Shown: positions 1 through 64,000 of the stretch, one piece after another | Numbering within the stretch: the stretch's first letter is position 1 | Layout of the letters: the number at the start of each line of letters is the position of its first letter | DNA from: Felis catus | Lineage: Eukaryota | Direction of reading: 5' to 3' | NCBI RefSeq assembly: GCF_018350175.1 | Contig: NC_058368.1 | Coordinates: 112,346,001 to 112,410,000, forward strand | DNA length: 64,000 bases | Notes under the pieces: generated by a model | The model's database searches: none | What the model saw: only the letters and a program-made list of their open reading frames with translations | What the model was told of the DNA's origin: nothing | Translations under genes and position numbers: made by a program

Positions 1-66
1 GGATATGCATCCACATTTTTAAGAAGATGGTTTTCTATTTAGAAGATCTGGTCATCTGTCTTCTAC

Positions 67-233
67 TTAGAGATATGCAGTAGGATCACTCAAGTCACAG
101 TTTTCAATATGTATATGGGATTGTATGCCAGGATGAACTTTCTGCAAGGGCAATACAGTTCCCAGTTTTTCTCCCTTCTTGATGGAACCTTTATATTTAA
201 TTGGCTTAATATGGAACATTTTTATACAAAAAC
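67..233 (-). CDS. LECT2: LECT2 coding exon 4 ([54 protein letters not shown])
   Basis: 167 nt from the AG acceptor (234-235) to TAA (69-67); contains the M23 HxH motif (H136, H138). The four exons sum to 456 nt = 151 aa + stop, with six Cys (25, 36, 41, 60, 99, 142). The 3' UTR runs off the window start. Confidence 0.98.
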
Positions 234-1124
234 CTAAAAGAAAAGAAATTAAATTAGTTTTTATCTGGGTTTTAGTAGCCTTGAGTCAGAAATTCAAAAA
301 ATAACAGAAATGGAAGAAAAGACAAAAAAAATGAGTTGATTGAACTCAATGAGGAAATTGAGGAAGATGACAAAATCATACCAGAAATGACTAAAATTAC
401 AAGATGCCGAAGGGAAAACAGATTCATATGAAAATTTAATAAAGACATTGAGGAATAACAGAAAAACGCTAGCTGAGAAAATTGAGACTATTAACATATT
501 TTCTTGTTCTCACCCAGAACAATTTCAACTCTAAGACATATTCTTATAAAATGATGAGACTTTAAAGACAAATAAAAATGGACATAATTGGCACAAGATT
601 GAAACTCTTACTAAATACCCAAAGAAAATAATTTTAAAGACAAAGACCCACCAAATAGATAAGTGGAGTTATTGTAATACTATCATCATAATGTAATATG
701 ACAATGTTGAGACCACATATATGAGTTATATCTATAAATGTTAACTCATCTGTTAAAAAAATGTTCCTACTAGCTTAAAAAGCAAAACCCAATTATATCC
801 TATATACAGTAAAACACAACAGTTGAAAAAGGCAAAAAATAAAGGGCTGGATCAAGATTTGTCAAGCAAATGGAAACAATAAGGAAAGCAAGGGTTATGA
901 ATCTGTTATCAGAGATTCGGATTCGGGACAAAAAGCATTGAAATGAAACAAAGGAGGACAATTTGTAATGCTAAATCCAATGAAGATACAGCATTTACAA
1001 CCACCTGCACACTAAACACAAACCATCTATATAAGGCAGAGACTACTGGAGAAACAGGGAGAAATAGAAACACACTAGAAGATTTTAATACACATATCAG
1101 TGAAAACAGTCAAGTAGACAGAAT

Positions 1125-1411
1125 TGTGCTGTCTGACATGGTAGCCACTAGCCACAAGTGGCCAGTCTGCACTTGAAATGTAGCTCATCTGAATTAAATG
1201 CACTTTGAGTATAAGATGCATGCTGGATTTTGAAGACAGTACAACAAAAGTAAAATACTAGTAATTTTTATGTTGCATTTTAAAATAATATTATAGACAC
1301 TGAATTAAATAAAATTTATTAAAATTAATTTTACCTATTTTTTAACTTTCATAATGTAACTAGAGAATTTTAAATTATCTATGTGACTTGTATTTCTGTT
1401 GGACATTGCTG
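1125..1411. mobile_element. hAT-Charlie MITE remnant (MER3/MER33-like) in LECT2 intron 3
   Basis: Starts gtgctgtctgacatggtagccactagccacaagtggcc and ends ctgttggacattgctg (degenerate terminal inverted repeats). Confidence 0.7.
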
Positions 1412-1684
1412 ATTTAGAAGATCTAAACAAAATCAATATAATGTGTCTTATATGCATGTTAAACAATATGTGCACAATTTCAACCCTGCAAGCCAATGTG
1501 ACAACTAATATAACAGTACAGGAAGAACTAAATAAATGGAGAATATAACATGTTAATTAATTAGAAGACTCATTACTTTTAAGATATCAGTTCTCAATTT
1601 CATCTGTGTAGTCAATGCAAACCCAAAGTCCCAGCAGAATTTTTGGTGGAAATTGATAAACTAAATCTTTTTTTAATGTACTTT

Positions 1685-1725
1685 TTAAAGTTTATTTATT
1701 TTGAGAGAAAGAGAGAGAGAGAGAG

Positions 1726-1762
<37 letters not shown>

Positions 1763-1930
1763 GTGGAGGACGGTCATAGAGAGTGGGCGAGAGAGAATCC
1801 CAAGCAGGCTCCACGCTGTCAGCCTGATGAAGAGCTCAAACTCATCAACCATGTGATCATGAGGCACTCTAGATCATTGAGCTGAGATGAAGAGTCAGAA
1901 GCTTAACTGACTGAGCCAACTAGATGCCCC
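1685..1930 (-). mobile_element. Can-SINE with (GA)n(GT)n tail
   Basis: Reverse complement of tRNA-like head (ggggcatctagttggctcagtcagttaag), (CT)n tract and A tail. Confidence 0.85.
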
Positions 1931-2039
1931 TGATAAACTGATTTTGTAATATATTTGGAAATGCACATGAGGAAGAATTGTCAAGGCAATCTGAAAGAAT
2001 AAATTTGAAAGATTTATGTTATATCAAGATGTGTTTTTG

Positions 2040-2236
2040 GTTTTTAATATTTATTTTTAGAGAGAGGGAGTGCAAGTGGGGTGGGGGCAGAGAGAGAGAG
2101 AAAGAAAATCCCAAGAAGGCTCCGCACTGTCAGTGCAGAGCCCCATGTGGGGTTCAATCTCATGAACCATGAGACCATGACCTGAGCCAAAATCAAGAGT
2201 TGGACGCTTAACCAACTGAGCCACCCAGGCGCTCCC
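2040..2236 (-). mobile_element. Can-SINE
   Basis: Typical head and tail; flanked by caagatgt direct repeats. Confidence 0.9.
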
Positions 2237-2911
2237 AAGATGTATTTTAAAGCTACAGTAATTAAGACAGTTGGATATTTGTGTAAGATCGACACATTGA
2301 CCAATGAAATACAATAGGAAAATCAGAAACAAACCCATGTTTATTCAGACCATGACTTACCACAAAAGACTATACTGCATTAGAGTAGGGGGAAAAAATA
2401 GTCTTTTCAGCTTAATGGTACTGAGTCAGAAACTAATGTGAGAAAAAAAGATCTTGATCCCTATCTCATTCCTTACACAGAACCCAATTCCAAGTGGATT
2501 ATAAATCTAAATATGAAAGATGAAGCAAAACTTACAGAAGAAAAAAATACTTTTATGACTTTATGATGAGCAAATGTGTCTTAAACAGGTAAAAACATGT
2601 TATCAATAAAGGAAAATACTACCAAATTGGACTAAAAGAAAAATAAGAATTTTTGTTTATTAAAAGATAGCAAAAATAAAGTGTAAAGGTAACCCATGAA
2701 GTGGGAGAAGATATTTACAATACATAGATCTGACAGACGACTCATCTACAATATACAAAAAGCTCCTACGTGCCAATAAGAAAAATGCAGAAAACACAGG
2801 GAGAAATACTTGAATAGGCACCTCACAAAAGATAATATCCATGCTATCAACAAATACAAAAAGGTGCTCCGTTGCATTAGCCATCAGGAAAATGTAAGTT
2901 AAAGCCAATAA

Positions 2912-3870
2912 TGACATGTCAGGTAAAGGGTTAATATCCAAAATCTATAAAGAACTTCTCAAATTCAAAACCCAAAAACAATCCAGTGAAGAAATGGGTG
3001 GAGGACATGAATAGATACTTTTCCAAAGAAATTAGATGGCTAACAGACTTGTGAAAAATATGGTCAACAACACTCATCATCAAGGAAATAAAAAACAAAA
3101 CCACAATGAAGTACTTCCTCATACCTGTCAGAATAGCTAAAATTAACAACTCAGGAAACAACATGTTGAAGAGGTTGTGGAGAAAGGGGAACCCTTTTGC
3201 ACTGTTGATGGGAATGCAAACTGGAGTAGCCACTCTGGAAAACAGAATGGAGGTTCCTCAAAAAATTAAAAGTAGGACTACCCTATGACCCAGCAGTTGC
3301 ACTACTAGGTATTTATTTATCCAAAGGATACAAAAATGCAGATTCAAAGAGGCACATGCACCCCAATGTTCATAACAATGCTATTAAGAACAGTTAAACT
3401 ATTGAAAGAGTACAAATGTCTATTGACTGATGAATGGATAAAGAAGATGTGGTATATATATAATGGAATATTCAGTTATCAGAAACAATGAAATCTTGCC
3501 ATTTGCAATAATATGGATGGAACTAGAGTGTATTATGCTAAGCTAAATAAGTCCATCAGAGAAAGACAAATACCATATGATTTCACTTAAATGTGGAATT
3601 TAAGAACTAAAACAGGTGAATATAGGGGAAGGGAAGGAAAAGTAAAGATAAAAATGGAGGCAAACCATAAGAAGCTCTTAACTATAAAGAACAAACAGGG
3701 TTGATGGAAGGAGGTGGGTGGGGGTTGGGCTAAATAGATGATGGGTATTAAAGAGGGTACTTGTGATGAGCACTGAGTGTTTTATGTAAGTGATGAGTCA
3801 CTGAATTCTACTCCTGAAACCAATACTACACTATATGTTAATTAACTTGGATCTAAATAAAAATAAATAA
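2912..3870 (+). mobile_element. Older carnivore L1 3' fragment nested in an ancient L1 remnant (~2240-4260)
   Basis: Degenerate ORF2 C-terminus, G-rich 3' UTR and A-rich tail aaataaaaataaataaa. Confidence 0.85.
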
Positions 3871-3920
3871 AGCGAATGAGATGCCACTATATACTCATCA
3901 CAATGGCTGAAATGGGAGAG

Positions 3921-4130
3921 GGGGCACTTGGGTGGCTCAGTCAGTTAAGTGTTCAACTCTTGATCTTGACTCAGGTCATGATCTCATGACTCATGAGTTT
4001 GAGCCTCGTGTTGGGCTCTGCACTGACCATGTGGAGCCTGCTTGGGATTCTTTCTCTCCCTCTCTCTGCCCCTTCCCTGCTTGCACTCTCTCTCTCTCTC
4101 TCAAAATAAATAAATTAACTTAAAAAAAAA
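3921..4130 (+). mobile_element. Can-SINE
   Basis: ggggcacttgggtggctcagtcagttaag head, (CT)n tract, aaaataaataaa tail. Confidence 0.9.
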
Positions 4131-4269
4131 GAATTGCTGAAGTGGAAAGTTGGAAGATAGCACCAAGTATTGTGTATGGAGCAACCGGAACTGTTACACA
4201 CTCCTCGTTGGAGTGTACATTGGAACTACTGCTTTGGGAAACGCATTAGCTGTTAGAGCAGAAGGTACA

Positions 4270-6480
4270 TATGGTACCAAGTGATCCAGCTGTCCCACTC
4301 GTACAACATTCTGCCATCAGCGAGTGTGCTGATTCCAATGATGCATTCTGAAACTGGGGAAATTACCAGAGAATGGATTTGTGGACACACTGGGACCACT
4401 GTCAGATGGACCCTAATGAAAATCTGCGTTGATCACCTGACCCTAGAAGCCTCTATTCTGACTGATTGACCACATTGGCCTTTTGGGTGTCCAAGAATTA
4501 AGTCTCAGTTGTTGAGCAAGTGTCCAGTAGTCTCTGAGAAGCGCCATTCTTTCTTCTTCCCCAGTGTACAGCCATCCTGCTTAATGGTGGCAGTTGCCTT
4601 TGAGGACAGCTAGAAGTAAGGTTTATGGTATAAATTTTAGGCTGTGTGAATTAATCTTTGACAAAGCAGGAAAGAACATCCAATGGAAAAAAGACAGTCT
4701 CTTTAACAAATGGTGCTGGGAGAACTGGACAGCAACATGCAGAAGGTTGAAACTAGACCACTTTCTCACACCATTCACAAAAATAAACTCAAAATGGATA
4801 AAGGACCTGAATGTGAGACAGGAAACCATCAAAACCTTAGAGGAGAAAGCAGGAAAAGACCTCTCTGACCTCAGCCGTAACAATCTCTTACTCGACACAT
4901 CCCCAAAGGCAAGGGAATTAAAAGCAAAAATGAATTACTGGGACCTTATGAAGATAAAAAGCTTCTGCACAGCAAAGGAAACAACCAACAAAACGAAAAG
5001 GCAACCAACGGAATGGGAAAAGATATTGGCAAATGACCTATCGGACAAAGGGCTAGTATCCAAAATCTATAAAGAGCTCACCAAACTCCACACCCGAAAA
5101 ACAAATAACCCAGTGAAGAAATGGGCAGAAAACATGAATAGACACTTCTCTAAAGAAGACATCCGGATGGCCAACAGGCACATGAAAAGATGTTCAGCGT
5201 CGCTCCTTATCAGGGAAATACAAATCAAAACCACGCTCAGCTATCACCTCACGCCAGTCAGAGTGGCCAAAATGAACAAATCAGGAGACTATAGATGCTG
5301 GCGAGGATGTGGAGAAACGGGAACCCTCTTGCACTGTTGGTGGGAATGTAAATTGGTGCAGCCGCTCTGGAAAGCAGTGTGGAAGTTCCTCAGAAAATTA
5401 AAAATAGACCTACCCTATGACCCATAGCACTGCTATGGGTCAATAGCAATAGCACTGCTAGGAATTTACCCAAGGGATACAGGAGTACTGATGCATAGGG
5501 GCACTTGTACCCCAATGTTTATAGCAGCACTCTCAACAATAGCCAAATTATGGAAAGAGCCTAAATGTCCATCAACTGATGAATGGATAAAGAAATTGTG
5601 GTTGATATACACAATGGAGTACTACGTGGCAATGAGAAAGAACGAAATATGGCCCTTTGTAGCAATGTGGATGGAACTGGAGAGTGTGATGCTAAGTGAA
5701 ATAAGCCATACAGAGAAAGACAGATACCGTATGTTTTCACTCTTATGTGGATCCTGAGAAACTTAACAGAAGACCATGGGGGAGGGGAAGGAAAAAAAAA
5801 AAAAAGAGGTTAGAGTGGGAGAGAGCCAAAGCATAAGAGACTCTTAAAAACTGAGAACAAACTGAGGGTTGATGGGGGGTGGGAGGGAGGGGAAGGTGGG
5901 GATGGGTATTGAGGATGGCATCTTTTGGGATGAACACTGGGTATTGTATGGAAACCAATTGGACAATAAATTTCATATATTGAAAAATAAATAAATAAAT
6001 AAATAAAATTTTAGGCTGTGTGATGGAGCGCTTCCTCAAAGGGGCTGAGCCTTGGTTTCTTTCAAGGGGCCCTGGGCTTGTGAACTGGTGCAAGTCTGGG
6101 GGTGAGAGGCAGTTTTGTGACCCAGTATGGTGATGATTGAAGTCACGACTTTGTTCATCAGACCTAGAGTGTTTCCATTTATACAAATCAAATCAGGCTT
6201 TAGTAGGCTGCCCGTTTGTTCAGTTCTTGGGTCACCATGATTAACTAGACAATGCCACAGATCTCTGTCCTTCAGATGAATCTGATGGCCTCTTCAGCTC
6301 TGCAGCCTGTTAGGTAACCATGCCAACCTTGGCCTTGCTTACTAAGTGGACTCCATCCAGTGGCAGCAGTTTCTCTTGTCATTTGGGTCCTATAGGGAAT
6401 AACCACCATAGAGCCCTTGAGGATGTGAGCTCCCTCACAAAGTGTTTCTTATGGTGGTGAGGGGAGTGTCCTCAGGGCCC
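4270..6480 (-). mobile_element. Ancient ERVL-like internal remnant (about 4270-4649 and 6024-6480) split by a young L1
   Basis: Degenerate sequence resembling ERVL gag/pro (gattccaatgatgcattctgaaactgggga; tgaactggtgcaagtctggg), continuous across the L1 target-site duplication. Confidence 0.5.
4650..6005 (+). mobile_element. Young 5'-truncated feline-type L1 in LECT2 intron 3, antisense to the gene
   Basis: ORF2 C-terminus ([12 protein letters not shown]...FSLLCGS*), 3' UTR and (AAAT)n tail; perfect 18-bp TSD aaattttaggctgtgtga at 4632-4649 and 6006-6023. Confidence 0.97.
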
Positions 6481-7131
6481 ATTTCTGACAGGAATGCACA
6501 TTTGTGTTCATTAAAAGACACATGCAGGAAAGTTCATGGAATTTTCATAATTGCCTGAAACTCGATACTACCCAGATGTCCACTTAGAGAAGAATGATTA
6601 CGTAGATGAAGATCTATGCATAGAATCAAGCCCTCTACATAAACGAGAATGAAGGAACTAGAATGACACACACAAATAGTAAGCCCAATACCCGGAGTAC
6701 TGGGTGACCCAGCTTAACCTAAAACATAGAAGCCTTTGAAAATATTTTCCAGCCAACTTTTGCAGGAATGCCAACATCTTTGAATTGTAGGATTTTGATA
6801 AATGAAAGTATTTATTTATTATAGTAGATACTGTTGAAAGTGATCTTGTTTGTAGACTATTAGGCAAAACCACATGGGCCACAAGAAGAAAGCCCGTCAG
6901 TCAGCTGTGGGGTTAGGTAGAGTGTGTGCATAAAGAAAATGATTTCAGAGGAAGAGGTGGAACGTATTTGAAAATGCATCGAGCTGTTTTAGTTTGGTAC
7001 CCTATGGCCTTTGTATTCTAGATGTTACTATTTTGAAGGACGTATGACACTTCGGCATATGGCATGTGCATTAAATAAATAAGCATCAAACATTTCCAGC
7101 ATGTGCCCCAGGTATAGACAGCACCTCTCAC

Positions 7132-7277
7132 CTCTTCCAGATATCCGAACTCCATTATTAATGGCATTTTTGTTCTTATAAGGTTTCTCCTGGCCTACAA
7201 TCGTTCCAGTGAAAGGCGCATACACAGTCGATCCATCAGAGCACAAGACGTCCACACCCTGGTGAGGCCTATGATTT
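7132..7277 (-). CDS. LECT2: LECT2 coding exon 3 ([49 protein letters not shown])
   Basis: 146 nt, AG acceptor and GTGAGA donor; contains the M23 HxxxD zinc motif (H53, D57); overlaps ORF 7028..7255. Confidence 0.98.
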
Positions 7278-7584
7278 CTAAAATGTAAATAAGAATGAAC
7301 AGACTGAGGAAACTGTCCTAGGAACTTTATTGCCCAGAAACATGGTGTTAGCCCACTGTTCCCAGACTAGGATATCAAACCCTGAAACTGCTACACCATA
7401 TTGGGAGGTCCCAGGTTTCCTCTCTTTAGCACAATTTTAACCTCCCTTCCTGCAGGTAGTAATAACCATATTGTAAAGATTAAAGTCTTTAGGATAGTAT
7501 TTGGTATGGAGAGCCTTTAAGAATTCATTAGCTATTATTGTTATATGGCATTTTGGGGAAATGAGACAATCTATGTAAGTAAAT

Positions 7585-8031
7585 TTTTAAAACGTATTTA
7601 TTCTTTTGAAGTTTATTTATTTTGTGAGAGAGAGCGCCGGGGAGGGGCAGAGAGAGGGGGAGAGAGAATCCCAAGCAGGCTCCATGCTGTCAGTACAGAG
7701 CCTGATGCAGGACTTGATCCCTTGAACCGTGAGATCATGACCTGAGCCGAAATCAAGAGTCAGACAGTTACCTGACTGAGCCACCCAGGGGTCCATATGT
7801 AAGTAAATGTTTAAAAGATTTTTTTAATGTCTATTTATTATTGAGAAACAGAGAGAGACAGAGCATGAGCATGGGAGGGGCAAAGAGAGAGGAAGACGCA
7901 AATCCGAAGCAGGCTCCAGGCTCCGAGCTGTCAGCACAGAGCCCGACTTGGGGCTCAAACTCACAAACCATGAGATCATGACCTGAGCTGAAGTCAGACA
8001 CTTAACCGACTGAGCCACCCAGGTGCCCCCA
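7585..8031 (-). mobile_element. Two tandem Can-SINEs in LECT2 intron 2
   Basis: Two SINE bodies (~7600-7794 and ~7815-8030) delimited by three copies of tatgtaagtaaat. Confidence 0.9.
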
Positions 8032-8200
8032 TATGTAAGTAAATTTTATAGATATATGACTCTTCACCCCTTCAAGACCAGTTGTAAAAGAGTTATCTCT
8101 TTATGGAAACCTATCATAAAAGAATCATACGTTACCCTCATCTTATTTTTGTCTCAGTGACCAGAAGTTGTCATAAACAACATTTTTTGTATACGGTATT

Positions 8201-8437
8201 GTATTTTATTTTTTTTTTTAATTTTTTTTTCAACGTTTTATTTTATTTTTGGGACAGAGAGAGACAGAGCATGAACGGGGGAGGGGCAGAGAGAGAGGGA
8301 GACACAGAATCGGAAACAGGCTCCAGGCTCTGAGCCATCAGCCCAGAGCCTGACGCGGGGCTCAAACTCCCGGACCGCGAGATCGTGACCTGGCTGAAGT
8401 CGGATGCTTAACCGACTGCGCCACCCAGGCGCCCCAA
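8201..8437 (-). mobile_element. Young CpG-rich feline SINE in LECT2 intron 2
   Basis: Intact head ggggcgcctgggtggcgcagtcggttaag; TSD tgtatacggtatt at 8188-8200 and 8438-8450. Confidence 0.95.
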
Positions 8438-9400
8438 TGTATACGGTATTTTAATACAGTGAGTGATACCTCCTGAGTTTATTAAAGTGGGTCAAGAACA
8501 AGCACAAAATGATCCCAGATTGTGAGATTTCTTGAAGTTGTCTCTGAAAATCCTCACTGTTGTTTACATTCACTCTTTCCAGCCCCCTCTCCCTTCTAAT
8601 AGGCTAGCACCTGAAAAATCCAATTTGTGAGGGTTGTTAAAATTGTGTATAAAGCAACACTGAGTGGGATTCCAAGTGAAAAACCAGTAAATTATTGTAG
8701 AAGTCAAGTGCATACACACTTTCGGGTATGAACAAATTAAGTCTTAATTCTGGCAATTGAGCGGCCATTTTTCCATATTTCCCATCTCAACCCTGCTGCT
8801 CCGGGTATTTGAGGTTGCTTTGTAAGTAGCATTTGTTTAAGTGAGAGCTCCACTATAATTAGGATGGAGATCGATGATGCAGTTGGACACATGGCTATTT
8901 CATCAGAGAGTGGCACCCCTAAGGTGGTGCTGTGCATTATTGAAAATTCACAACTGTGTCCCTTATTGTTTAGAAGAAATGGCCTGTCGAGGGCCAGCCT
9001 CTGATGTTGAACTCCCACATCCTGGGTCAGTGACATCATGGTGTGATGGGAAGAGAAACCAAAAGCGTGAATCCTTATGCAGCTTTTCCCACCTCCAACT
9101 GTGGTGGACAGGTGCCTTAACCCTTCATACCTCAGTTCAAGTCCCTCTTGAATAAAATGTGATAGTAATGTTGATTTTCACCTTGGAAAAACCAGGTGGG
9201 TAACACTGAGAAGGAAAACATGCATTTGCTCCCCTTTCTCTTTATTACATGCTTTATCCCCAATTCAGAGGCCATCCTTGAAACAGAGGTCTCGGAAGTT
9301 GCTCTAAAGATAGTAGTCCAGCTGGTTTCATCGCTGTGTCCTGCTGTTAAAGGGAAATGACCATGAGCGTTTGAGGCAAGGACACTAAGCAAAGAGGTTA

Positions 9401-9574
<174 letters not shown>

Positions 9575-11032
9575 TCACATATTTCCAGTCTCTTTTTACC
9601 TTGTCAGTCTTCCGGTAGCTTCAACGCTTCTGTTTTCACTATAGTTTTTCTCTAACTTTCTATATTTTATGGGCAGGTGTTCCTTTAATTCCCGATTCGG
9701 GTGTAAAGTTCGCTTTTTCCTTTACCATAAAATTCTGTCTTATGACATACACCGTATTTGTAAATGTGTTTATTTGTAAGCATTAATCTCCATCATTACG
9801 GTTTGTTTCAGATTATCAACTAATAAATGCCCTAAGTTATGATTCTCAAACTTTCTTTGCTTATTACTTGGGACCGCTGTCTTTAGGTTAAGCAAAAATA
9901 ATCAAACAGCATGGTGCCAAGAAATAATTCAAGAAATTCTAAAGTAACTTTGAGATGTTCCTTTATCGTTAGTCCTAAAAATCAAATCCAAGAAAATGTT
10001 TGAATTGAAGAAGCAAACTCTGAACTAGCAAAGCAGACTCTGAACTAAATAGATCTCTTTTCTGTCTGCAAACATGGAAGAGGGAGATTCTTAGAAATAA
10101 GAACATGTCGGACCAATTTAGCCTAGAGTGGAGGGAGAAGACAAGGGAAGGGAGTAGAAATATATGAAAAATTGTGAAGTAGTAAAACATGGAGGAAGGG
10201 CTGGCTCTCTCAGTGTATTTTGTGCACACTTGTTTTAGGTGCATCTTCTCTTTAGTATATGCTAAATTGAGATAAATGCTCAATTGAATTAAATTTCCCA
10301 GATTTCCAATGTTAACGTTCACAGAGAGATGCAGTTAGCCAACTTATCCTTTCACTTCAGAATAAACTAACAAAACAGAAGCAAAAGCAAGAACCAGCTA
10401 ATTTGATTGTTGATTTTCGTAATATATGTGCTGTGAGAGGAACAACAGAATATGGCTATTTAAGTTTATATGGCTGTTTAAGTATATTCTTTAATATATT
10501 TTTTAGAAGATGGGCTTCAAATGTCTTATACCTTTGAGCCAAACTTCAAGTCAACATCTTGATCGAAATACAATACCATCACTTTGGCAACTAGTATTTA
10601 TCCTGGGGAATTGAGGCAGATATTAGGTGATTTATTAGCGTATTCATTTTTCCTCTCCTGCTGTGATGGTTAAGGGAGCGAGAGTTCCCTTTGCCATAAT
10701 CCACGCCAGTCGCTGCGTAAGGAATTCTCCAAATCAAATTCTTATACAAACTTCTTATTTTCTAATTATGTTCCAATTAAATCCTAGGCCAAGATTAATA
10801 GACTTTTCTTAAAGTCCTCTATTCCACTTTTATGATTCCCTTGTTCAAGAAGGACAGCATTCAGGTGGAAGTCAGGAGAAGTCCCCCTTTCCCCTGTATT
10901 CTTCCTAGTCCATTTTCAGTAGTCAAACACACACATTTCTGTTGTGGTTGTGATGTTCCTGACTTTTGAATCTATTACTGAAATCCGTTTTTTAAAATTA
11001 GCCAAGATTCTAAAATTGTTTTTTGCACTTAC

Positions 11033-11078
11033 CAGTCGAAATGAAGACAGCAAAAAGGAGGACTTCTGTGGAAAACAT
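11033..11078 (-). CDS. LECT2: LECT2 coding exon 1 (signal peptide, MFSTEVLLFAVFIST)
   Basis: ATG at 11078-11076; 46 coding nt followed by donor GTAAGT; hydrophobic leader resembling human MFSTKALLLAGLIST; phase joins exon 2. Confidence 0.95.
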
Positions 11079-11229
11079 TTGGCTTTTGCTTTCCTTGTGA
11101 TGTTTATTTCTCTGATAATTGGAATTGCCCCCACACTCTTTGAAGAATAGCCAAGGTTGAATTATGTAGCCTTGGAATTCTGCATCATTCACGTCTTTCG
11201 TTTACTGTGAGACACACAGAAAAACAAGA

Positions 11230-11360
11230 ATGAAGCAAGTCAAAGTCAAATATTCCCTGGGTAGCTATTTGTTTCACATGTAGGGCCTATGTAAAAGTGT
11301 TTGATCTGAAGAAGGAGTTAATTTTATTGGAAATGCTGACTAAACATTAACAGAAAGTGA
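11230..11360 (-). promoter_or_regulatory. Probable LECT2 proximal promoter/TSS region with liver-type motifs
   Basis: 150-280 nt upstream of the ATG: DR1/HNF4-like AAGTCAAAGTCAAA (~11237-11250), TCF/LEF-like GTTTGAT (11299-11305), and HNF1/FOXA-like GTTAATGTTTAGT on the minus strand (~11339-11351). Motif matches are imperfect; the TSS is not determinable. Confidence 0.35.
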
Positions 11361-13639
11361 TAAGGTAGCTGACTGTCTTCTGGGCTGCAACTTCATGAAT
11401 GGCTGCGTACATAGGAAAAATACAAAAATATGCACAGATTAATTTTAAGATAATAGGTACCTCTCAGGAAGGAGGGAAATAGAATTGTGGAGGGGTATAC
11501 AGAGTGCTTAAACTCTAAAATACTTAGTAAAAATGTGAGAAGGAAACATGTGAAAGTATTTGTTAATTATTAGAGGTAGATACATGGCTATTTGTTATAT
11601 GAATCTCTGTGCTTTTCTATATTTTTCAACAAATAGACACTATTTCTGTGTATTAACATCTCTTTCTTGTTATGCTTAATATTATAAGAGGCCTTGGGAT
11701 TTTCTACAGAAACATCCCCCTTTAAATAATTTGTCAGTAGCTGTGAGAGACTGAGATTGTGGCCCCAGTTCTTTTTACCCTTCCCTGAATCCACACCCTT
11801 CCCATGACTCTAAGGAGGCAGAAGGCCTTTCAAACATTTGGTATGTGTTTCAGCTGTATGACATGCTGTGACCGATCAAAGGAGACACAGTGACAGTTCG
11901 TGAGTACAGCTTGAGCCCTACGGGGTGTCGTGTCTTTCGCCTTCTTGTGTTCTGCCTTGGCCGTGCAGAGAGCCTTCCCAGACTAACCTGCTGGCCCCAG
12001 GAAGAGAGTAAAAGTCCCATGGAACAGAGTCACTGTAGCCAAGCCACCATAACTGAAGCCAGCCTAGCACACCCCTTAATTTATAGTAGAAAATCATCAG
12101 CTCTCACAGTTATTGAACAGAGTAAACGCCATGGTGTTCAAAGAACTATTACAGGAGCTGGAGCAAATATAAGCTAGCTAACCCAACAGTTGTTTGAAAG
12201 GCTGGCTAATGCCCGTTTTGAAGTGGTAGGAGGCACTGTCACTGTTCTCTTGTGTATCCTCCGTGACTGGAAGGAGTGTTGAGGTGGTTGCCGCGTGCTA
12301 GAGATCTTTTGATGAGAAACTCTGACCTATTCACAGTTTTGCATAAGACCTTTATCTTCTCTGAGCTCTACTTCCTCATAAGGAAATGTGTGTGGAAGTC
12401 AGGTGACTTGTTGGGCTACAGTTACTGAAGGGCATTTAACTTTTGCAAGACAGGCTCAACTATCGGCAGTAAATTGACCTCTCATTTCTCCCCCATGCTT
12501 TGACTGTTTTACTTTTCTCAGCACTTTCACCAAAGCCAGAGGGAACCTGGAGGAAGAGGAGAAATTCAAACTGGTTATAATTTAGCTTTGAGGGCAGTGG
12601 TGCTAAAGTCTACTTCTGGCATCGAGATTAACTAAAAGTTACTTGCCTCTTTCACCGCATCATTCCCCCGTCTAGTTAGAAGAGTTTGAGATAAAATTAC
12701 ATGAAAACTCATGCAATTCCAAGACTCAGATTGTTTCTTCCTCTTGCCCCGGCTTCTCTGTACCTGTCTCCTGCTTCCTCTGAGATGGGTAGTTCAATTC
12801 CAGAGTGAGAGGGTTGGTGGCTGTATTGCAGGAGCCAATGAACAAATTGCTTATGATAAAAACCACTGAATCGTATGCTTTTCTCTGATTAGCTAAAGAA
12901 AGCACTTGATTTTCTTCTCTCAGGGCTATTGTATCCTTTTGTTAATAGTTTCTTAATTGATTTTTAAGAAGTAGCTATATTACAGAACACTAAGTCACAG
13001 AAGAGTTGAAGTTTTGGGTATGTCTGAGTGCTTCCATTTGGGAACAATTTACGTGAAACCTTTTTGGTTTTCCTTAACTGTGGGAATAGTGGGCTAGAGG
13101 GTGAAGATATAATTTCTTTGGTAGCTTTAATCTTTGATTTGATCTGCAGTTTGGAGGCCTTTGTGAAAGAGAGGAGGCCAGCGTGCTTTGCAAAGGGTTG
13201 TTGGCCTGGGGACCTGACCAAACGCACTGGCTCCTTCCTTCTGTGTTTCACTAAAATGAACCTACCTAGAAATAGCATGCTGTGTTAAGCTACTGATTTA
13301 TTAAACAAATGCCTTCAGAAATCTGAAATTAGTCCAGAACTGCTCTGCTAAAGTCTGTCCTAGTCATGATAAGAATGAAGAAGGCATTAAATACAAGTTG
13401 TGGCCAGTAGAGCCTTAGCCTCATGATGAGGCCTTGTGTGTCACTTTCCATCTCTGATTTAAGAATGCCGAATGAACATTTAAATCCATTCTACCTTCTC
13501 CCACCCCCTTCCCCTCACTCCTGCCACCTCCCACAAATCCTCTGTGCGGACAGACAACGGTAACAATTGCAAGTATGACACATTAGTCACCACAGCTTTG
13601 GGAAGTGCAGTTAGCAAAGGGGAGGGGTTTGATTACAAA

Positions 13640-13903
13640 AATCATTTTATTTTTATTTATGTATTTATTTTATTTCTTTTTCTTTTTAAATGTACTTTTA
13701 ATGTTTATTTTTGAGAGAGAGAGAGAGTGCGCATATGAGTGTGGAAGAGGGGCAGAAAGAGACAGAGACACAGAATCTGAAGCAGGCTCCAAGCTCTGAA
13801 GTGTTAGCACAGAGCCCGACTTGGGGCTCAGACCCACAAACCATGTGATCATGACCTGAGCCAAAGTTGGACACTTAACCAACTGAGCCACCCAGGATCC
13901 CCC
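13640..13903 (-). mobile_element. Can-SINE
   Basis: Reverse-complement SINE body with long T-rich tail. Confidence 0.9.
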
Positions 13904-14089
13904 CCAAAAATAATTTTAATATGGAGAATCATTCCTAAGTTTTCCAATGTATGGGGCAGTTGACTTATCCTAGAAAACAGGAACTTGAAGCATTTTCTAA
14001 TAAGCCATTTACTTTTTCACTCACAGGATAATGGGGGAGGGGGGGAGGGGACAGGTTGTGATTCCTAAAACCGGCATTAGATTTTATTT

Positions 14090-14295
14090 GCTTTTTTTTT
14101 TTTTAATGTTTTATTTATTCTTGACAGAGCATAAGTGAGGGAGGGGCAGAGAGAGAGGGAGACACAGAATCTGAAGCAGGCTCCAGGCTCTGAGCTGTCA
14201 GCACAGAGCCCGACGCGGGGCTCGAACTCACAGACCATGAGATCATGACCTGAGTGGAAGTTGGAGCTCAACCGACTGAGCCCCCCAGGCGCCCT
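14090..14295 (-). mobile_element. Can-SINE
   Basis: SINE body flanked by gattttatttgcttt direct repeats. Confidence 0.9.
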
Positions 14296-14641
14296 GGATT
14301 TTATTTGCTTTAAATTAAGTTGTAAACTCCTGAAAAGGGAAAGCTCTTTTTATGAAATGTAGACATACAACACAACTTTGTGTCATGTCTAACACAGTAT
14401 TTCAAGGTTAGAGGGATGTGGCCAGGAGGTTTGCTGACTAGAGGCTTCTGAGGGAATATTATCTGTGTCAGAGTGGCAACTGTGAAGTGCAGGTACCATT
14501 ACTTTCCTGCCTACATCCAAGGCAGACATTACTTATCAAGCACGGTCATCTGTCAAACTCTACTCAGATGTGTCCTCATGATCTTGCTCCTCACAGAGTC
14601 TTTCCCAACTGGGAAAGCATCTTGATTAACATCTACTTCTC

Positions 14642-14872
14642 AGGGCGCCTGGGTAGCTCAGTCGGTTATGCGTCCAACTTTGGCACAGGTCATAATTTCA
14701 CAGTTCGTGAGTTCAAGCCCTCCTTGGGCTCCATGGTGACAGCTCAGAGCCTGGAGCCTGCTTCAGATTCTGTGTCTCCCTCTCTCTCCACCCCTCCCCC
14801 GTTCACGTGCTCATGTGCGTGCTCTCTCTCAAAAATAAACATTAAAAAAATTACAAATAAAAATAAAATAAA
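14642..14872 (+). mobile_element. Can-SINE
   Basis: gggcgcctgggtagctcagtcggtta head; atctactt direct repeats. Confidence 0.9.
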
Positions 14873-16988
14873 ATCTACTTGTCATTCTTGATTGAGGTAA
14901 ATTTATCTTAATCCAGAGTTTGCTCTTATTTATTTTATTTTATTTTACTTTATTTATTTATTTATTTATTTATTTTGTATTTGTATTTGTATTTTTTTCA
15001 GTATCCCAGACTCAGACACAGGCAGGGTGAGTGACTCAAATTCATCAAGTTACTGGAAGATAAATGAACACAGAGGTAGATAGATAAGTAGGTATGACTT
15101 TCATTGGAGGTGATTCCTATCTACTGAGGGGTTGTACTCCCTTCTTGATGTTGGAGCCCTTGGAGAAGTGGTTTGATCAATTTGGAATGAGAACAATAAG
15201 AGATAAAGAATTTTAAGGGCTTTTCCAACCAACTATGTGGAATCTTTTAAATTTTTTCCTCTTGATTAAATGGACTAGAAAACATGTCCCTCTTGAGTGA
15301 CACCAAATGCACCCATGAACCTCTGTCTCTTTGATTCCCTTTCTGGCACCCTAAGCCCATGTTTTTCAACTGGGAGTACCTGGATGTAGGCCAGGTAACA
15401 CAAAAGCAGTGACACTCGGTATCTGTTTTTTTAGGATTTGGGAGTGGGGCGAGAGGAAGAGGAATAACCATTATTTATTTACTATAGTAAGTGTGTTTTT
15501 TTATATCTGCTGACATATTAAATATTTTTAAATTAATATTTAATTTATATATTATAAAATTTACCCTTTTAAATTTTGTAAAATTTATTTTAAATTAAAT
15601 AAAAGCCTTTTTTAGTCTGTTTACAAAATCACACAAATATTACCAGAACTTTTGTCACCCCCAAATGAAAAACCATACACGTTAGTAACCACTCCCCATT
15701 CCTACTATCCCCAGCTCCTGGCACCTGTTGATCTACTTTTCCTCTTTTTGAATTTGCCTATTCTGGACATTTCATATAAATGAAATCCTTCAATATGTGG
15801 CCTTTCCTGTCTGGTTTCTTTCACTTAACATAATGTGTTCAGGGTTCATGTTGTAATATGTATCAGAACTTTATTCCTTTTTATGATTGGATAATAGTCC
15901 AGTGCATGAACATACTACATTTTGTAGTTGATGGATATTTGGAAGGTCTCCACTTTTGGCTATTATGAATAATGCTGTTATAAACAATCAGCTACAAGCT
16001 TTTGTGTGGCCATGTGTCTTCAGTTCCCTTGGGTCTGTCCCTAGGAGTGGAATTGCTGTGTGTTTAACTTTTTGAGGAACTGTTAACCTGTTATCCAAAG
16101 CAGGTGCATCAGTTTACATTTGCACCAACAATGCATGAAAGTTCCATCTTCTCCATGTCTTTACCAATGCTTGTTATTATCTCTTTTTGTTTTTTTAATG
16201 TTTATTTTTGAGAGAGAGACAGAGTGTAAGTAGGGGAGGGCCAGAGAGAGAGGGAGACACAGAATCTGAAGCAGGCTCCAGGCTCTGAGCTGTCAGCACA
16301 GAGCCCGAGGGGGCCATGAGGTCATGACCTGACATGAAGTTGGTTGCTCAACTGACTGAGCCACCCAGGTGCCCCTTATTATCTCTCTTTTTAATTGTAG
16401 CTATTCTAGGGGATACAAAGTGGTATCTAATTGTGGTTTGGATTTGAATTTCTCTCATAACCAATGAGGTTGAACACCTTTACGTGTGCTTATTGCCCAT
16501 TTGTATATCTTCCTTGGAGAAATGTCTTATTTAAATCTTTTGCCAAGTTTTCAATTGAGTCATCTAACCTTTTATTGTTGAGTTGTAAGAGTTATTTTTT
16601 ATCTTCTAGGTACTAGTCTTTGTCAGATACATGATTTCCAAATATTTGGTTTCACCATATGTGTTGTCTTTTCACTTTCTTGATGGTGTTTTTTGAAGGT
16701 CAGAAGTTTTTTTTTTTTATTTTTTTTATTTATTTTTTTTAGTTTATTTTTTTATTTTTTTTTTATATATATGAAATTTATTGACAAATTGGTTTCCATA
16801 CAACACCCAGTGCTCATCCCAAAAGGTGCCCTCCTCAATCCCCATCACCCACCCTCTCCTCCCTCCCACCCCCCATCAACCCTCAGTTTGTTCTCAGTTT
16901 TTAAGAGTCTCTTATGCTTTGGCTCTCTCCCACTCTAACCTTTTTTTTTTTTTTCCTTCCCCTCCCCCATGGGTTCCTGTTAAGTTTC

Positions 16989-19900
16989 TCAGGATCCACA
17001 TAAGAGTGAAACCATATGGTATCTGTCTTTCTCTGTATGGCTTATTTCACTTAGCATCACACTCTCCAGTTCCATCCACGTTGCTACAAAAGGCCATATT
17101 TCATTTTTTCTCATTGCCACGTAATATTCCATTGTGTATATAAACCACAATTTCTTTATCCATTCATCAGTTGATGGACATTTAGGCTCTTTCCATAATT
17201 TGGCTATTGTTGAGAGTGCTGCTATGAACATTGGGGTACAAGTGGCCCTATGCATCAGTACTCCTGTATCCCTTGGATAAATTCCTAGCAGTGCTATTGC
17301 TGGGTCATAGGGTAGGTCTATTTTTAATTTTCTGAGGAACCTCCACACTGCTTTCCAGAGCGGCTGCACCAATTTGCATTCCCACCAACAGTGCAAGAGG
17401 GTTCCCGTTTCTCCACATCCTCTCCAGCATCTATAGTCTCCTGATTTGCTCATTTTGGCCACTCTGACTGGCGTGAGGTGATACCTGAGTGTGGTTTTGA
17501 TTTGTATTTCCCTGATAAGGAGCGACGCTGAACATCTTTTCATGTGCCTGTTGGCCATCCGGATGTCTTCTTTAGAGAAGTGTCTATTCATGTTTTCTGC
17601 CCATTTCTTCACTGGGTTATTTGTTTTTCGGGTGTGGAGTTTGGTGAGCTCTTTATAGATTTTGGATGCTAGCCCTTTGTCCGATATGTCATTTGCGAAT
17701 ATCTTTTCCCATTCCGTTGGTTGCCTTTTAGTTTTGTTGGTTGTTTCCTTTGCTGTGCAGAAGCTTTTTATCTTCATAAGGTCCCAGTAATTCATTTTTG
17801 CTTTTAATTCCCTTGCCTTTGGGGATGTGTCGAGTAAGAGATTGCTACGGCTGAGGTCAGAGAGGTCTTTTCCTGCTTTCTCCTCTAAGGTTTTGATGGT
17901 TTCCTGTCTCACATTCAGGTCCTTTATCCATTTTGAGTTTATTTTTGTGAATGGTGTGAGAAAGTGGTCTAGTTTCAACCTTCTGCATGTTGCTGTCCAG
18001 TTCTCCCAGCACCATTTGTTAAAGAGGCTGTCTTTTTTCCATTGGATGTTCTTTCCTGCTTTGTCAAAGATGAGTTGGCCATACGTTTGTGGGTCTAGTT
18101 TTGGGTCTATTCTATTCCATTGGTCTATGTGTCTGTTTTTGTGCCAATACCATGCTGTCTTGATGATGACAGCTTTGTAGTAGAGGCTAAAGTCTGGGAT
18201 TGTGATGCCTCCTGCTTTGGTCTTCTTCTTCAAAATTCCTTTGGCTATTCAGGGCCTTTTGTGGTTCCATATGAATTTTAGGATTGCTTGTTCTAGTTTC
18301 GAGAAGAATGCTGGTGCAATTTTGATTGGGATTGCATTGAATGTGTAGATAGCTTTGGGTAGTATTGACATTTTGACAATATTTATTTTTCCAATCCATG
18401 AGCAGGGAATGTCTTTCCATTTCTTTAAATCTTCTTCAATTTCCTTCATAAGCTTTCTATAGTTTTCAGCATACAGATCCTTTACATCCTTGGTTAGATT
18501 TATTCCTAGGTATTTTATGCTTCTTGGTGCAATTGTGAATGGGATCAGTTTCTTTATTTGTCTTTCTGTTGCTTCATTGTTAGTGTATAAGAATGCAACT
18601 GATTTCTGTACATTGATTTTGTATCCTGCAACTTTGCTGAATTCCTGTATCAGTTCTAGCAGACTTTTGGTGGAATCTATCGGATTTTCCATGTATAATA
18701 TGTCATCTGCAAAAAGCGAAAGCTTGACTTCATCTTTGCCAATTTTGATGCCTTTGATTTCCTTTTGTTGTCTGATTGCTGATGCTAGAACTTCCAGCAC
18801 TATGTTAAACAGCAGCGGTGATAGTGAGCATCCTTGTCGTGTTCCTGATCTCAGGGAAAAAGCTCTCAGTTTTTCCCCGTTGAGGATGATGTTAGCTGTG
18901 GGCTTTTCATAAATGGCTTTTATGATCTTTAAGTATGTTCCTTCTATCCCGACTTTCTCAAGGGTTTTTATTAAGAAAGGGTGCTGGATTTTGTCAAAGG
19001 CCTTTTCTGCATCGATTGACAGGATCATATGGTTCTTCTCTTTTTTTTTTTTGTTAATGTGATGTATCATGTTGATTGATTTGCGAATGTTGAACCAGCC
19101 CTGCATCCCAGGAATGAATCCCACTTGATCATGGTGAATAATTCTTTTTATATGCCGTTGAATTCGATTTGCTAGTATCTTATTGAGAATTTTTGCATCC
19201 ATATTCATCAGGGATATTGGCCTGTAGTTCTCTTTTTTTACTGGGTCTCTGTCTGGTTTAGGAATCCAAGTAATACTGGCTTCATAGAATGAGTCTGGAA
19301 GTTTTCCTTCCCTTTCTATTTCTTGGAATAGCTTGAGAAGGATAGGTATTATCTCTGCTTTAAATGTCTGGTAGAACTCCCCTGGGAAGCCATCTGGTCC
19401 TGGACTCTTATTTGTTGGGAGATTTTTGATAACCGATTCAATTTCTTCGCTGGTTATGGGTCTGTTCAAGCTTTCTATTTCCTCCTGATTGAGTTTTGGA
19501 AGAGTGTGGGTGTTCAGGAATTAGTCCATTTCTTCCAGGTTGTCCAATTTGTTGGCATATAATTTTTCATAGTATTCCCTGATAATTGTTTGTATCTCTG
19601 AGGGATTGGTTGTAATAATTCCATTTTCATTCATGATTTTATCTATTTGGGTCATCTCCCTTTTCTTTTTGAGAAGCCTGGCTAGAGGTTTGTCAATTTT
19701 GTTTATTTTTTCAAAAAACCAACTCTTGGTTTCATTGATCTGCTCTACAGTTTTTTTAGATTCTATATTGTTTATTTCTGCTCTGATCTTTATTATTTCT
19801 CTTCTTCTGCTGGGTTTAGGCTGCCTTTGCTGTTCTGCTTCTAGTTCCTTTAGGTGTGCTGTTAGATTTTGTATTTGGGATTTTTCTTGTTTCTTGAGAT

Positions 19901-20810
19901 AGGCCTGGATTGCAATGCATTTTCCTCTCAGGACTGCCTTCGCTGCGTCCCAAAGCATTTGGATTGTTGTATTTTCATTTTCGTTTGTTTCCATATATTT
20001 TTTAATTTCTTCTCTAATTGCCTGGTTGACCCACTCATTCGTTAGTAGGGTGTTCTTTAACCTCCATGCTTTTGGAGGTTTTCCAGACTTTTTTCTGTGG
20101 TTGATTTCAAGCTTCATAGCATTGTGGTCTGAAAGTATGCATGGTATAATTTCAATTCTTGTAAGCTTATGAAGGGCTGTTTTGTGACCCAGTATATGAT
20201 CTATCTTGGAGAATGTTCCATGTGCACTCGAGAAGAAAGTATATTCTGTTGCTTTGGGATGTAGAGTTCTAAATATATCTGTCAAGTCCATCTGACGCAA
20301 TGTCTCATTCAGGGCCCTTGTTTCTTTATTGACCGTGTGTCTAGATGATCTATCCATTTCTGTAAGTGGGGTGTTAAAGTCCCCTGCAATTACCACATTC
20401 TTCTCAATAAGGTTGTTTATGTTTATGAGTAATTGTTTTATATATTTGGGGGCTCCAGTATTCGGCACATAGACATTTATAATTGTTAGCTCTTCCTGAT
20501 GGATAGACCCTGTAACTATTATATAATGTCCTTCTTCATCTCTTGTTACAGCCTTTAATTTAAAGTCTAGTTTGTCTGATATAAGTATGGCTACTCCAGC
20601 TTTCTTTTGGCTTCCAGTCGCATGATAAATACTTCTCCGTCCCCTCACTCTCAATCTAAAGGTGTCCTCAGGTCTAAAATGAGTCTCTTGTAGGCAGCAA
20701 ATAGATGGGTCTTGTTTTTTTATCCATTCTGATACCCTATGTCTTTTGGTTGGCGCATTTAATCCATTTACATTCAGTGTTATTATAGAAAGATACGGGT
20801 TTAGAGTCAT
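16989..20810 (-). pseudogene. L1 ORF2p, interrupted by two in-frame stops
   Basis: [18 protein letters not shown] start at 20810; the three ORF-track segments share one frame, broken by TAA (19523-19521) and TGA (18251-18249). The RT motif reads LFADDILY, lacking the usual Met after FADD. Confidence 0.92.
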
Positions 20811-20860
20811 TGTGATGTCTGTATGTTTTATGCTTGTAGTGATGTCTCTGGGACTTTGTC

Positions 20861-21755
20861 TCACAGGGTCCCCCTTAGGATCTCTTGTAGGGCTGGTTTA
20901 GTGGTGACAAATTCCTTCAGTTTTTGTTTGTTTGGGAAGACCTTTATCTCTCCTTCTATTCTAAATGACAGACTTGCTGGATAAAGGATTCTCGGCTGCA
21001 TATTTTTTCTGTCTAGCACCCTGAAAATCTCGTGCCAATTCTTTCTGGCCTGCCAAGTTTCAAAAGAGAGATCAGTCACGAGTCTTATAGGTCTCCCTTT
21101 ATATGTGAGGGCACGTTTACCCCTTGCTGCTTTCAGAATTTTCTCTTTATCCTTGTATTTTGCCAGTTTCACTATGATATGTCGTGCAGAAGATCGATTC
21201 AAGTTACGTCTGAAGGGAGTTCTCTGTGCCTCTTGGATTTCAATGCCTTTTTCCTTCCCCAATTCAGGGAAGTTCTCAGCTATTATTTCTTCAAGTACCC
21301 CTTCAGCACCTTTCCCTCTCTCTTCCTCCTCTGGGATACCAATTATGCGTATATTATTTCTTTTTAGTGTATCACTTAGTTCTCTAATTTTCCCTTCATA
21401 CTCCTGGATTTTTTTATCTCTCTTTTTCTCAGCTTCCTCTTTTTCCATGACTTTATCCTCTAGTTCACCTATTCTCTCCCCTGCCTCTTCAAGCCGAGCT
21501 ATGGTGGTTTCCATTTTGTTATGCATTTCGTTTAAAGCGTTTTTCAGCTCCTCGTGACTGTTCCTTAGTCCCTTGATCTCTGTAGCAAGAGATTCTCTGC
21601 TGTCCTGTATACTGTTTTCAAGCCCAGCGATTAATTTTATGACTATTATTCTAAATTCACTTTTCTGTTATATTATTTAAATCCTTTTTGATCAGCTCAT
21701 TAGCTGTTGTTATTTCCTGGAGATTCTTCTGAGGGGAATTCTTCCGCTTGGTTAT
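20861..21755 (-). pseudogene. L1 ORF1p, disrupted
   Basis: C-terminal 221 aa open (ORF 20861..21526). The upstream part reads ATA-ACC-AAG-CGG-AAG-AAT (apparent ATG>ATA at 21755-21753) and is out of frame at an A-run near 21661-21664. Confidence 0.85.
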
Positions 21756-22662
21756 TTTGGATAGTCCCTGGCGTGGTGAGGACCTGCAGGGCACTTCCCC
21801 TGTGCTGTGGTGTATAACTGGAGTCGGTGGGCGGGGCCGCAGTCAGACCTGATGTCTGCCCCCAGCCCACCGCTGGGGCCACAGTCAGACTGGTGTGTGC
21901 CTTCTCTTCCCCTCTCCTAGGGGCGGGATTCACTGTGGGGTGGTGTGGCCCATCTGGGCTACTTGCACACTGCCAGGCTTGTGGTGCTGGGGATCTGGCG
22001 TATTAGCTGGGGTGGGTAGGCAAGGTGCACGGGGGCAGGAGGGGCAGGCTTAGCTCGCTTCTCCTTAGGTGATCCACTTCAGGAGGGGCCCTGGGGCAGC
22101 GGGAGGGAGTCAGATCTGCTGCTGGAGGTTTGGCTCCGCAGAAGCGCAGAGTTGGGTGTTTGTGAGGAGTGAGCAAGTTCCCTGGCAGGAACGGGTTCCC
22201 TTTGGGATTTTGGCTGGGGGGTGGGCGGGGGAGATGGCGCTGGCGAGCGCCTTTGTTCCCCACCAAACTGAGCTCTGTTGTCAGGGGGCTCAGCAGCTCT
22301 CCCTCCCTTTGTCCTCCAGCCTTCCCGCTTTCTGAGCAGAGCTGTTAACTTATGACCTCCCAGACGCTAAGTCGCGCTTGTTGTGGGAACACAGTCCGTC
22401 AGGCCCCTCCGCTTTTGCCAGCCAGACTCGGAGGCTCTGCTTGGCCAGCGAGCCGCCCCTCCGCCCCGGCTCCCTCCCGCCAGTCCGTGGAGCGCGCACC
22501 GCCTCGCCGCCCTTCCTACCCTCTTCCGTGGGCCTCTCGTCTGTGTTTGGCTCCGACGACTCCGTTCTGCTAATCCTCTGGCGGTTTTCTGGGTTATTTA
22601 GGCAGGTGTAGGTGGAATCTAAGTGATCAGCAGGACGTGCGGTGAGCCCAGCGTCCTCCTAA

Positions 22663-22674
22663 GCCGCCATCTTG
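22663..22674 (-). promoter_or_regulatory. YY1 site at the L1 5' end; CpG-rich internal promoter spans ~21760-22680
   Basis: CAAGATGGCGGC on the minus strand, about 10 nt from the element start, as in mammalian L1 promoters. Confidence 0.85.
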
Positions 22675-25284
22675 CAAACCTCAAAGGTCAGAAGTTTTTA
22701 ATTTTAGTGAAGTTTACTGTATTTTTTTTTTCCTTTGGCTGCTGGTGTTGCAGGTGTCATATCTAAAAAAAATCATTTTCTGATCCAAGGTCATGAAGAT
22801 TTATGCCTTTGTTTTATTCTAAGAGTGTTAAATTTTACATTTAGGTCTTTGATTCATCTTGAGTTAATTTTTATATATGGTGTGAAGTAGGGGTTCCAAA
22901 TTTATCTTTTTGTATGTAGCTATCTGGTTTTTCTAGCACCGTTTGTTAAAAAGACATATCATTTCCCTCCTGTAATTTTGTTTTATTTATTTTTATTTTA
23001 TTTTGTTTTATTAAAAATTTTTTTAACGTTTATTCATTTTTGATAGACACAGAACGCAAGTGGGGGAGAGGCAGAGAAAGAGGGAGACACAGAATCTGAA
23101 GGGAGCCTCAGGGGCTCTGAACTGTCAGCACAGAGCCTGGTGCAAGGCTCGAATCCACAAACTGTGAGATCATGACCTGTCCTGAAATGGGACATTTAAC
23201 TGACTGAGCCATCCAGGAACCCCTCGTGTAATTTTATTTTCTGTACCCTTGTTGGAATTCTGTACTCTTGATTCTGTTTCATTGATCTATATGTCTGCCC
23301 CATGCCAATAATGCACAGACTTGACTATGCTTTCTAGTAAATTTTGAAATCAGGAAGTATGAGTCTTCCAACTTTTTATTTTCAAAAATTGTTTTGGTTA
23401 TTCTGGATTCTTTATATTTTCATATGAATTTTACAATCAGCTCATCAGTTTCTGGAAAAAGACTGACAGGTGGCTGAAATTTTGATAGAGATTGAGTTGA
23501 ATCTGTAGATCTGTCTGGGAAGTATTGTCATCTTAATGATATTAACCCTCCAAGTTTTTTTTTAATTTCTTAAATGTTTATTTATTTTTAAGAGAGGGAG
23601 AGAGACAGAGCCTGAGTGGGGAAAGGGTAGAAAGAGGGAGACAAAGAATCTGAAGCAGGCTCCGGGCTCTGAGCTGTCAGAGCAGAGCCCGATGCGGGGC
23701 TTGAACTCACAGACCCTGAGATCATGACCTGAGCCGAAGTCAGACACTCAACCGACTGAGCCACCCAGGCTCCCCTCCCCAAGTTTTGAACATTTATTTA
23801 GGTCCTCTTTAATTTATTTCAGTGAGTTTTGTAGTTTTCAAGGTATACATCTTACACTTCATTTGTTAAATGTATTACTAAGTATTTTATGGTTTTTGCT
23901 GCTCTTACAAATGGAATTTTTTTTAAGTTTTTTAAAAATGTTTATTCATTTTTGAGAGACAGAGAGAGACAGAGTGCGAGTGGAGGAGGCACAGAGAGAG
24001 GGAGAGACACCGAATCTGAAGCAGGCTCCAGACTCTGAGCTGTCAGCACAGAGCTCTATGTGGGGCTCGAACTCACCAACCGTGAGATTATGGCCTGAGC
24101 CGAAGTCATATGCTCAACTGCCTAAGCCACACAGGTGCCCCAAATGGAATTGTTTTCTTAAGTGCATTCTCATATTTTTCCTTCCTAGTGCATGGAAATG
24201 CAACTGCTTTTTGTATATATATCTTTTGTCGTACAATTTTGCCAAATTAATTTATTAGCTCTAAGAGTTTTCATTTTTTTGATGGATTCCTTAGATTTTT
24301 TTTATATATACAAGCTTATATCATCTGCAAATAGGCCTTTCTATTCCCCTGTTCCTCATTACTACCTTCTTTTGTGTGCAGTAGATATTTTCTAGTGTAC
24401 CTTTTATTTCCATGTCATTTCTTTTACCATATATTTTTCAGTTCTTAATGGTTACCCTGGTAATTAAAACTTAACTTTAACAGTCTAATTCAGATTAATA
24501 CCAACTGAATTGCAATCATATACAAAAAGTTTCCCCCATATAGCTCCATTCTGTCACTCCTCTTCTTTGCTTTGTCATACAAATTATACCTGTATCTATT
24601 GTGTGCTCATCAACACCCAGATTTAGAATTATTGCTTTATTCACCTATGTAGTTACTTCACTGGTACTTTTTATTTATTTATTTTTTTATGGGTTCGAGT
24701 TATTATTTAGTGTCCTGTCATTTCTGCCTGAAGGACTTTCTTAGCATTTCCTGTAGAGCAGGTCTTTTAGCAACAAATTCTCTCCAGTTTTGATTATCTG
24801 CAAATATCTTAACTTATTCATTTTTGAAGGATAGTTTTGCCAGTTGTAGAATTCTTATTTAGCAGGTGTTTTTCTTTCAGTACTTTCAGTTTTGTTTTGT
24901 TTTTGTTTTGTTTTCTGTACTATGTCCTCCCAATGCCTTTTGGCCTCCGCAGTTTCTGATGATAAATCAACTGTTAGCCTCCTTGAGAATTCCTTATATG
25001 TGATGGTTGCTTTCAAGATTCTGTTTTTGCCTTTGTCTTTTGATTGTTTGAGTATGATGTGTCTGGTCTCTGAGTTTTTGAGTTTTCCTTACCTAGATTT
25101 TGTTGAGCTCCTTAGTTGTGTACATTAATGTTTTTCATCAGATTTGAGAAGTTTCCAGCCGTTATTTCTTTAGATACTCTTTCTGTCTTTCTCTTTCTCT
25201 CTCCTGTCCTTCTGGGACTCTGTTATGCATATATTGGTATTCTTGAGGATGCTGCACAGGTCTCTGAGCCTCTGTTCATTTGTC

Positions 25285-25286
<2 letters not shown>

Positions 25287-25322
<36 letters not shown>
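25287..25322. repeat. (TAT)n microsatellite
   Basis: Direct reading. Confidence 0.95.
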
Positions 25323-25323
<1 letters not shown>

Positions 25324-27324
25324 GTTGTTGTTCCTGAGACTAGGTAATCTTAATAGACCTATCTTCAAGTTTGCTGATTCTTTCTTCTCCCTCCAGGTGT
25401 TGAGCCTCTCAAGAGATTTTTTTTTTAATTTCAGTTATTGTGTTTTCCAGCTGTAGAATGCATTTTATATATGCATACATTTTATATACGTATATAAAAT
25501 TTCTGTCACTTTATTGAAATTCTCTGGTGAAACATTGTTTTCATACTTTCCTTCAGTTCTTTATAAATGATTTCTTTTAGTTCTTTGAACATATTTAAAG
25601 TACTGACTTATAATCTTTGTCTAGCCTGTGCAGCATCTGCTTTTCCTAATGACAACATCTATTGGCTGCTCTCTGTGCTGAGTCCTCATATAAAATTGTG
25701 TGGCTTTTTCTGATTGTCAGAGCCTTGACCCCCATGGGAAGTGCTTGTACCTGTATAAAATGTAAATGTCCTCTCTCTTTATTTGTACTGTGTGCTAAGG
25801 ACAAAGGATCAAAAGTGAGGAGGTTACTCCTTACAACTCATCAAACTTACACTTTCTGCCTTCACAGCTTACAGCCACTAATATTTTACCTGAGGTTGCT
25901 CTCAAGAGCTCTTGTGAACTGATTGACTCTCCATCTCTGGCAAACCTTATAGCTAAAAGACATAAAATAAAACAAGACCACTCTAGCCTGCAAGATTTAA
26001 ATTATACATGAATTTTTCCCAATAAAAATTTTCTTTATCTCATTGGGCACAAGTATATAACCAACAAAGACTCTATACCTGCTCTTCATTTAAACCCACT
26101 TTTTTCGCAAATGAGAGACTCTTGGTTTTAAAATCCTGCCTAAAGATTTTGTCTCACCACTGACCATTTGATTATAAGATTCTAGAATGTACTAAGCCCC
26201 AGTCAATAGACAACCCTCACTCTATCAAATACTTCCAGACCCACAGTGGGCATATTTCCTCACCCAGTTTCACCATCTGCTAGTACTTTGACCAACAGAG
26301 AGCAAACAGCCCAGGGCCACCTAGGGAAACGCAGACTTAGATTACCTCAAACCATGGTAAACAGATGTAATGGGCCCACTGAGCTTTGAACCCTCAAATT
26401 GCACCACACACAGACATGGTCAGAGCACTGCCAGAGGTTACAACACACACATTCTTGGCACCATTGTTCTGATTGACTCAGAACAGCTGAACTTCTTAAA
26501 CTGAATGATAAATTCATTACAGCAATGGAAGAAATGATGCTCTTCTCTTCAGGGATTAAAATGTCTCTCTAGCTACTGATACCTCCTGAAAAAGAAACTG
26601 ACTTCGAAAGTTACAGTGCTACTTCACTGTTCCACAATTCAAGCCTGCCCACATTTGGTGGGCAGTGTGTGTGCAAGGTGCTGGGTGCAGCACTGTGAGA
26701 ATGGAAGAGGAGTCGGGAGGCAAATAAGCCAGGAAAGCCTGAGAACTTGGGAGGGGTCAACCCTGGACATGAGAATGAGGATGACAATGGGTCAGAATGT
26801 ACAACACAGGCAAAGGGAGTGTTGATTGTCCTGTAGCTGCCTGAGCCCATGAAGGATTCCAGAGCGCCTTATAAATCAAGCCCAATCCTACTGTTTGCTT
26901 GTTTCCAGGAGTAAAGATGGGATTTTTGGATTTCATTTGACTCTAGGGAGATCTGGAACTGCTCCAGGAAGATTTGCGTTGGATGCTATGAAAGAGGATA
27001 AGGAAGTAATTGTTGGATATGTAAATACATTTGTGCAAGGGTGAGGTACATTTGTGTTTCTGTCTTCAAAGTTTACTTTTAAAGTGTTTTATGAGAAGTG
27101 ATATCAGAGATATAAAACAATTTTTTTGTGGTTGCTAAATAGAAACCATCAGGAAAAGAAATGTAGTTGGACCTGTTGGACATCAAAGATAGAGATTGTG
27201 ACATTCAGAGTTCATCACCCTACCTAAACTGAACCTGATCCAGACAGCAAGGTAAACAGAAGTTTTCAGGGACAATAGAATAGTTCTAGGATGGAAGGAT
27301 CTTTTGTAATTCTAAATTCAGATG

Positions 27325-27752
27325 TTTTTGACCCTTGAGCAATAGGGATTTCAACTCTGTGGGTCTACTTATATGCAGATGGGGGGGGGGGTTGTCAATA
27401 CAATACAATACAATACAATACTGTAAATGTATTTTCTCTTCTTTGACTTTCTTAATAACATTTTCTTTAGCTTACTTTATTAAAGAATACAACATATATA
27501 GAAGATACAAAACATGTCTGTTGCAGTTAGTTGACTGTTTTATTTTGATAAACAGGCTTCTGATCAAACAGTCTATTCATAATTAAGTTTTTGGGGAGTC
27601 AAAAATTATACATGACTGCTCATACATGATAAACAGGCTTCTGATCAAACAGTCTATTCATAATTAAGTTTGGGGGGAGTCAAAAATTATACATGTATGC
27701 TCAGGAGCATACATCAGTGCTCCTAACCCCTATGTGGTTCCAGGGTCAACTC
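27325..27752. mobile_element. Tigger2-family MITE (Tigger2a/MER28-like)
   Basis: Degenerate TIRs ttgacccttgagcaa ... tggttccagggtcaact and typical internal sequence. Confidence 0.75.
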
Positions 27753-27807
27753 TAATTTTATTTCTACTGGAGATGTTTTCTTTCTGTGGTTAACAAAAGA
27801 ATATCCA

Positions 27808-27849
27808 TTTGTATTAATCAAGGTTCTTCCCAGAAACAGAACCAGTAGG

Positions 27850-27893
<44 letters not shown>

Positions 27894-28375
27894 TTGCATG
27901 TATGTGCATCCAAAATAGCCCTATTATTTTTATATTTATGTTATATACTTATGTATATAGTCCATGTATACCAAAATAACCCTCTATAGACTACATACTA
28001 GAGAGAGAAAAAAAACGTGAGGGAAGAGTTATTTTAAGAAATTGGCTCCTGTAATCGTAGAGGCTGGCAAGTCCAAAGTCTACAGGGCAAACAGTCAGGA
28101 TGAAGACCCAGGGAAGAGTTAATGTTGGAGCTTGGATTCCAAAGGCAGTCTGGAGGCAGAATTCCGTCTTCCTTGTAGGCACCTCCATCTTTTTTTCTTT
28201 TAAGACTTCAGCTGGTTGAATGAGGCTCACACACATTGTAGAGAGTAATGTGCTTTACTGAAAGTCTACTGATTTAAATGTTAATCCAAAAACTACCTTC
28301 ATAGAGATATTTAAACTGGTGTTGGCCAAATATCTGGGTACCATGGCCTAGCCAAGTTAATCCATAAAATTAACG
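27808..28375. mobile_element. MLT2-like ERVL solo LTR containing (GT)n at 27852-27884
   Basis: tgtattaatcaaggttct...gaaacagaaccagtagg start; gaggctggcaagtccaaa core; ggcctagccaagttaatccataaaattaac end. Confidence 0.7.
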
Positions 28376-30241
28376 AGCGTAGCACCTTTGCTTCGGAAAT
28401 AAGAATTTAACTATGTGCTTTGACTTCAAGAGTTGAACTAGAACAGAGGCAAAACTTGACATGCTGTGGGGACCTGCAGCTGTGGGAGCCTTCACAGGAC
28501 TTCAGGAAATTTCATTATGTTGGTTTAATTTATGGAAGCTTTATGTACCTAATTACATTGTCACTGAAAACTTTCCTTATGGTCTGTCCAATTTAAAACT
28601 TTTGATGAGCAGTTAGAGGAGAAATAAGACATAATGAAAATGATTGAGTCAGGGAAACGTCCCTAATTCCCACGTTTCATTAGCATGTTTTGCATTTTGT
28701 GAGCACTCTGCACTTCTCTTTGTATTTTACCAGTGCCAAACCGTACAGAAACAGAAGGGCGGCCTGGGAAGAGCAGAGAGTGGGTGGTGTGCTAGAGCAA
28801 ACGGAGAATCCCACAAGGGAGCAGGCATTCAGGTTAGCCTGAGGCCCCACATTTTCGATAGCAAATAGCACAGGCTGTTCCAACTCATCATGTAAGAGCA
28901 ATGTCAGTTGGAAGAGGGATTTCTGGCCATGGGTTTTGAAACAGAAATCACCTAGTCAGTGACTTAGTGCATTTGTTGATCATTATCAAATATTTTGAAA
29001 CATCTTTTCATTATCAGAAGTTACAGTTTGTCCCTTTCTTTCCTAAATCTTGGTGTAAAAAAAAAAAGGGCGGGGGAATGTTATGCAAAAATCCTCTATT
29101 TAACAATTCAGAGGACTTCATTTCTTGGTGTGTTTCTTTTAAAAGAACAAAGCGCTTTTTTGTGTGTTTTCCTTTACTGACTCATTCGTTTGTGGTCCTG
29201 GTTTATGCCAGAACTGCAGCTCAGATGAGTTAAGTGATGACTGTCTGGCCTTGATTCCTGGGAAGCTCTCTTCTGCACCCATTGCCCTCTGAGGATGGTC
29301 TCTCTGGGATGACTCTTCATTCCTGGTCTCTTGGAACGATGGGGGCTCCGGGTGTGAATAAGTCGGAAAGAGATTTTCCCTTTTATATCTCACATTCACC
29401 TAAGGCACAGAATACCCGAAGGTAATAATGGTGCTCTTTTCTGTGGGAGACTGAAAATTAAGAGTCAGGGAACCTGATTATATCATGTTACCTAAGGCAG
29501 TGCTGTAGGAAGATGAAGCGTGGTCTGAAGGATGGATGGAGAGTAAATGACCACAAAGAAACATTTTAAAGTGGTGACAGGGTATGTTGGGAAGTCATGT
29601 AGAATGGCTTCACGATCTTCTAAGATTGGGTAACTAAACAAGATGAAGGTGGTGAACAAACAACCATGAGCTTGAGATGAAGTATGGTTGGAACTGCAGC
29701 TGAGAAATGAGAAATGAAGAAAAGGTTTGCGAAGCAGCTGGGGCCCAGGAAGCCAGGCATCGAGTCTCCCAGCAGTGTCTGACTGCCCAGGAGTGGGAAC
29801 AGAGGATGTGATGAGCAGAGGGAGGTTGAAAGGTATCTAAAGCCCAGGACTGACACGCTTGAGGGAAAGTGCTGACCATGAGTTCTAGGCTAGACAGAGA
29901 AGAAAGAGGCCAGATGGGAACTTGGAAGAAGTTTGAGAAGCTAAAGTCATGAGATGAGTGATGGCAGGATTAGTCTGAATACTCTCTTTCTATCCACGGA
30001 GCTCATTCCTGCTTCAGCCACCACCATTAATCCTTGTGAATTTGCTTCCCTGAACACTTTTTCTTTCTTCCATTCTACTCGAATGCCCTTCTTGTCCTTA
30101 AAGTTCGGTCAACCAGCTCCTACCAGCTCCACGAAGTTCTCCTAGCTATTTCTAGATTTGTCTGCACCTTTTCTCAAAACTCCCTCAGAACTTCTTTTCT
30201 GAGCCACTTAAATTACCTCAAAATTATAGTCCTATATTGTA

Positions 30242-30247
<6 letters not shown>

Positions 30248-30301
<54 letters not shown>
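30248..30301. repeat. (AT)n microsatellite, ~27 units
   Basis: Direct reading. Confidence 0.97.
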
Positions 30302-30303
<2 letters not shown>

Positions 30304-30429
30304 TATTTCCTTGTGAAGATTTGCAACCTGTCCTGATGTAGGAACGGAGTCATATGCTACTTTTCTTTCTCTAACATGGTTAAATGCTATTTGAACACAA
30401 CTATGCTTAATTTATAATGTATTTGTTGA

Positions 30430-30640
30430 GGGGCACTCTTGGTGGCTCTGTTGGTTAAGGTTTAACTTCAGCTCACATGATGATCTTGTGGATCATGGGG
30501 TCCAGTTCAGAGCCTGGACCCTGCTTCACATTCCGTGTCTCCGTCTCTCTGTCGCTCTGTGCCCCTCCCCAACTCGTGCTCTGTCTCTCTCTCAAAAAAT
30601 AACTAAACATTAAAAATAAAACAAAATAAAATAAAAGTAA
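30430..30640 (+). mobile_element. Diverged Can-SINE
   Basis: ggggcactcttggtggctctgttggttaag head, (CT)n tract and A-rich tail. Confidence 0.8.
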
Positions 30641-32566
30641 AAAGTGTTGGTTGATTATCCAGTAAATGGCATTACTACCACATACTTATTTTGAGACTGG
30701 TGGGTTTTGTCAGATTTTTTATATTTGAGTATTTGCAATATGTTGACCTGGTCACTCATGAGGAATTCAGAATATGTGTCAAATAAGTCTTAATTCCAAT
30801 ATTATTTATCTCTATGAACCATTTGATTCCAATAAAATGTTCATGGGAGAGGGGTTCCCAAGCATTTATTTTCACATTTATTAAATTATGATAGAATCAA
30901 AAGAACTAAGACTCTTCCAGATATTTTATATTTCCTTGGATTAAGCGTAGAGCAACTTTGCACTCTATTGTAACATGGTGACTAGTACCTAGCAACAAAT
31001 ACATATTAAATGAATGATGAAGGATTAGTGTATTGTACAGAAGGTGACTTTTCGGCATGGACCAAAATGACTGCCAACAGGCCAACTCTACCTCTAATTA
31101 GCTGATGACCTTGGACAAGGTGTTCCCTCTTTCTCCTTCAGTTCCTTGCCCGCCCCCCCCCCCTCCACCCCCATGAGATGCACGAGTGGACTTTTGGCCT
31201 AAGCAGTATTCAGAGCTGTTGGAACCCCTGCCACCAGCTAGTCTTCATGGTCACATCATGGCTTTCCACTAGTGGGTGCCATTGAGCAGACTTCAGAGAC
31301 TGCCTCTGCCTCTGCTCTCTGGAGTAGCCTGCAGCATTTCCCATCCTGACTGACGCATTTGGGTCTGAAATGGCATAGGATTAGGAAAGTCATTGGGCAT
31401 AATTCGACGCCATCAGCTATTCTGAAGGTCTTCCTTGGTCTCTGGTTTTGAGTCATGCCCACACTGGAAGCTTGCAGTTTTGCCACCACAGCCTGTTGCC
31501 ATCAAAACAGTTCATCCTTTGTGGAAAATGCTGACCCTTCTGTTGCTCTGCTCTCTTAATAGGCAATTAATCTCTTCCTACATATTCAAGGCAGGCTTCA
31601 TCCTCCCTGGGCTCCTGGACTAATTTTCACAGGCAAAATCTTAGAGATGACTTAAGTTGTATAAGTTCCGAGCAGAGTGAAAGCTGAGGAGTCATTCTAG
31701 TCAAATCCTCTTGTTTTACAGAAGAAAGATCCAGAGAGGATTAAGTGATTGGAAGCCACCCAGCCCCTCAGAGAGGCAGGGCTGGAACCCAGGGATACTT
31801 GTGACCTCAAAGTGACTTGTGACCTCAAAGGGACCAAAAAGTGACCCTCAACTCAAGGTTCCTCGTAGCTTTCATTACCTTAACTGCCCTCTCTGGCATT
31901 TTCAGTGATGTGGAAGGTATGTGAGTTGCAGCTTGTATTGGTCTGTTTTTGAATAAATGTCCTTCACTTTGCCCTTATTGGCCGGTCATTGTATGCCAAG
32001 TGCTAGGCTAAGGTCCCCAAATGCATTATGTCTCATTTAATCCCAGGCCGTGCAGTCCAGCCTCATAAGGACAGTCTCTGGAGCCAGCAACCTGTGCTCA
32101 AGTACCAGCTCTACTTCTCAAGAGACTTGTGGGCTGGGGCAAGTGATATACCCTCCCCGTGCCTCATTTTCCTCTGTTGAATCTGGGGATGATACTAGAA
32201 CCTCCTTCTATTCAGTGAAATAAAGCGTACAAGCCATTTAGCAGATAACCTGGCCCATGGGAAGCACCCCAAAAATGTTAGCTATTGTTTCTGTCATTCT
32301 AAGGCATTAGTTTCCTTCATATTGATATACAACACAAGAACTATCTATGTTCCCATTTATACTGTAAGCAAAATATTAAAAGTATATTTAGCTATCAATA
32401 TGTTAATAACTCTATCATTTGTCCTTCATATAAATAATGTTATTGTGAAATGAATAAAACCAAAGTGATATAATTCTGCTTAAAAAATTCTATGCTAGTC
32501 TTCAAAAACAGTTTGTTTTCTCCTGATGCATCTCTTCACCCTCACATTTAAAAAGGTCGAAACATG

Positions 32567-32883
32567 GGGCATCTGGGTGGCTCAGTCAGTTAAGCATCTG
32601 ACTTCAGCTCAGGTCATGATTGCATGGTTCGTGGGTTCGAGCCCCGCGCCAGCCTCTGTGCTGACAGCTTGGAGCCTGGATCCTGCTTCTGTTTCTGTCT
32701 CTCTCTGCCCCTCCCCCATTCATGCTCTGTCTCTCTCTGCCTTCCAAAAATGAATAAATGTTTAAAAAAAAGTATATAAAAAGATGAAAACAAAAATAAG
32801 AAAACACTCCAGATCAAAGGCATCACCGCATTTCTTCCTGATAGTCTGTTTTCTTCTTTTTTCTTTTTAAGTTTATTTATTTT

Positions 32884-32922
<39 letters not shown>

Positions 32923-33090
32923 CACAAGCAAGGGAGAGGCAGAGAGAGAGGAAGGGAGAGGATTCCAAGCAGGCTCCATGCTGTTGGCATGGAGCACAAC
33001 ACAAGGCTCAATCCCACAAGCTGCAAGATCATGACCTGAGTCAAAATCAAGAGTTGGACACTTAAATGACTGAGCCACCCAGGCACCCCT
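32567..33090. mobile_element. Tail-to-tail pair of Can-SINEs (+ ~32567-32800; - ~32850-33090)
   Basis: Two SINE bodies in opposite orientation with a short spacer. Confidence 0.9.
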
Positions 33091-34036
33091 CGCTTTGTTT
33101 TGTTTTTTCTTTTTTTCTTTTCTGTTGTGTTTTTTTTTTTTTTTCTTTTAAGGATTGGCACTGTGTTTATGGCTCTGACCCAAAGTCCTTTTCCACATAC
33201 ACTTTGTAATGTGTAGGTGATAATTGTGGTTAACTTGTTTCTTCACAGAAGAGGACAGTGAAGGACAGTGGAGACTTTGATTCCCCACATGGGTCAATGT
33301 GGTAGCATTGTCTGAGCCGTGCGTCAGATCCCCATGACAATAACCCCCACGTGTTTACAAGTTACATAAGTTCTTGCCTTCTGGACAGCCATCAGAGTTA
33401 ATACACCACAGTCCGAGGATTCTGCTTGAATTCCCTTGACAGGCTCAATATTCAAAGCAATAGCTGTTTTCAGTTTGTTGCATTATAAACCTGAAAGCTG
33501 GGGTTCTAGATATAAATAGTATGCACAGTTGGACAACAGCATTGCCATCACGGTGAGATCACTTCCAGGAAAACACTGAAATGTAGCAATGGGAATAACA
33601 TCTGGCCTTTCAACAGTTGCATTTGATTTAGCCTTGGACATCCCACATGAAATAGAGGCTGTATTTATTAATGACTTCAGTTTCCATGCAGTTCACTCAT
33701 TTTAACTTGGAACTCACAACTTCCATAGCTATTTGTTAAACCTACTATGTTTAGGGTATGGATGCAAAACTCATTTGACCTAGTAACTGCTTGCTCACGC
33801 ATTCCTCTTTGATGCATCCATTCCCACCTTATACCATCCCAAAAGAATACAGCCAAAGAGGACCCTAGGGAGCTACGTTTGTCTTTTTCTGATGGTGGTG
33901 GTGGTGATAGGCTGGGGCTGGAAAAAAATTGTTCATTTAATAAGATAAGATCAAAATGGGAATCCTTTGTTTCTCTCTTTCCATTTCAGTGTCTGGATAT
34001 CATTTTAGTTTTCCCTGTATAGCAATGAAACCCTCT

Positions 34037-34045
34037 TTTTCTTTT

Positions 34046-34101
<56 letters not shown>

Positions 34102-34164
34102 TTTCTTTCTTCCTTCCTTCCTTCCTTCCTTCCTTCCTTCCTTCCTTCCTTCCTTCCTTCCTTC

Positions 34165-34220
<56 letters not shown>

Positions 34221-34240
34221 TTTCTTTCTTCTTTCTTTTT
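34037..34240. repeat. Compound (TTTC)n(TTCC)n(TTTC)n microsatellite
   Basis: Direct reading. Confidence 0.97.
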
Positions 34241-34424
34241 TGCTGGCTACTTGGCCAACCAAAATAAAAGTTCCCTTGCCAGCCTTCTGTGAAGCTAAAT
34301 GTGAAAGTAACAAGTGTTGGCCAAAGAGATACAAGCAGAAATAGGACTTGCAAATTCTTGAAAAAAAATTTTTAAATGAGCTTGTAAAAAAAATGTTTTG
34401 TTTTGTTTTGTTTTGTTTTTTTAA

Positions 34425-34625
34425 ATGGGTGGCACAGTCAGTTAAGCATCCAGCTCTTGATTTTGGCTCAGGTCATGATCTCACGGTCATGAGATTGAGC
34501 CCCACATGAGGCTCCGTGCTGAGCATGGAGCCTGTTTAAGATTGTCTCTCCCTCTCCCTCTGCCCCTCTCCCCGCCTGCACATTCTAAATAAATACATTA
34601 ATTAATTAATTAATTAATTAATTAA
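34425..34625 (+). mobile_element. Can-SINE with (ATTA)n tail
   Basis: gggtggcacagtcagttaagcatcc head. Confidence 0.85.
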
Positions 34626-35224
34626 ATGAGCTGTGAAATCCCTTTTCTTATCTTGTTCTTCCCGTATTTGGAAAGTGGTTCCAACAGGTGGAGTTTCAGC
34701 AGTCATTTTGGACCAGGGGTGGCCTTGAAAATGGAAGATACGTATGTGTTGTGAAAACAGGAAATAGAAAGAGCCTCAGTCTCTGACACAGTGGAGGGTC
34801 TTAATAATCCTAGGCAGAGAATTTCCAGATTAATGTGGAGAAATAGTATAAAAACAGTAATGTAAATAAAATACAAATATACAGCACAATGATTTATCAA
34901 AAAAGAAAGCCCTGTGCAACTACCACTTGGTCCATTTTTGTAAATATTCCATGTAGGCTTGAGAACAAAAATGTATCTTTTGTGTTGGGGATTGTAGAAG
35001 ATGTGTCCATTGTGTTAGTTTGCTAATCATGTTGTCTACATTTACTATATTTCAGTTGGCTGGCTGCTTGCTCTTTTGGTTATTGAAATAGGTGCACAAC
35101 AATCTCCTGCCTGTATCCTCTCTGATACTTTATTCACACACTTATATTTTGAGGCGATTTTATTGGATGCATACAGTGTTAGAATAATTGCATTATCCTC
35201 TGAATTGAACTATTCAAAAACATT

Positions 35225-35645
35225 TTTTAAATTTGTTTAAATTCAAGTTAGTTAACCTACAGTGGAGCTTTGGCTTCAGGAGTAGAACCCAGTGGTTCCT
35301 CACTTACATGTGATACCCAGTGCTCCTCCCAACAAGTGCCCTCCTTAATGCCCGTCACCTGTTTAGCCCATCCCCCCCCAACACCCCTCCAGCAGCCCTG
35401 TTTGTTCTCTGTATTTAAGTCTCTCATGGTTTGCCTCCCTCTCTGTTTTTATCTTATTTTTCCTCCCCTTCCCCTATGTTAATCTGTTGAGTTTCTTAAA
35501 TTCCACATATGAACAAAATCATATGAGATTTGTGTTTCTCTGCCTGATGTACTTTACTTAGCATAATACACTCTAGTTCCATCCATCTTGTTGCAAACGG
35601 CAAGATCTCATTCTTTTTGATCGCTGAGTAGTATTCCATTGTATA
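35225..35645 (-). mobile_element. Carnivore L1 3' end fragment
   Basis: cccagtgctc...caagtgccctccttaatgccc 3' UTR signature and ORF2 end. Confidence 0.8.
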
Positions 35646-35924
35646 GTAGTGCGTTGAACTACTTATTTTTAAAAAAGTGCTTATCTCTGGTAATACACTT
35701 TACCTTAAAGTCTCCTTTATCTTTAAATGTTCATCTAACAAAGTCAAATATATTTAGAGGTTTTCGTGTTAATCTTTTTTCATTCCTTCACTTTCAACCT
35801 TTCTGGATCCCTATGTTTTAGGTACATCTCTTATAAATGGTATATAGTTGGGGTTTGTATTGTTAAATCAGGTGTCATAATTTTTTTTTGTTTTAATTAG
35901 AATACATAAACTGCCTTAGGCACA

Positions 35925-36277
35925 GTGAAGAAGCATGATAGGTCCCTACGCAAGATGTGCTGGACGTTGAGGCTGATGGCACCACACATACATGCCAGAG
36001 GATATGAAAAGGTTTGTCACTTACATAAGTGAAGCTGTCTGGGAGAACACATCAGGCTCCCAGAGGAGGTCTGAAATGGCTTGAGACAGCAAGGAAGGGA
36101 GACTGTGGTTAGAGTATTGGGTCCGGGGCTTACGTGGTTTGCATCTCCTACTGGTGCCAAAGGAGAGAGCACCAGCTTATCAGTTTTCCTGGATGTGGGG
36201 GAGGGTGAGGGAAGGGTGAGACTTAAGACCTGTCGGCACTGAAATTTCCAAAAATGGAGGCAGACTCTCTTTGTAAC
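35925..36277. mobile_element. Probable ERV solo LTR remnant
   Basis: LTR-like composition ending aaaatggaggcagactctctttgtaac, interrupting an old L1; family not identified. Confidence 0.45.
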
Positions 36278-36467
36278 GTAGACCCATTTGTTTAACGTAA
36301 AAACTGATACTTTCGTTTAAATCCATCATCGAAGTCCCTTTCCATTTTTCTTGCCTATTCTATATTAGCTTTTCTCCCCACTCTTTCCTTTCTTTTGACT
36401 AAGGATTTTTATATTGGCATTAGTCCCTCTGTTAACAGAAGCATTTTGTATGTTTAGTCATTCTTTT

Positions 36468-38411
36468 TTCCTCTTTTTTATTGAAGTATAGTGGACATCC
36501 AACGCTTTATTCATTTCAGGTGTACAACATAGTGATTTGACAGTTCTTTCCATTATGCAGGACTTACCATAACAAATGTGGTCACCATCTGCCCCCATAC
36601 AGTGTTGTTATAATATTGTTGACTGTATTCCCTATGCTATACTTTTCATCTCTGTGGCTTATTTGTTTTATAACTGGACGTTTGTACCTCTTAATCCCCT
36701 TCCCATATTTTGCTCTTTCCCCCACCCCTGTCCCCTCTGGCAACCACCATTTTGTTCTCTGTATTCATGAGTCTCCTTCTGTTGGTTCATTTGTTTTGCT
36801 TTTTAGATTCCATATATAAGTGAAATCATATGGTATTCTTCTTTGCCTGAGTTATTTCACATAGTATGATACCTCTAGATCCATTCTTGTCGTCACTCAT
36901 TGTGAGATTTCATCCTTTTTAAAAATGGCTGTGGGGCGCCTGGGTGGCTCAGTCGGTTAAGCGTACGACTTCAGCTCAGGTCACGATCTCGCGGTCTGCG
37001 AGTTCGAGCCCCACGTCGGGCTCTGGGCTGATGGCTCAGAGCCTGGAACCTGCTTCCGATTCTGTGTCTCCCTCTCTCTCTGCCCCTACCCTGTTCATGC
37101 TCTGTCTCTCTCTGTCTCAAAAATAAATAAATGTTAAAAAAAAAAATTAAAAAAAAATTCGTTAAAAATGGCTGAGTAGCATTCCATTGCACATGTACAC
37201 TACATCTTGTTTATTCATTCGTCCATTGATGGTCACTTAGGTTGCATCCATATCCTGCCTATTGTAAATAACACTGCAGTAAACATAGGGGTTCATGTAT
37301 CTTTTCAAATTGGTGTTGTTTTCTTTGGGTAGATACCCAGCAGTGAAATTACTGGACCACATGGTATTTCTATTTTTAATTTTTTTGAGGAATCTTTGTA
37401 CTGTTTTCCACAGTGGTTGTACCAATTTGTATTTCTACCCAACAGTGCACAAGGTCTCCTTTTTCTCCATGTCATCACGAATGCTTATTTCTTGTGCTTT
37501 TGATTTTAGCTATTTTGACAGGTGTGAGATGATATCTCATTGTGGTTTTGATTTGCATTTCCCTAATGGTTAGTGTTTTGAGCATCTTTTCATGTATCTG
37601 TTGGCCATCTCTATGTCTTCTTTGGAAAAATGTCTATTCAGATCCTCTGCACATTTTTAATTGGATTATTACAAGTTTTTTGCAGTTGAGTTGTATGAGT
37701 TCTTTGAATATTTCATATATTAACTCCTTATTGGATATATCATTTGCAAATATCTTCTCCCATTCAGTATGTTGACTTTTTATTTGGTTAATGGTTTCCT
37801 TAGCTGTGTAGAAGCTTTTTCTTTTGATGAGGTCCCAATAGTTTATTTTTGCTTTTGTTCCCCTTGCCTCAGGAGACACATCCAGAAAAATGTTCCTAAG
37901 GCCAATGTTCAAGGGATTATTGCCTGTGTTTTCTTTTAGGCGTTTTATGGTGTCATGTCTCACATTTAGGTCTTTATTCATTTTGAGGTTTTTTTTTTTT
38001 GTGTGTGTGCATGGTGTGAGAGAGTGGTCCAATTTCATTGTTTTGCATGTTACTGTCCAGTTTTCCTAACACCTTTTGTTGAAGAGACTGTCTTTTTGCC
38101 ACTGCATATTCTTGCCTCCTGTGTTGAAGATTAATTGACCATATAATTGTGGGTTTATTTCTGGACTCTCTATTCTGTTCTAACGATCTATGTGTCTATT
38201 TTGTGCCAGTATCATACTGTTTGGATTCCTACAAGTTGGTAGTATATCTTGAAACCTGGGATTGTGATACCTCCAGTTTTGTCTTCTTTCATAAGATCGC
38301 TTTGGCTAGTTGGGGTCTTTTATGGTTCCAGACATTTTAGGATCATTTCTTCTAGCTCTGTGAAGAATACTGTTGGTATTTTGATAGAGATTGCGTTGAA
38401 TCTGCAGATTA
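36468..38411 (-). mobile_element. 5'-truncated carnivore L1 with a nested young SINE (+, 36932-37161)
   Basis: Degenerate ORF2 C-terminus (ORF 37634..38038); L1 TSD ttagtcattctttt at 36454-36467 and 38412-38425; SINE TSD ttaaaaatggctg at 36919-36931 and 37162-37174. Confidence 0.9.
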
Positions 38412-38825
38412 TTAGTCATTCTTTTAATAATTATTTTAGAGATTTTAGCACATATTATGACTTTCCAAAATCCAGTGTGAATTGGTGTTTCTCTTTCTTT
38501 CTGGACAATGCTGTGATTTTATTTAATACTTTAACTCTCTGCTTTTGGTTGTATTTTCATTTTTATGACTTTTCAACACATAAGACATTATTATTTTACA
38601 CACTTGAATGACATTTAGATTTATCCACATATTGTTCATTTCTTCTTTGTCTCTTTCTGCATCTTCACATTTCTGTCTAGGATCATTTTCCTTCTACCCA
38701 AAAAATACTTTTTAGTATTTACTTCAGTACAAGCCTGCTGGAGAAAAAAATCTCTCATTTTTTCACTTGTCTGAATTTTTTCATGTCACCATCTCTGAAG
38801 AAATTTTTTGGTGGATATAGAATTC

Positions 38826-40225
38826 TGTGAGAGCTGAGAGCACAGAGCCTGGAGGCTGCTTGGGATTCTGTGTCTCCATCTCTCTCTGTCCTTCCCCTGG
38901 AGGCTCTGTGCTGAGGGCACAGAACCTGGAGGGGCTGCGTGGGATTCTGTGTCTCCCTCTCTGTCTTTCCCCTGGAGACTCTGTGCTCTCTGGAAGGGCT
39001 GCTTGGGATTCTGTGTCTCCCTGTCTCTCTGTCCTTCCCCTGGAGGCTCTGTGCTGAGAGCAAAGAGCCTGAAGGCTGCTTGGGATTTTGTGTCTCCATC
39101 TCTGTCTGTCCATCGCTTGGGGGCTGTGTGCTGAGAGCCTCTGTGCTGGAGGCTGCTTGGGATTCTGTGTCTTCCTCTCACTCTGTCCTCCCCTGGAGGC
39201 TCTGTGCAGAGAGCACAGACCCTGGAGGGGCTGCTTGGGATTTTGTGTCTCCATCTCTCTCTGTCCTTCCCCTGGAGGCTCTGTGCTGAGGGCACAGAAC
39301 CTAGAGGGGCTGCGTGGGATTCTGTGTCTCCCTCTCTCCCTGTCTTTTCCCTGGAGGCTCTATGCTGAGAGCACAGAGCCTGGAAGGGCTGCTTGGGGTT
39401 CTGTGTCTCCCTGTCTCTCTGTCCTTCCCCTGGAGGCTCTGTGCTCTCAGCACTGGAAGCTGCTTGGGAATCTGTGTCTCCATCTCTCTGTCCATCCCTT
39501 GGGGGCTGTGTGCTGAGAGCCTCTGTGCTGGAGGCTGCTTGGGATTCTGTGTCTTCCTCTCACTCTGTCCTCCCCTGGAGGCTCTATGCTGAGAGCACAA
39601 AGCCGGAGGGGCTACTTGGGATTCTGTGTCTCCTTCTCTGTCTGTCCTTCCCCTGGAGGCTCTGTGCTGAGAACCTCTGTGCTGGAGGCTGCTTGGGATT
39701 GTGTGTCTTTCTCTGTCTCTACCTTCCCCTGGAGGCTCTGTGCTGAGGGCACAGAGCCTGGAGGGGCTGCTTGGGATTCTGTGTCTCCCTCTCTGTCTGT
39801 TCTTCCCCTGGAGGCTCTGTGCAGAGAGCACAGAACCTGGAGGCTGCTTGGTATTTTGACTCCCACTCTCTCTGCCCTTCTCCTGGATACTCTGGGCTGA
39901 GAGCACAGAGCCTGGAGGCTGCTTGGGATTTTGTGTCCCCGTCTCTCTCTGTCCTTCCGCTGGAAGCTCTGTGCTGAGAGCCTCTGTGCTGGAGGCTGCT
40001 TGGGATTCTGTGTCTCCATCTCTCTCTGTCCTTCCCCTGGAGGCTCTGTGCTGAGGGCACAGAGCCTGGAGGGGCTGCTTGGGATTCTGTGTCTCCCTCT
40101 GTCTGTCCTTCCCCTGGAGGCTCTGTGCTGAGAGCACAGAGCCTGGAGGGGATGCTTGGGATGCTGTGTTTGACAGAGAGAGGGAGACACAGAATCCCAA
40201 GCAGCCTCCAGGCTCTGTGCTCTCA
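38826..40225 (+). repeat. SINE-derived minisatellite: ~18 units of ~76 bp plus one inverted partial unit
   Basis: Unit consensus ctgagagcacagagcctggaggctgcttgggattctgtgtctccctctctctgtccttcccctggaggctctgtg, matching the Can-SINE body; inverted copy at 40172-40225. Confidence 0.95.
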
Positions 40226-42108
40226 CCTGTCTGTCCAATAGTTACTCCTTCCCGGGTAATCTGTTTTTAATGTTTGTCTGGGGTGTTTTTACAGTTGTTT
40301 TTGTTTGCTTATTTTTGTTTGTGATTTTGAACAGAATTGCTGTGATGGTCCTATTGTGGCTCTCTCTTTAGTCCTGTTAGATTCTTAGAGCTTCTAGGCT
40401 CTGTGGCTTGATATCTTGTATCATTTTTGGAAAGCCCTCAACCACTGTCTCTTAAACTTTTGCTTGGGATCCAGTCTCTCTGTAATCTTGTTTGGAGATT
40501 GCAACTACACTTTTGTAAGACCAGAGTCTCACCATCTTTGCTGTGCCTCTTCCTTTCTCCTCTGTGTTGTTTAGTACCTTTTCCTTTCTGAAAATTTTCC
40601 TTTTTCTGACTAATGCTTCTCCAGTTTTAATGTCTTTAAAATCACGTAGGGATCTCATTAAAATATAAATTCTGATTCACTTGGCCTGTAGTGGGGCCCA
40701 GGATGCTGCATTTCTAAAATGCTCCCAGGCATAAAGAGAACATTAAAAAAAAACAAACAAACAAACAAAAAAAACAAAAAAAAAACAAACAACAACAACA
40801 ACAACAAAAAAAACTAAGGAGGTATGAATAAAGTTGGACTTGAGTGGAATTGTAACAAATATACCATATCAATATAAGATATTACTGATTGCAGTAATTG
40901 GGTGTGAGTTATATGAGAACTTTCTGTACTATATTTGCAACTTTTCTGAAATCTAAAATTATTTAAAAATTTAAAAATCTACTTAAAAAAATACCCCCAG
41001 CTTATGTCAGTGCTGCTCGTCCACAAACCATAGTATAAGCATAATATTCTAGCCTATCTTACCAATTTTCTCGTGGGTTATCTCTATTATTAAACACATC
41101 TATTGAGTTCTTAATTTCATTTATTGTATTTTTAATTTCCAAAACTTACATTTGATTCCTTTTATAACTATTAGTTCTCTGACCGATATTCTCAAGCTTA
41201 TCTCCTATCTCTTTGAAGGTAAATAGCATAGTTGCTTTTAAGTCTGTGTTGTAACTTAAACATCTGAAGCCCATGTGGGTTTATTTCTTCTCTCTATTGT
41301 TTTTCTTAATTGTCTCTCATGTTGTCATGTCTTTGTGTGCCTCTGGTTATTTTTAATCCCATGTTGAACATCATATTTACAAATTTTTTATAGAAATAAT
41401 TAGAGGACTAAGATGCAGTTATAATTCTAGAGAGGAATTATGTTTGCTTTTGCCAGATCCCAAAGCATCCCAGGAAGCCAGGGTGAGCTCAAAAGCATTC
41501 TAAGATTCAGATGAGCTACAGTCCCTGCAAGACCTACACCCCTCTTTCACCCCTACTCCCTGGGGGTGCAGATGATTTTCAGTGTCTTGCCCTGAAGCAA
41601 AGGGGGTGACTTCAGTCTTTTACTTGACAGGCCCTGGATTCCACTGCCTGATCTCCTAGGCTGCCTAAAGTCTGTTTAGACTCTAAGTCTAAGTAGTAGG
41701 TTGGATCAGTTCAGCCAGAGGCCACTGAGAGGAATGCCCTTCTCTTATTCAAGATAATTCCTGTAATGTTAGCAATACACTCTTTCTCTCTTAAGCCTTC
41801 ATAACATACAAGTCCCTCACTCAGCCCAAGTACCAGTGACTTCAAGTGGGAAGATTCAGGAAAACTGTAGGCTTTATTCTACATCCTTCTTTCTCCCTAT
41901 CCTAACAGTTTACAAATTCAAGTTGAAGAATAAAACTGGAAAAGATGTGACCCTTCAAGGCAGAAGATTAAGTACAGCTATGTGGTCCTCAAATGTCAGT
42001 ACACATGAGAATCCTTGGTATGGTTATTGAACATGCTTATGTCTGGGTCCCCTACCCAGAGGTTTTTGGCTAGAGTGTTTCCCACAAACTCTGGATGGTT
42101 TTGATGCA

Positions 42109-42987
42109 GGTTTGATCATGAGGTCTTCTCAAAATGCCTCTGTGAGCAGATTTGTGCCACGCTCCTCCACCCAGCTCAGAGCACCTTGGTGGCTTCATGG
42201 CACAGGTAGACTAATCTGTGTGATCTGGCCTCGGCCCACCCGCTTCTTTATTCCCACGCCACCCACTCCCCACTTCCACTCTGCACCCTTTTAGCCATCT
42301 GGATGACTTCTTCCTGTTTCTCTAGCATGCCACATTTAGTTCTGCCTCAGGACCTTTGCACTAGCTGTCTCCTCCATCTGGAAGGCTCTTCCCTCTGTCT
42401 CCCTTCTTTTGTCCTCAGAACTTGCTTTAAAGGACACAGGTCTTTCCCGACCCTTATCACTCTCTATTCATTTTCATTCCTTTAACAACTGCTGCCATTT
42501 GATTTGTTGGTTGGTTGTTATCTGTCCCCTCATTAAATTCGAACTCCTTGCGGGTAGGAATCTTACTCGTCCTGTTCACTGCTGTATCCTCAGTATCTAA
42601 AAGAATACCTGGCATAGAGTAGATGCTCAGTAAATATTTATCCACTACAGAAACCGAACACATGCAGGCCGTGTGGGTGCCTTCTGGGGAAGGCTGTTCT
42701 CTCTGCTCTTTAGCGAAGTCTTGAGCTGACTTATTTATTCGGTGTAAGCAGTCGCTGCTGAGCACTGAGCATGCGCTCTGCATAGGCTGCGTCTGAGGTG
42801 AGGAGTGGACATGGCGTGCAGACTGATGGAGAGACAGCCACACAGACGAATACGGGACAGTCTGGAAAATGCTGTGACCCAGCTGGGGAAGCAGAGAAGG
42901 CACGATCTTCTGCTGACCCTCAGGCAGCAAAGTCCGGGGCAGCCACAGAGAAAGATGCTTTGGGATGCGTGCATTTCCCCCTCTTGC
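42109..42987 (+). repeat. Inverted duplication, arm A (879 bp; includes an L2 3'-end remnant at ~42230-42640)
   Basis: Reverse complement of 62455-63333; mirrored ORFs in the track (42457..42930 vs 62512..62985). Confidence 0.98.
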
Positions 42988-43069
42988 TTAATGTCTCATT
43001 CGAAACTTTAGTAAGTGCCATTGAGGACAAGTGTGTGCTTCTCTTGTAGTGAATAACAAGGGAGTCTGG

Positions 43070-43600
43070 CCTAGCCTGCGAGTCAGGGAAGGATTCCTTG
43101 AGGAAGTAATGGCCTGAGCCAAGATCTGCAAGAAGGGCAGGGGATCAGAGGGGGCTGGTGCTGGGGCAATGCCAAGGGGGAGAGAAGAGGAGGGCACCCC
43201 AGGTGCAGGCATAGCTCGCGCCAGTGCCCTGCACAGAGATGACCTGGGTGTCCTGCAGGGGCACGAGAAGGGAATGTGGGGTGAGAGGAGCCCACAGGTG
43301 GGGCTTGGGGCAGGTGTGCAGAAGTCCAGCGCACAAACTTCATGGACCACATGAGAGACTTCGGTGTCTATCTCAGAATAAAATGGGAAACCACTGAAGG
43401 TGTTTATAAGCAGAATAAGAGCCATGATCGAATTTGTGTTTGGGAAGAGGACTCTGGCTGCGGGGAGGGAGACTGAGAATGACAAAGAGGGACTGAGAAA
43501 GGGTCGCAGGGAGGACATCGCAGTATCAGTGGCTGGGTCTTCACTGGCAGTGGAAGTGGAGAGAAGTGGACAAAGTTTGGAGACATTTCGGAGGGAATAC
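43070..43600 (-). mobile_element. Ancient L2 remnant
   Basis: gtcagggaaggattccttgaggaagt, gggaaaccactgaagg and gcagtggaagtggagagaagtgg L2-type motifs. Confidence 0.6.
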
Positions 43601-44077
43601 AAGTAGCACGATAACAGGAACACTCGTGTGCTGTGCTGTCTGTCACTGCCCAGCACAAAGTACCCGGGTGATTACCAGTAGTGCCATCAGCCCTTCGGAT
43701 TAGCCCAGTACGTCATTCAGAGGGGTCGGTCCCCAGACAGGCCTTCCGGAGTGACCGCAGGGAAGACGTTTCCATTCGATGCAGCTCAGGTGTGTGAAGA
43801 AGGTGGCAGGTGAACCCGGGCCCTCTGCACGTGGCCCACTCTGGGGTAACCAGGAGCTGCTGGTTCTTAGCACCCACACCGAGGAGTAGAGGAAAAGCTG
43901 CCTCCTGTCTTCTCTGTGTGCTCCAGCTGCCCTTCCTCTGTGTCCCCTGTTGTCAGCTAACTCCATGTGTTCCCTCACACGGAAGAGGGAACTTCTGATT
44001 CGCCCAGACATGGAGGCTGCATGAGCCAGGAAAGGGTTAAGTCAGCCAAGTACATTTTCTGAGTCAGGTTGCCCTTC

Positions 44078-44078
<1 letters not shown>

Positions 44079-44113
<35 letters not shown>
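44079..44113. repeat. C35 homopolymer
   Basis: 35 uninterrupted C. Confidence 0.95.
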
Positions 44114-44114
<1 letters not shown>

Positions 44115-46156
44115 CTCCTTCTCTTCCATTTTATGTTTCCTCTCTCTTCGTCATATTCCTATGCAGCTTTTTCCTCTGGATTTCCCATCCGTGGGGAGAA
44201 CAAATGACATGCTAATGCGTTCAATTGGTATCATATGTGGTCGCTTGGAGAGGAAAGTGCCAGAATGGGTAAGGGAAGTTGTGGGGCAGTGGAAAGTATC
44301 CATGGCAATGTTACCCTGTTTAGCAAACATATTAAGAAAATTTGTGCTGAGATAATCAAAGCATAACTTAGAGGTACCCTTTGGCAGGTCCACATTCAAA
44401 ACTGGGATTTTCCACTACTTGGCTACAAAGCAGAAATCATTTTCATACAGTGTGTGTCCTGAACGTTGTAGCAGTGGTGAGGTGGGCTTTCTGTCACTAT
44501 GGATAATGATCAAAGTGTCCTGTGACTTTGGGGTGTATCCGGATCTCACAACAGTATCAAATTTCATGTAAGACAAGTCCACACACCTCTCCCCCCACCC
44601 TCTGCAGTGAGATGACCTCTGGTCATGCCTGTTTCACCAAATAATTTTTATTGTTGTTTTCTTACAGATTCTGTAAGTATGTGGAAAGGGAAATATTTAC
44701 ACGAAATACCAAAAATGCTTACTCAGTGCAATCAGCATTTATAAGGAGTTGAGTCACTGGCCATCACTCACCATTGAGTGTGCCCTCACTGCTACTCATT
44801 GAAGTCCTCCTTGTTCACGCAGCAGGTGTCCCTGCATGCCTTGGTGCATTCTGAATTGCCTAGAGTTTATGTCTTGTCTAAACTTGGCCCAAGAAAAAAG
44901 ATTAAAAGCAGCAGCGTGTCGCAGTTTTCTGGAGGAAAATGGAAGGTCTGGTTTTGGGGATGGCTTTGAAATTGGCATACATTCCATTTTCTTGCACATA
45001 AAGTCCGTCAGAACAAATTAGGTGTTGGCCTGTGGGTCCTCTGGGAATTGAATCAAATTCGTCCACCAAGGAACTATGCAAAGCTCTGCGAAAATCCAAA
45101 AGCACCTAAGTTTGGGGGCTTCTAAGAAGTGGACATTGAAATCAACCAGCTTCCAATGGCAAACACAGTATGTGACCAGTCGGTAACAATTTGTTTAGTT
45201 ACAGCAGCAAATAACGTGCTGTCCTTGCTAAGTGCTGATCATTCACTGTCGAGAGGACATTTTCCTGGTAGGCTAAGTTAGACATAACCTAGGTAGTGGT
45301 ATGTATATATTATTAAATGCTGTATAAACATAAAAATTGCCCATTATCCAATTATCCTAAGGGCCATAGATAATATTTTGTTGTATGTTCTTAGGGTCTG
45401 TGTATCTCTGTGTGATGCAAACTACCCTATGCTGATGCAAACAACCTGGAAATCTGTTTCGTTGGGTTGTCACGTGGCCACTGAACTTCGCACAGGGTTT
45501 AGTATACAGTAATTATCCAATGAATTTTTGAAACAGCAAAGTGATAAGGGCAGTTTAGTCTAGCTTTGGTACCGAATCTTAATAGGCATGCCCAAGCCCC
45601 TCTATAAAACACATTGATAACATCTACTCTGTTTTCGGTGATCCTTGTAATTACCTCAGCCAGAAAAGTGATTTTTGGATTTATGGCATTCTTGTCATTC
45701 TTGTCTGTCATTCGTTCTGCCAGACTGAACCCAGGCTACTCTGACATGACACAGGCCACGTGCTGGGTCCGTGGCTGCCTTTCCAAGCCCAGAGTCTTTC
45801 CATGGAAGAACGCTAACAGCAAGGCCTCTGCGCCCAGGTGCTCGGCACGGGGAGGGAAGCATGTCAGTGTCTCCCCATCCCAAACCCCAGCATGTACTCA
45901 GGGAGCACTTGTTACAGTTCCACTTCTTCTGGCTGCCCCCCCCCCTCCTCTCCCCTGAAGTCACAGAGAGCCACCCAGCTGAAAATGGTGTGTTAAGTTA
46001 TTCAGAACACCTAACCTAAGGTGAGATCAACAACCTTATTCTGTCTCAGAAAATCTAACTGAGTCATCGTTTGGGTTAAGTCCTTTTCCAATCCATTTAT
46101 CCACCAGACCTCCCACATTGAATGTTGTAGCTTTACTTCTTCATTTTTTAAGTTAT

Positions 46157-46360
46157 GAGAAAGAAAAAGGAGAAGGAAGAGAAGAAGAGGAGGGGGGGGG
46201 AAGGAGGAGGAGGGGTGGGGAGGAGAGGAGGAGGAAGGGGAAGGGGAGAAGGAGGAAGACGAGGAGGAGGAAGACGGGAAGGTGGAGAATAGGAGGAGGA
46301 GGAGGAGGAGGAGGAGGAGGAGGAGGAGGAGGAGGGGAAGGCAGAGAAGAAGAAGGAGAC
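46157..46360. repeat. Polypurine tract with (GGA)n
   Basis: About 200 nt almost entirely A/G, including ~14 GGA units at ~46291-46334. Confidence 0.95.
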
Positions 46361-47439
46361 TATCTGGACGATGGCTCTGTGATGCTTGCTCCACTTGGTA
46401 ACTTGAAAGGGAAAGATAAAAACACGGGAGCCGGAGTCTACATGAAGCAGAATGTCACCTACTTTGTCTCAGAAGCATAGGCATCTTCAGAAGGACATTC
46501 TGCCTCCCTAGAAAATCATTTCTAGAAAATTGTCCAAAACAAAGACTTCAGATGAAACAAGCTCTAAGGAGTCAACACCAACAAAGCAGATGATTTCAAA
46601 AACCTTTGAAATGTACACAGCCACAGATCTCTTTTCTGTCATTGGTGGGGTTTCAGGTTTAGCTCACATTTACCCACCTCCCTGCAAGCAAAAGTTTCTG
46701 AGGCTGAAAGCCCATGGGAGATGCACTCTGTCAGCCGGCAAAAGGAGAAAGGGCACGAGACCACCCCGACAGAGAAGATACTGGAAACTTTCTCCCCAGT
46801 GGCTCACTCCCCTCCTGCCCAGAAATGCCTACCCCCTCGGCTGTCTGACTCATCCGAGAGCAGACAGTAAGCAATCAGGTTCGTTGATTACAAATCAGCC
46901 TATCTGGAATATAAATATTCCTTTCAAGTAGCTATATTACTCTATCTCTGAAGCATGTAGGAAGTCTGCTCCGTGTCATTTTTCCATTAAAATGTAGTCC
47001 TAACAGAATTCCAGCTACCCAGTAACATCTCCAAATCTTCACATGATTTATATGATTTGTGGCCAACTCCATGTATAAACACAGATAGAGTCCAAGAGGG
47101 ATCTCATTCTAAACATGAGTAAAAGGGGAAAGATGGGTACTTAATTACATCATCAAACGTTTTAAATCTTAGAACTTCATATTGTCAACCACACTTATCT
47201 CACATCATTGAATCACAAGAGTGCTGTAGATATATATGTTCCTTGTAATTCTGAATATTTTACATAATTTATTTCTATGATAACTGCAGGCAAGAGAGAA
47301 GGAACAGATTCCATTAACTCTGTTCTATGGCTGATGGAAGTCAGTGGTCACACCACAAATCAAGTAACCAGCACCCTACCCTTTTGACTCTCAGCTTACT
47401 TTTTTGGTTGATAGTCTCTGCTCAAAGTCATAAAAGTAT

Positions 47440-47655
47440 ATTTAAAAATTTTTTTTTGAAATATTTATTCATTTTTGAGAGACAGAGCGTGAGTGGGGGA
47501 GGGGCAGAGAGAGAGGGAGACACAGAATCGGAAGCAGGCTCCAGGCTCTGAACTGTCAGCACAGAATCCGATGCGGGGCTCAAAACTCACGAACTGTGAG
47601 ATCATGACCTGAGCCCAAGTCAGATGCTTAACAGACTGAGCCACCCAGGCACCTC
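47440..47655 (-). mobile_element. Can-SINE
   Basis: SINE body; aagtat direct repeats at the flanks. Confidence 0.9.
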
Positions 47656-49849
47656 GTAAGTATTTGAAATAAAAATAAGGAGAAAATGTATGGCCACCTT
47701 TGATTGAGGGGAAGGGCAATGCCACTCAAAGGTCAGCAAGTTCCTGTGTCAGAGTGGCCCTCTTCTTTGGCTGGGAATTTTGTGTTAAGTTACTTTGGCT
47801 GCTGTGTGGGGAGTAGACTACACCCTCAGGGTGCACAGGTAGGGGTGGGGAGGCTGTGCCACTGTTCCGGGTGAGAGACGGTAATAGCTTGGGCTTGGGT
47901 GATGGGGTGTTCGCGCTGTGAATGAAGAGCAGGAGGCTAGTTCAAGGGAGATGTGGAAGGCCAACCAAGTGGGCTTTCTGATCACGTATGGAAGGTGAGG
48001 GAACGAGAAGATGGAAAGAAGAGTGGCACTCAGGTTCCTGCATGGATGGTCTGACCATTCATTAAAATAGGAAGTTCAGGAAGAGGCCAGGGGTCCAATC
48101 AAAGAGTTTCGTCTTTAACAGACTGACAGGAGATTGAGGCTTGGAGCGGAGAGGTCACTGGGAAAGCAGACCGGGCATGTGGGCCTCACCCGCCTCACAC
48201 CTGCTCCCATCTGTGTGATAGGTTAGTGTTCTGTGTAAATGGGTTTTGGAGAAAATAGTCTATAACCACGGAAGATACTTTTAGAAACACCAGCTGTAGG
48301 CAATGGGGAGTCACTGAAGGATTTCAATCAGGGAAATGCATTGAATGGAATTGTGTTTGCATCTGCCTTAGATCAGGAGAAAGGAGAGGGAAGAGGTTTG
48401 AATCATGGCAGGGGGCCCTCACCAGCTGTTTAGATTTGGGCAAATTAGCCAAACCCTCTGGGCCCCAGGTTCTTCGTCAGCAAAGTGGACCTAGGACTTC
48501 CTTCCTCCCAGGGTTGTTATGAGAATTGTAATTAAAATGCCTAGGATAAGAAATACTTAATACGTGTTGGTTCTCTTGTCTGTGACTAAGCACCTATTGG
48601 CGCAATTCAGCAAGTGGGGTGGCTGGAGGTGATTCTAGCAGTCTCCCCAGGGAGGGGTGGGCAGAGTCCAGACTGCTGGGTTAAGTGGGTCAGGGCCACG
48701 CCGATGAGTGTGGGGTTGGAGGCCCGGATTCAAGGTGGTGCTGTTGATCGTGTTCAGGGGGAGAAGAGGAGCATTTGGAGTTTGGTCAGGTAGAGGGGCC
48801 ATCTGATAGCCATTTGTATAAACAGGCCCCGTGATCCTACTAGACCCTAAAGCCACTTTGCACTTGTCTTTCCTCATCAGCACCCACTCTTCCTCTTTTA
48901 GTCTCTGCTGCTGCCACTAACCACTGCTCAGCTCACGGCCTTCTTCCTCTTCCCAGTGCCCACGACCTCCTGAGACTCTCCACTTCTCACAAGCCACCAG
49001 CCCATGTGTAAGTGCTCTCTGTTTTAACCCCAGGACTTGGTTTCTGCCTCTCTACAGTTAGGGGTGCTAGTTGCTCAGGTGTGAGCTCTTTGCTTCCAAA
49101 GATGGGGATGTTTTCTTTTTACCTGGTTCTCTCCATGTCTAGAACCCTGCTGCCGTCTCCTTGCTTTCCAGCCACTGCCTTTGCTGTACCTCATCTCGTG
49201 GGCAGTATCCTGAGTGACAGTGGGAAGTGGGGTAGTGGCTGGCTAGCCACAGGCCGCACCAGGCAGCAGGACCTGGGCAATGGCCCTGTGACCCTTGATC
49301 CTGGTGAGGATGCCTTTCATTGGTGGGAAACCGCATGCCCCCTGTTCAGACTGTAATCAGGCTGGTGGCCGGGACGTGTGGATTCAGAGCAACATGGTAT
49401 GTCCTGAAAGCTCTTCCCTCTGAGCCATGGTGAGGCCTCTGTATGGCTTACCCGCTGCATGGCTTACCCGCTGCATGGCATGGGGTAAGCTTGGGGGTGG
49501 CCAGACCATCTTTGAACCTCCAAATCTGGGCTTCTCTTTCAGAACACCTGGCCCCTCTTTGTTTTCCTCTCTCTCCTTTTTCTGGGCTTTTGTTGCTGAG
49601 CGGACACTGTTTTAAGTCGGTTAGTTCACCTTATAAGCCACATTTTGGTCTCAGCCTAGGAGCTCATCTGTCTGGGAGAGATGGCACTATCAGCATTCTA
49701 GGGGCTGGCTGCCTCCAACATGAGTCCGCAGGCATTTTCCTGGGCTCACCCTTTACAAAGCATGTGCACGTCTCCATTTCAGAATGGTATGGCCTATGAC
49801 GTTGCCAACAAAGTCTTAGTTGATTACGAATATACAAAGATTTTTTCTT

Positions 49850-50465
49850 TTTAAGTCAGTCTTGAGGCATGATTTACATATCATAAAATGCATCCATTTT
49901 ATTTATCTTTTAAATGTTTTATTGATTTTTGAGATAGAGAGCGTGAGCAGGAGAGGGACAGAGAGAGAGGAGGACAGAGGATCTGCGCTGACAGCAGTGA
50001 CCCTGATGCAGGGCTCAAATTCACACACCATGAGATCATGACCAAAGCCGAAGTCAGGGGCTCAACCCACTGAGTCACCCAGGCGCCCCCCAAGATGCAT
50101 CCATTTTAAAAATACAATTGGATGACTTTTGACAAATGTATACTTCCCTGTAGCCAGCACCACAATCAAAATACAGAACATTTCCATCACCCCACATGGT
50201 TCTTTGTGCCCCTTGGCAGTCATCCCCCTGACCCCTAGCCCCAGGCAGCTACATATCTACTTTCTGTCAGTACAGATTAGTTTTGCGTTTTCTAGATTTT
50301 TGTACACATAAATCATACAGTATGTTTACTTTCCTGTCTTATGGTCAGCATAATGTCTTTGAGATTCATCCATATGATAGCATGTTATTAGTAACTTATC
50401 CTTGCTTTAGCTGAGCAGTATTCCATTGTATGGAAATCACACGATTGGTTCATCTCTTTACCTGT
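49850..50465 (-). mobile_element. Old L1 3' UTR fragment with nested Can-SINE (~49900-50090)
   Basis: SINE TSD atgcatccatttta on both sides; L1M-type 3' end sequence. Confidence 0.8.
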
Positions 50466-51218
50466 GTGTCCAGTGTAGGGGGTATTATGACTACAAATGC
50501 CTTTTCTGATTCTGGATGTAGCACCTGGAGTAACCATGGCTGTTGCCCTTAGAGAGCTTGAAATCTTGGCAGGAAGAGGCTTAAATGATGCGATATTCGT
50601 GGAGGTGTATTATTGGTTGTAATCAACTGCAGGGATGCTTAACAGTTGTACCAGGTGTGATAGAATAGTCAGAGAGTGAGGGAGTACAGTGGGAGGGAGT
50701 CACCGTTATTTTATCTGGGGGGGGGGTGGTATGTTAAAGCTCCATCAAGTGAATGGGGACTAAGGAGCAAGGGGCAGGGGAAGTGCTCCTGGGAGTAGAC
50801 AGGAGTGGAACACAGGAGGGAGCAATCCTGGCAGACGGGAAGGGCCATGCGGATTCCATCAGACCTGGAATAGAGAAGTTGTGTTCAGTGAGAGGAAGAG
50901 AAAAGGGCTGGAAGGCCTTGAACACTGGGATTAGAAGCTCAGAATTGATGTCCCAGGCAAAAAGAATGGAGGTGCTGTAGGTTTTGAGCAGGGAAGGGCA
51001 AAAGCTGTATTTTTGAAAGATTCCCATCATTCGTGGGCAGATTAGCTTGAATGGAGCAAAGAATGCAAGAATAGAGATAACAAACAGTAGGTGTTCATTT
51101 GAGCTCATTTTCTGGCCAGCTTCAAGGGTGGCCTCCCCAGCTGCAAAACATGCCTGGTCATAGAGTGGGGCCGAGACACAATGGGGGTGGGAAGTCGCAC
51201 AACATACCTCTGTCATGG

Positions 51219-51856
51219 TGTATTAGTTTTCTGTCGGTGCATAACAATTACTTCAAAATCAGTGGCTGAAACAACATGTTTTGTTTTGTTTTGTTTTGTT
51301 TTGTTTTGTTTTAATCGCACGGTTCTCTGAGTCAGTAGTTGGGACATAGGTTAAGTAGAGTTCTCAGCTCATGGTCTCATCAGGCTAAAATCAAGGTGTT
51401 GGCTGAGGCTGTGTTCTCATTTGGAGCTCAGGATCCTCTTCCAAGTTTATTCAGGGTGTTGACACAGTTCGAGTCCTGCACTTGTAGGGTTGAGGTCCCC
51501 ACTTCCTTGCTGATCTAGGGGCTGCCCTCAGATTCCAGCCAGGTGGCCCCCTCCATAGGTCATTCACAACATGGCTGTTTGCTTTCTTCCAGACCAACAG
51601 GAGAGAGCCTACTGTCACTTTATCTCTTTTAAGGGCATTCCAGATTAAGTCAGCTTCACCCAGGATAACCTCCCTTTCGGTTGACTCCAGGGATCTCAAT
51701 TACATCTGTAGAACCCCTTTTTGCCATGTAAAGTAATGTAATCATTGGAGTGATATCATATTTATAGATCCCACTCATGCTGAAGGGGAGGAGATCAGGC
51801 AGGATGTACACCAAGGAGTGGGTGGCTGGGAGCCATCTTCGAATTCTGCCTACCAC
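51219..51856. mobile_element. MLT1-type MaLR solo LTR
   Basis: tgtattagttttct...cataacaatta start and aattctgcctaccaca end (TG...CA). Confidence 0.8.
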
Positions 51857-52129
51857 ACGTGGTTTGGTTTCTCTTTTGACTCCCCGTTTCCTTTACCTGT
51901 AAGCGAGGAGTTGTTGGCTAGGTCCTCTCAGAGGTTCTGCTCTGTGTTTTCCCTTCCTTTATGATTATGGACTCAAGGTGGAAGCTCTGTTACCAATCCT
52001 CTTCTCCAAAATGTGACTGAAAGGTTGTGGTGACCTGCTGGGCAAAGATGGCTGACTGTCATTGATAAGGGTGTGTGCTGAGGGAGAGGACAGCCAAGTG
52101 ACAACAGGTGGGTACGTTGTGGAATGGGT

Positions 52130-52502
52130 GGTTGGTGTAGTTGTTAGGGCTGTCCACACATACACCCTTTCCTCTCCTTCTGAGCAGCACATGGTAGGAC
52201 TGCTTACTTTGACCAATGGAATGTGAGCAGGTGTGATGTCTATAATTCTGAGTGGGAGTTTTCAGAGCCAGTGTGTGTGTTTTATGTCGCTATTTTTTCC
52301 TCTGCCACAGTGACTAATAAGATTTGAGACAGTGGCTGCTCCTTTAGCCTGGGTCCCTAGGTGAGGGTATGCAGAGCAAAGCCCCAGCCAACCCACCTTG
52401 GACTGTGGCATAAACAAAAAATAAACCTTTGTTGTTTAAAGATCCTGAGATTTGGGGTTGTTTGTTACTGCAGCATAACCTAGCCTATCCCTGGCTGATA
52501 CA
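52130..52502 (+). mobile_element. Old MLT1-type MaLR LTR remnant
   Basis: aataaacctttgttgtttaa...ttgttactgcagcataacctagcctatcc...gataca end. Confidence 0.7.
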
Positions 52503-52544
52503 AAGGACAGTATCAATGTTAATCTTGCTGCCACCTTCTCTCTC

Positions 52545-53325
52545 TTTTAATTGAAGCCTAATTAACCCACAATATTAGTTTCATTACAACATAATGATTC
52601 AATACTTGCATAATTTTATGACCACATGTGTCACCATACATGGTTATCAATTTTTTTCTCGTGATGAGAAATTTTAAGATCTATTCTCTTAGCAACTTTC
52701 AAATATGCGGTGTGGTATTAACTGTAGTTGGCATGCTGTATATGACATCCCCATGACTTATTTATTTTATAACTGGGAGTTTATAGATTTTTTAAATGTT
52801 TATTTATTTTTAAGAGAGACAGAGACAGAGTATGAACGGGGCAGGGGGGGGGGGGGCAGAAGAGAGGGAGACAGAATCCAAAGCAGGTTCCAGGCTCTGA
52901 GCTGTCAGCATAGAGCTTGACACAGGGCTTGAACCCATGAACTGCGAGATCATGACCTGAGCTGAAGTCAGAGGCTTAACTGAGTGAGCCACTCAGGAGC
53001 CCCGGGAGTTTACGGCTTTTAATGTGCTTCACCCATTTTGTATACCCTGTAAGGCCCCCTGTCTCTGGCAACCACCAGTCTATTTTGTGTATCTATGAAC
53101 TTGGTTTTGTTTTTTGTTTCTGTTTAGATTCCACGTGTAAGAGCAATCGTACAGTATTTGCCTTTCTCTGTCTTATTTCACTTAGTGTATTGCCCTCAAG
53201 TTTTATCCATGTTGCACATGGCAAGATTTCACTGTTTTTTATAGCTGAATAATGTTCCATTGTATCTGACTATAGCACATTTTCCTTATCCATTCATCTA
53301 TTGATGGACATTTAGGTTGTTGTCT
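52545..53325 (-). mobile_element. L1 3' end fragment with nested Can-SINE (~52785-53003)
   Basis: SINE flanked by gggagttta direct repeats within L1 3' UTR sequence. Confidence 0.8.
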
Positions 53326-56139
53326 ATGGAACTTCTCACCTTAGCCTGATCCATTTTCTTCTGTGAGATATAGCTGTAAGACCCAATCCAAAAACCTTCA
53401 TGAAAAGTGATGGTGTTGCTGTGTCGTCTTGTATTTTCTTTCTGTCATTCAAGCAGGACTACCCACCTGCTCACTGAGAAGATGCTTTCTCACACCCTGG
53501 GACCTTGGCCATTATGACAAATAAGCTATTTTTGTTTGAGAACAAATACGTGTAATTAGCACATTTGGGGAAAGCAGCCAGGCAGGTGCACCCTCTCCTG
53601 ATTTGGATGTGCTTGATGCAGTTTCCCTGTCCCCACTTTCTGAAAATCTCAATTACCGTGCAGTCCACACAGACCCTGGCTCTTTTCCTTTCCTACACCT
53701 GTAATTTGTCCGTCATGTTGACGACTTTATCATTCTTGTGTTTACAGACTTGCGTGTTGACTATGTCTCTCTCTTAGATCTCTCTTTTCTGCCACTTAAC
53801 TGTTTCTCTTTCCTGAGCATTTTGAAGGTCTGTCCCTTCTCTGACGTCTTGTCAAATGCTCCTTGTTTGCTTCCCTTCCTCTGAGGACTGTTTCCCCCTT
53901 TTCTTCGTAGACCTGCCTTTGCAACCCTCCACTAAGGGCTTTCTTCTCCTGCTCCCTCATATCTTAGGGCTTCAGGAGATGCCTCTCTACTGGGACTATC
54001 TACAAGCCTCCATCTGGCTCTCAAGACTGTTGTCCCTGCTACACAACTGCCTGATGGGGGGAAGCACAGGGCCTTATTGGACTGTCACACAGTGATCATA
54101 TACAACAATCCGGACTCCTCCCAAAGACAGCATAAATCATTGGTGACTGCAGGTGGAGATCCATGTGGGGCACATAGGCAGGGACCAGCCTCAAGTAAAG
54201 ACTGAAAATAGTTGCTGCTATGGGAAGAAATAAGGCACAAGAGCATGCCGTGGTGTCAGTTATGCTGTGGTGTAAAGAGGAGGGAAATAAAACAGCGAGA
54301 ATCTGGCAATTATAACAATGATAGCCAGTCGTTAACAAACACTTATAGTGTGCCAATTACTCTGTAGACACCTGCTATGGTTTATCTCCTGCATGATATT
54401 TCCTATGTGGTAACAGAAGTCTCATGCCCATCTGTCTGATGAGGAAATCAAGGCTCATGGCGTTTAGGTAGCTGGCCTAACGTAACGCAGCAAGTAAGCA
54501 GAGAGCTGGGATGAAATCCTGGACAGGACAGCTGGTTCCAGAGCCCATGCCCCTACCCAGGAAAGCATGGTGCCTCAAGGCAAGGGGAAGGAAGAGCCCC
54601 ACGTGCAGGATGGTTGTTTGTTGCCAGTGCTTATAATGATTCCCTTCACTGCAGGGTGCAAGGCCTGCTACCCACCGGCCCCTCCACCTTCCTTCCTAGC
54701 TCCTGTACACAATGCAAACTGAAGAAGCCCCAGTTTGAATTCTTCCCTTGCTGGTCCTAAGAGCCTAGAGCCGCGGGGTCCAGACCATGGGTTCAGGGGT
54801 CGACTTGCTTCCGCCTGAGGCAGTGCAAGATGGGCTTTGAGTTTACAGCTCAGCCAAGGCAGGCACCCACCCAGGGAGGTTGGACGGCCTTGCCTTTCAG
54901 AATAGGAGAGAATTGAATCATTGTTACATCAACTCCCCTGACACTTTCAAAACTATGGCCTCCCGCCCTCCTTCCTCTGCAGCTTTTCTCTGCCTATAAA
55001 ATGAAAAGCAGATTGCCTTGCCGGGGGGCTCCAAGCCGGCCCACATCGGAGGTGTGTGAGGAGGGGAAGCACAGCGTGCGAGGGCGTCTGGGCCATCTGC
55101 TTCTCATTGACCGCGGTGCCGCCATGGAACACAATGGGCCTGTGTGCAGCCTGCCCCCAGAGCGGCCGCAGCGGTGACCCTGGGCCTGCTGCCTGGCAGG
55201 CTGGGGAGTGGCCCCAGAGGCTGGGATCTGCTTTCCTAGAGTGTGGGGGTGGTTCCCCCTCATCTGACCATTTCTTCTTTCTTTTCTTCCTAGAAAGATG
55301 GCTTTCAGCTGTTTCCTCAAGACTCCTGGTAACCTCTTGAAAAAGCCGTATTTATTGTATGTGTGTTTTAACATTATAAATGTAATCTGCATTTGATGCA
55401 CAAAACCCAGAAGAGTAAAAAAGAAGCGAAAACTCGTGACAGTCCCACTACCAAGGGTTAGTATGTGTTCTGCCAGTCTATTTTCCGTGAATGTTTTTCA
55501 GCATTGTTTTTAAAGACATTAATGACCTAATTATACACTTCTGATTTAGGCATCGTTCTAAGTACTTTGCCTGGATGCTCTCAGGCTGCATATAGTACAG
55601 CCCTGTTACGTCAACACTTTTATTACCACCATTTTTACAAATGAAGGCGCTGCAGTTTAGAAGGGGCAGGAAATCTGCCCAGGACTTCCCAAGACGACGG
55701 TGGGGCCAGGATTCAGTAGCAGGCTGGGCTCTGCAGATTCCACAGCTCCAAACCACCTCACGATACACATCTGTGTGGGATACAGAGTAATGTGTGTCCA
55801 GTTTTTCACTGAACAACAAATTGGGACTAATTTCTCATTCTTTTGATAGCCCTCTACACATGGGTTTTACAGTTGCCTGTATCCCGCTGCACAGACTTAT
55901 CTTAACCTTTGTAGCCACTTCCCTGGTTTTGGATTGTTCCAGGTTTTGCCGTTGTGATCCTGAGATGATCACTCAGTACAGATTTTTTAAGCCCATCTCC
56001 CATGATTTGATGGTAGTGGAATTCTGCGTGAATGGACACACACACCTGAAAGAATTTTGAAAGATTAGCAAATCACCTTTAAGAAAAATTATACCTGCAA
56101 CATTCGGTATTATAATCTTCTATCAAACTGGCAAGCATT

Positions 56140-56351
56140 TTTATTTTATTATTTTTTTAATGTTTGTTTGTTTAATTAATTAATTAATTTTTGGGAGAGG
56201 AGAGAAAAGCAAGCCAGGAAGGGGCAGAGAAAGAGGGAGAGAGAAATCCCAGCAGGCTCTCTGCTGTCAGCATGGAGCCCAACGCGGGGCTCAAACTCAT
56301 GAACCATGAGATCATTACCTGAGCTAAAACCAAGAGCCACCCAGGCGCCCC
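56140..56351 (-). mobile_element. Can-SINE with internal deletion
   Basis: Jumps from aaccaagag to ccacccaggcgcccc; agcatttt direct repeats. Confidence 0.85.
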
Positions 56352-57980
56352 AGCATTTTAAAAAATTTATATCTAACTTTTAAACTTTTAAGTTATTTTT
56401 TTAGTGATCAAGCAATGAACTTTCTTATTTATTCATTGTCAATTTTAATTTATTCTTTTGTAAATTTACTGCTTATGTTCACCTAGTTTTCTACTGTGTG
56501 TGTGATTCATTTTTAGATTGACTTGCAGAAACTTATTAGATTAAGGATATTAATCCTCTGCTTTCTGGATTGCAAATAGGTATCTCAGTTTGTCTTGCTT
56601 TTAGTCAGTTTCATCCTAAGATAAAATTCAATTCGGTTTACCTTAGGATGTTTTTGCATTTTCGTTAGAGGCTGATTTATTGATCTTTTTCTTTGTGCCT
56701 GCTTCCTTTACTTTTTTTTTTAAACTTTCTTCTGTCTCCTCAGCAATATGACATAAACATTCATGTTGAATGTGGATTTTATCCTGTTGCTCAAAATTAA
56801 ACTTGCTACAACATGAACTAAAGCACTGAGATGTCAGAGTGGGTGACTCAGTGATAGAAGAGAGTGAAATGAAACTGTACCAGCTAATTACCCAGGAAAA
56901 CACAACCCAATAACACATCGATCCTGAAACGGAGATGTAGACTGACACAGTTATGTTGTTTTATCTTATCACACAACTACAGGAGAAAGAAATGTTTATG
57001 TGTTTATTTTTTGGTATGATTTGTCAAACTCCTAAGGAAGATATCACCATTTCTTACCTTATGAATGGAATTCATATGTATTTTCTTTAAATATCAGAAA
57101 GTGTTGCTTAATTTTCTTCATAATCATTATAAAGCTAACATTTTATGACTTGAAGCACTTTTTAGCATAGAACTGCACCCAGTTTCTACATATTCAGAGT
57201 TAAGATATCATCTATATTCTGCCACAGAGCTCAGAAGCAAGGAGTGCCATCCTGATCCCAGCTTCAAGTCCCCAGTCCAGATGCCTCCATGCCTTCTCAA
57301 TTTCTTCTCCATGGAAAGGAATAGAAATCTTATAGGTCAACAAGTATGGGGTGGATTCCAATTTGCAAAACCTTTATAGATGGCCTCATTTACTTATATA
57401 CATGGGGAAAGGTATCCAAAAGACAGGAAGAAGCAGTAAAATATCTACATGAGTGATCTACCATACTGTTGAGAAATACCACTGAATGCCAGTGTTACTC
57501 CAATGTTACATTTCCTTGGCCTCTCTTTTTTTCCTTCCTTTAATCTATTCCAGACACGCTCATTGGCAAAACCCAACCAGAAGCCAGAGCAGAGAGCCTG
57601 GGCACTGTGTCCTATAGAGGTTACAGATCCAAGTTCACAGACCAAGGTCGAGAGACGTGGAGAATGGGTCTCATGGCAAGCAGAAGCAGAGAGAATTAGC
57701 CAGGATAAAGACGAGAAGAAAATTAAAAATCCTTCGGAAGTCCACCCTCCAGAGGTAACTTTGATTAACACTTCGGTCAGTTTGCAATGAGTTTGTCATA
57801 CGGGTTACTTTTATACAGTTGAGATCTACTACATAATTGCTTTTGAAAGCATAGTTAACCAGGAAACCGAGGTCCAAATCAAAAACTGTTTTAAGAAGGG
57901 TTTGATGACAGATAATCATTGTATCTGAGTGGTTTATTAACTTTCCAAATATGTTAAAACATGCAGATGCACGCGCATGT

Positions 57981-57981
<1 letters not shown>

Positions 57982-58015
<34 letters not shown>
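57982..58015. repeat. (CA)n microsatellite
   Basis: Direct reading. Confidence 0.95.
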
Positions 58016-58021
<6 letters not shown>

Positions 58022-58940
58022 CCCAAGTCATTTAATGGGAGAATTTTTTCCCCAAAACTATTGCTCTAGCTTCTTGAAATGTAAATGCTCTTTTTTCTTA
58101 CACTGTGAGACCAACTATTCTTTCATGGACAAAATTAAGATTTTTCGGTTTATTAATTTTTTTAAATTGCAGTATCCTGAGTATATGATCAGAGATAACA
58201 AATGAATGACACATTTACTGCCATATTCCATTGGATTCCCCAAGACAGACATCACTCACTGATCCCCTCCTTCTTTCCTCTGGAGTGTCCATGTGGCTCG
58301 GTTTCCTCCCCAGCACAACAATCCTCAGTACAGTAAGTCTCATAAATTGAGGCCTATTCCTGGCCATCAAGTTCAGCAATCATTAAGAATAGAAGTATAC
58401 TACCCGATAGTTTCCGTGGCCATCAACCATGGCAGAAGATTCTTCCTAGATGTGAAGCGAGAGATACAGCACCAAAAAATCCATTTCTTAGCCTCAGCAA
58501 AACTGCGCAAGCTGAAAAACAGCTGAGGAAAATAAGTGAAGAGATGAGGTAAAGTGGCAGAACTCTCCACCAAAGCAACCCAACTGGATTTTGAGTTTGG
58601 GATCTCCAGAAAAGAAGAAGTGCATATCCACAACCCCCCATTCTCACATTCTTGGAGTTCATGATCTCAGCCACCAGCCTAAGTCTGTTTTGTAAGCTTA
58701 TGTGTCCAGGAATGTCTATTGCCCTTGCTCCGAAGACTGCAAAGTGATGGGGTCCCCACTTTTTCCCTCCAGAACCCTCTGAAGGCTGCTCCACAGAGAG
58801 TGGTAAAAGAAGTCTGAGGCCAATCAATATTTTATGTTCTTTATAAGAAGTTGTTTTTTCTTCCTTGATGCCTATAATGTAAAAGTAAATTATTCTTAAT
58901 ATTCAAATATTTTGCTAGAATGTGTTTTAAATGAAGCCCC

Positions 58941-59500
58941 TGTGTGATGGGTCCTGAAGGCCATCCATCACTAGGTTTGGAAATTCACCAAAATGACTCC
59001 CAGAACTCTGCCTGAAGTATCCTTGTGGCTAAGATATATTATAGCAAAGTCATAGGAATATGCAGCTAGCTTATAAGGGGAAAGGCACAAGCAAGTCTGG
59101 CGGAATATAGGCTTCTTTTTCCTCTCTCCCTTCTCTTAGGGGTCACAGAGAGCTCACTCTTCCCCTGGCAAGGAAAACGGAACAACATATGTGTGATGTG
59201 TCTGCCCAGGGAAGCCCATTAGAGACTCCATTCTCAACTTTTTTATTGGCGTCTGATCATATAGGCCCTCCAGCTAGCGTGGACCAAAATTCCAGACTCC
59301 CAGAAGGAAAGCAGGTGTCAGTGTATACCCCAGCATTTGTAAAAACAGTTCAGGCACTGTGAGCCACTCTTTCCAGTTAGGCGAAGTTTTCTGTGAGTGT
59401 AGGGAACTAGTTACCAGCCAAGTTCCCAGACACCAGCCAGCATGGCTTCCTAAGGGCAGTGGCTTCAGTTGCTTTATTAACTATTTTCTGCAGAGCCCTC
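58941..59500. mobile_element. MER21-like LTR remnant
   Basis: gaccaaaattccagactcccagaaggaaagcaggtgt motif characteristic of MER21-type LTRs. Confidence 0.6.
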
Positions 59501-59672
59501 TTTCAGTTTATTTTTCCTTAGAATGTGATGAGCCTCTTCAAATTGCATACTAAATAAAGTTGTCTTTAATTCTTTCATCATTGCTTTGGTTCTGGTTGTA
59601 CAAGTTTCTTCCTTAAGACATTCTATAATTCTTGAATTTGGTGAGATAGTCAAGGAGGACACAACCTCTCCT

Positions 59673-59779
59673 CTTCTTTCCTTTCCTTTCCTTTCCTTTC
59701 CTTTCCTTTCCTTTCCTTTCCTTTCCTTTCTTCCCTTCCTTCTTTCCTCCTTTCCCTTTCTTTCCTTTCATTTTCTGTT

Positions 59780-59867
<88 letters not shown>

Positions 59868-60073
59868 TCCTTCCTTTCCTTCCTTCCTTTCCTGAGAGAG
59901 AGCACAAAGTGAGTAGGGGCAGAGAGAGAGAGGGAGAGAGAGAATCTCAAGCAGGCTCCCCATTCTGTCTGCCTGGAGCCCTACTCAGGGCTCAAACTCT
60001 CAAACTCTGAGATCATGACCTGAGCCAAAATCAAGAGTTGGACGCTCAACCAGCTGAGCCACTCAGGCACCCC
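59673..60073 (-). mobile_element. Can-SINE whose tail is expanded into a ~215-bp (TTTCC)n/(TTTC)n microsatellite
   Basis: SINE body 59891-60073 preceded by the pyrimidine repeat at 59673-59890. Confidence 0.9.
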
Positions 60074-62454
60074 TCTTCCTTTTTATTCCCATCACTTTGC
60101 CTGTCTTCTCTGCATTCTCTTCTATTTCCATGCTTGTCCTCCATGTTACTCGTTCATGGTTCTATGGTCTCAGCTCTGCTTCCTGCACCCCTAATGCAGG
60201 GTTGGGAGGTAGGTTTTTGTCTGGTATAGTATTAAAAACCTCTAAATTGCAAACCTGAGTGCTTTTTCCTCAGATGTTATTTTCGTGTTGTTGCTTCTCC
60301 CCCTCCAGCCTTTCTCCACAGTGAGAAGTCTATCTCGATCCATTACTTTCCATAAGAGAGGTCGTGGGGGCTTAGGCTTATTGCTGCCCCCGTCATTGGG
60401 GGTGGTGTCTGTCAAAAGTCCTTTCCAGGAGTTGAGTCATAGATTGTGGTGCAACTTCCCGGTCTTGCTCCTAGTGACCATCAGGTAGCATTTACTGAGT
60501 ATCTGTTAACTGAAATCCTTCTTCTCCTGCCCCGCTGGATAGCTCTCTGACGCAGTGGAGACATGGAGAATGTAGAAAGAACGGTGCCCTCGTGTGCCTG
60601 CCTAGGGGCTGTGCCATCTGCAGGCTGTGACTGTCGTGTCATATCTGTGAAGACTCCCGTCCTGGGCTGCTGTGGAGCCTCATTCTTCCCCACCCCCGTT
60701 TCCCAGGACATGAAGAGAGGGGTGCCCATGGACGCAGCACTCTGGATGGTGTCCTGATATTTCGGACAGGTCAGCCCTGTGGTTCTGGTTTTAGGGATCT
60801 TGGCTCATGGAATGAGAGGTCCTGACGTGGCACTTTTAATCCAGTTCGTTGCCTGGCATTTGTTTGAATATTGATCCTAACTCGCTGAATGATGTTTTTA
60901 CTGTTTCCAATGTTTCCAGTCTTAGGTATTTTCATGAGAAGTTGGGAAGGGCTTGTTAGGGAGCTATTAACCAAGCATCATTTAAAAACTCGAGTTCTAA
61001 GGAAGCTTCTAATTAAGGAGCTATCTGGGCTCACAAAGAATAAAGCGCTGGAAGCAGCCAACAAAGATTAGAGTCTCATTAAGGGGCTAAGACAGGTACA
61101 TGTGGAAAATAACCCACAATCCCAGACAGTGTATTTTGATGGGTGCTCTGGGAGTACAGCAGCCTGGGACTCGGGCACTCCGGCTTCTCCTTCCTGCCTC
61201 CAGCATGGACTTGCTGTGTGACCTCGGACAAGGCAGGGCTCCCTTCTGGAACTCTCTTGCCTTGTTTACAAATGAGGGAATTGGTCTAGAGAGTTCCAGT
61301 ATGCCTCCAGCTCCAACATTCTTCATCTTTCTCAGCTGTTGTGATTCAGTGGGAATTCTGTAGAAAGGAGGGATCGTCTGCCCTTGGACTGAGGGATCAC
61401 CTCTAAAGGCCAAAGAAGCAGAAACTACAGACCCCTCCCTGAGTCCTGCCTCCATGCTGGGAGTGCCTGCATACCTCCAGGGCTGCTCAACTCCATGTCT
61501 CTTGCTTGTCTCTTTGTCTCCTAGATTTCCTTACGCATAATGGCCTGTAAACGATATGAGCATGAAGTTTACAAAGGTCTTGTCTGTTTGAATCATCCTG
61601 CCTGTGTGCATGTATGTGTTCAGTGTAGCAGAAAATGGATGTCAGAGCCTTTTTAAAAGGGAAAAGTCCATTCTCCCTTTTATAATTGATTCATAATTTA
61701 GCCCTAAGGAGTTGGGTGTTGCTTCCTTCTGACAATAAGCCATGACCCTTTTGTTAGGCCAAGTTTAGACAAGAGGTCTAAGGCTCGAGTGAGTAACTTC
61801 TGATACATCAGGGTGTGCGGAGACCTCGGGACCTGGCCTGGATCCTCCTCTGCTCCAGGTAGAGTTTCTTCCTGTGTTCAGAATTCCATATTCTCCGTGA
61901 GTGTCTGGCAGGCAGAGGTGAGTCAGCACCCATGGAGACAGCAGCCTGGCACGCTGCTGTCTGAAGAGGCTGGTCTTAGGTATGACTCCCCCAACCCTGC
62001 CCTGCCTTGGGTCGGTGAGATAAAGACCTGGGGCCTCAGGGACTGTCCTCCCCGTGGGGACACTGCTGCCTGGCTGTCCTCCTGAGCGGGAGGCCCTGCT
62101 TTCCTCCACTGTGTCTCATGTGAGAACTCCTCACCCCGCCACCCCCGTCCACCGCCAGGATAGGAGGGCAGGGAGCTAATTTAGCAGATTATAAGACACC
62201 ACCAAAACCAGGTACTCAGGTTGACGCAAAATCCTCATGCGGGGGATAAATAATCTAACTGGCTGTTGATCTGCAACCCAATAGAGAGATCATCGAAAGT
62301 GCTCCCTGGTAGTTGTGTTAGAGTTTCCCCTTCTTCTGAGACAAACTGCTCATACTGGTGCCATGCACCCATGGACACAGGTCTTTGCACCCATACTTGC
62401 AGGAGAGAGGAGAGTGGGGAGAACTGTTGTTATCATTAGTATCTGTGAAATGTT

Positions 62455-63333
62455 GCAAGAGGGGGAAACGCACGCATCCCAAAGGATCTTTCTCTGTGGC
62501 TGCCCCGGACTTTGCTGCCTGAGGGTCAGCAGAAGATCGTGCCTTCTCTGCTTCCCCAGCTGGGTCACAGCATTTTCCAGAGTGTCCCGTATTCGTCTGT
62601 GTGGCTGTCTCTCCATCAGTCTGCACGCCATGTCCACTCCTCACCTCAGACGCAGCCTATGCAGAGCACATGCTCAGTGCTCAGCAGCAACTGCTTACAC
62701 CGAATAAATAAGTCAGCTCAAGACTTCGCTAAAGAGCAGAGAGAACAGCCTTCCCCAGAAGGCACCCACACGGCCTGCATGTGTTCGGTTTCTGTAGTGG
62801 ATAAATATTTACTGAGCATCTACTCTATGCCAGGTATTCTTTTAGATACTGAGGATACAGCAGTGAACAGGACGAGTAAGATTCCTACCCGCAAGGAGTT
62901 CGAATTTAATGAGGGGACAGATAACAACCAACCAACAAATCAAATGGCAGCAGTTGTTAAAGGAATGAAAATGAATAGAGAGTGATAAGGGTCGGGAAAG
63001 ACCTGTGTCCTTTAAAGCGAGTTCTGAGGACAAAAGAAGGGAGACAGAGGGAAGAGCCTTCCAGATGGAGGAGACAGCTAGTGCAAAGGTCCTGAGGCAG
63101 AACTAAACGTGGCATGCTAGAGAAACAGGAAGAAGTCATCCAGATGGCTAAAAGGGTGCAGAGTGGAAGTGGGGAGTGGGTGGCGTGGGAATAAAGAAGC
63201 GGGTGGGCCGAGGCCAGATCACCTGGATTAGTCTACCTGTGCCATGAAGCCACTAAGGTGCTCTAAGCAGGGTGGGGGAGAGTGGCACAAATCTGTTCAT
63301 GGAGGCATTTTGAGAAGACCTCGTGATCAAACC
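62455..63333 (-). repeat. Inverted duplication, arm B (879 bp)
   Basis: Reverse complement of 42109-42987; about 19 substitutions and no indels by manual alignment. Confidence 0.98.
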
Positions 63334-63569
63334 AGGGTCTCATCCTTCTGTGGGGATGACCCTTCCACTGTCATGCTGCTTTTAAGGGAGGGACGTGACT
63401 TTCTGCTGCTCTTTCCTCACTTGCTTAGCCCTTCCGGTGCACGTTTGGGCCTGTAGAGGAGAGAGACTGGCTCTCAGGAGGACAGAAACCACAACTCCGG
63501 GCTTGAAAGCACTGAACAACTCCACCCTGGCCAGGGCTCTTTGGTTTTGTGTGTGTGTGTGTGGTTAGT

Positions 63570-63753
63570 TTATTTATTTATTTTGAGAATGAGAGAACCA
63601 GGGAGGGGCAGAGAGAAAGGAGAGAGACAGAATCCCAAGCAGGCATGGAGCCTGACGGGGGTCTCAAACCCACAAGCCCACGAAACATGAGATCATGACC
63701 TAAGCTGAAACCAAGAGTCAGATGCTTAACCGACAGAGCCCCCCAGGCACCCC
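63570..63753 (-). mobile_element. Can-SINE
   Basis: Reverse-complement head ggggtgcctgggggg and (CT)n tract. Confidence 0.85.
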
Positions 63754-64000
63754 TGACCAGGGCTGTTTTAAACTGTAAGTGAGAGAGACACCACACGAAC
63801 CAGCTAAAGTCAGAAAGGGAGTTTGTTGGCTGCCAAGACTGATAGTGACTGTGCTTGAACTTGAAGGGTTCAGTGTCAGCAGGACTGTCTCTGTCAGCTG
63901 TCACTCTGTTTCTCTCTTTGCACTGACTTTATTTTCTCTTACTCTAGCAGAGCTTCCTCCCAGATGCCTTCAGTTCTGCAAGGTAGAGTGTCTGTCCTGG

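What the first reader, a model, noticed from the sequence alone, without database searches (positions are those of the whole stretch)
67..233. LECT2 carries His104 at the M23 catalytic position that is Tyr in the human pseudo-enzyme
Seen: exon 4 translates CIKMFHIKP (CAT codon at 213-211), with HxxxD (H53/D57) and HxH (H136/H138) intact, plus a second His at residue 130 (QKVHPG). Established, from memory: human LECT2 reads CVKMFYIKP and QKVYPG, has an M23 (LytM/lysostaphin-type) zinc-peptidase fold, and is considered inactive, with Tyr104 (Tyr86 mature) at the site of a catalytic His. Inference: this protein has the full M23 His set naturally and might have gained hydrolase or peptidoglycan-directed activity, or altered metal binding. 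Caveat: as I recall, restoring His alone did not activate human LECT2 because a loop blocks the substrate groove.
Basis: partly seen in the sequence, partly recalled or inferred. Interest (0 to 1): 0.75.

Follow-up and report, generated by a model that had tools for sequence, protein, structure and literature searches.

The report
Cat LECT2 with catalytic-site histidine
The cat-family version of the liver signalling protein LECT2 really has a histidine where related bacterial cell-wall-cutting enzymes have a catalytic one, but the same swap arose repeatedly in other vertebrates and the tyrosine it replaces is the normal residue even in phage relatives that look like working enzymes, so it is more likely a tolerated variant than a reawakened enzyme.

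Summary
Observation confirmed. The intact, single-copy, four-exon LECT2 gene encodes His53/Asp57, His104, His130 and His136/His138. Its product is identical (151/151) to named felid records, so this is not a sequencing error. Residue 104 aligns with the catalytic His216 of the M23 peptidase Pgp3.

His104 is not peculiar to this genome. All 8 full-length feliform sequences have it, with His130. It arose 5 times among 102 mammal sequences, always Tyr→His, and again in a crocodylian paralogue and a bird.

Tyr104 is not a vertebrate 'off' lesion. It is invariant in 33/33 viral and 68/68 Caulobacterales LECT2-type M23 domains. One of these sits in the endolysin slot of a phage lysis cassette; this scan noted that phage link earlier on other DNA (e1-5838319).

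The cat model matches human LECT2 at 0.6 Å with no indels, so the reported groove-blocking loop probably persists.

Best reading (~0.65): a tolerated polar-aromatic swap in a zinc-binding signalling ligand. His-dependent gain of hydrolase activity ~0.1; cryptic peptidoglycan activity across LECT2 ~0.12. No activity was tested. The natural His/Tyr variants and phage homologues make LECT2's pseudo-enzyme status directly testable.

The parts
11033..11078 (-). LECT2 coding exon 1 (most of the signal peptide)
   Evidence: ATG and GT donor; joins in frame
9441..9537 (-). LECT2 coding exon 2 (Cys25, Cys36, Cys41; R34-x-x-D37-x-x-G40-x-G42 loop signature)
7132..7277 (-). LECT2 coding exon 3
7250..7264 (-). 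HxxxD motif: His53 (7264-7262) and Asp57 (7252-7250), zinc ligands (mature H35/D39)
   Evidence: ligand assignment from passages of PMC8039541 and PMC13385698
67..233 (-). LECT2 coding exon 4 including the stop codon
211..213 (-). His104 codon CAT (Tyr in human and most vertebrates); aligns to Pgp3 His216, the LytM His260-type position
154..156 (-). Val123 (Leu in most mammals); changed on the feliform stem and in parallel on the perissodactyl stem, both times with His104
133..135 (-). His130 codon CAT (Tyr in most LECT2-type proteins); feliform-stem change
109..117 (-). HxH motif: His136 (water-activating position) and His138 (zinc ligand, mature H120)
   Evidence: roles from passages of PMC9662197 and PMC8039541

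Best explanation
This is the ordinary, intact felid LECT2 orthologue, a secreted zinc-binding protein with an M23 fold that acts as a receptor and microbe-surface ligand. Shown: His104 and His130 were fixed on the feliform stem, with M73T and L123V, and site 104 has switched Tyr→His repeatedly in vertebrates. Inferred: position 104 lines the zinc site and needs a polar aromatic side chain able to hydrogen-bond, probably to the zinc-bound water or a ligand. In animals either Tyr or His satisfies this, and one T→C transition converts them. His104 is then a tolerated, at most fine-tuning, substitution, and the cat protein most likely behaves like human LECT2, with no conventional peptidase activity.
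For: All 5 parsimony changes at site 104 in 102 mammal sequences are Tyr→His, which equals the median number of changes per mature site (5). The carriers (feliforms, perissodactyls, squirrel monkey, elephant, one tammar copy) share no obvious ecology; that judgement is mine. The mature protein differs from human at 14 of 133 sites with no indels. The AlphaFold2 model (pLDDT 91.3) matches 5B0H at 0.6 Å over 133 residues, Z 27.8, against Z about 11-14 for LytM, lysostaphin and other canonical M23s. Reviews report no peptidase activity, a structural role for zinc and a groove blocked by an extra loop in human LECT2 (passages). The closest non-animal relatives keep Tyr invariantly, so His departs from the subfamily norm rather than returning to it.
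Against: The His-only pattern is non-random: 5 of 5 changes at site 104 against 7 of 25 at five other Tyr sites, Fisher p=0.006, post hoc. His has persisted without reversal in 8 of 8 feliform and 4 of 4 perissodactyl sequences, and in 5 of 5 sequences of one crocodylian paralogue. Two of the four feliform-stem changes hit subfamily-conserved tyrosines, and L123V co-occurs with H104 on two stems. These fit selection as well as tolerance. The model's match to human may reflect AlphaFold having learned 5B0H. No activity or dN/dS test could be run.
Confidence: 0.65

Rival explanations
1. Re-activation: His104 restores the canonical pair of water-activating histidines (LytM His260/His291 type), giving feliform, and perhaps horse, elephant and crocodile, LECT2 a peptidase or peptidoglycan-hydrolase activity that Tyr forms lack.
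For: Residue 104 aligns with Pgp3 His216. In LytM, loss of either His abolishes activity (PMC4594094 passage). All zinc ligands and His136 are present. Mammalian His104 sequences score higher on Pfam M23 than their Tyr relatives, e.g. cat 39.9 bits against 31.6-33.5 for caniforms. The change arose repeatedly and only to His.
Against: There are no indels or remodelling of the loops. The position aligned with LytM's oxyanion Tyr204 is Gln47 in cat (my count on the ungapped alignment). The nearest enzyme-like relatives use Tyr104 in 101 of 101 aligned domains. The Pfam gain is not seen in the crocodile copy (27.3 against 32.0-34.7 bits) and is negligible in Saimiri (36.4 against 33.6-36.0).
Confidence: 0.1
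2. Cryptic enzyme family: LECT2-type M23s are an old Tyr-based subfamily of working peptidoglycan hydrolases (phage endolysins, a Caulobacterales periplasmic protein). Animal LECT2 keeps some activity on a substrate not yet tried, such as mDAP-type cross-links, whether residue 104 is Tyr or His. His104 tunes this activity rather than switching it on.
For: Salicola phage CGphi29 YP_007673724 is 33% identical to cat LECT2 (pairwise E 8e-21) and is the likely top viral fold match (same 187-aa length). It lies between a holin-like ORF and Rz-like spanin. It is the only peptidoglycan-hydrolase domain among the 32 of 64 annotated CDS that I scanned; of the other 32, the named ones include no lysin and some short hypothetical ones were not scanned. 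Named lysis genes flank 4 of 12 viral loci tested. The loop-1 signature R34/D37/G40/G42/R48 is shared by mammals, viruses and bacteria. Fish LECT2-b binds peptidoglycan and kills bacteria (review passage).
Against: No Tyr-type protein has been shown active in anything I read. Endolysin function is inferred from gene position, and 8 of 12 loci had no named lysis neighbour. Human LECT2 is reported inactive. Vertebrates tolerate His, Cys, Asn or Phe at 104 in some copies, which suggests relaxed catalytic constraint.
Confidence: 0.12
3. Adaptive, non-catalytic tuning: the His104/Val123/His130 set was selected in feliforms because it changes zinc affinity, pH sensitivity, aggregation, or binding to receptors or bacterial surfaces.
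For: Of four mature-protein changes on the feliform stem, two replace conserved Tyr by His, against none on the caniform stem. Human LECT2 zinc binding is strongly pH-dependent through His ionisation (PMC8039541 passage).
Against: No codon-level test was possible because only protein sequences of the orthologues were on hand. Tyr→His is a single transition. Site 104 changes no more often than the median site.
Confidence: 0.13

Closest known systems
Human LECT2 (PDB 5B0H, 9NON)
   Same: Orthologue; four exons and 151 aa; 119 of 133 mature residues identical, no indels, six cysteines, zinc ligands and HxH kept; model rmsd 0.6 Å.
   Different: His104 and His130 in place of Tyr; 12 other mature substitutions.
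Canonical M23B peptidases (S. aureus LytM, lysostaphin, C. jejuni Pgp3; Pfam PF01551)
   Same: Fold (Z about 11-14); HxxxD and HxH; in cat also His at the His260/His216-type position; above the Pfam gathering score (39.9 vs 28.7).
   Different: About 20% identity; LECT2-specific disulfide-bonded loop region; Gln at the position aligned with LytM Tyr204; no activity known.
LECT2-type (Tyr-type) M23 proteins of phages and Caulobacterales (e.g. Salicola phage CGphi29 YP_007673724); an unnamed group, also noted in earlier scan finding e1-5838319
   Same: Closest non-animal relatives: their profile scores human LECT2 at 134 bits against at most 44 for canonical M23 chains; shared R34, D37, G40, G42, R48, H53, D57, H136, H138.
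   Different: They keep Tyr104 without exception (33/33 viral, 68/68 bacterial aligned) and nearly always Tyr130; most lack the full LECT2 disulfide set; several sit in lysis cassettes.

Membership tests
Vertebrate LECT2 | Four-exon gene, 151-aa secreted protein with six conserved cysteines | tested here: met
   (C25, C36, C41, C60, C99, C142); identical to named LECT2 record P0036
Vertebrate LECT2 | Zinc site His35/Asp39/His120 (mature numbering) | tested here: met
   residues present; zinc binding itself was not measured
Vertebrate LECT2 | LECT2 fold as in 5B0H | tested here: met
   (predicted model; TM 0.99 by target, rmsd 0.6 Å)
Active M23 metalloendopeptidase | HxxxD and HxH motifs | tested here: met
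Active M23 metalloendopeptidase | Second water-activating His about 30 residues before HxH (LytM His260, Pgp3 His216) | tested here: met
   sequence register to Pgp3 His216; profile alignments to LytM and LytU were off by 1-2 columns at low confidence; no residue-level 3D superposition was available
Active M23 metalloendopeptidase | Oxyanion-stabilising residue (LytM Tyr204; Arg21 in EnpA) | tested here: inconclusive
   Gln47 aligns with Tyr204 by my count; the neighbouring Arg48 is nearly invariant and could serve as in EnpA (inference from a PMC9662197 passage)
Active M23 metalloendopeptidase | Open substrate-binding groove | tested here: inconclusive
   model is human-like and has no indels; the human groove is reported blocked; model coordinates could not be inspected
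Active M23 metalloendopeptidase | Hydrolysis of glycyl-glycine or peptidoglycan peptide bonds | not testable with these tools
   needs a bench assay
LECT2-type (Tyr-type) M23 group | R34-x-x-D37-x-x-G40-x-G42 ... R48 signature | tested here: met
LECT2-type (Tyr-type) M23 group | Tyr at 104 and 130 | tested here: not met
   cat has His at both; a derived departure within the lineage, so these are not required features of animal members

The most novel reading that the evidence does not exclude
LECT2 descends from a Tyr-based subfamily of working phage and bacterial peptidoglycan hydrolases, and some vertebrate LECT2s are real antibacterial cell-wall enzymes. Feliforms, perissodactyls, an elephant, a New World monkey, a marsupial copy, a crocodylian paralogue and a bird have each converged on the canonical M23 His, and in cats this (with His130) gives measurable, His104-dependent hydrolase activity. 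That would be a vertebrate lysostaphin-type enzyme.
Probability: 0.1. Interest if true: 0.85.

Novelty: new variant of a known kind. Interest (0 to 1): 0.38.

Why it matters
LECT2 is described as the only vertebrate M23 protein and as a dead enzyme because it lacks one catalytic histidine and has a blocking loop. Natural orthologues that carry the histidine (cat, horse, elephant, crocodile) and phage relatives that carry the tyrosine in an endolysin position separate those two explanations without engineering. If cat LECT2 is inactive, the missing His is not what silences LECT2. If the phage Tyr-type protein is active, the textbook M23 requirement for that His needs revising and the substrate panel for human LECT2 should be widened. 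If cat LECT2 is active, vertebrates have a new antibacterial hydrolase.

Tried and rejected
Sequencing error: rejected. Paralogue or pseudogene: rejected, as there is one intact copy. Species-specific novelty: rejected.

The single-sequence AlphaFold run was useless (pLDDT 35); it was repeated with a 129-sequence alignment. A residue-level superposition on LytM was not possible because model coordinates are not supplied. Profile alignments to LytM and LytU put their His 1-2 columns from 104 at low posterior, so the register rests on Pgp3.

The primary structure paper (Zheng 2016) was not held under PMC id or DOI. Any Y86H experiment is therefore unverified recall.

Read-level confirmation of the codon was not obtained. 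No RNA holder was listed.

Locus searches with the broad alignment A4 could not run, and the CGphi29 protein alone found no relative in viral contigs.

The tree (47 rows; very long outgroup branches, many open forks) gives vertebrates as one side of a branch (97/93). It puts animal-like rows among phage and bacterial rows but cannot be rooted, so I claim no donor or direction of transfer.

Rows dropped: one Rhinolophus isoform with a different C-terminus was dropped before the parsimony count (103→102). Other partial or isoform records were not entered in the named set.

Weak PDB hits to IcmW (E 0.5-1.3) were taken as chance. A pseudopeptidase review (PMC11266112) does not mention LECT2 or M23.

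Full report
Observation. The minus strand of window 233-67 is the last coding exon of LECT2 and reads CIKMFHIKP ... [16 protein letters not shown]. With exons 11078-11033, 9537-9441 and 7277-7132 it gives a 456-nt frame of 151 aa, with canonical splice sites and no internal stop. It encodes His53, Asp57, His104 (CAT, 213-211), His130 (CAT, 135-133), His136 and His138. Human LECT2 has Tyr at 104 and 130. The product equals P0036 at 151 of 151 positions, a sequence its sources name from domestic cat, Iberian lynx and Felinae. The genome search returned only exons of this gene.

Is 104 the catalytic position? M23 peptidases bind zinc through HxxxD and the second His of HxH. They activate water with the first His of HxH and another His about 30 residues earlier (LytM His260, Pgp3 His216), and use Tyr204 (LytM) or Arg21 (EnpA) for the oxyanion (passages of PMC9662197; PMC4594094; PMC6978369). 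LECT2 profiles align residue 104 with the His of Pgp3 'YYHLSK', which my residue count makes His216. The cat protein retrieves Pgp3 wild type and the H247A chains (E 0.59-0.64) but not the H216A chain at E<=10. The H216A chain also scores below wild type with all four profiles tried. These are weak matches, and alignments to LytM and LytU were off by one or two columns at low confidence. The equivalence is therefore well supported but not shown by 3D superposition. An AlphaFold2 model built on 129 sequences (pLDDT 91.3) matches human 5B0H at 0.6 Å over 133 residues (Z 27.8) and canonical M23s at Z about 11-14. The mature protein differs from human at 14 of 133 residues with no indel. Secondary sources say human LECT2 lacks a catalytic His, has an extra loop or blocked groove, lacks peptidase activity and uses zinc structurally (passages). 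The primary paper was not available. No listed paper (30 of 1,009) or 30 (25 of 65) combined LECT2 with Tyr86 or Y86H, so the name 'Tyr86' and any Y86H test remain recalled.

Distribution. Among 102 named mammalian sequences, 87 have Tyr104 and 15 have His. One further Rhinolophus isoform was dropped. Parsimony on a hand-written species tree gives five changes, all Tyr→His: the feliform stem (8 sequences: cats, hyenas, meerkat), the perissodactyl stem (4), Saimiri, Loxodonta and one tammar copy. Caniforms and the pangolin fragment keep Tyr. Site 130 shows three changes, all to His (feliforms, mole, marmot). Five other Tyr sites show 7 His among 25 changes (Fisher p=0.006 for 104 alone, 0.0005 for 104+130; post hoc). 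Five changes is the median for the 133 mature sites. The feliform stem carries M73T, Y104H, L123V and Y130H, and the perissodactyl stem also pairs Y104H with L123V. Outside mammals Tyr dominates: 87 of 98 segments from the wider hit list (which includes some mammals). His appears in all 5 sequences (4 species) of one crocodylian paralogue and in a ground-roller. His104 is thus an old feliform character and a recurrent vertebrate substitution. The site accepts only polar aromatics in single-domain mammalian LECT2, which points to a hydrogen-bonding role that both residues can fill (inference).

The tyrosine is ancient. A profile search of 1.84 billion representatives found roughly 30%-identical relatives without the LECT2 disulfide set, and Tyr104 was invariant in the 37 I aligned. 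That set was drawn with a Tyr-majority profile. Loci fetched with patterns that do not include site 104 gave Tyr in 33 of 33 aligned viral domains (34 distinct) and 68 of 68 aligned domains (69 distinct) from bacterial genomes, almost all Caulobacterales. These share R34, D37, G40, G42, R48 and the zinc and HxH residues with mammals. Their profile scores human LECT2 at 134 bits against at most 44 for canonical M23 chains. Salicola phage CGphi29 YP_007673724 is 33% identical to the cat protein. It sits between an unannotated holin-like ORF and an Rz-like spanin and is the only cell-wall hydrolase domain among 32 of 64 CDS scanned. Named lysis genes flank 4 of 12 viral loci tested. After reaching this I found that the scan had noted the same phage link on other DNA (e1-5838319); that note is unchecked and is not independent support. 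The consequence is that Tyr104 is the subfamily's normal residue, even in probable endolysins (inferred from position, not assayed). His104 in cats moves away from the subfamily norm while converging on the canonical M23 residue.

Mechanism and odds. Most likely (0.65) the cat protein works like human LECT2, as a zinc-stabilised secreted ligand, and His104 is a tolerated one-transition swap at a polar position by the zinc site. Rivals are selected non-catalytic tuning (0.13), a cryptic peptidoglycan activity common to Tyr and His forms (0.12; fish LECT2-b binds peptidoglycan and kills bacteria according to a review passage), and His-dependent re-activation (0.10). Against my preferred reading stand the His-only pattern, the absence of reversals, and the cluster of changes on the feliform stem. 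None of the four readings was tested by activity or by codon models.

Literature. Ten searches were run. I saw listings and abstract starts, and read passages only, of PMC9662197, PMC9258709, PMC5504477, PMC10034042, PMC5079751, PMC13385698, PMC8039541, PMC4594094, PMC6978369, PMC8584072, PMC9934627 and bioRxiv 2022.09.10.507391. PMC11266112 had no matching passage. Nothing listed described natural His104 LECT2 variants or Tyr-type phage M23s. The library lacks most subscription journals, only part of each result list was shown, and no supplements were read; the supplementary alignment of the Caulobacter preprint may bear on which Ldp protein is Tyr-type.

Verdict. The feature is real, a natural variant of a known protein, ordinary as a single-genome novelty but useful as a natural experiment on why LECT2 is inactive. 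Interest 0.38.

Noticed in passing
L001:3694-5117 (NC_020844.1, Salicola phage CGphi29): Lysis cassette with an unannotated holin-like ORF (3694-4008; PHROG holin E 3e-12), a LECT2-type Tyr-M23 annotated as hypothetical, and Rz-like spanin; probable unrecognised endolysin.
   Followed up: partly
L021-L089 (e.g. L053:2743-3405): A LECT2-type Tyr-M23 gene is widespread in Caulobacter and Phenylobacterium genomes (69 loci); the one I read has a signal-peptide-like N-terminus and no phage neighbours. A preprint legend calls C. crescentus LdpB of unclear catalytic proficiency; whether it is this protein was not checked.
   Followed up: partly
P0145, P0366-P0369: One crocodylian LECT2 paralogue has His104 in all four species sampled while the sister paralogues keep Tyr, a within-genome His/Tyr pair.
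   Followed up: partly
P0256 (unnamed 66-aa fragment): Tyr104 with Val123 and His130: a possible intermediate of the feliform set, or an unrelated lineage.
   Followed up: no
P0061, P0109: Vaquita (Phocoena sinus) LECT2 has Tyr in place of the zinc ligand Asp57.
   Followed up: no
P0237, P0241, P0243, P0255 and similar: Unnamed vertebrate-like paralogues with Asn104 and HxE or HxK in place of HxH, and others with LxxxD in place of HxxxD: further degenerate LECT2 copies.
   Followed up: no
window 16989-21667, minus strand: Near full-length LINE-1 copy (ORF1 RNA-binding domains, endonuclease, reverse transcriptase) interrupted by stops, upstream of LECT2.
   Followed up: partly
window 23686-23770, minus strand; introns near 8200-8430 and 7600-8030: A marginal Rfam tRNA match (31.7 bits), probably the head of a tRNA-derived carnivore SINE; SINE-like repeats are visible in LECT2 introns (SINE identity recalled).
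   Followed up: no

Follow-up and report, generated by a model that had tools for sequence, protein, structure and literature searches.

The window considered here is the whole 64,000-nt stretch of Felis catus DNA that was analysed, numbered from its first nucleotide. It carries LECT2, whose product is a chemotactic factor of hepatic origin and also an amyloid protein, and two copies of an 879-nt sequence in opposite orientations, referred to below as the left and right arms (Table 1). One LECT2 coding exon on the minus strand matches human LECT2 chains; further exons lie at about positions 9500 and 117, and a start codon was read by eye at about 11078. Some 31 kb separate the gene from the left arm, and it points away from the duplication, which bears out the placement of the arms upstream of LECT2 by an earlier note on this DNA. 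The next gene on the far side is presumably TGFBI, judging from human synteny.

Table 1. Features of the inverted pair and its surroundings (window coordinates).
Feature	Positions	Strand	Description
LECT2 coding exon	7148–7291	−	Match to human LECT2 chains, E = 2e-22
Left arm	42109–42987	+	879 nt; 860/879 positions match the reverse complement of the right arm, 0 gaps
Right arm	62455–63333	−	879 nt; counterpart of the left arm
Diverged outer end, left arm	42109–42219	+	Partner 63223–63333; 12 differences in 111 nt (89% identity)
Homogenised core (putative)	42220–42987	+	Partner 62455–63222; 7 differences in 768 nt (99.1%)
Longest identical tract	42424–42752	+	329 nt; partner 62690–63018; likeliest crossover site
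Ancient interspersed-repeat remnant in arm	42110–42645	+	In-window family matches; ends set by eye
Non-repeat part of arm	42646–42987	+	55% G+C, CpG observed/expected 0.51
Spacer	42988–62454	.	19,467 nt between the arms; an arm-arm exchange would invert it
Second remnant of the arm's repeat family	42988–43660	−	Start of spacer; polarity opposite to that of the arm's remnant; seemingly cut at the inner end of the arm
Nested small inverted pair	44872–44889 (partner 61757–61774)	+ (partner −)	Within spacer; 18 nt identical
Right outer flank	63334–63430	+	Candidate for the 3′ tail that the remnant at 42988–43660 seems to lack; would mark the join as it stood before an inversion

The pair is the top-scoring inverted match of the window outside L1 sequence (BLAST bit score 1500), far above chance, and a search of the 64-kb window found the arm in two copies only. 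The coordinates, arm lengths, inverted orientation, absence of indels and spacer limits given in the earlier note are exact. Its description of one arm as the reverse complement of the other holds in that the inverted pair is real; the arms are nonetheless 97.84% identical, with 19 substitutions that it left unstated, and all 879 nt align without an indel. Past the arm ends there is no significant homology, whether outward (anchored test, p = 0.16) or inward (p = 0.29, each against 300 random controls), and all four flanks are dissimilar from one another. The left arm and its flanks are present in 20 of the 24 Felis catus runs listed (0.96–0.99 of sampled words), and nine of these 20 are not marked as a possible source.

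The marks of a young transposon, namely a target-site duplication, an A-tail or terminal inverted repeats, and a coding remnant, do not characterise the arm. The left arm has no target-site duplication of at least 6 nt; at the right arm there is none either, the single 6-mer found there lying at offset positions and at chance level. No A-tail or terminal repeat occurs in the arm sequence, and none of five open frames matched a Pfam family above the cut-off. These results agree with the earlier note, which had seen neither target-site duplication nor transposase and had judged the arm not to be a young transposon copy. A DNA-transposon-like identity for the adjoining sequence at 41980–42108 was an impression gained by eye and could not be demonstrated (p 0.4–0.76).

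The first part of the arm is the remnant of an ancient interspersed repeat, with matches at 43316–43154 (33 bits, reached by 0 of 200 controls) and at 50966–50747 (28 bits, reached by 1 of 200). These two other sites in the window support the ancient repeat described in the earlier note; the name given there, L2, is probably right for this 3′ part. The remaining part, described as approximately 350 nt of unique sequence, matches nothing in the window significantly except the other arm, and is unique on that scale. It has no Rfam match and no stable RNA fold, and 42560–42987 folds no better than shuffled sequences (z = 0.68).

The 19 differences are unevenly placed along the arms. A concentration of 12 of them within a terminal stretch of 111 nt has a probability of 2e-5 for any 111-nt stretch (200,000 permutations), and the load of differences in the outer end departs from that in the core (Fisher p = 2e-7, or 1e-5 with CpG sites excluded). 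The outer end has no CpG common to both arms, one that is lost one-sidedly and two TG/CA pairs. In the core, both arms retain 18 CpGs, a further five are lost one-sidedly and there is no TG/CA pair. CpG-type sites hold 10 of the 19 differing positions, and such a spectrum is what genuine germ-line mutation of methylated DNA produces. CpG transitions account for five of the seven core differences; per site, core CpGs have a 39-fold higher rate of change than the remaining core positions (5/46 vs 2/722) and are therefore probably methylated.

The claim that the arm retains CpGs is borne out mildly, with an observed/expected ratio of 0.38–0.40 against 0.25 for the whole window, although 9% of 599 other 879-nt windows reach that level and the single-copy repeat adjoining the arm (0.32) is close to the arm's own repeat part (0.34). 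One 200-nt stretch barely satisfies loose island criteria (0.67, 53.5% G+C). This stretch was rejected as a sign of a promoter in view of the rapid change and probable methylation of the core CpGs. A gain in GC or CpG through biased conversion may be reflected in the 18 CpGs of the core against none in the outer end, but the neighbouring single-copy repeat has practically the same CpG ratio as the arm's repeat part.

Gene conversion between the arms is the probable cause of the step in divergence, a view drawn from the gradient within the genome of one haplotype of one species. The outer end is taken as the unconverted part of the duplication, recording its age and not a burst of change. At a rate of 0.86e-8 per generation and 3.8 years per generation, as given in 10.1101/2021.04.06.438608, the seven non-CpG differences among the 105 non-CpG positions of the outer end correspond to approximately 15 million years (range 6–34), an estimate that depends on those seven substitutions. 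Three outer sites can be polarised with a relative in the window, and at all three the right arm keeps the base of the relative (p = 0.25); derived-looking left-arm sites of this kind would fit damage to one copy better than equal ageing of both. The longest identical tract stands at the lower end of the 300–500 nt of uninterrupted identity quoted as the meiotic minimum in humans in PMC2583991. The earlier proposal that the arms form a usable substrate for homologous exchange is thus supported, the uneven divergence pointing to past exchange between them.

Whether the spacer stands in its ancestral order bears on the alternative in the earlier note, an inversion scar with duplicated breakpoints. 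For the remnant at the start of the spacer, the family match covers 43154–43316, and its reach to 42988 and the lack of a 3′ tail were judged by eye. If the right outer flank continued this repeat, the spacer would be inverted relative to the ancestor; the tests of such a continuation are suggestive only. Three continuations were compared, namely the left flank, the arm and the right outer flank. The last of these came top with all three scoring schemes, was alone in adding score as a continuation (5 bits), and alone gave p = 0.013 against three family members in the window. Pooled over five references the test gave p = 0.12, 0.06 and 0.28, the signal coming mainly from one reference (30301–30430) in a set chosen by eye; all 28 single-pair tests were non-significant (p > 0.07), and a geometrically impossible control equalled the score of the right flank (5.0 bits; p = 0.03 when compared with the arm tail). 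With single references, nhmmer failed the in-window repeat test. An early loose alignment had hinted at the opposite history, with the arm's own repeat continuing into the right flank; under tuned scoring that continuation gained 0.0 with all five references, and continuation into the left flank gained 1.8 with one and 0.0 with four. The window thus offers suggestive, non-significant support (pooled p 0.06–0.28) for a scar with duplicated breakpoints, and we lean slightly towards a spacer that runs the other way round from the ancestral order, be it since the duplication arose or through a later flip.

No gene was recognised in the spacer, and no Rfam family reached its gathering score there. 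An Rfam scan of 41900–64000 gave 11 sub-threshold matches, none in the arms, and the one tRNA-like match of the whole window lies inside a SINE, with none in the arms or spacer. Coding potential was pursued by comparing 5 of 110 stop-to-stop frames with Pfam, and two weak matches below the cut-off were discarded. The nested small inverted pair is accompanied by a weaker resemblance over about 75 nt. The suggestion that the segment regulates LECT2 is backed by no result. The literature search found no paper joining three of LECT2, TGFBI, inversion and inverted repeat, and LECT2 is unmentioned in the best 12 of 103 papers matching on enhancers. In a cat structural-variant study, the gene-level table has no LECT2 row (PMC7581003), and 12 other supplementary files contain no LECT2, TGFBI or FBXL21. 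Two arm motifs had no match in other mammals' host DNA in metagenomes, an uninformative result.

Structures of this kind are known, and the locus is a fresh instance of an ordinary class. Inversion substrates are recognised by arms more than 90% identical and at least about 650 nt long that flank single-copy DNA, and the cat arms have 879 nt at 97.8% identity; inverted duplication of non-repetitive DNA at both ends, the mark of a duplicated breakpoint, is present as the two copies in the window. Arms of human recombination-type inversions range from 654 nt to 24.2 kb (PMC6748972). Closest in form are HsInv0061 and HsInv0040 of the human InvFEST catalogue, with short inverted arms (654–756 nt) around single-copy DNA that likewise combine unique DNA with old repeat remnants, L2a in HsInv0061 (PMC6748972). 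Those arms, however, are 99.7–99.9% identical around spacers of 1.7–3.6 kb with both orientations proven, whereas the cat pair has a 19.5-kb spacer, a diverged outer end and one known orientation. HsInv0403 and HsInv0114 also have highly identical arms of L2 and other ancient repeats, which mediate inversion of 3–12 kb; at 2.7–4.3 kb these are three to five times as long as the cat arm, and recurrence has been shown there (PMC3961182, PMC6748972). In staggered-break inversions, as described by Ranz et al. (PMC1885836), and in HsInv0260, a non-repetitive inverted duplication of less than 2 kb without target-site duplication lies at one breakpoint, as it may here; the ancestral order is given there by an outgroup, whereas the cat pair is known from one genome. 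The Drosophila duplicates decay to approximately 88% identity (PMC1885836), whereas most of the cat arm has apparently been re-homogenised. HsInv0389 likewise has old inverted arms that have been re-homogenised and can invert the segment between them, a likeness that for the cat pair rests on a divergence step measured within one genome. In the FLNA-EMD case, conversion maintains the likeness of the arms throughout mammals. HsInv0389 (FLNA-EMD), named the mammalian recurrent inversion (PMC3961182), has 11.3-kb arms, is X-linked and encloses two genes; the cat arms are 0.9 kb and no gene was found between them.

The main idea of the earlier note, recurrent flip-flop driven by the arms with both orientations segregating in cats or alternating across felids, would be an addition to the explanation that we favour and not its opposite. 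In its favour, the arms are more than 90% identical and longer than the shortest (654 nt) among 24 human recombination-type inversions, 21 of which are recurrent (PMC6748972); they share 329 identical nt and show signs of arm-arm exchange; and HsInv0403, with arms of L2 and unique DNA, is recurrent. On the other side, the two of those 24 inversions with arms below 1 kb (HsInv0040, 755 nt, and HsInv0061, 654 nt with L2a) are both of single origin, the shortest recurrent human arm being 1,444 nt. The arm-to-spacer ratio, which correlates with inversion frequency (PMC6748972), is 0.045 in the cat, half the lowest value among the 21 recurrent inversions (HsInv0030, 0.093), and a single orientation is observed, in one haplotype. 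No result supports the recurrent flipping proposed earlier, and because both human inversions with such short arms arose once, it may be regarded as possible and not as the default; overall we think it unlikely. We are similarly doubtful of a young one-off inverted duplication, less than approximately 2 million years old, with or without inversion, in which the outer 111 nt came from error-prone synthesis or template switching and no conversion took place. The 99.1% identity of the core, the absence of indels over 879 nt and the three derived-looking left-arm sites would suit such an event, for which there are precedents in HsInv0260, a human inversion that arose once and carries a breakpoint duplication of 980 nt, and in the inverted duplications that, in a study of 1,019 human long-read genomes, form the commonest inversion class (277 events, median 284 nt; PMC12350158). 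Against it, 12 substitutions and not one indel in 111 nt are in our judgement a heavy burden for one repair event; five of those positions show CpG-type decay, two of them as TG/CA pairs, each of which takes two steps to form; and a third template is absent from the window.

That the arm is a low-copy or dispersed felid repeat, of which two copies landed here in opposite orientations, is improbable: the arm joins an ancient remnant to DNA of another kind and lacks a target-site duplication, A-tail, terminal repeat or protein family above the cut-off, although the copy count covers the 64-kb window alone. Least credible is an assembly artefact, in which a single locus was entered twice or both haplotypes were included. 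The independent run data cover the left arm alone, which leaves room for it, but the 19 differences have a CpG-type spectrum without indels, the 11% divergence of the outer ends is too large for two alleles, and the four flanks all differ.

The explanation that we favour, with slightly better than even confidence, is an old local inverted duplication in which gene conversion later made the core alike again. A single-locus stretch of DNA, comprising the ancient repeat remnant and adjacent sequence, would have been copied once, inverted and about 20 kb away, some 15 million years ago (6–34) as dated by the outer end. Two copies, sharp ends and no target-site duplication suggest a repair or replication event and not transposition. 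The arms would then have paired and exchanged sequence, the inner 768 nt being overwritten by conversion within the last 0.1–2 million years or so. The same pairing may resolve as a crossover and so invert the 19.5-kb spacer. A spacer inverted from birth would point to inversion by staggered breaks or template switching in which one breakpoint was duplicated; alternatively, it may have been inverted by a later flip. Flips are expected to be rare and the structure neutral.

Unless the spacer occurs in both orientations or affects regulation, the locus would be ordinary genome history. A far-reaching version, in which the arms predate living cats, have been held alike by conversion for more than 10 million years, and flip the 19.5-kb block repeatedly across felids, still segregating untagged by SNPs and moving regulatory DNA relative to LECT2 and the next gene, presumably TGFBI, strikes us as a long shot. 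If it were true, the FLNA-EMD system would have a small autosomal counterpart here that encloses no gene, with recurrence below the arm size at which the human catalogue shows it, and the nested 18-nt match might be a retained remnant of a once longer arm. Neither short reads nor SNP arrays detect inversions with short arms, and a polymorphic inversion at this locus would therefore have gone unnoticed as a variant close to LECT2. The abrupt change from an unconverted end of 111 nt to a converted core of 768 nt would constitute a built-in clock which, together with a few felid assemblies, could give the date of the duplication, counts of conversions and flips, and the minimum arm length for recurrence.

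The earlier note had described the two arms as an 879-bp inverted pair free of indels, and alignment of the left arm with the reverse complement of the right bears this out: the match spans 879 nt without gaps, at 97.84% identity with 19 substitutions. Only two copies of the arm are found within the window. Comparison across the window revealed no homology beyond any of the four arm ends, where similarity stops sharply, and an ungapped extension to 905 nt added nothing significant. The structure is a real inverted duplication, two-copy within the window. The setting is mammalian, with an exon at 7148-7291 matching human LECT2 (E = 2e-22) and SINEs that we take to be of felid type. LECT2 is oriented away from the duplication, and the left arm lies ~31 kb from its start codon, which was placed by eye.

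Features of the window considered in the text
Feature	Position	Strand	Description
Left arm	42109-42987		outer end 42109-42219; core 42220-42987
Right arm	62455-63333		outer end 63223-63333; core 62455-63222
Spacer	42988-62454		19,467 nt
Spacer-start repeat	42988-43660	-	second remnant of the arm's ancient family
Right outer flank	63334-63430		just beyond the right arm
Putative remnant at left arm	41980-42125
Mid-spacer segment	54990-55250		G+C-rich, several CpGs
Nested inverted match	44872-44889	+	18 identical nt
Nested inverted match, partner	61757-61774	-
Two L1 3' ends, inverted	4654-6008 and 16737-18071		95.2% over 1,358 nt
Near full-length L1	~16740-22690	-	ORF1- and ORF2-like frames, stop-interrupted
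Minisatellite	38833-40169		77-nt unit, 17.5 copies, 79% matches
Tandem duplication	27546-27703		81-nt, 94% matches
tRNA-Arg call	23685-23770	-	ARAGORN and Rfam (31.7 bits), within SINE

About 540 nt of the arm belongs to an ancient repeat family, presumably the 3' part of L2, whose other members in the window match at 33 and 28 bits; the remaining arm sequence has no significant match in the window. As previously proposed, no target-site duplication was found, nor did the arm sequence reveal a tail or terminal repeat. Searches of five open frames against Pfam yielded no family above cut-off, Rfam returned no family for the arm, RNA folding of the arm gave nothing unusual, and two arm motifs had no match in metagenome contigs. 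The proposal that the arm retains CpGs stands in part: CpG content is mildly raised, but its level is reached by 9% of equal windows, and the adjoining single-copy repeat has the same CpG ratio.

The main new fact is that the arms have diverged unevenly. The outer 111 nt carry 12 of the 19 differences and the inner 768 nt the other seven (clustering P = 2e-5; Fisher's test 2e-7, and 1e-5 once CpG sites are left out). In the outer end the arms share no CpG, a single CpG has been lost from one arm and two sites are TG/CA pairs; in the core they share 18, and five have been lost from one arm or the other. At the cat pedigree rate given in 10.1101/2021.04.06.438608 (0.86e-8 per generation, 3.8 years), non-CpG differences date the outer end to ~15 million years (6-34) and the core to 0.6 (0.1-2.2) million years; all sites give 26 and 2.0 million years. 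The simplest account, as read from one haplotype, would be an old duplication whose core was later overwritten by gene conversion that left out the outer end. Alternatively, the copy could be young and its outer end damaged or foreign. An in-window relative polarises three outer sites, and in each the left arm appears to carry the derived base, which slightly favours a young copy, although such a pattern has p = 0.25.

Presence of sampled words was compared for the left arm and its flanks (41600-43500) in sequencing runs of the same species, listed from 11 studies; 11 rows are marked as a possible source, and six studies have no such row. In 20 of the 24 runs listed, 0.96-0.99 of the 199 words were present. 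Because by our own count the left-specific outer end and junction account for ~7% of the words, other animals carry at least part of this sequence. Our literature search, which covered cat variant tables only partly, found no paper naming LECT2 and TGFBI together with an inversion or an inverted repeat, or either gene together with both. Among the cat variant papers (PMC7581003, PMC12789764 and PMC11216403), the searched tables of PMC7581003 have no LECT2 entry and those of PMC12789764 give totals only; the locus may be listed in other tables.

Four histories are possible, each predicting the neighbouring sequences before the event. The spacer-start repeat lies in opposite polarity to its relative in the arm (match at 43154-43316) and, judged by eye, reaches 42988 and lacks a tail. 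That tail would be expected in the left flank after a left insertion, in the arm if the junction is ancestral, and in the right outer flank if the spacer was inverted. With references picked by eye, the right outer flank alone gave p = 0.013 against three family members, and against five tails p = 0.009 for one and no significance for four. It adds 5 bits to the spacer-start alignment (p = 0.08), where the other two candidates add none and an impossible control scored as well. Under each of three scoring schemes it came out best of the three candidates (pooled p 0.12, 0.06 and 0.28). All 28 single-pair tests were non-significant, nhmmer gave no match, and one loose alignment hinted at the opposite history, which a later alignment did not repeat. 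On these comparisons the ancestral orientation of the spacer was, by a slight margin, probably the opposite one. The present order could date from the birth of the pair, through a staggered break or template switch, or from a later flip; the two routes end alike and are not distinguishable here. By eye, the remnant at the left arm resembles a short ancient DNA transposon and reaches the arm, perhaps overlapping it by a few bases; in-window tests did not show this identity. Should it run up to or into the arm, the left outer junction would be the ancestral one.

The longest identical tract between the arms, 329 nt, falls near the lower bound of the range given for human meiosis in PMC2583991 (300-500 nt). 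PMC6748972 describes 45 human inversions; 24 belong to the recombination type, and 21 of those are recurrent. HsInv0040 and HsInv0061, the only two of the 24 with arms below 1 kb, are both single-origin, and like the present arm theirs combine unique DNA and old repeats. Recurrent cases have arms of at least 1,444 nt and arm-to-spacer ratios from 0.093 upwards, twice the value of 0.045 found here. HsInv0260 took another route, having arisen once with a 980-nt duplication at its breakpoint (PMC6748972); Ranz et al. report breakpoint duplications for 17 of the 29 inversions they describe in Drosophila (PMC1885836), and L2-containing inversion arms of 2.7 and 4.3 kb are described in PMC3961182. 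Because of the tract length and these comparisons, occasional flips of the spacer are plausible; frequent recurrence is less so and appears unlikely, and a segment both old and recurrently flipping is more improbable still. In its workings the pair resembles inverted-repeat inversions with short arms, a likeness rather than membership of that class, since no second orientation was seen in the one haplotype.

The nested pair sits within the spacer, 1.9 kb from the left arm and 0.7 kb from the right; with ≤3 mismatches allowed, its 18-nt sequence matches nowhere else in the window. Its likeness extends ~75 nt (39 bits against a maximum of 23 in 258 controls); it may derive from a once longer duplication, from a short templated copying event or from a repeat that went unrecognised. 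The mid-spacer segment reached no more than a match below threshold in Rfam (15.5 of 70 bits) and had none in Pfam; if the spacer holds a regulatory element, this segment is its most likely site. The minisatellite, ~2 kb outside the left arm, has a unit that looks SINE-derived. The tRNA-Arg call was rejected as a gene, being most likely the tRNA-derived head of the SINE that contains it. The 5' end of the near full-length L1 is CpG-rich, with the highest CpG of the window. LECT2 exons 1-3, with the promoter, lie between the two inverted L1 3' ends, and exchange between these ends would break the gene.
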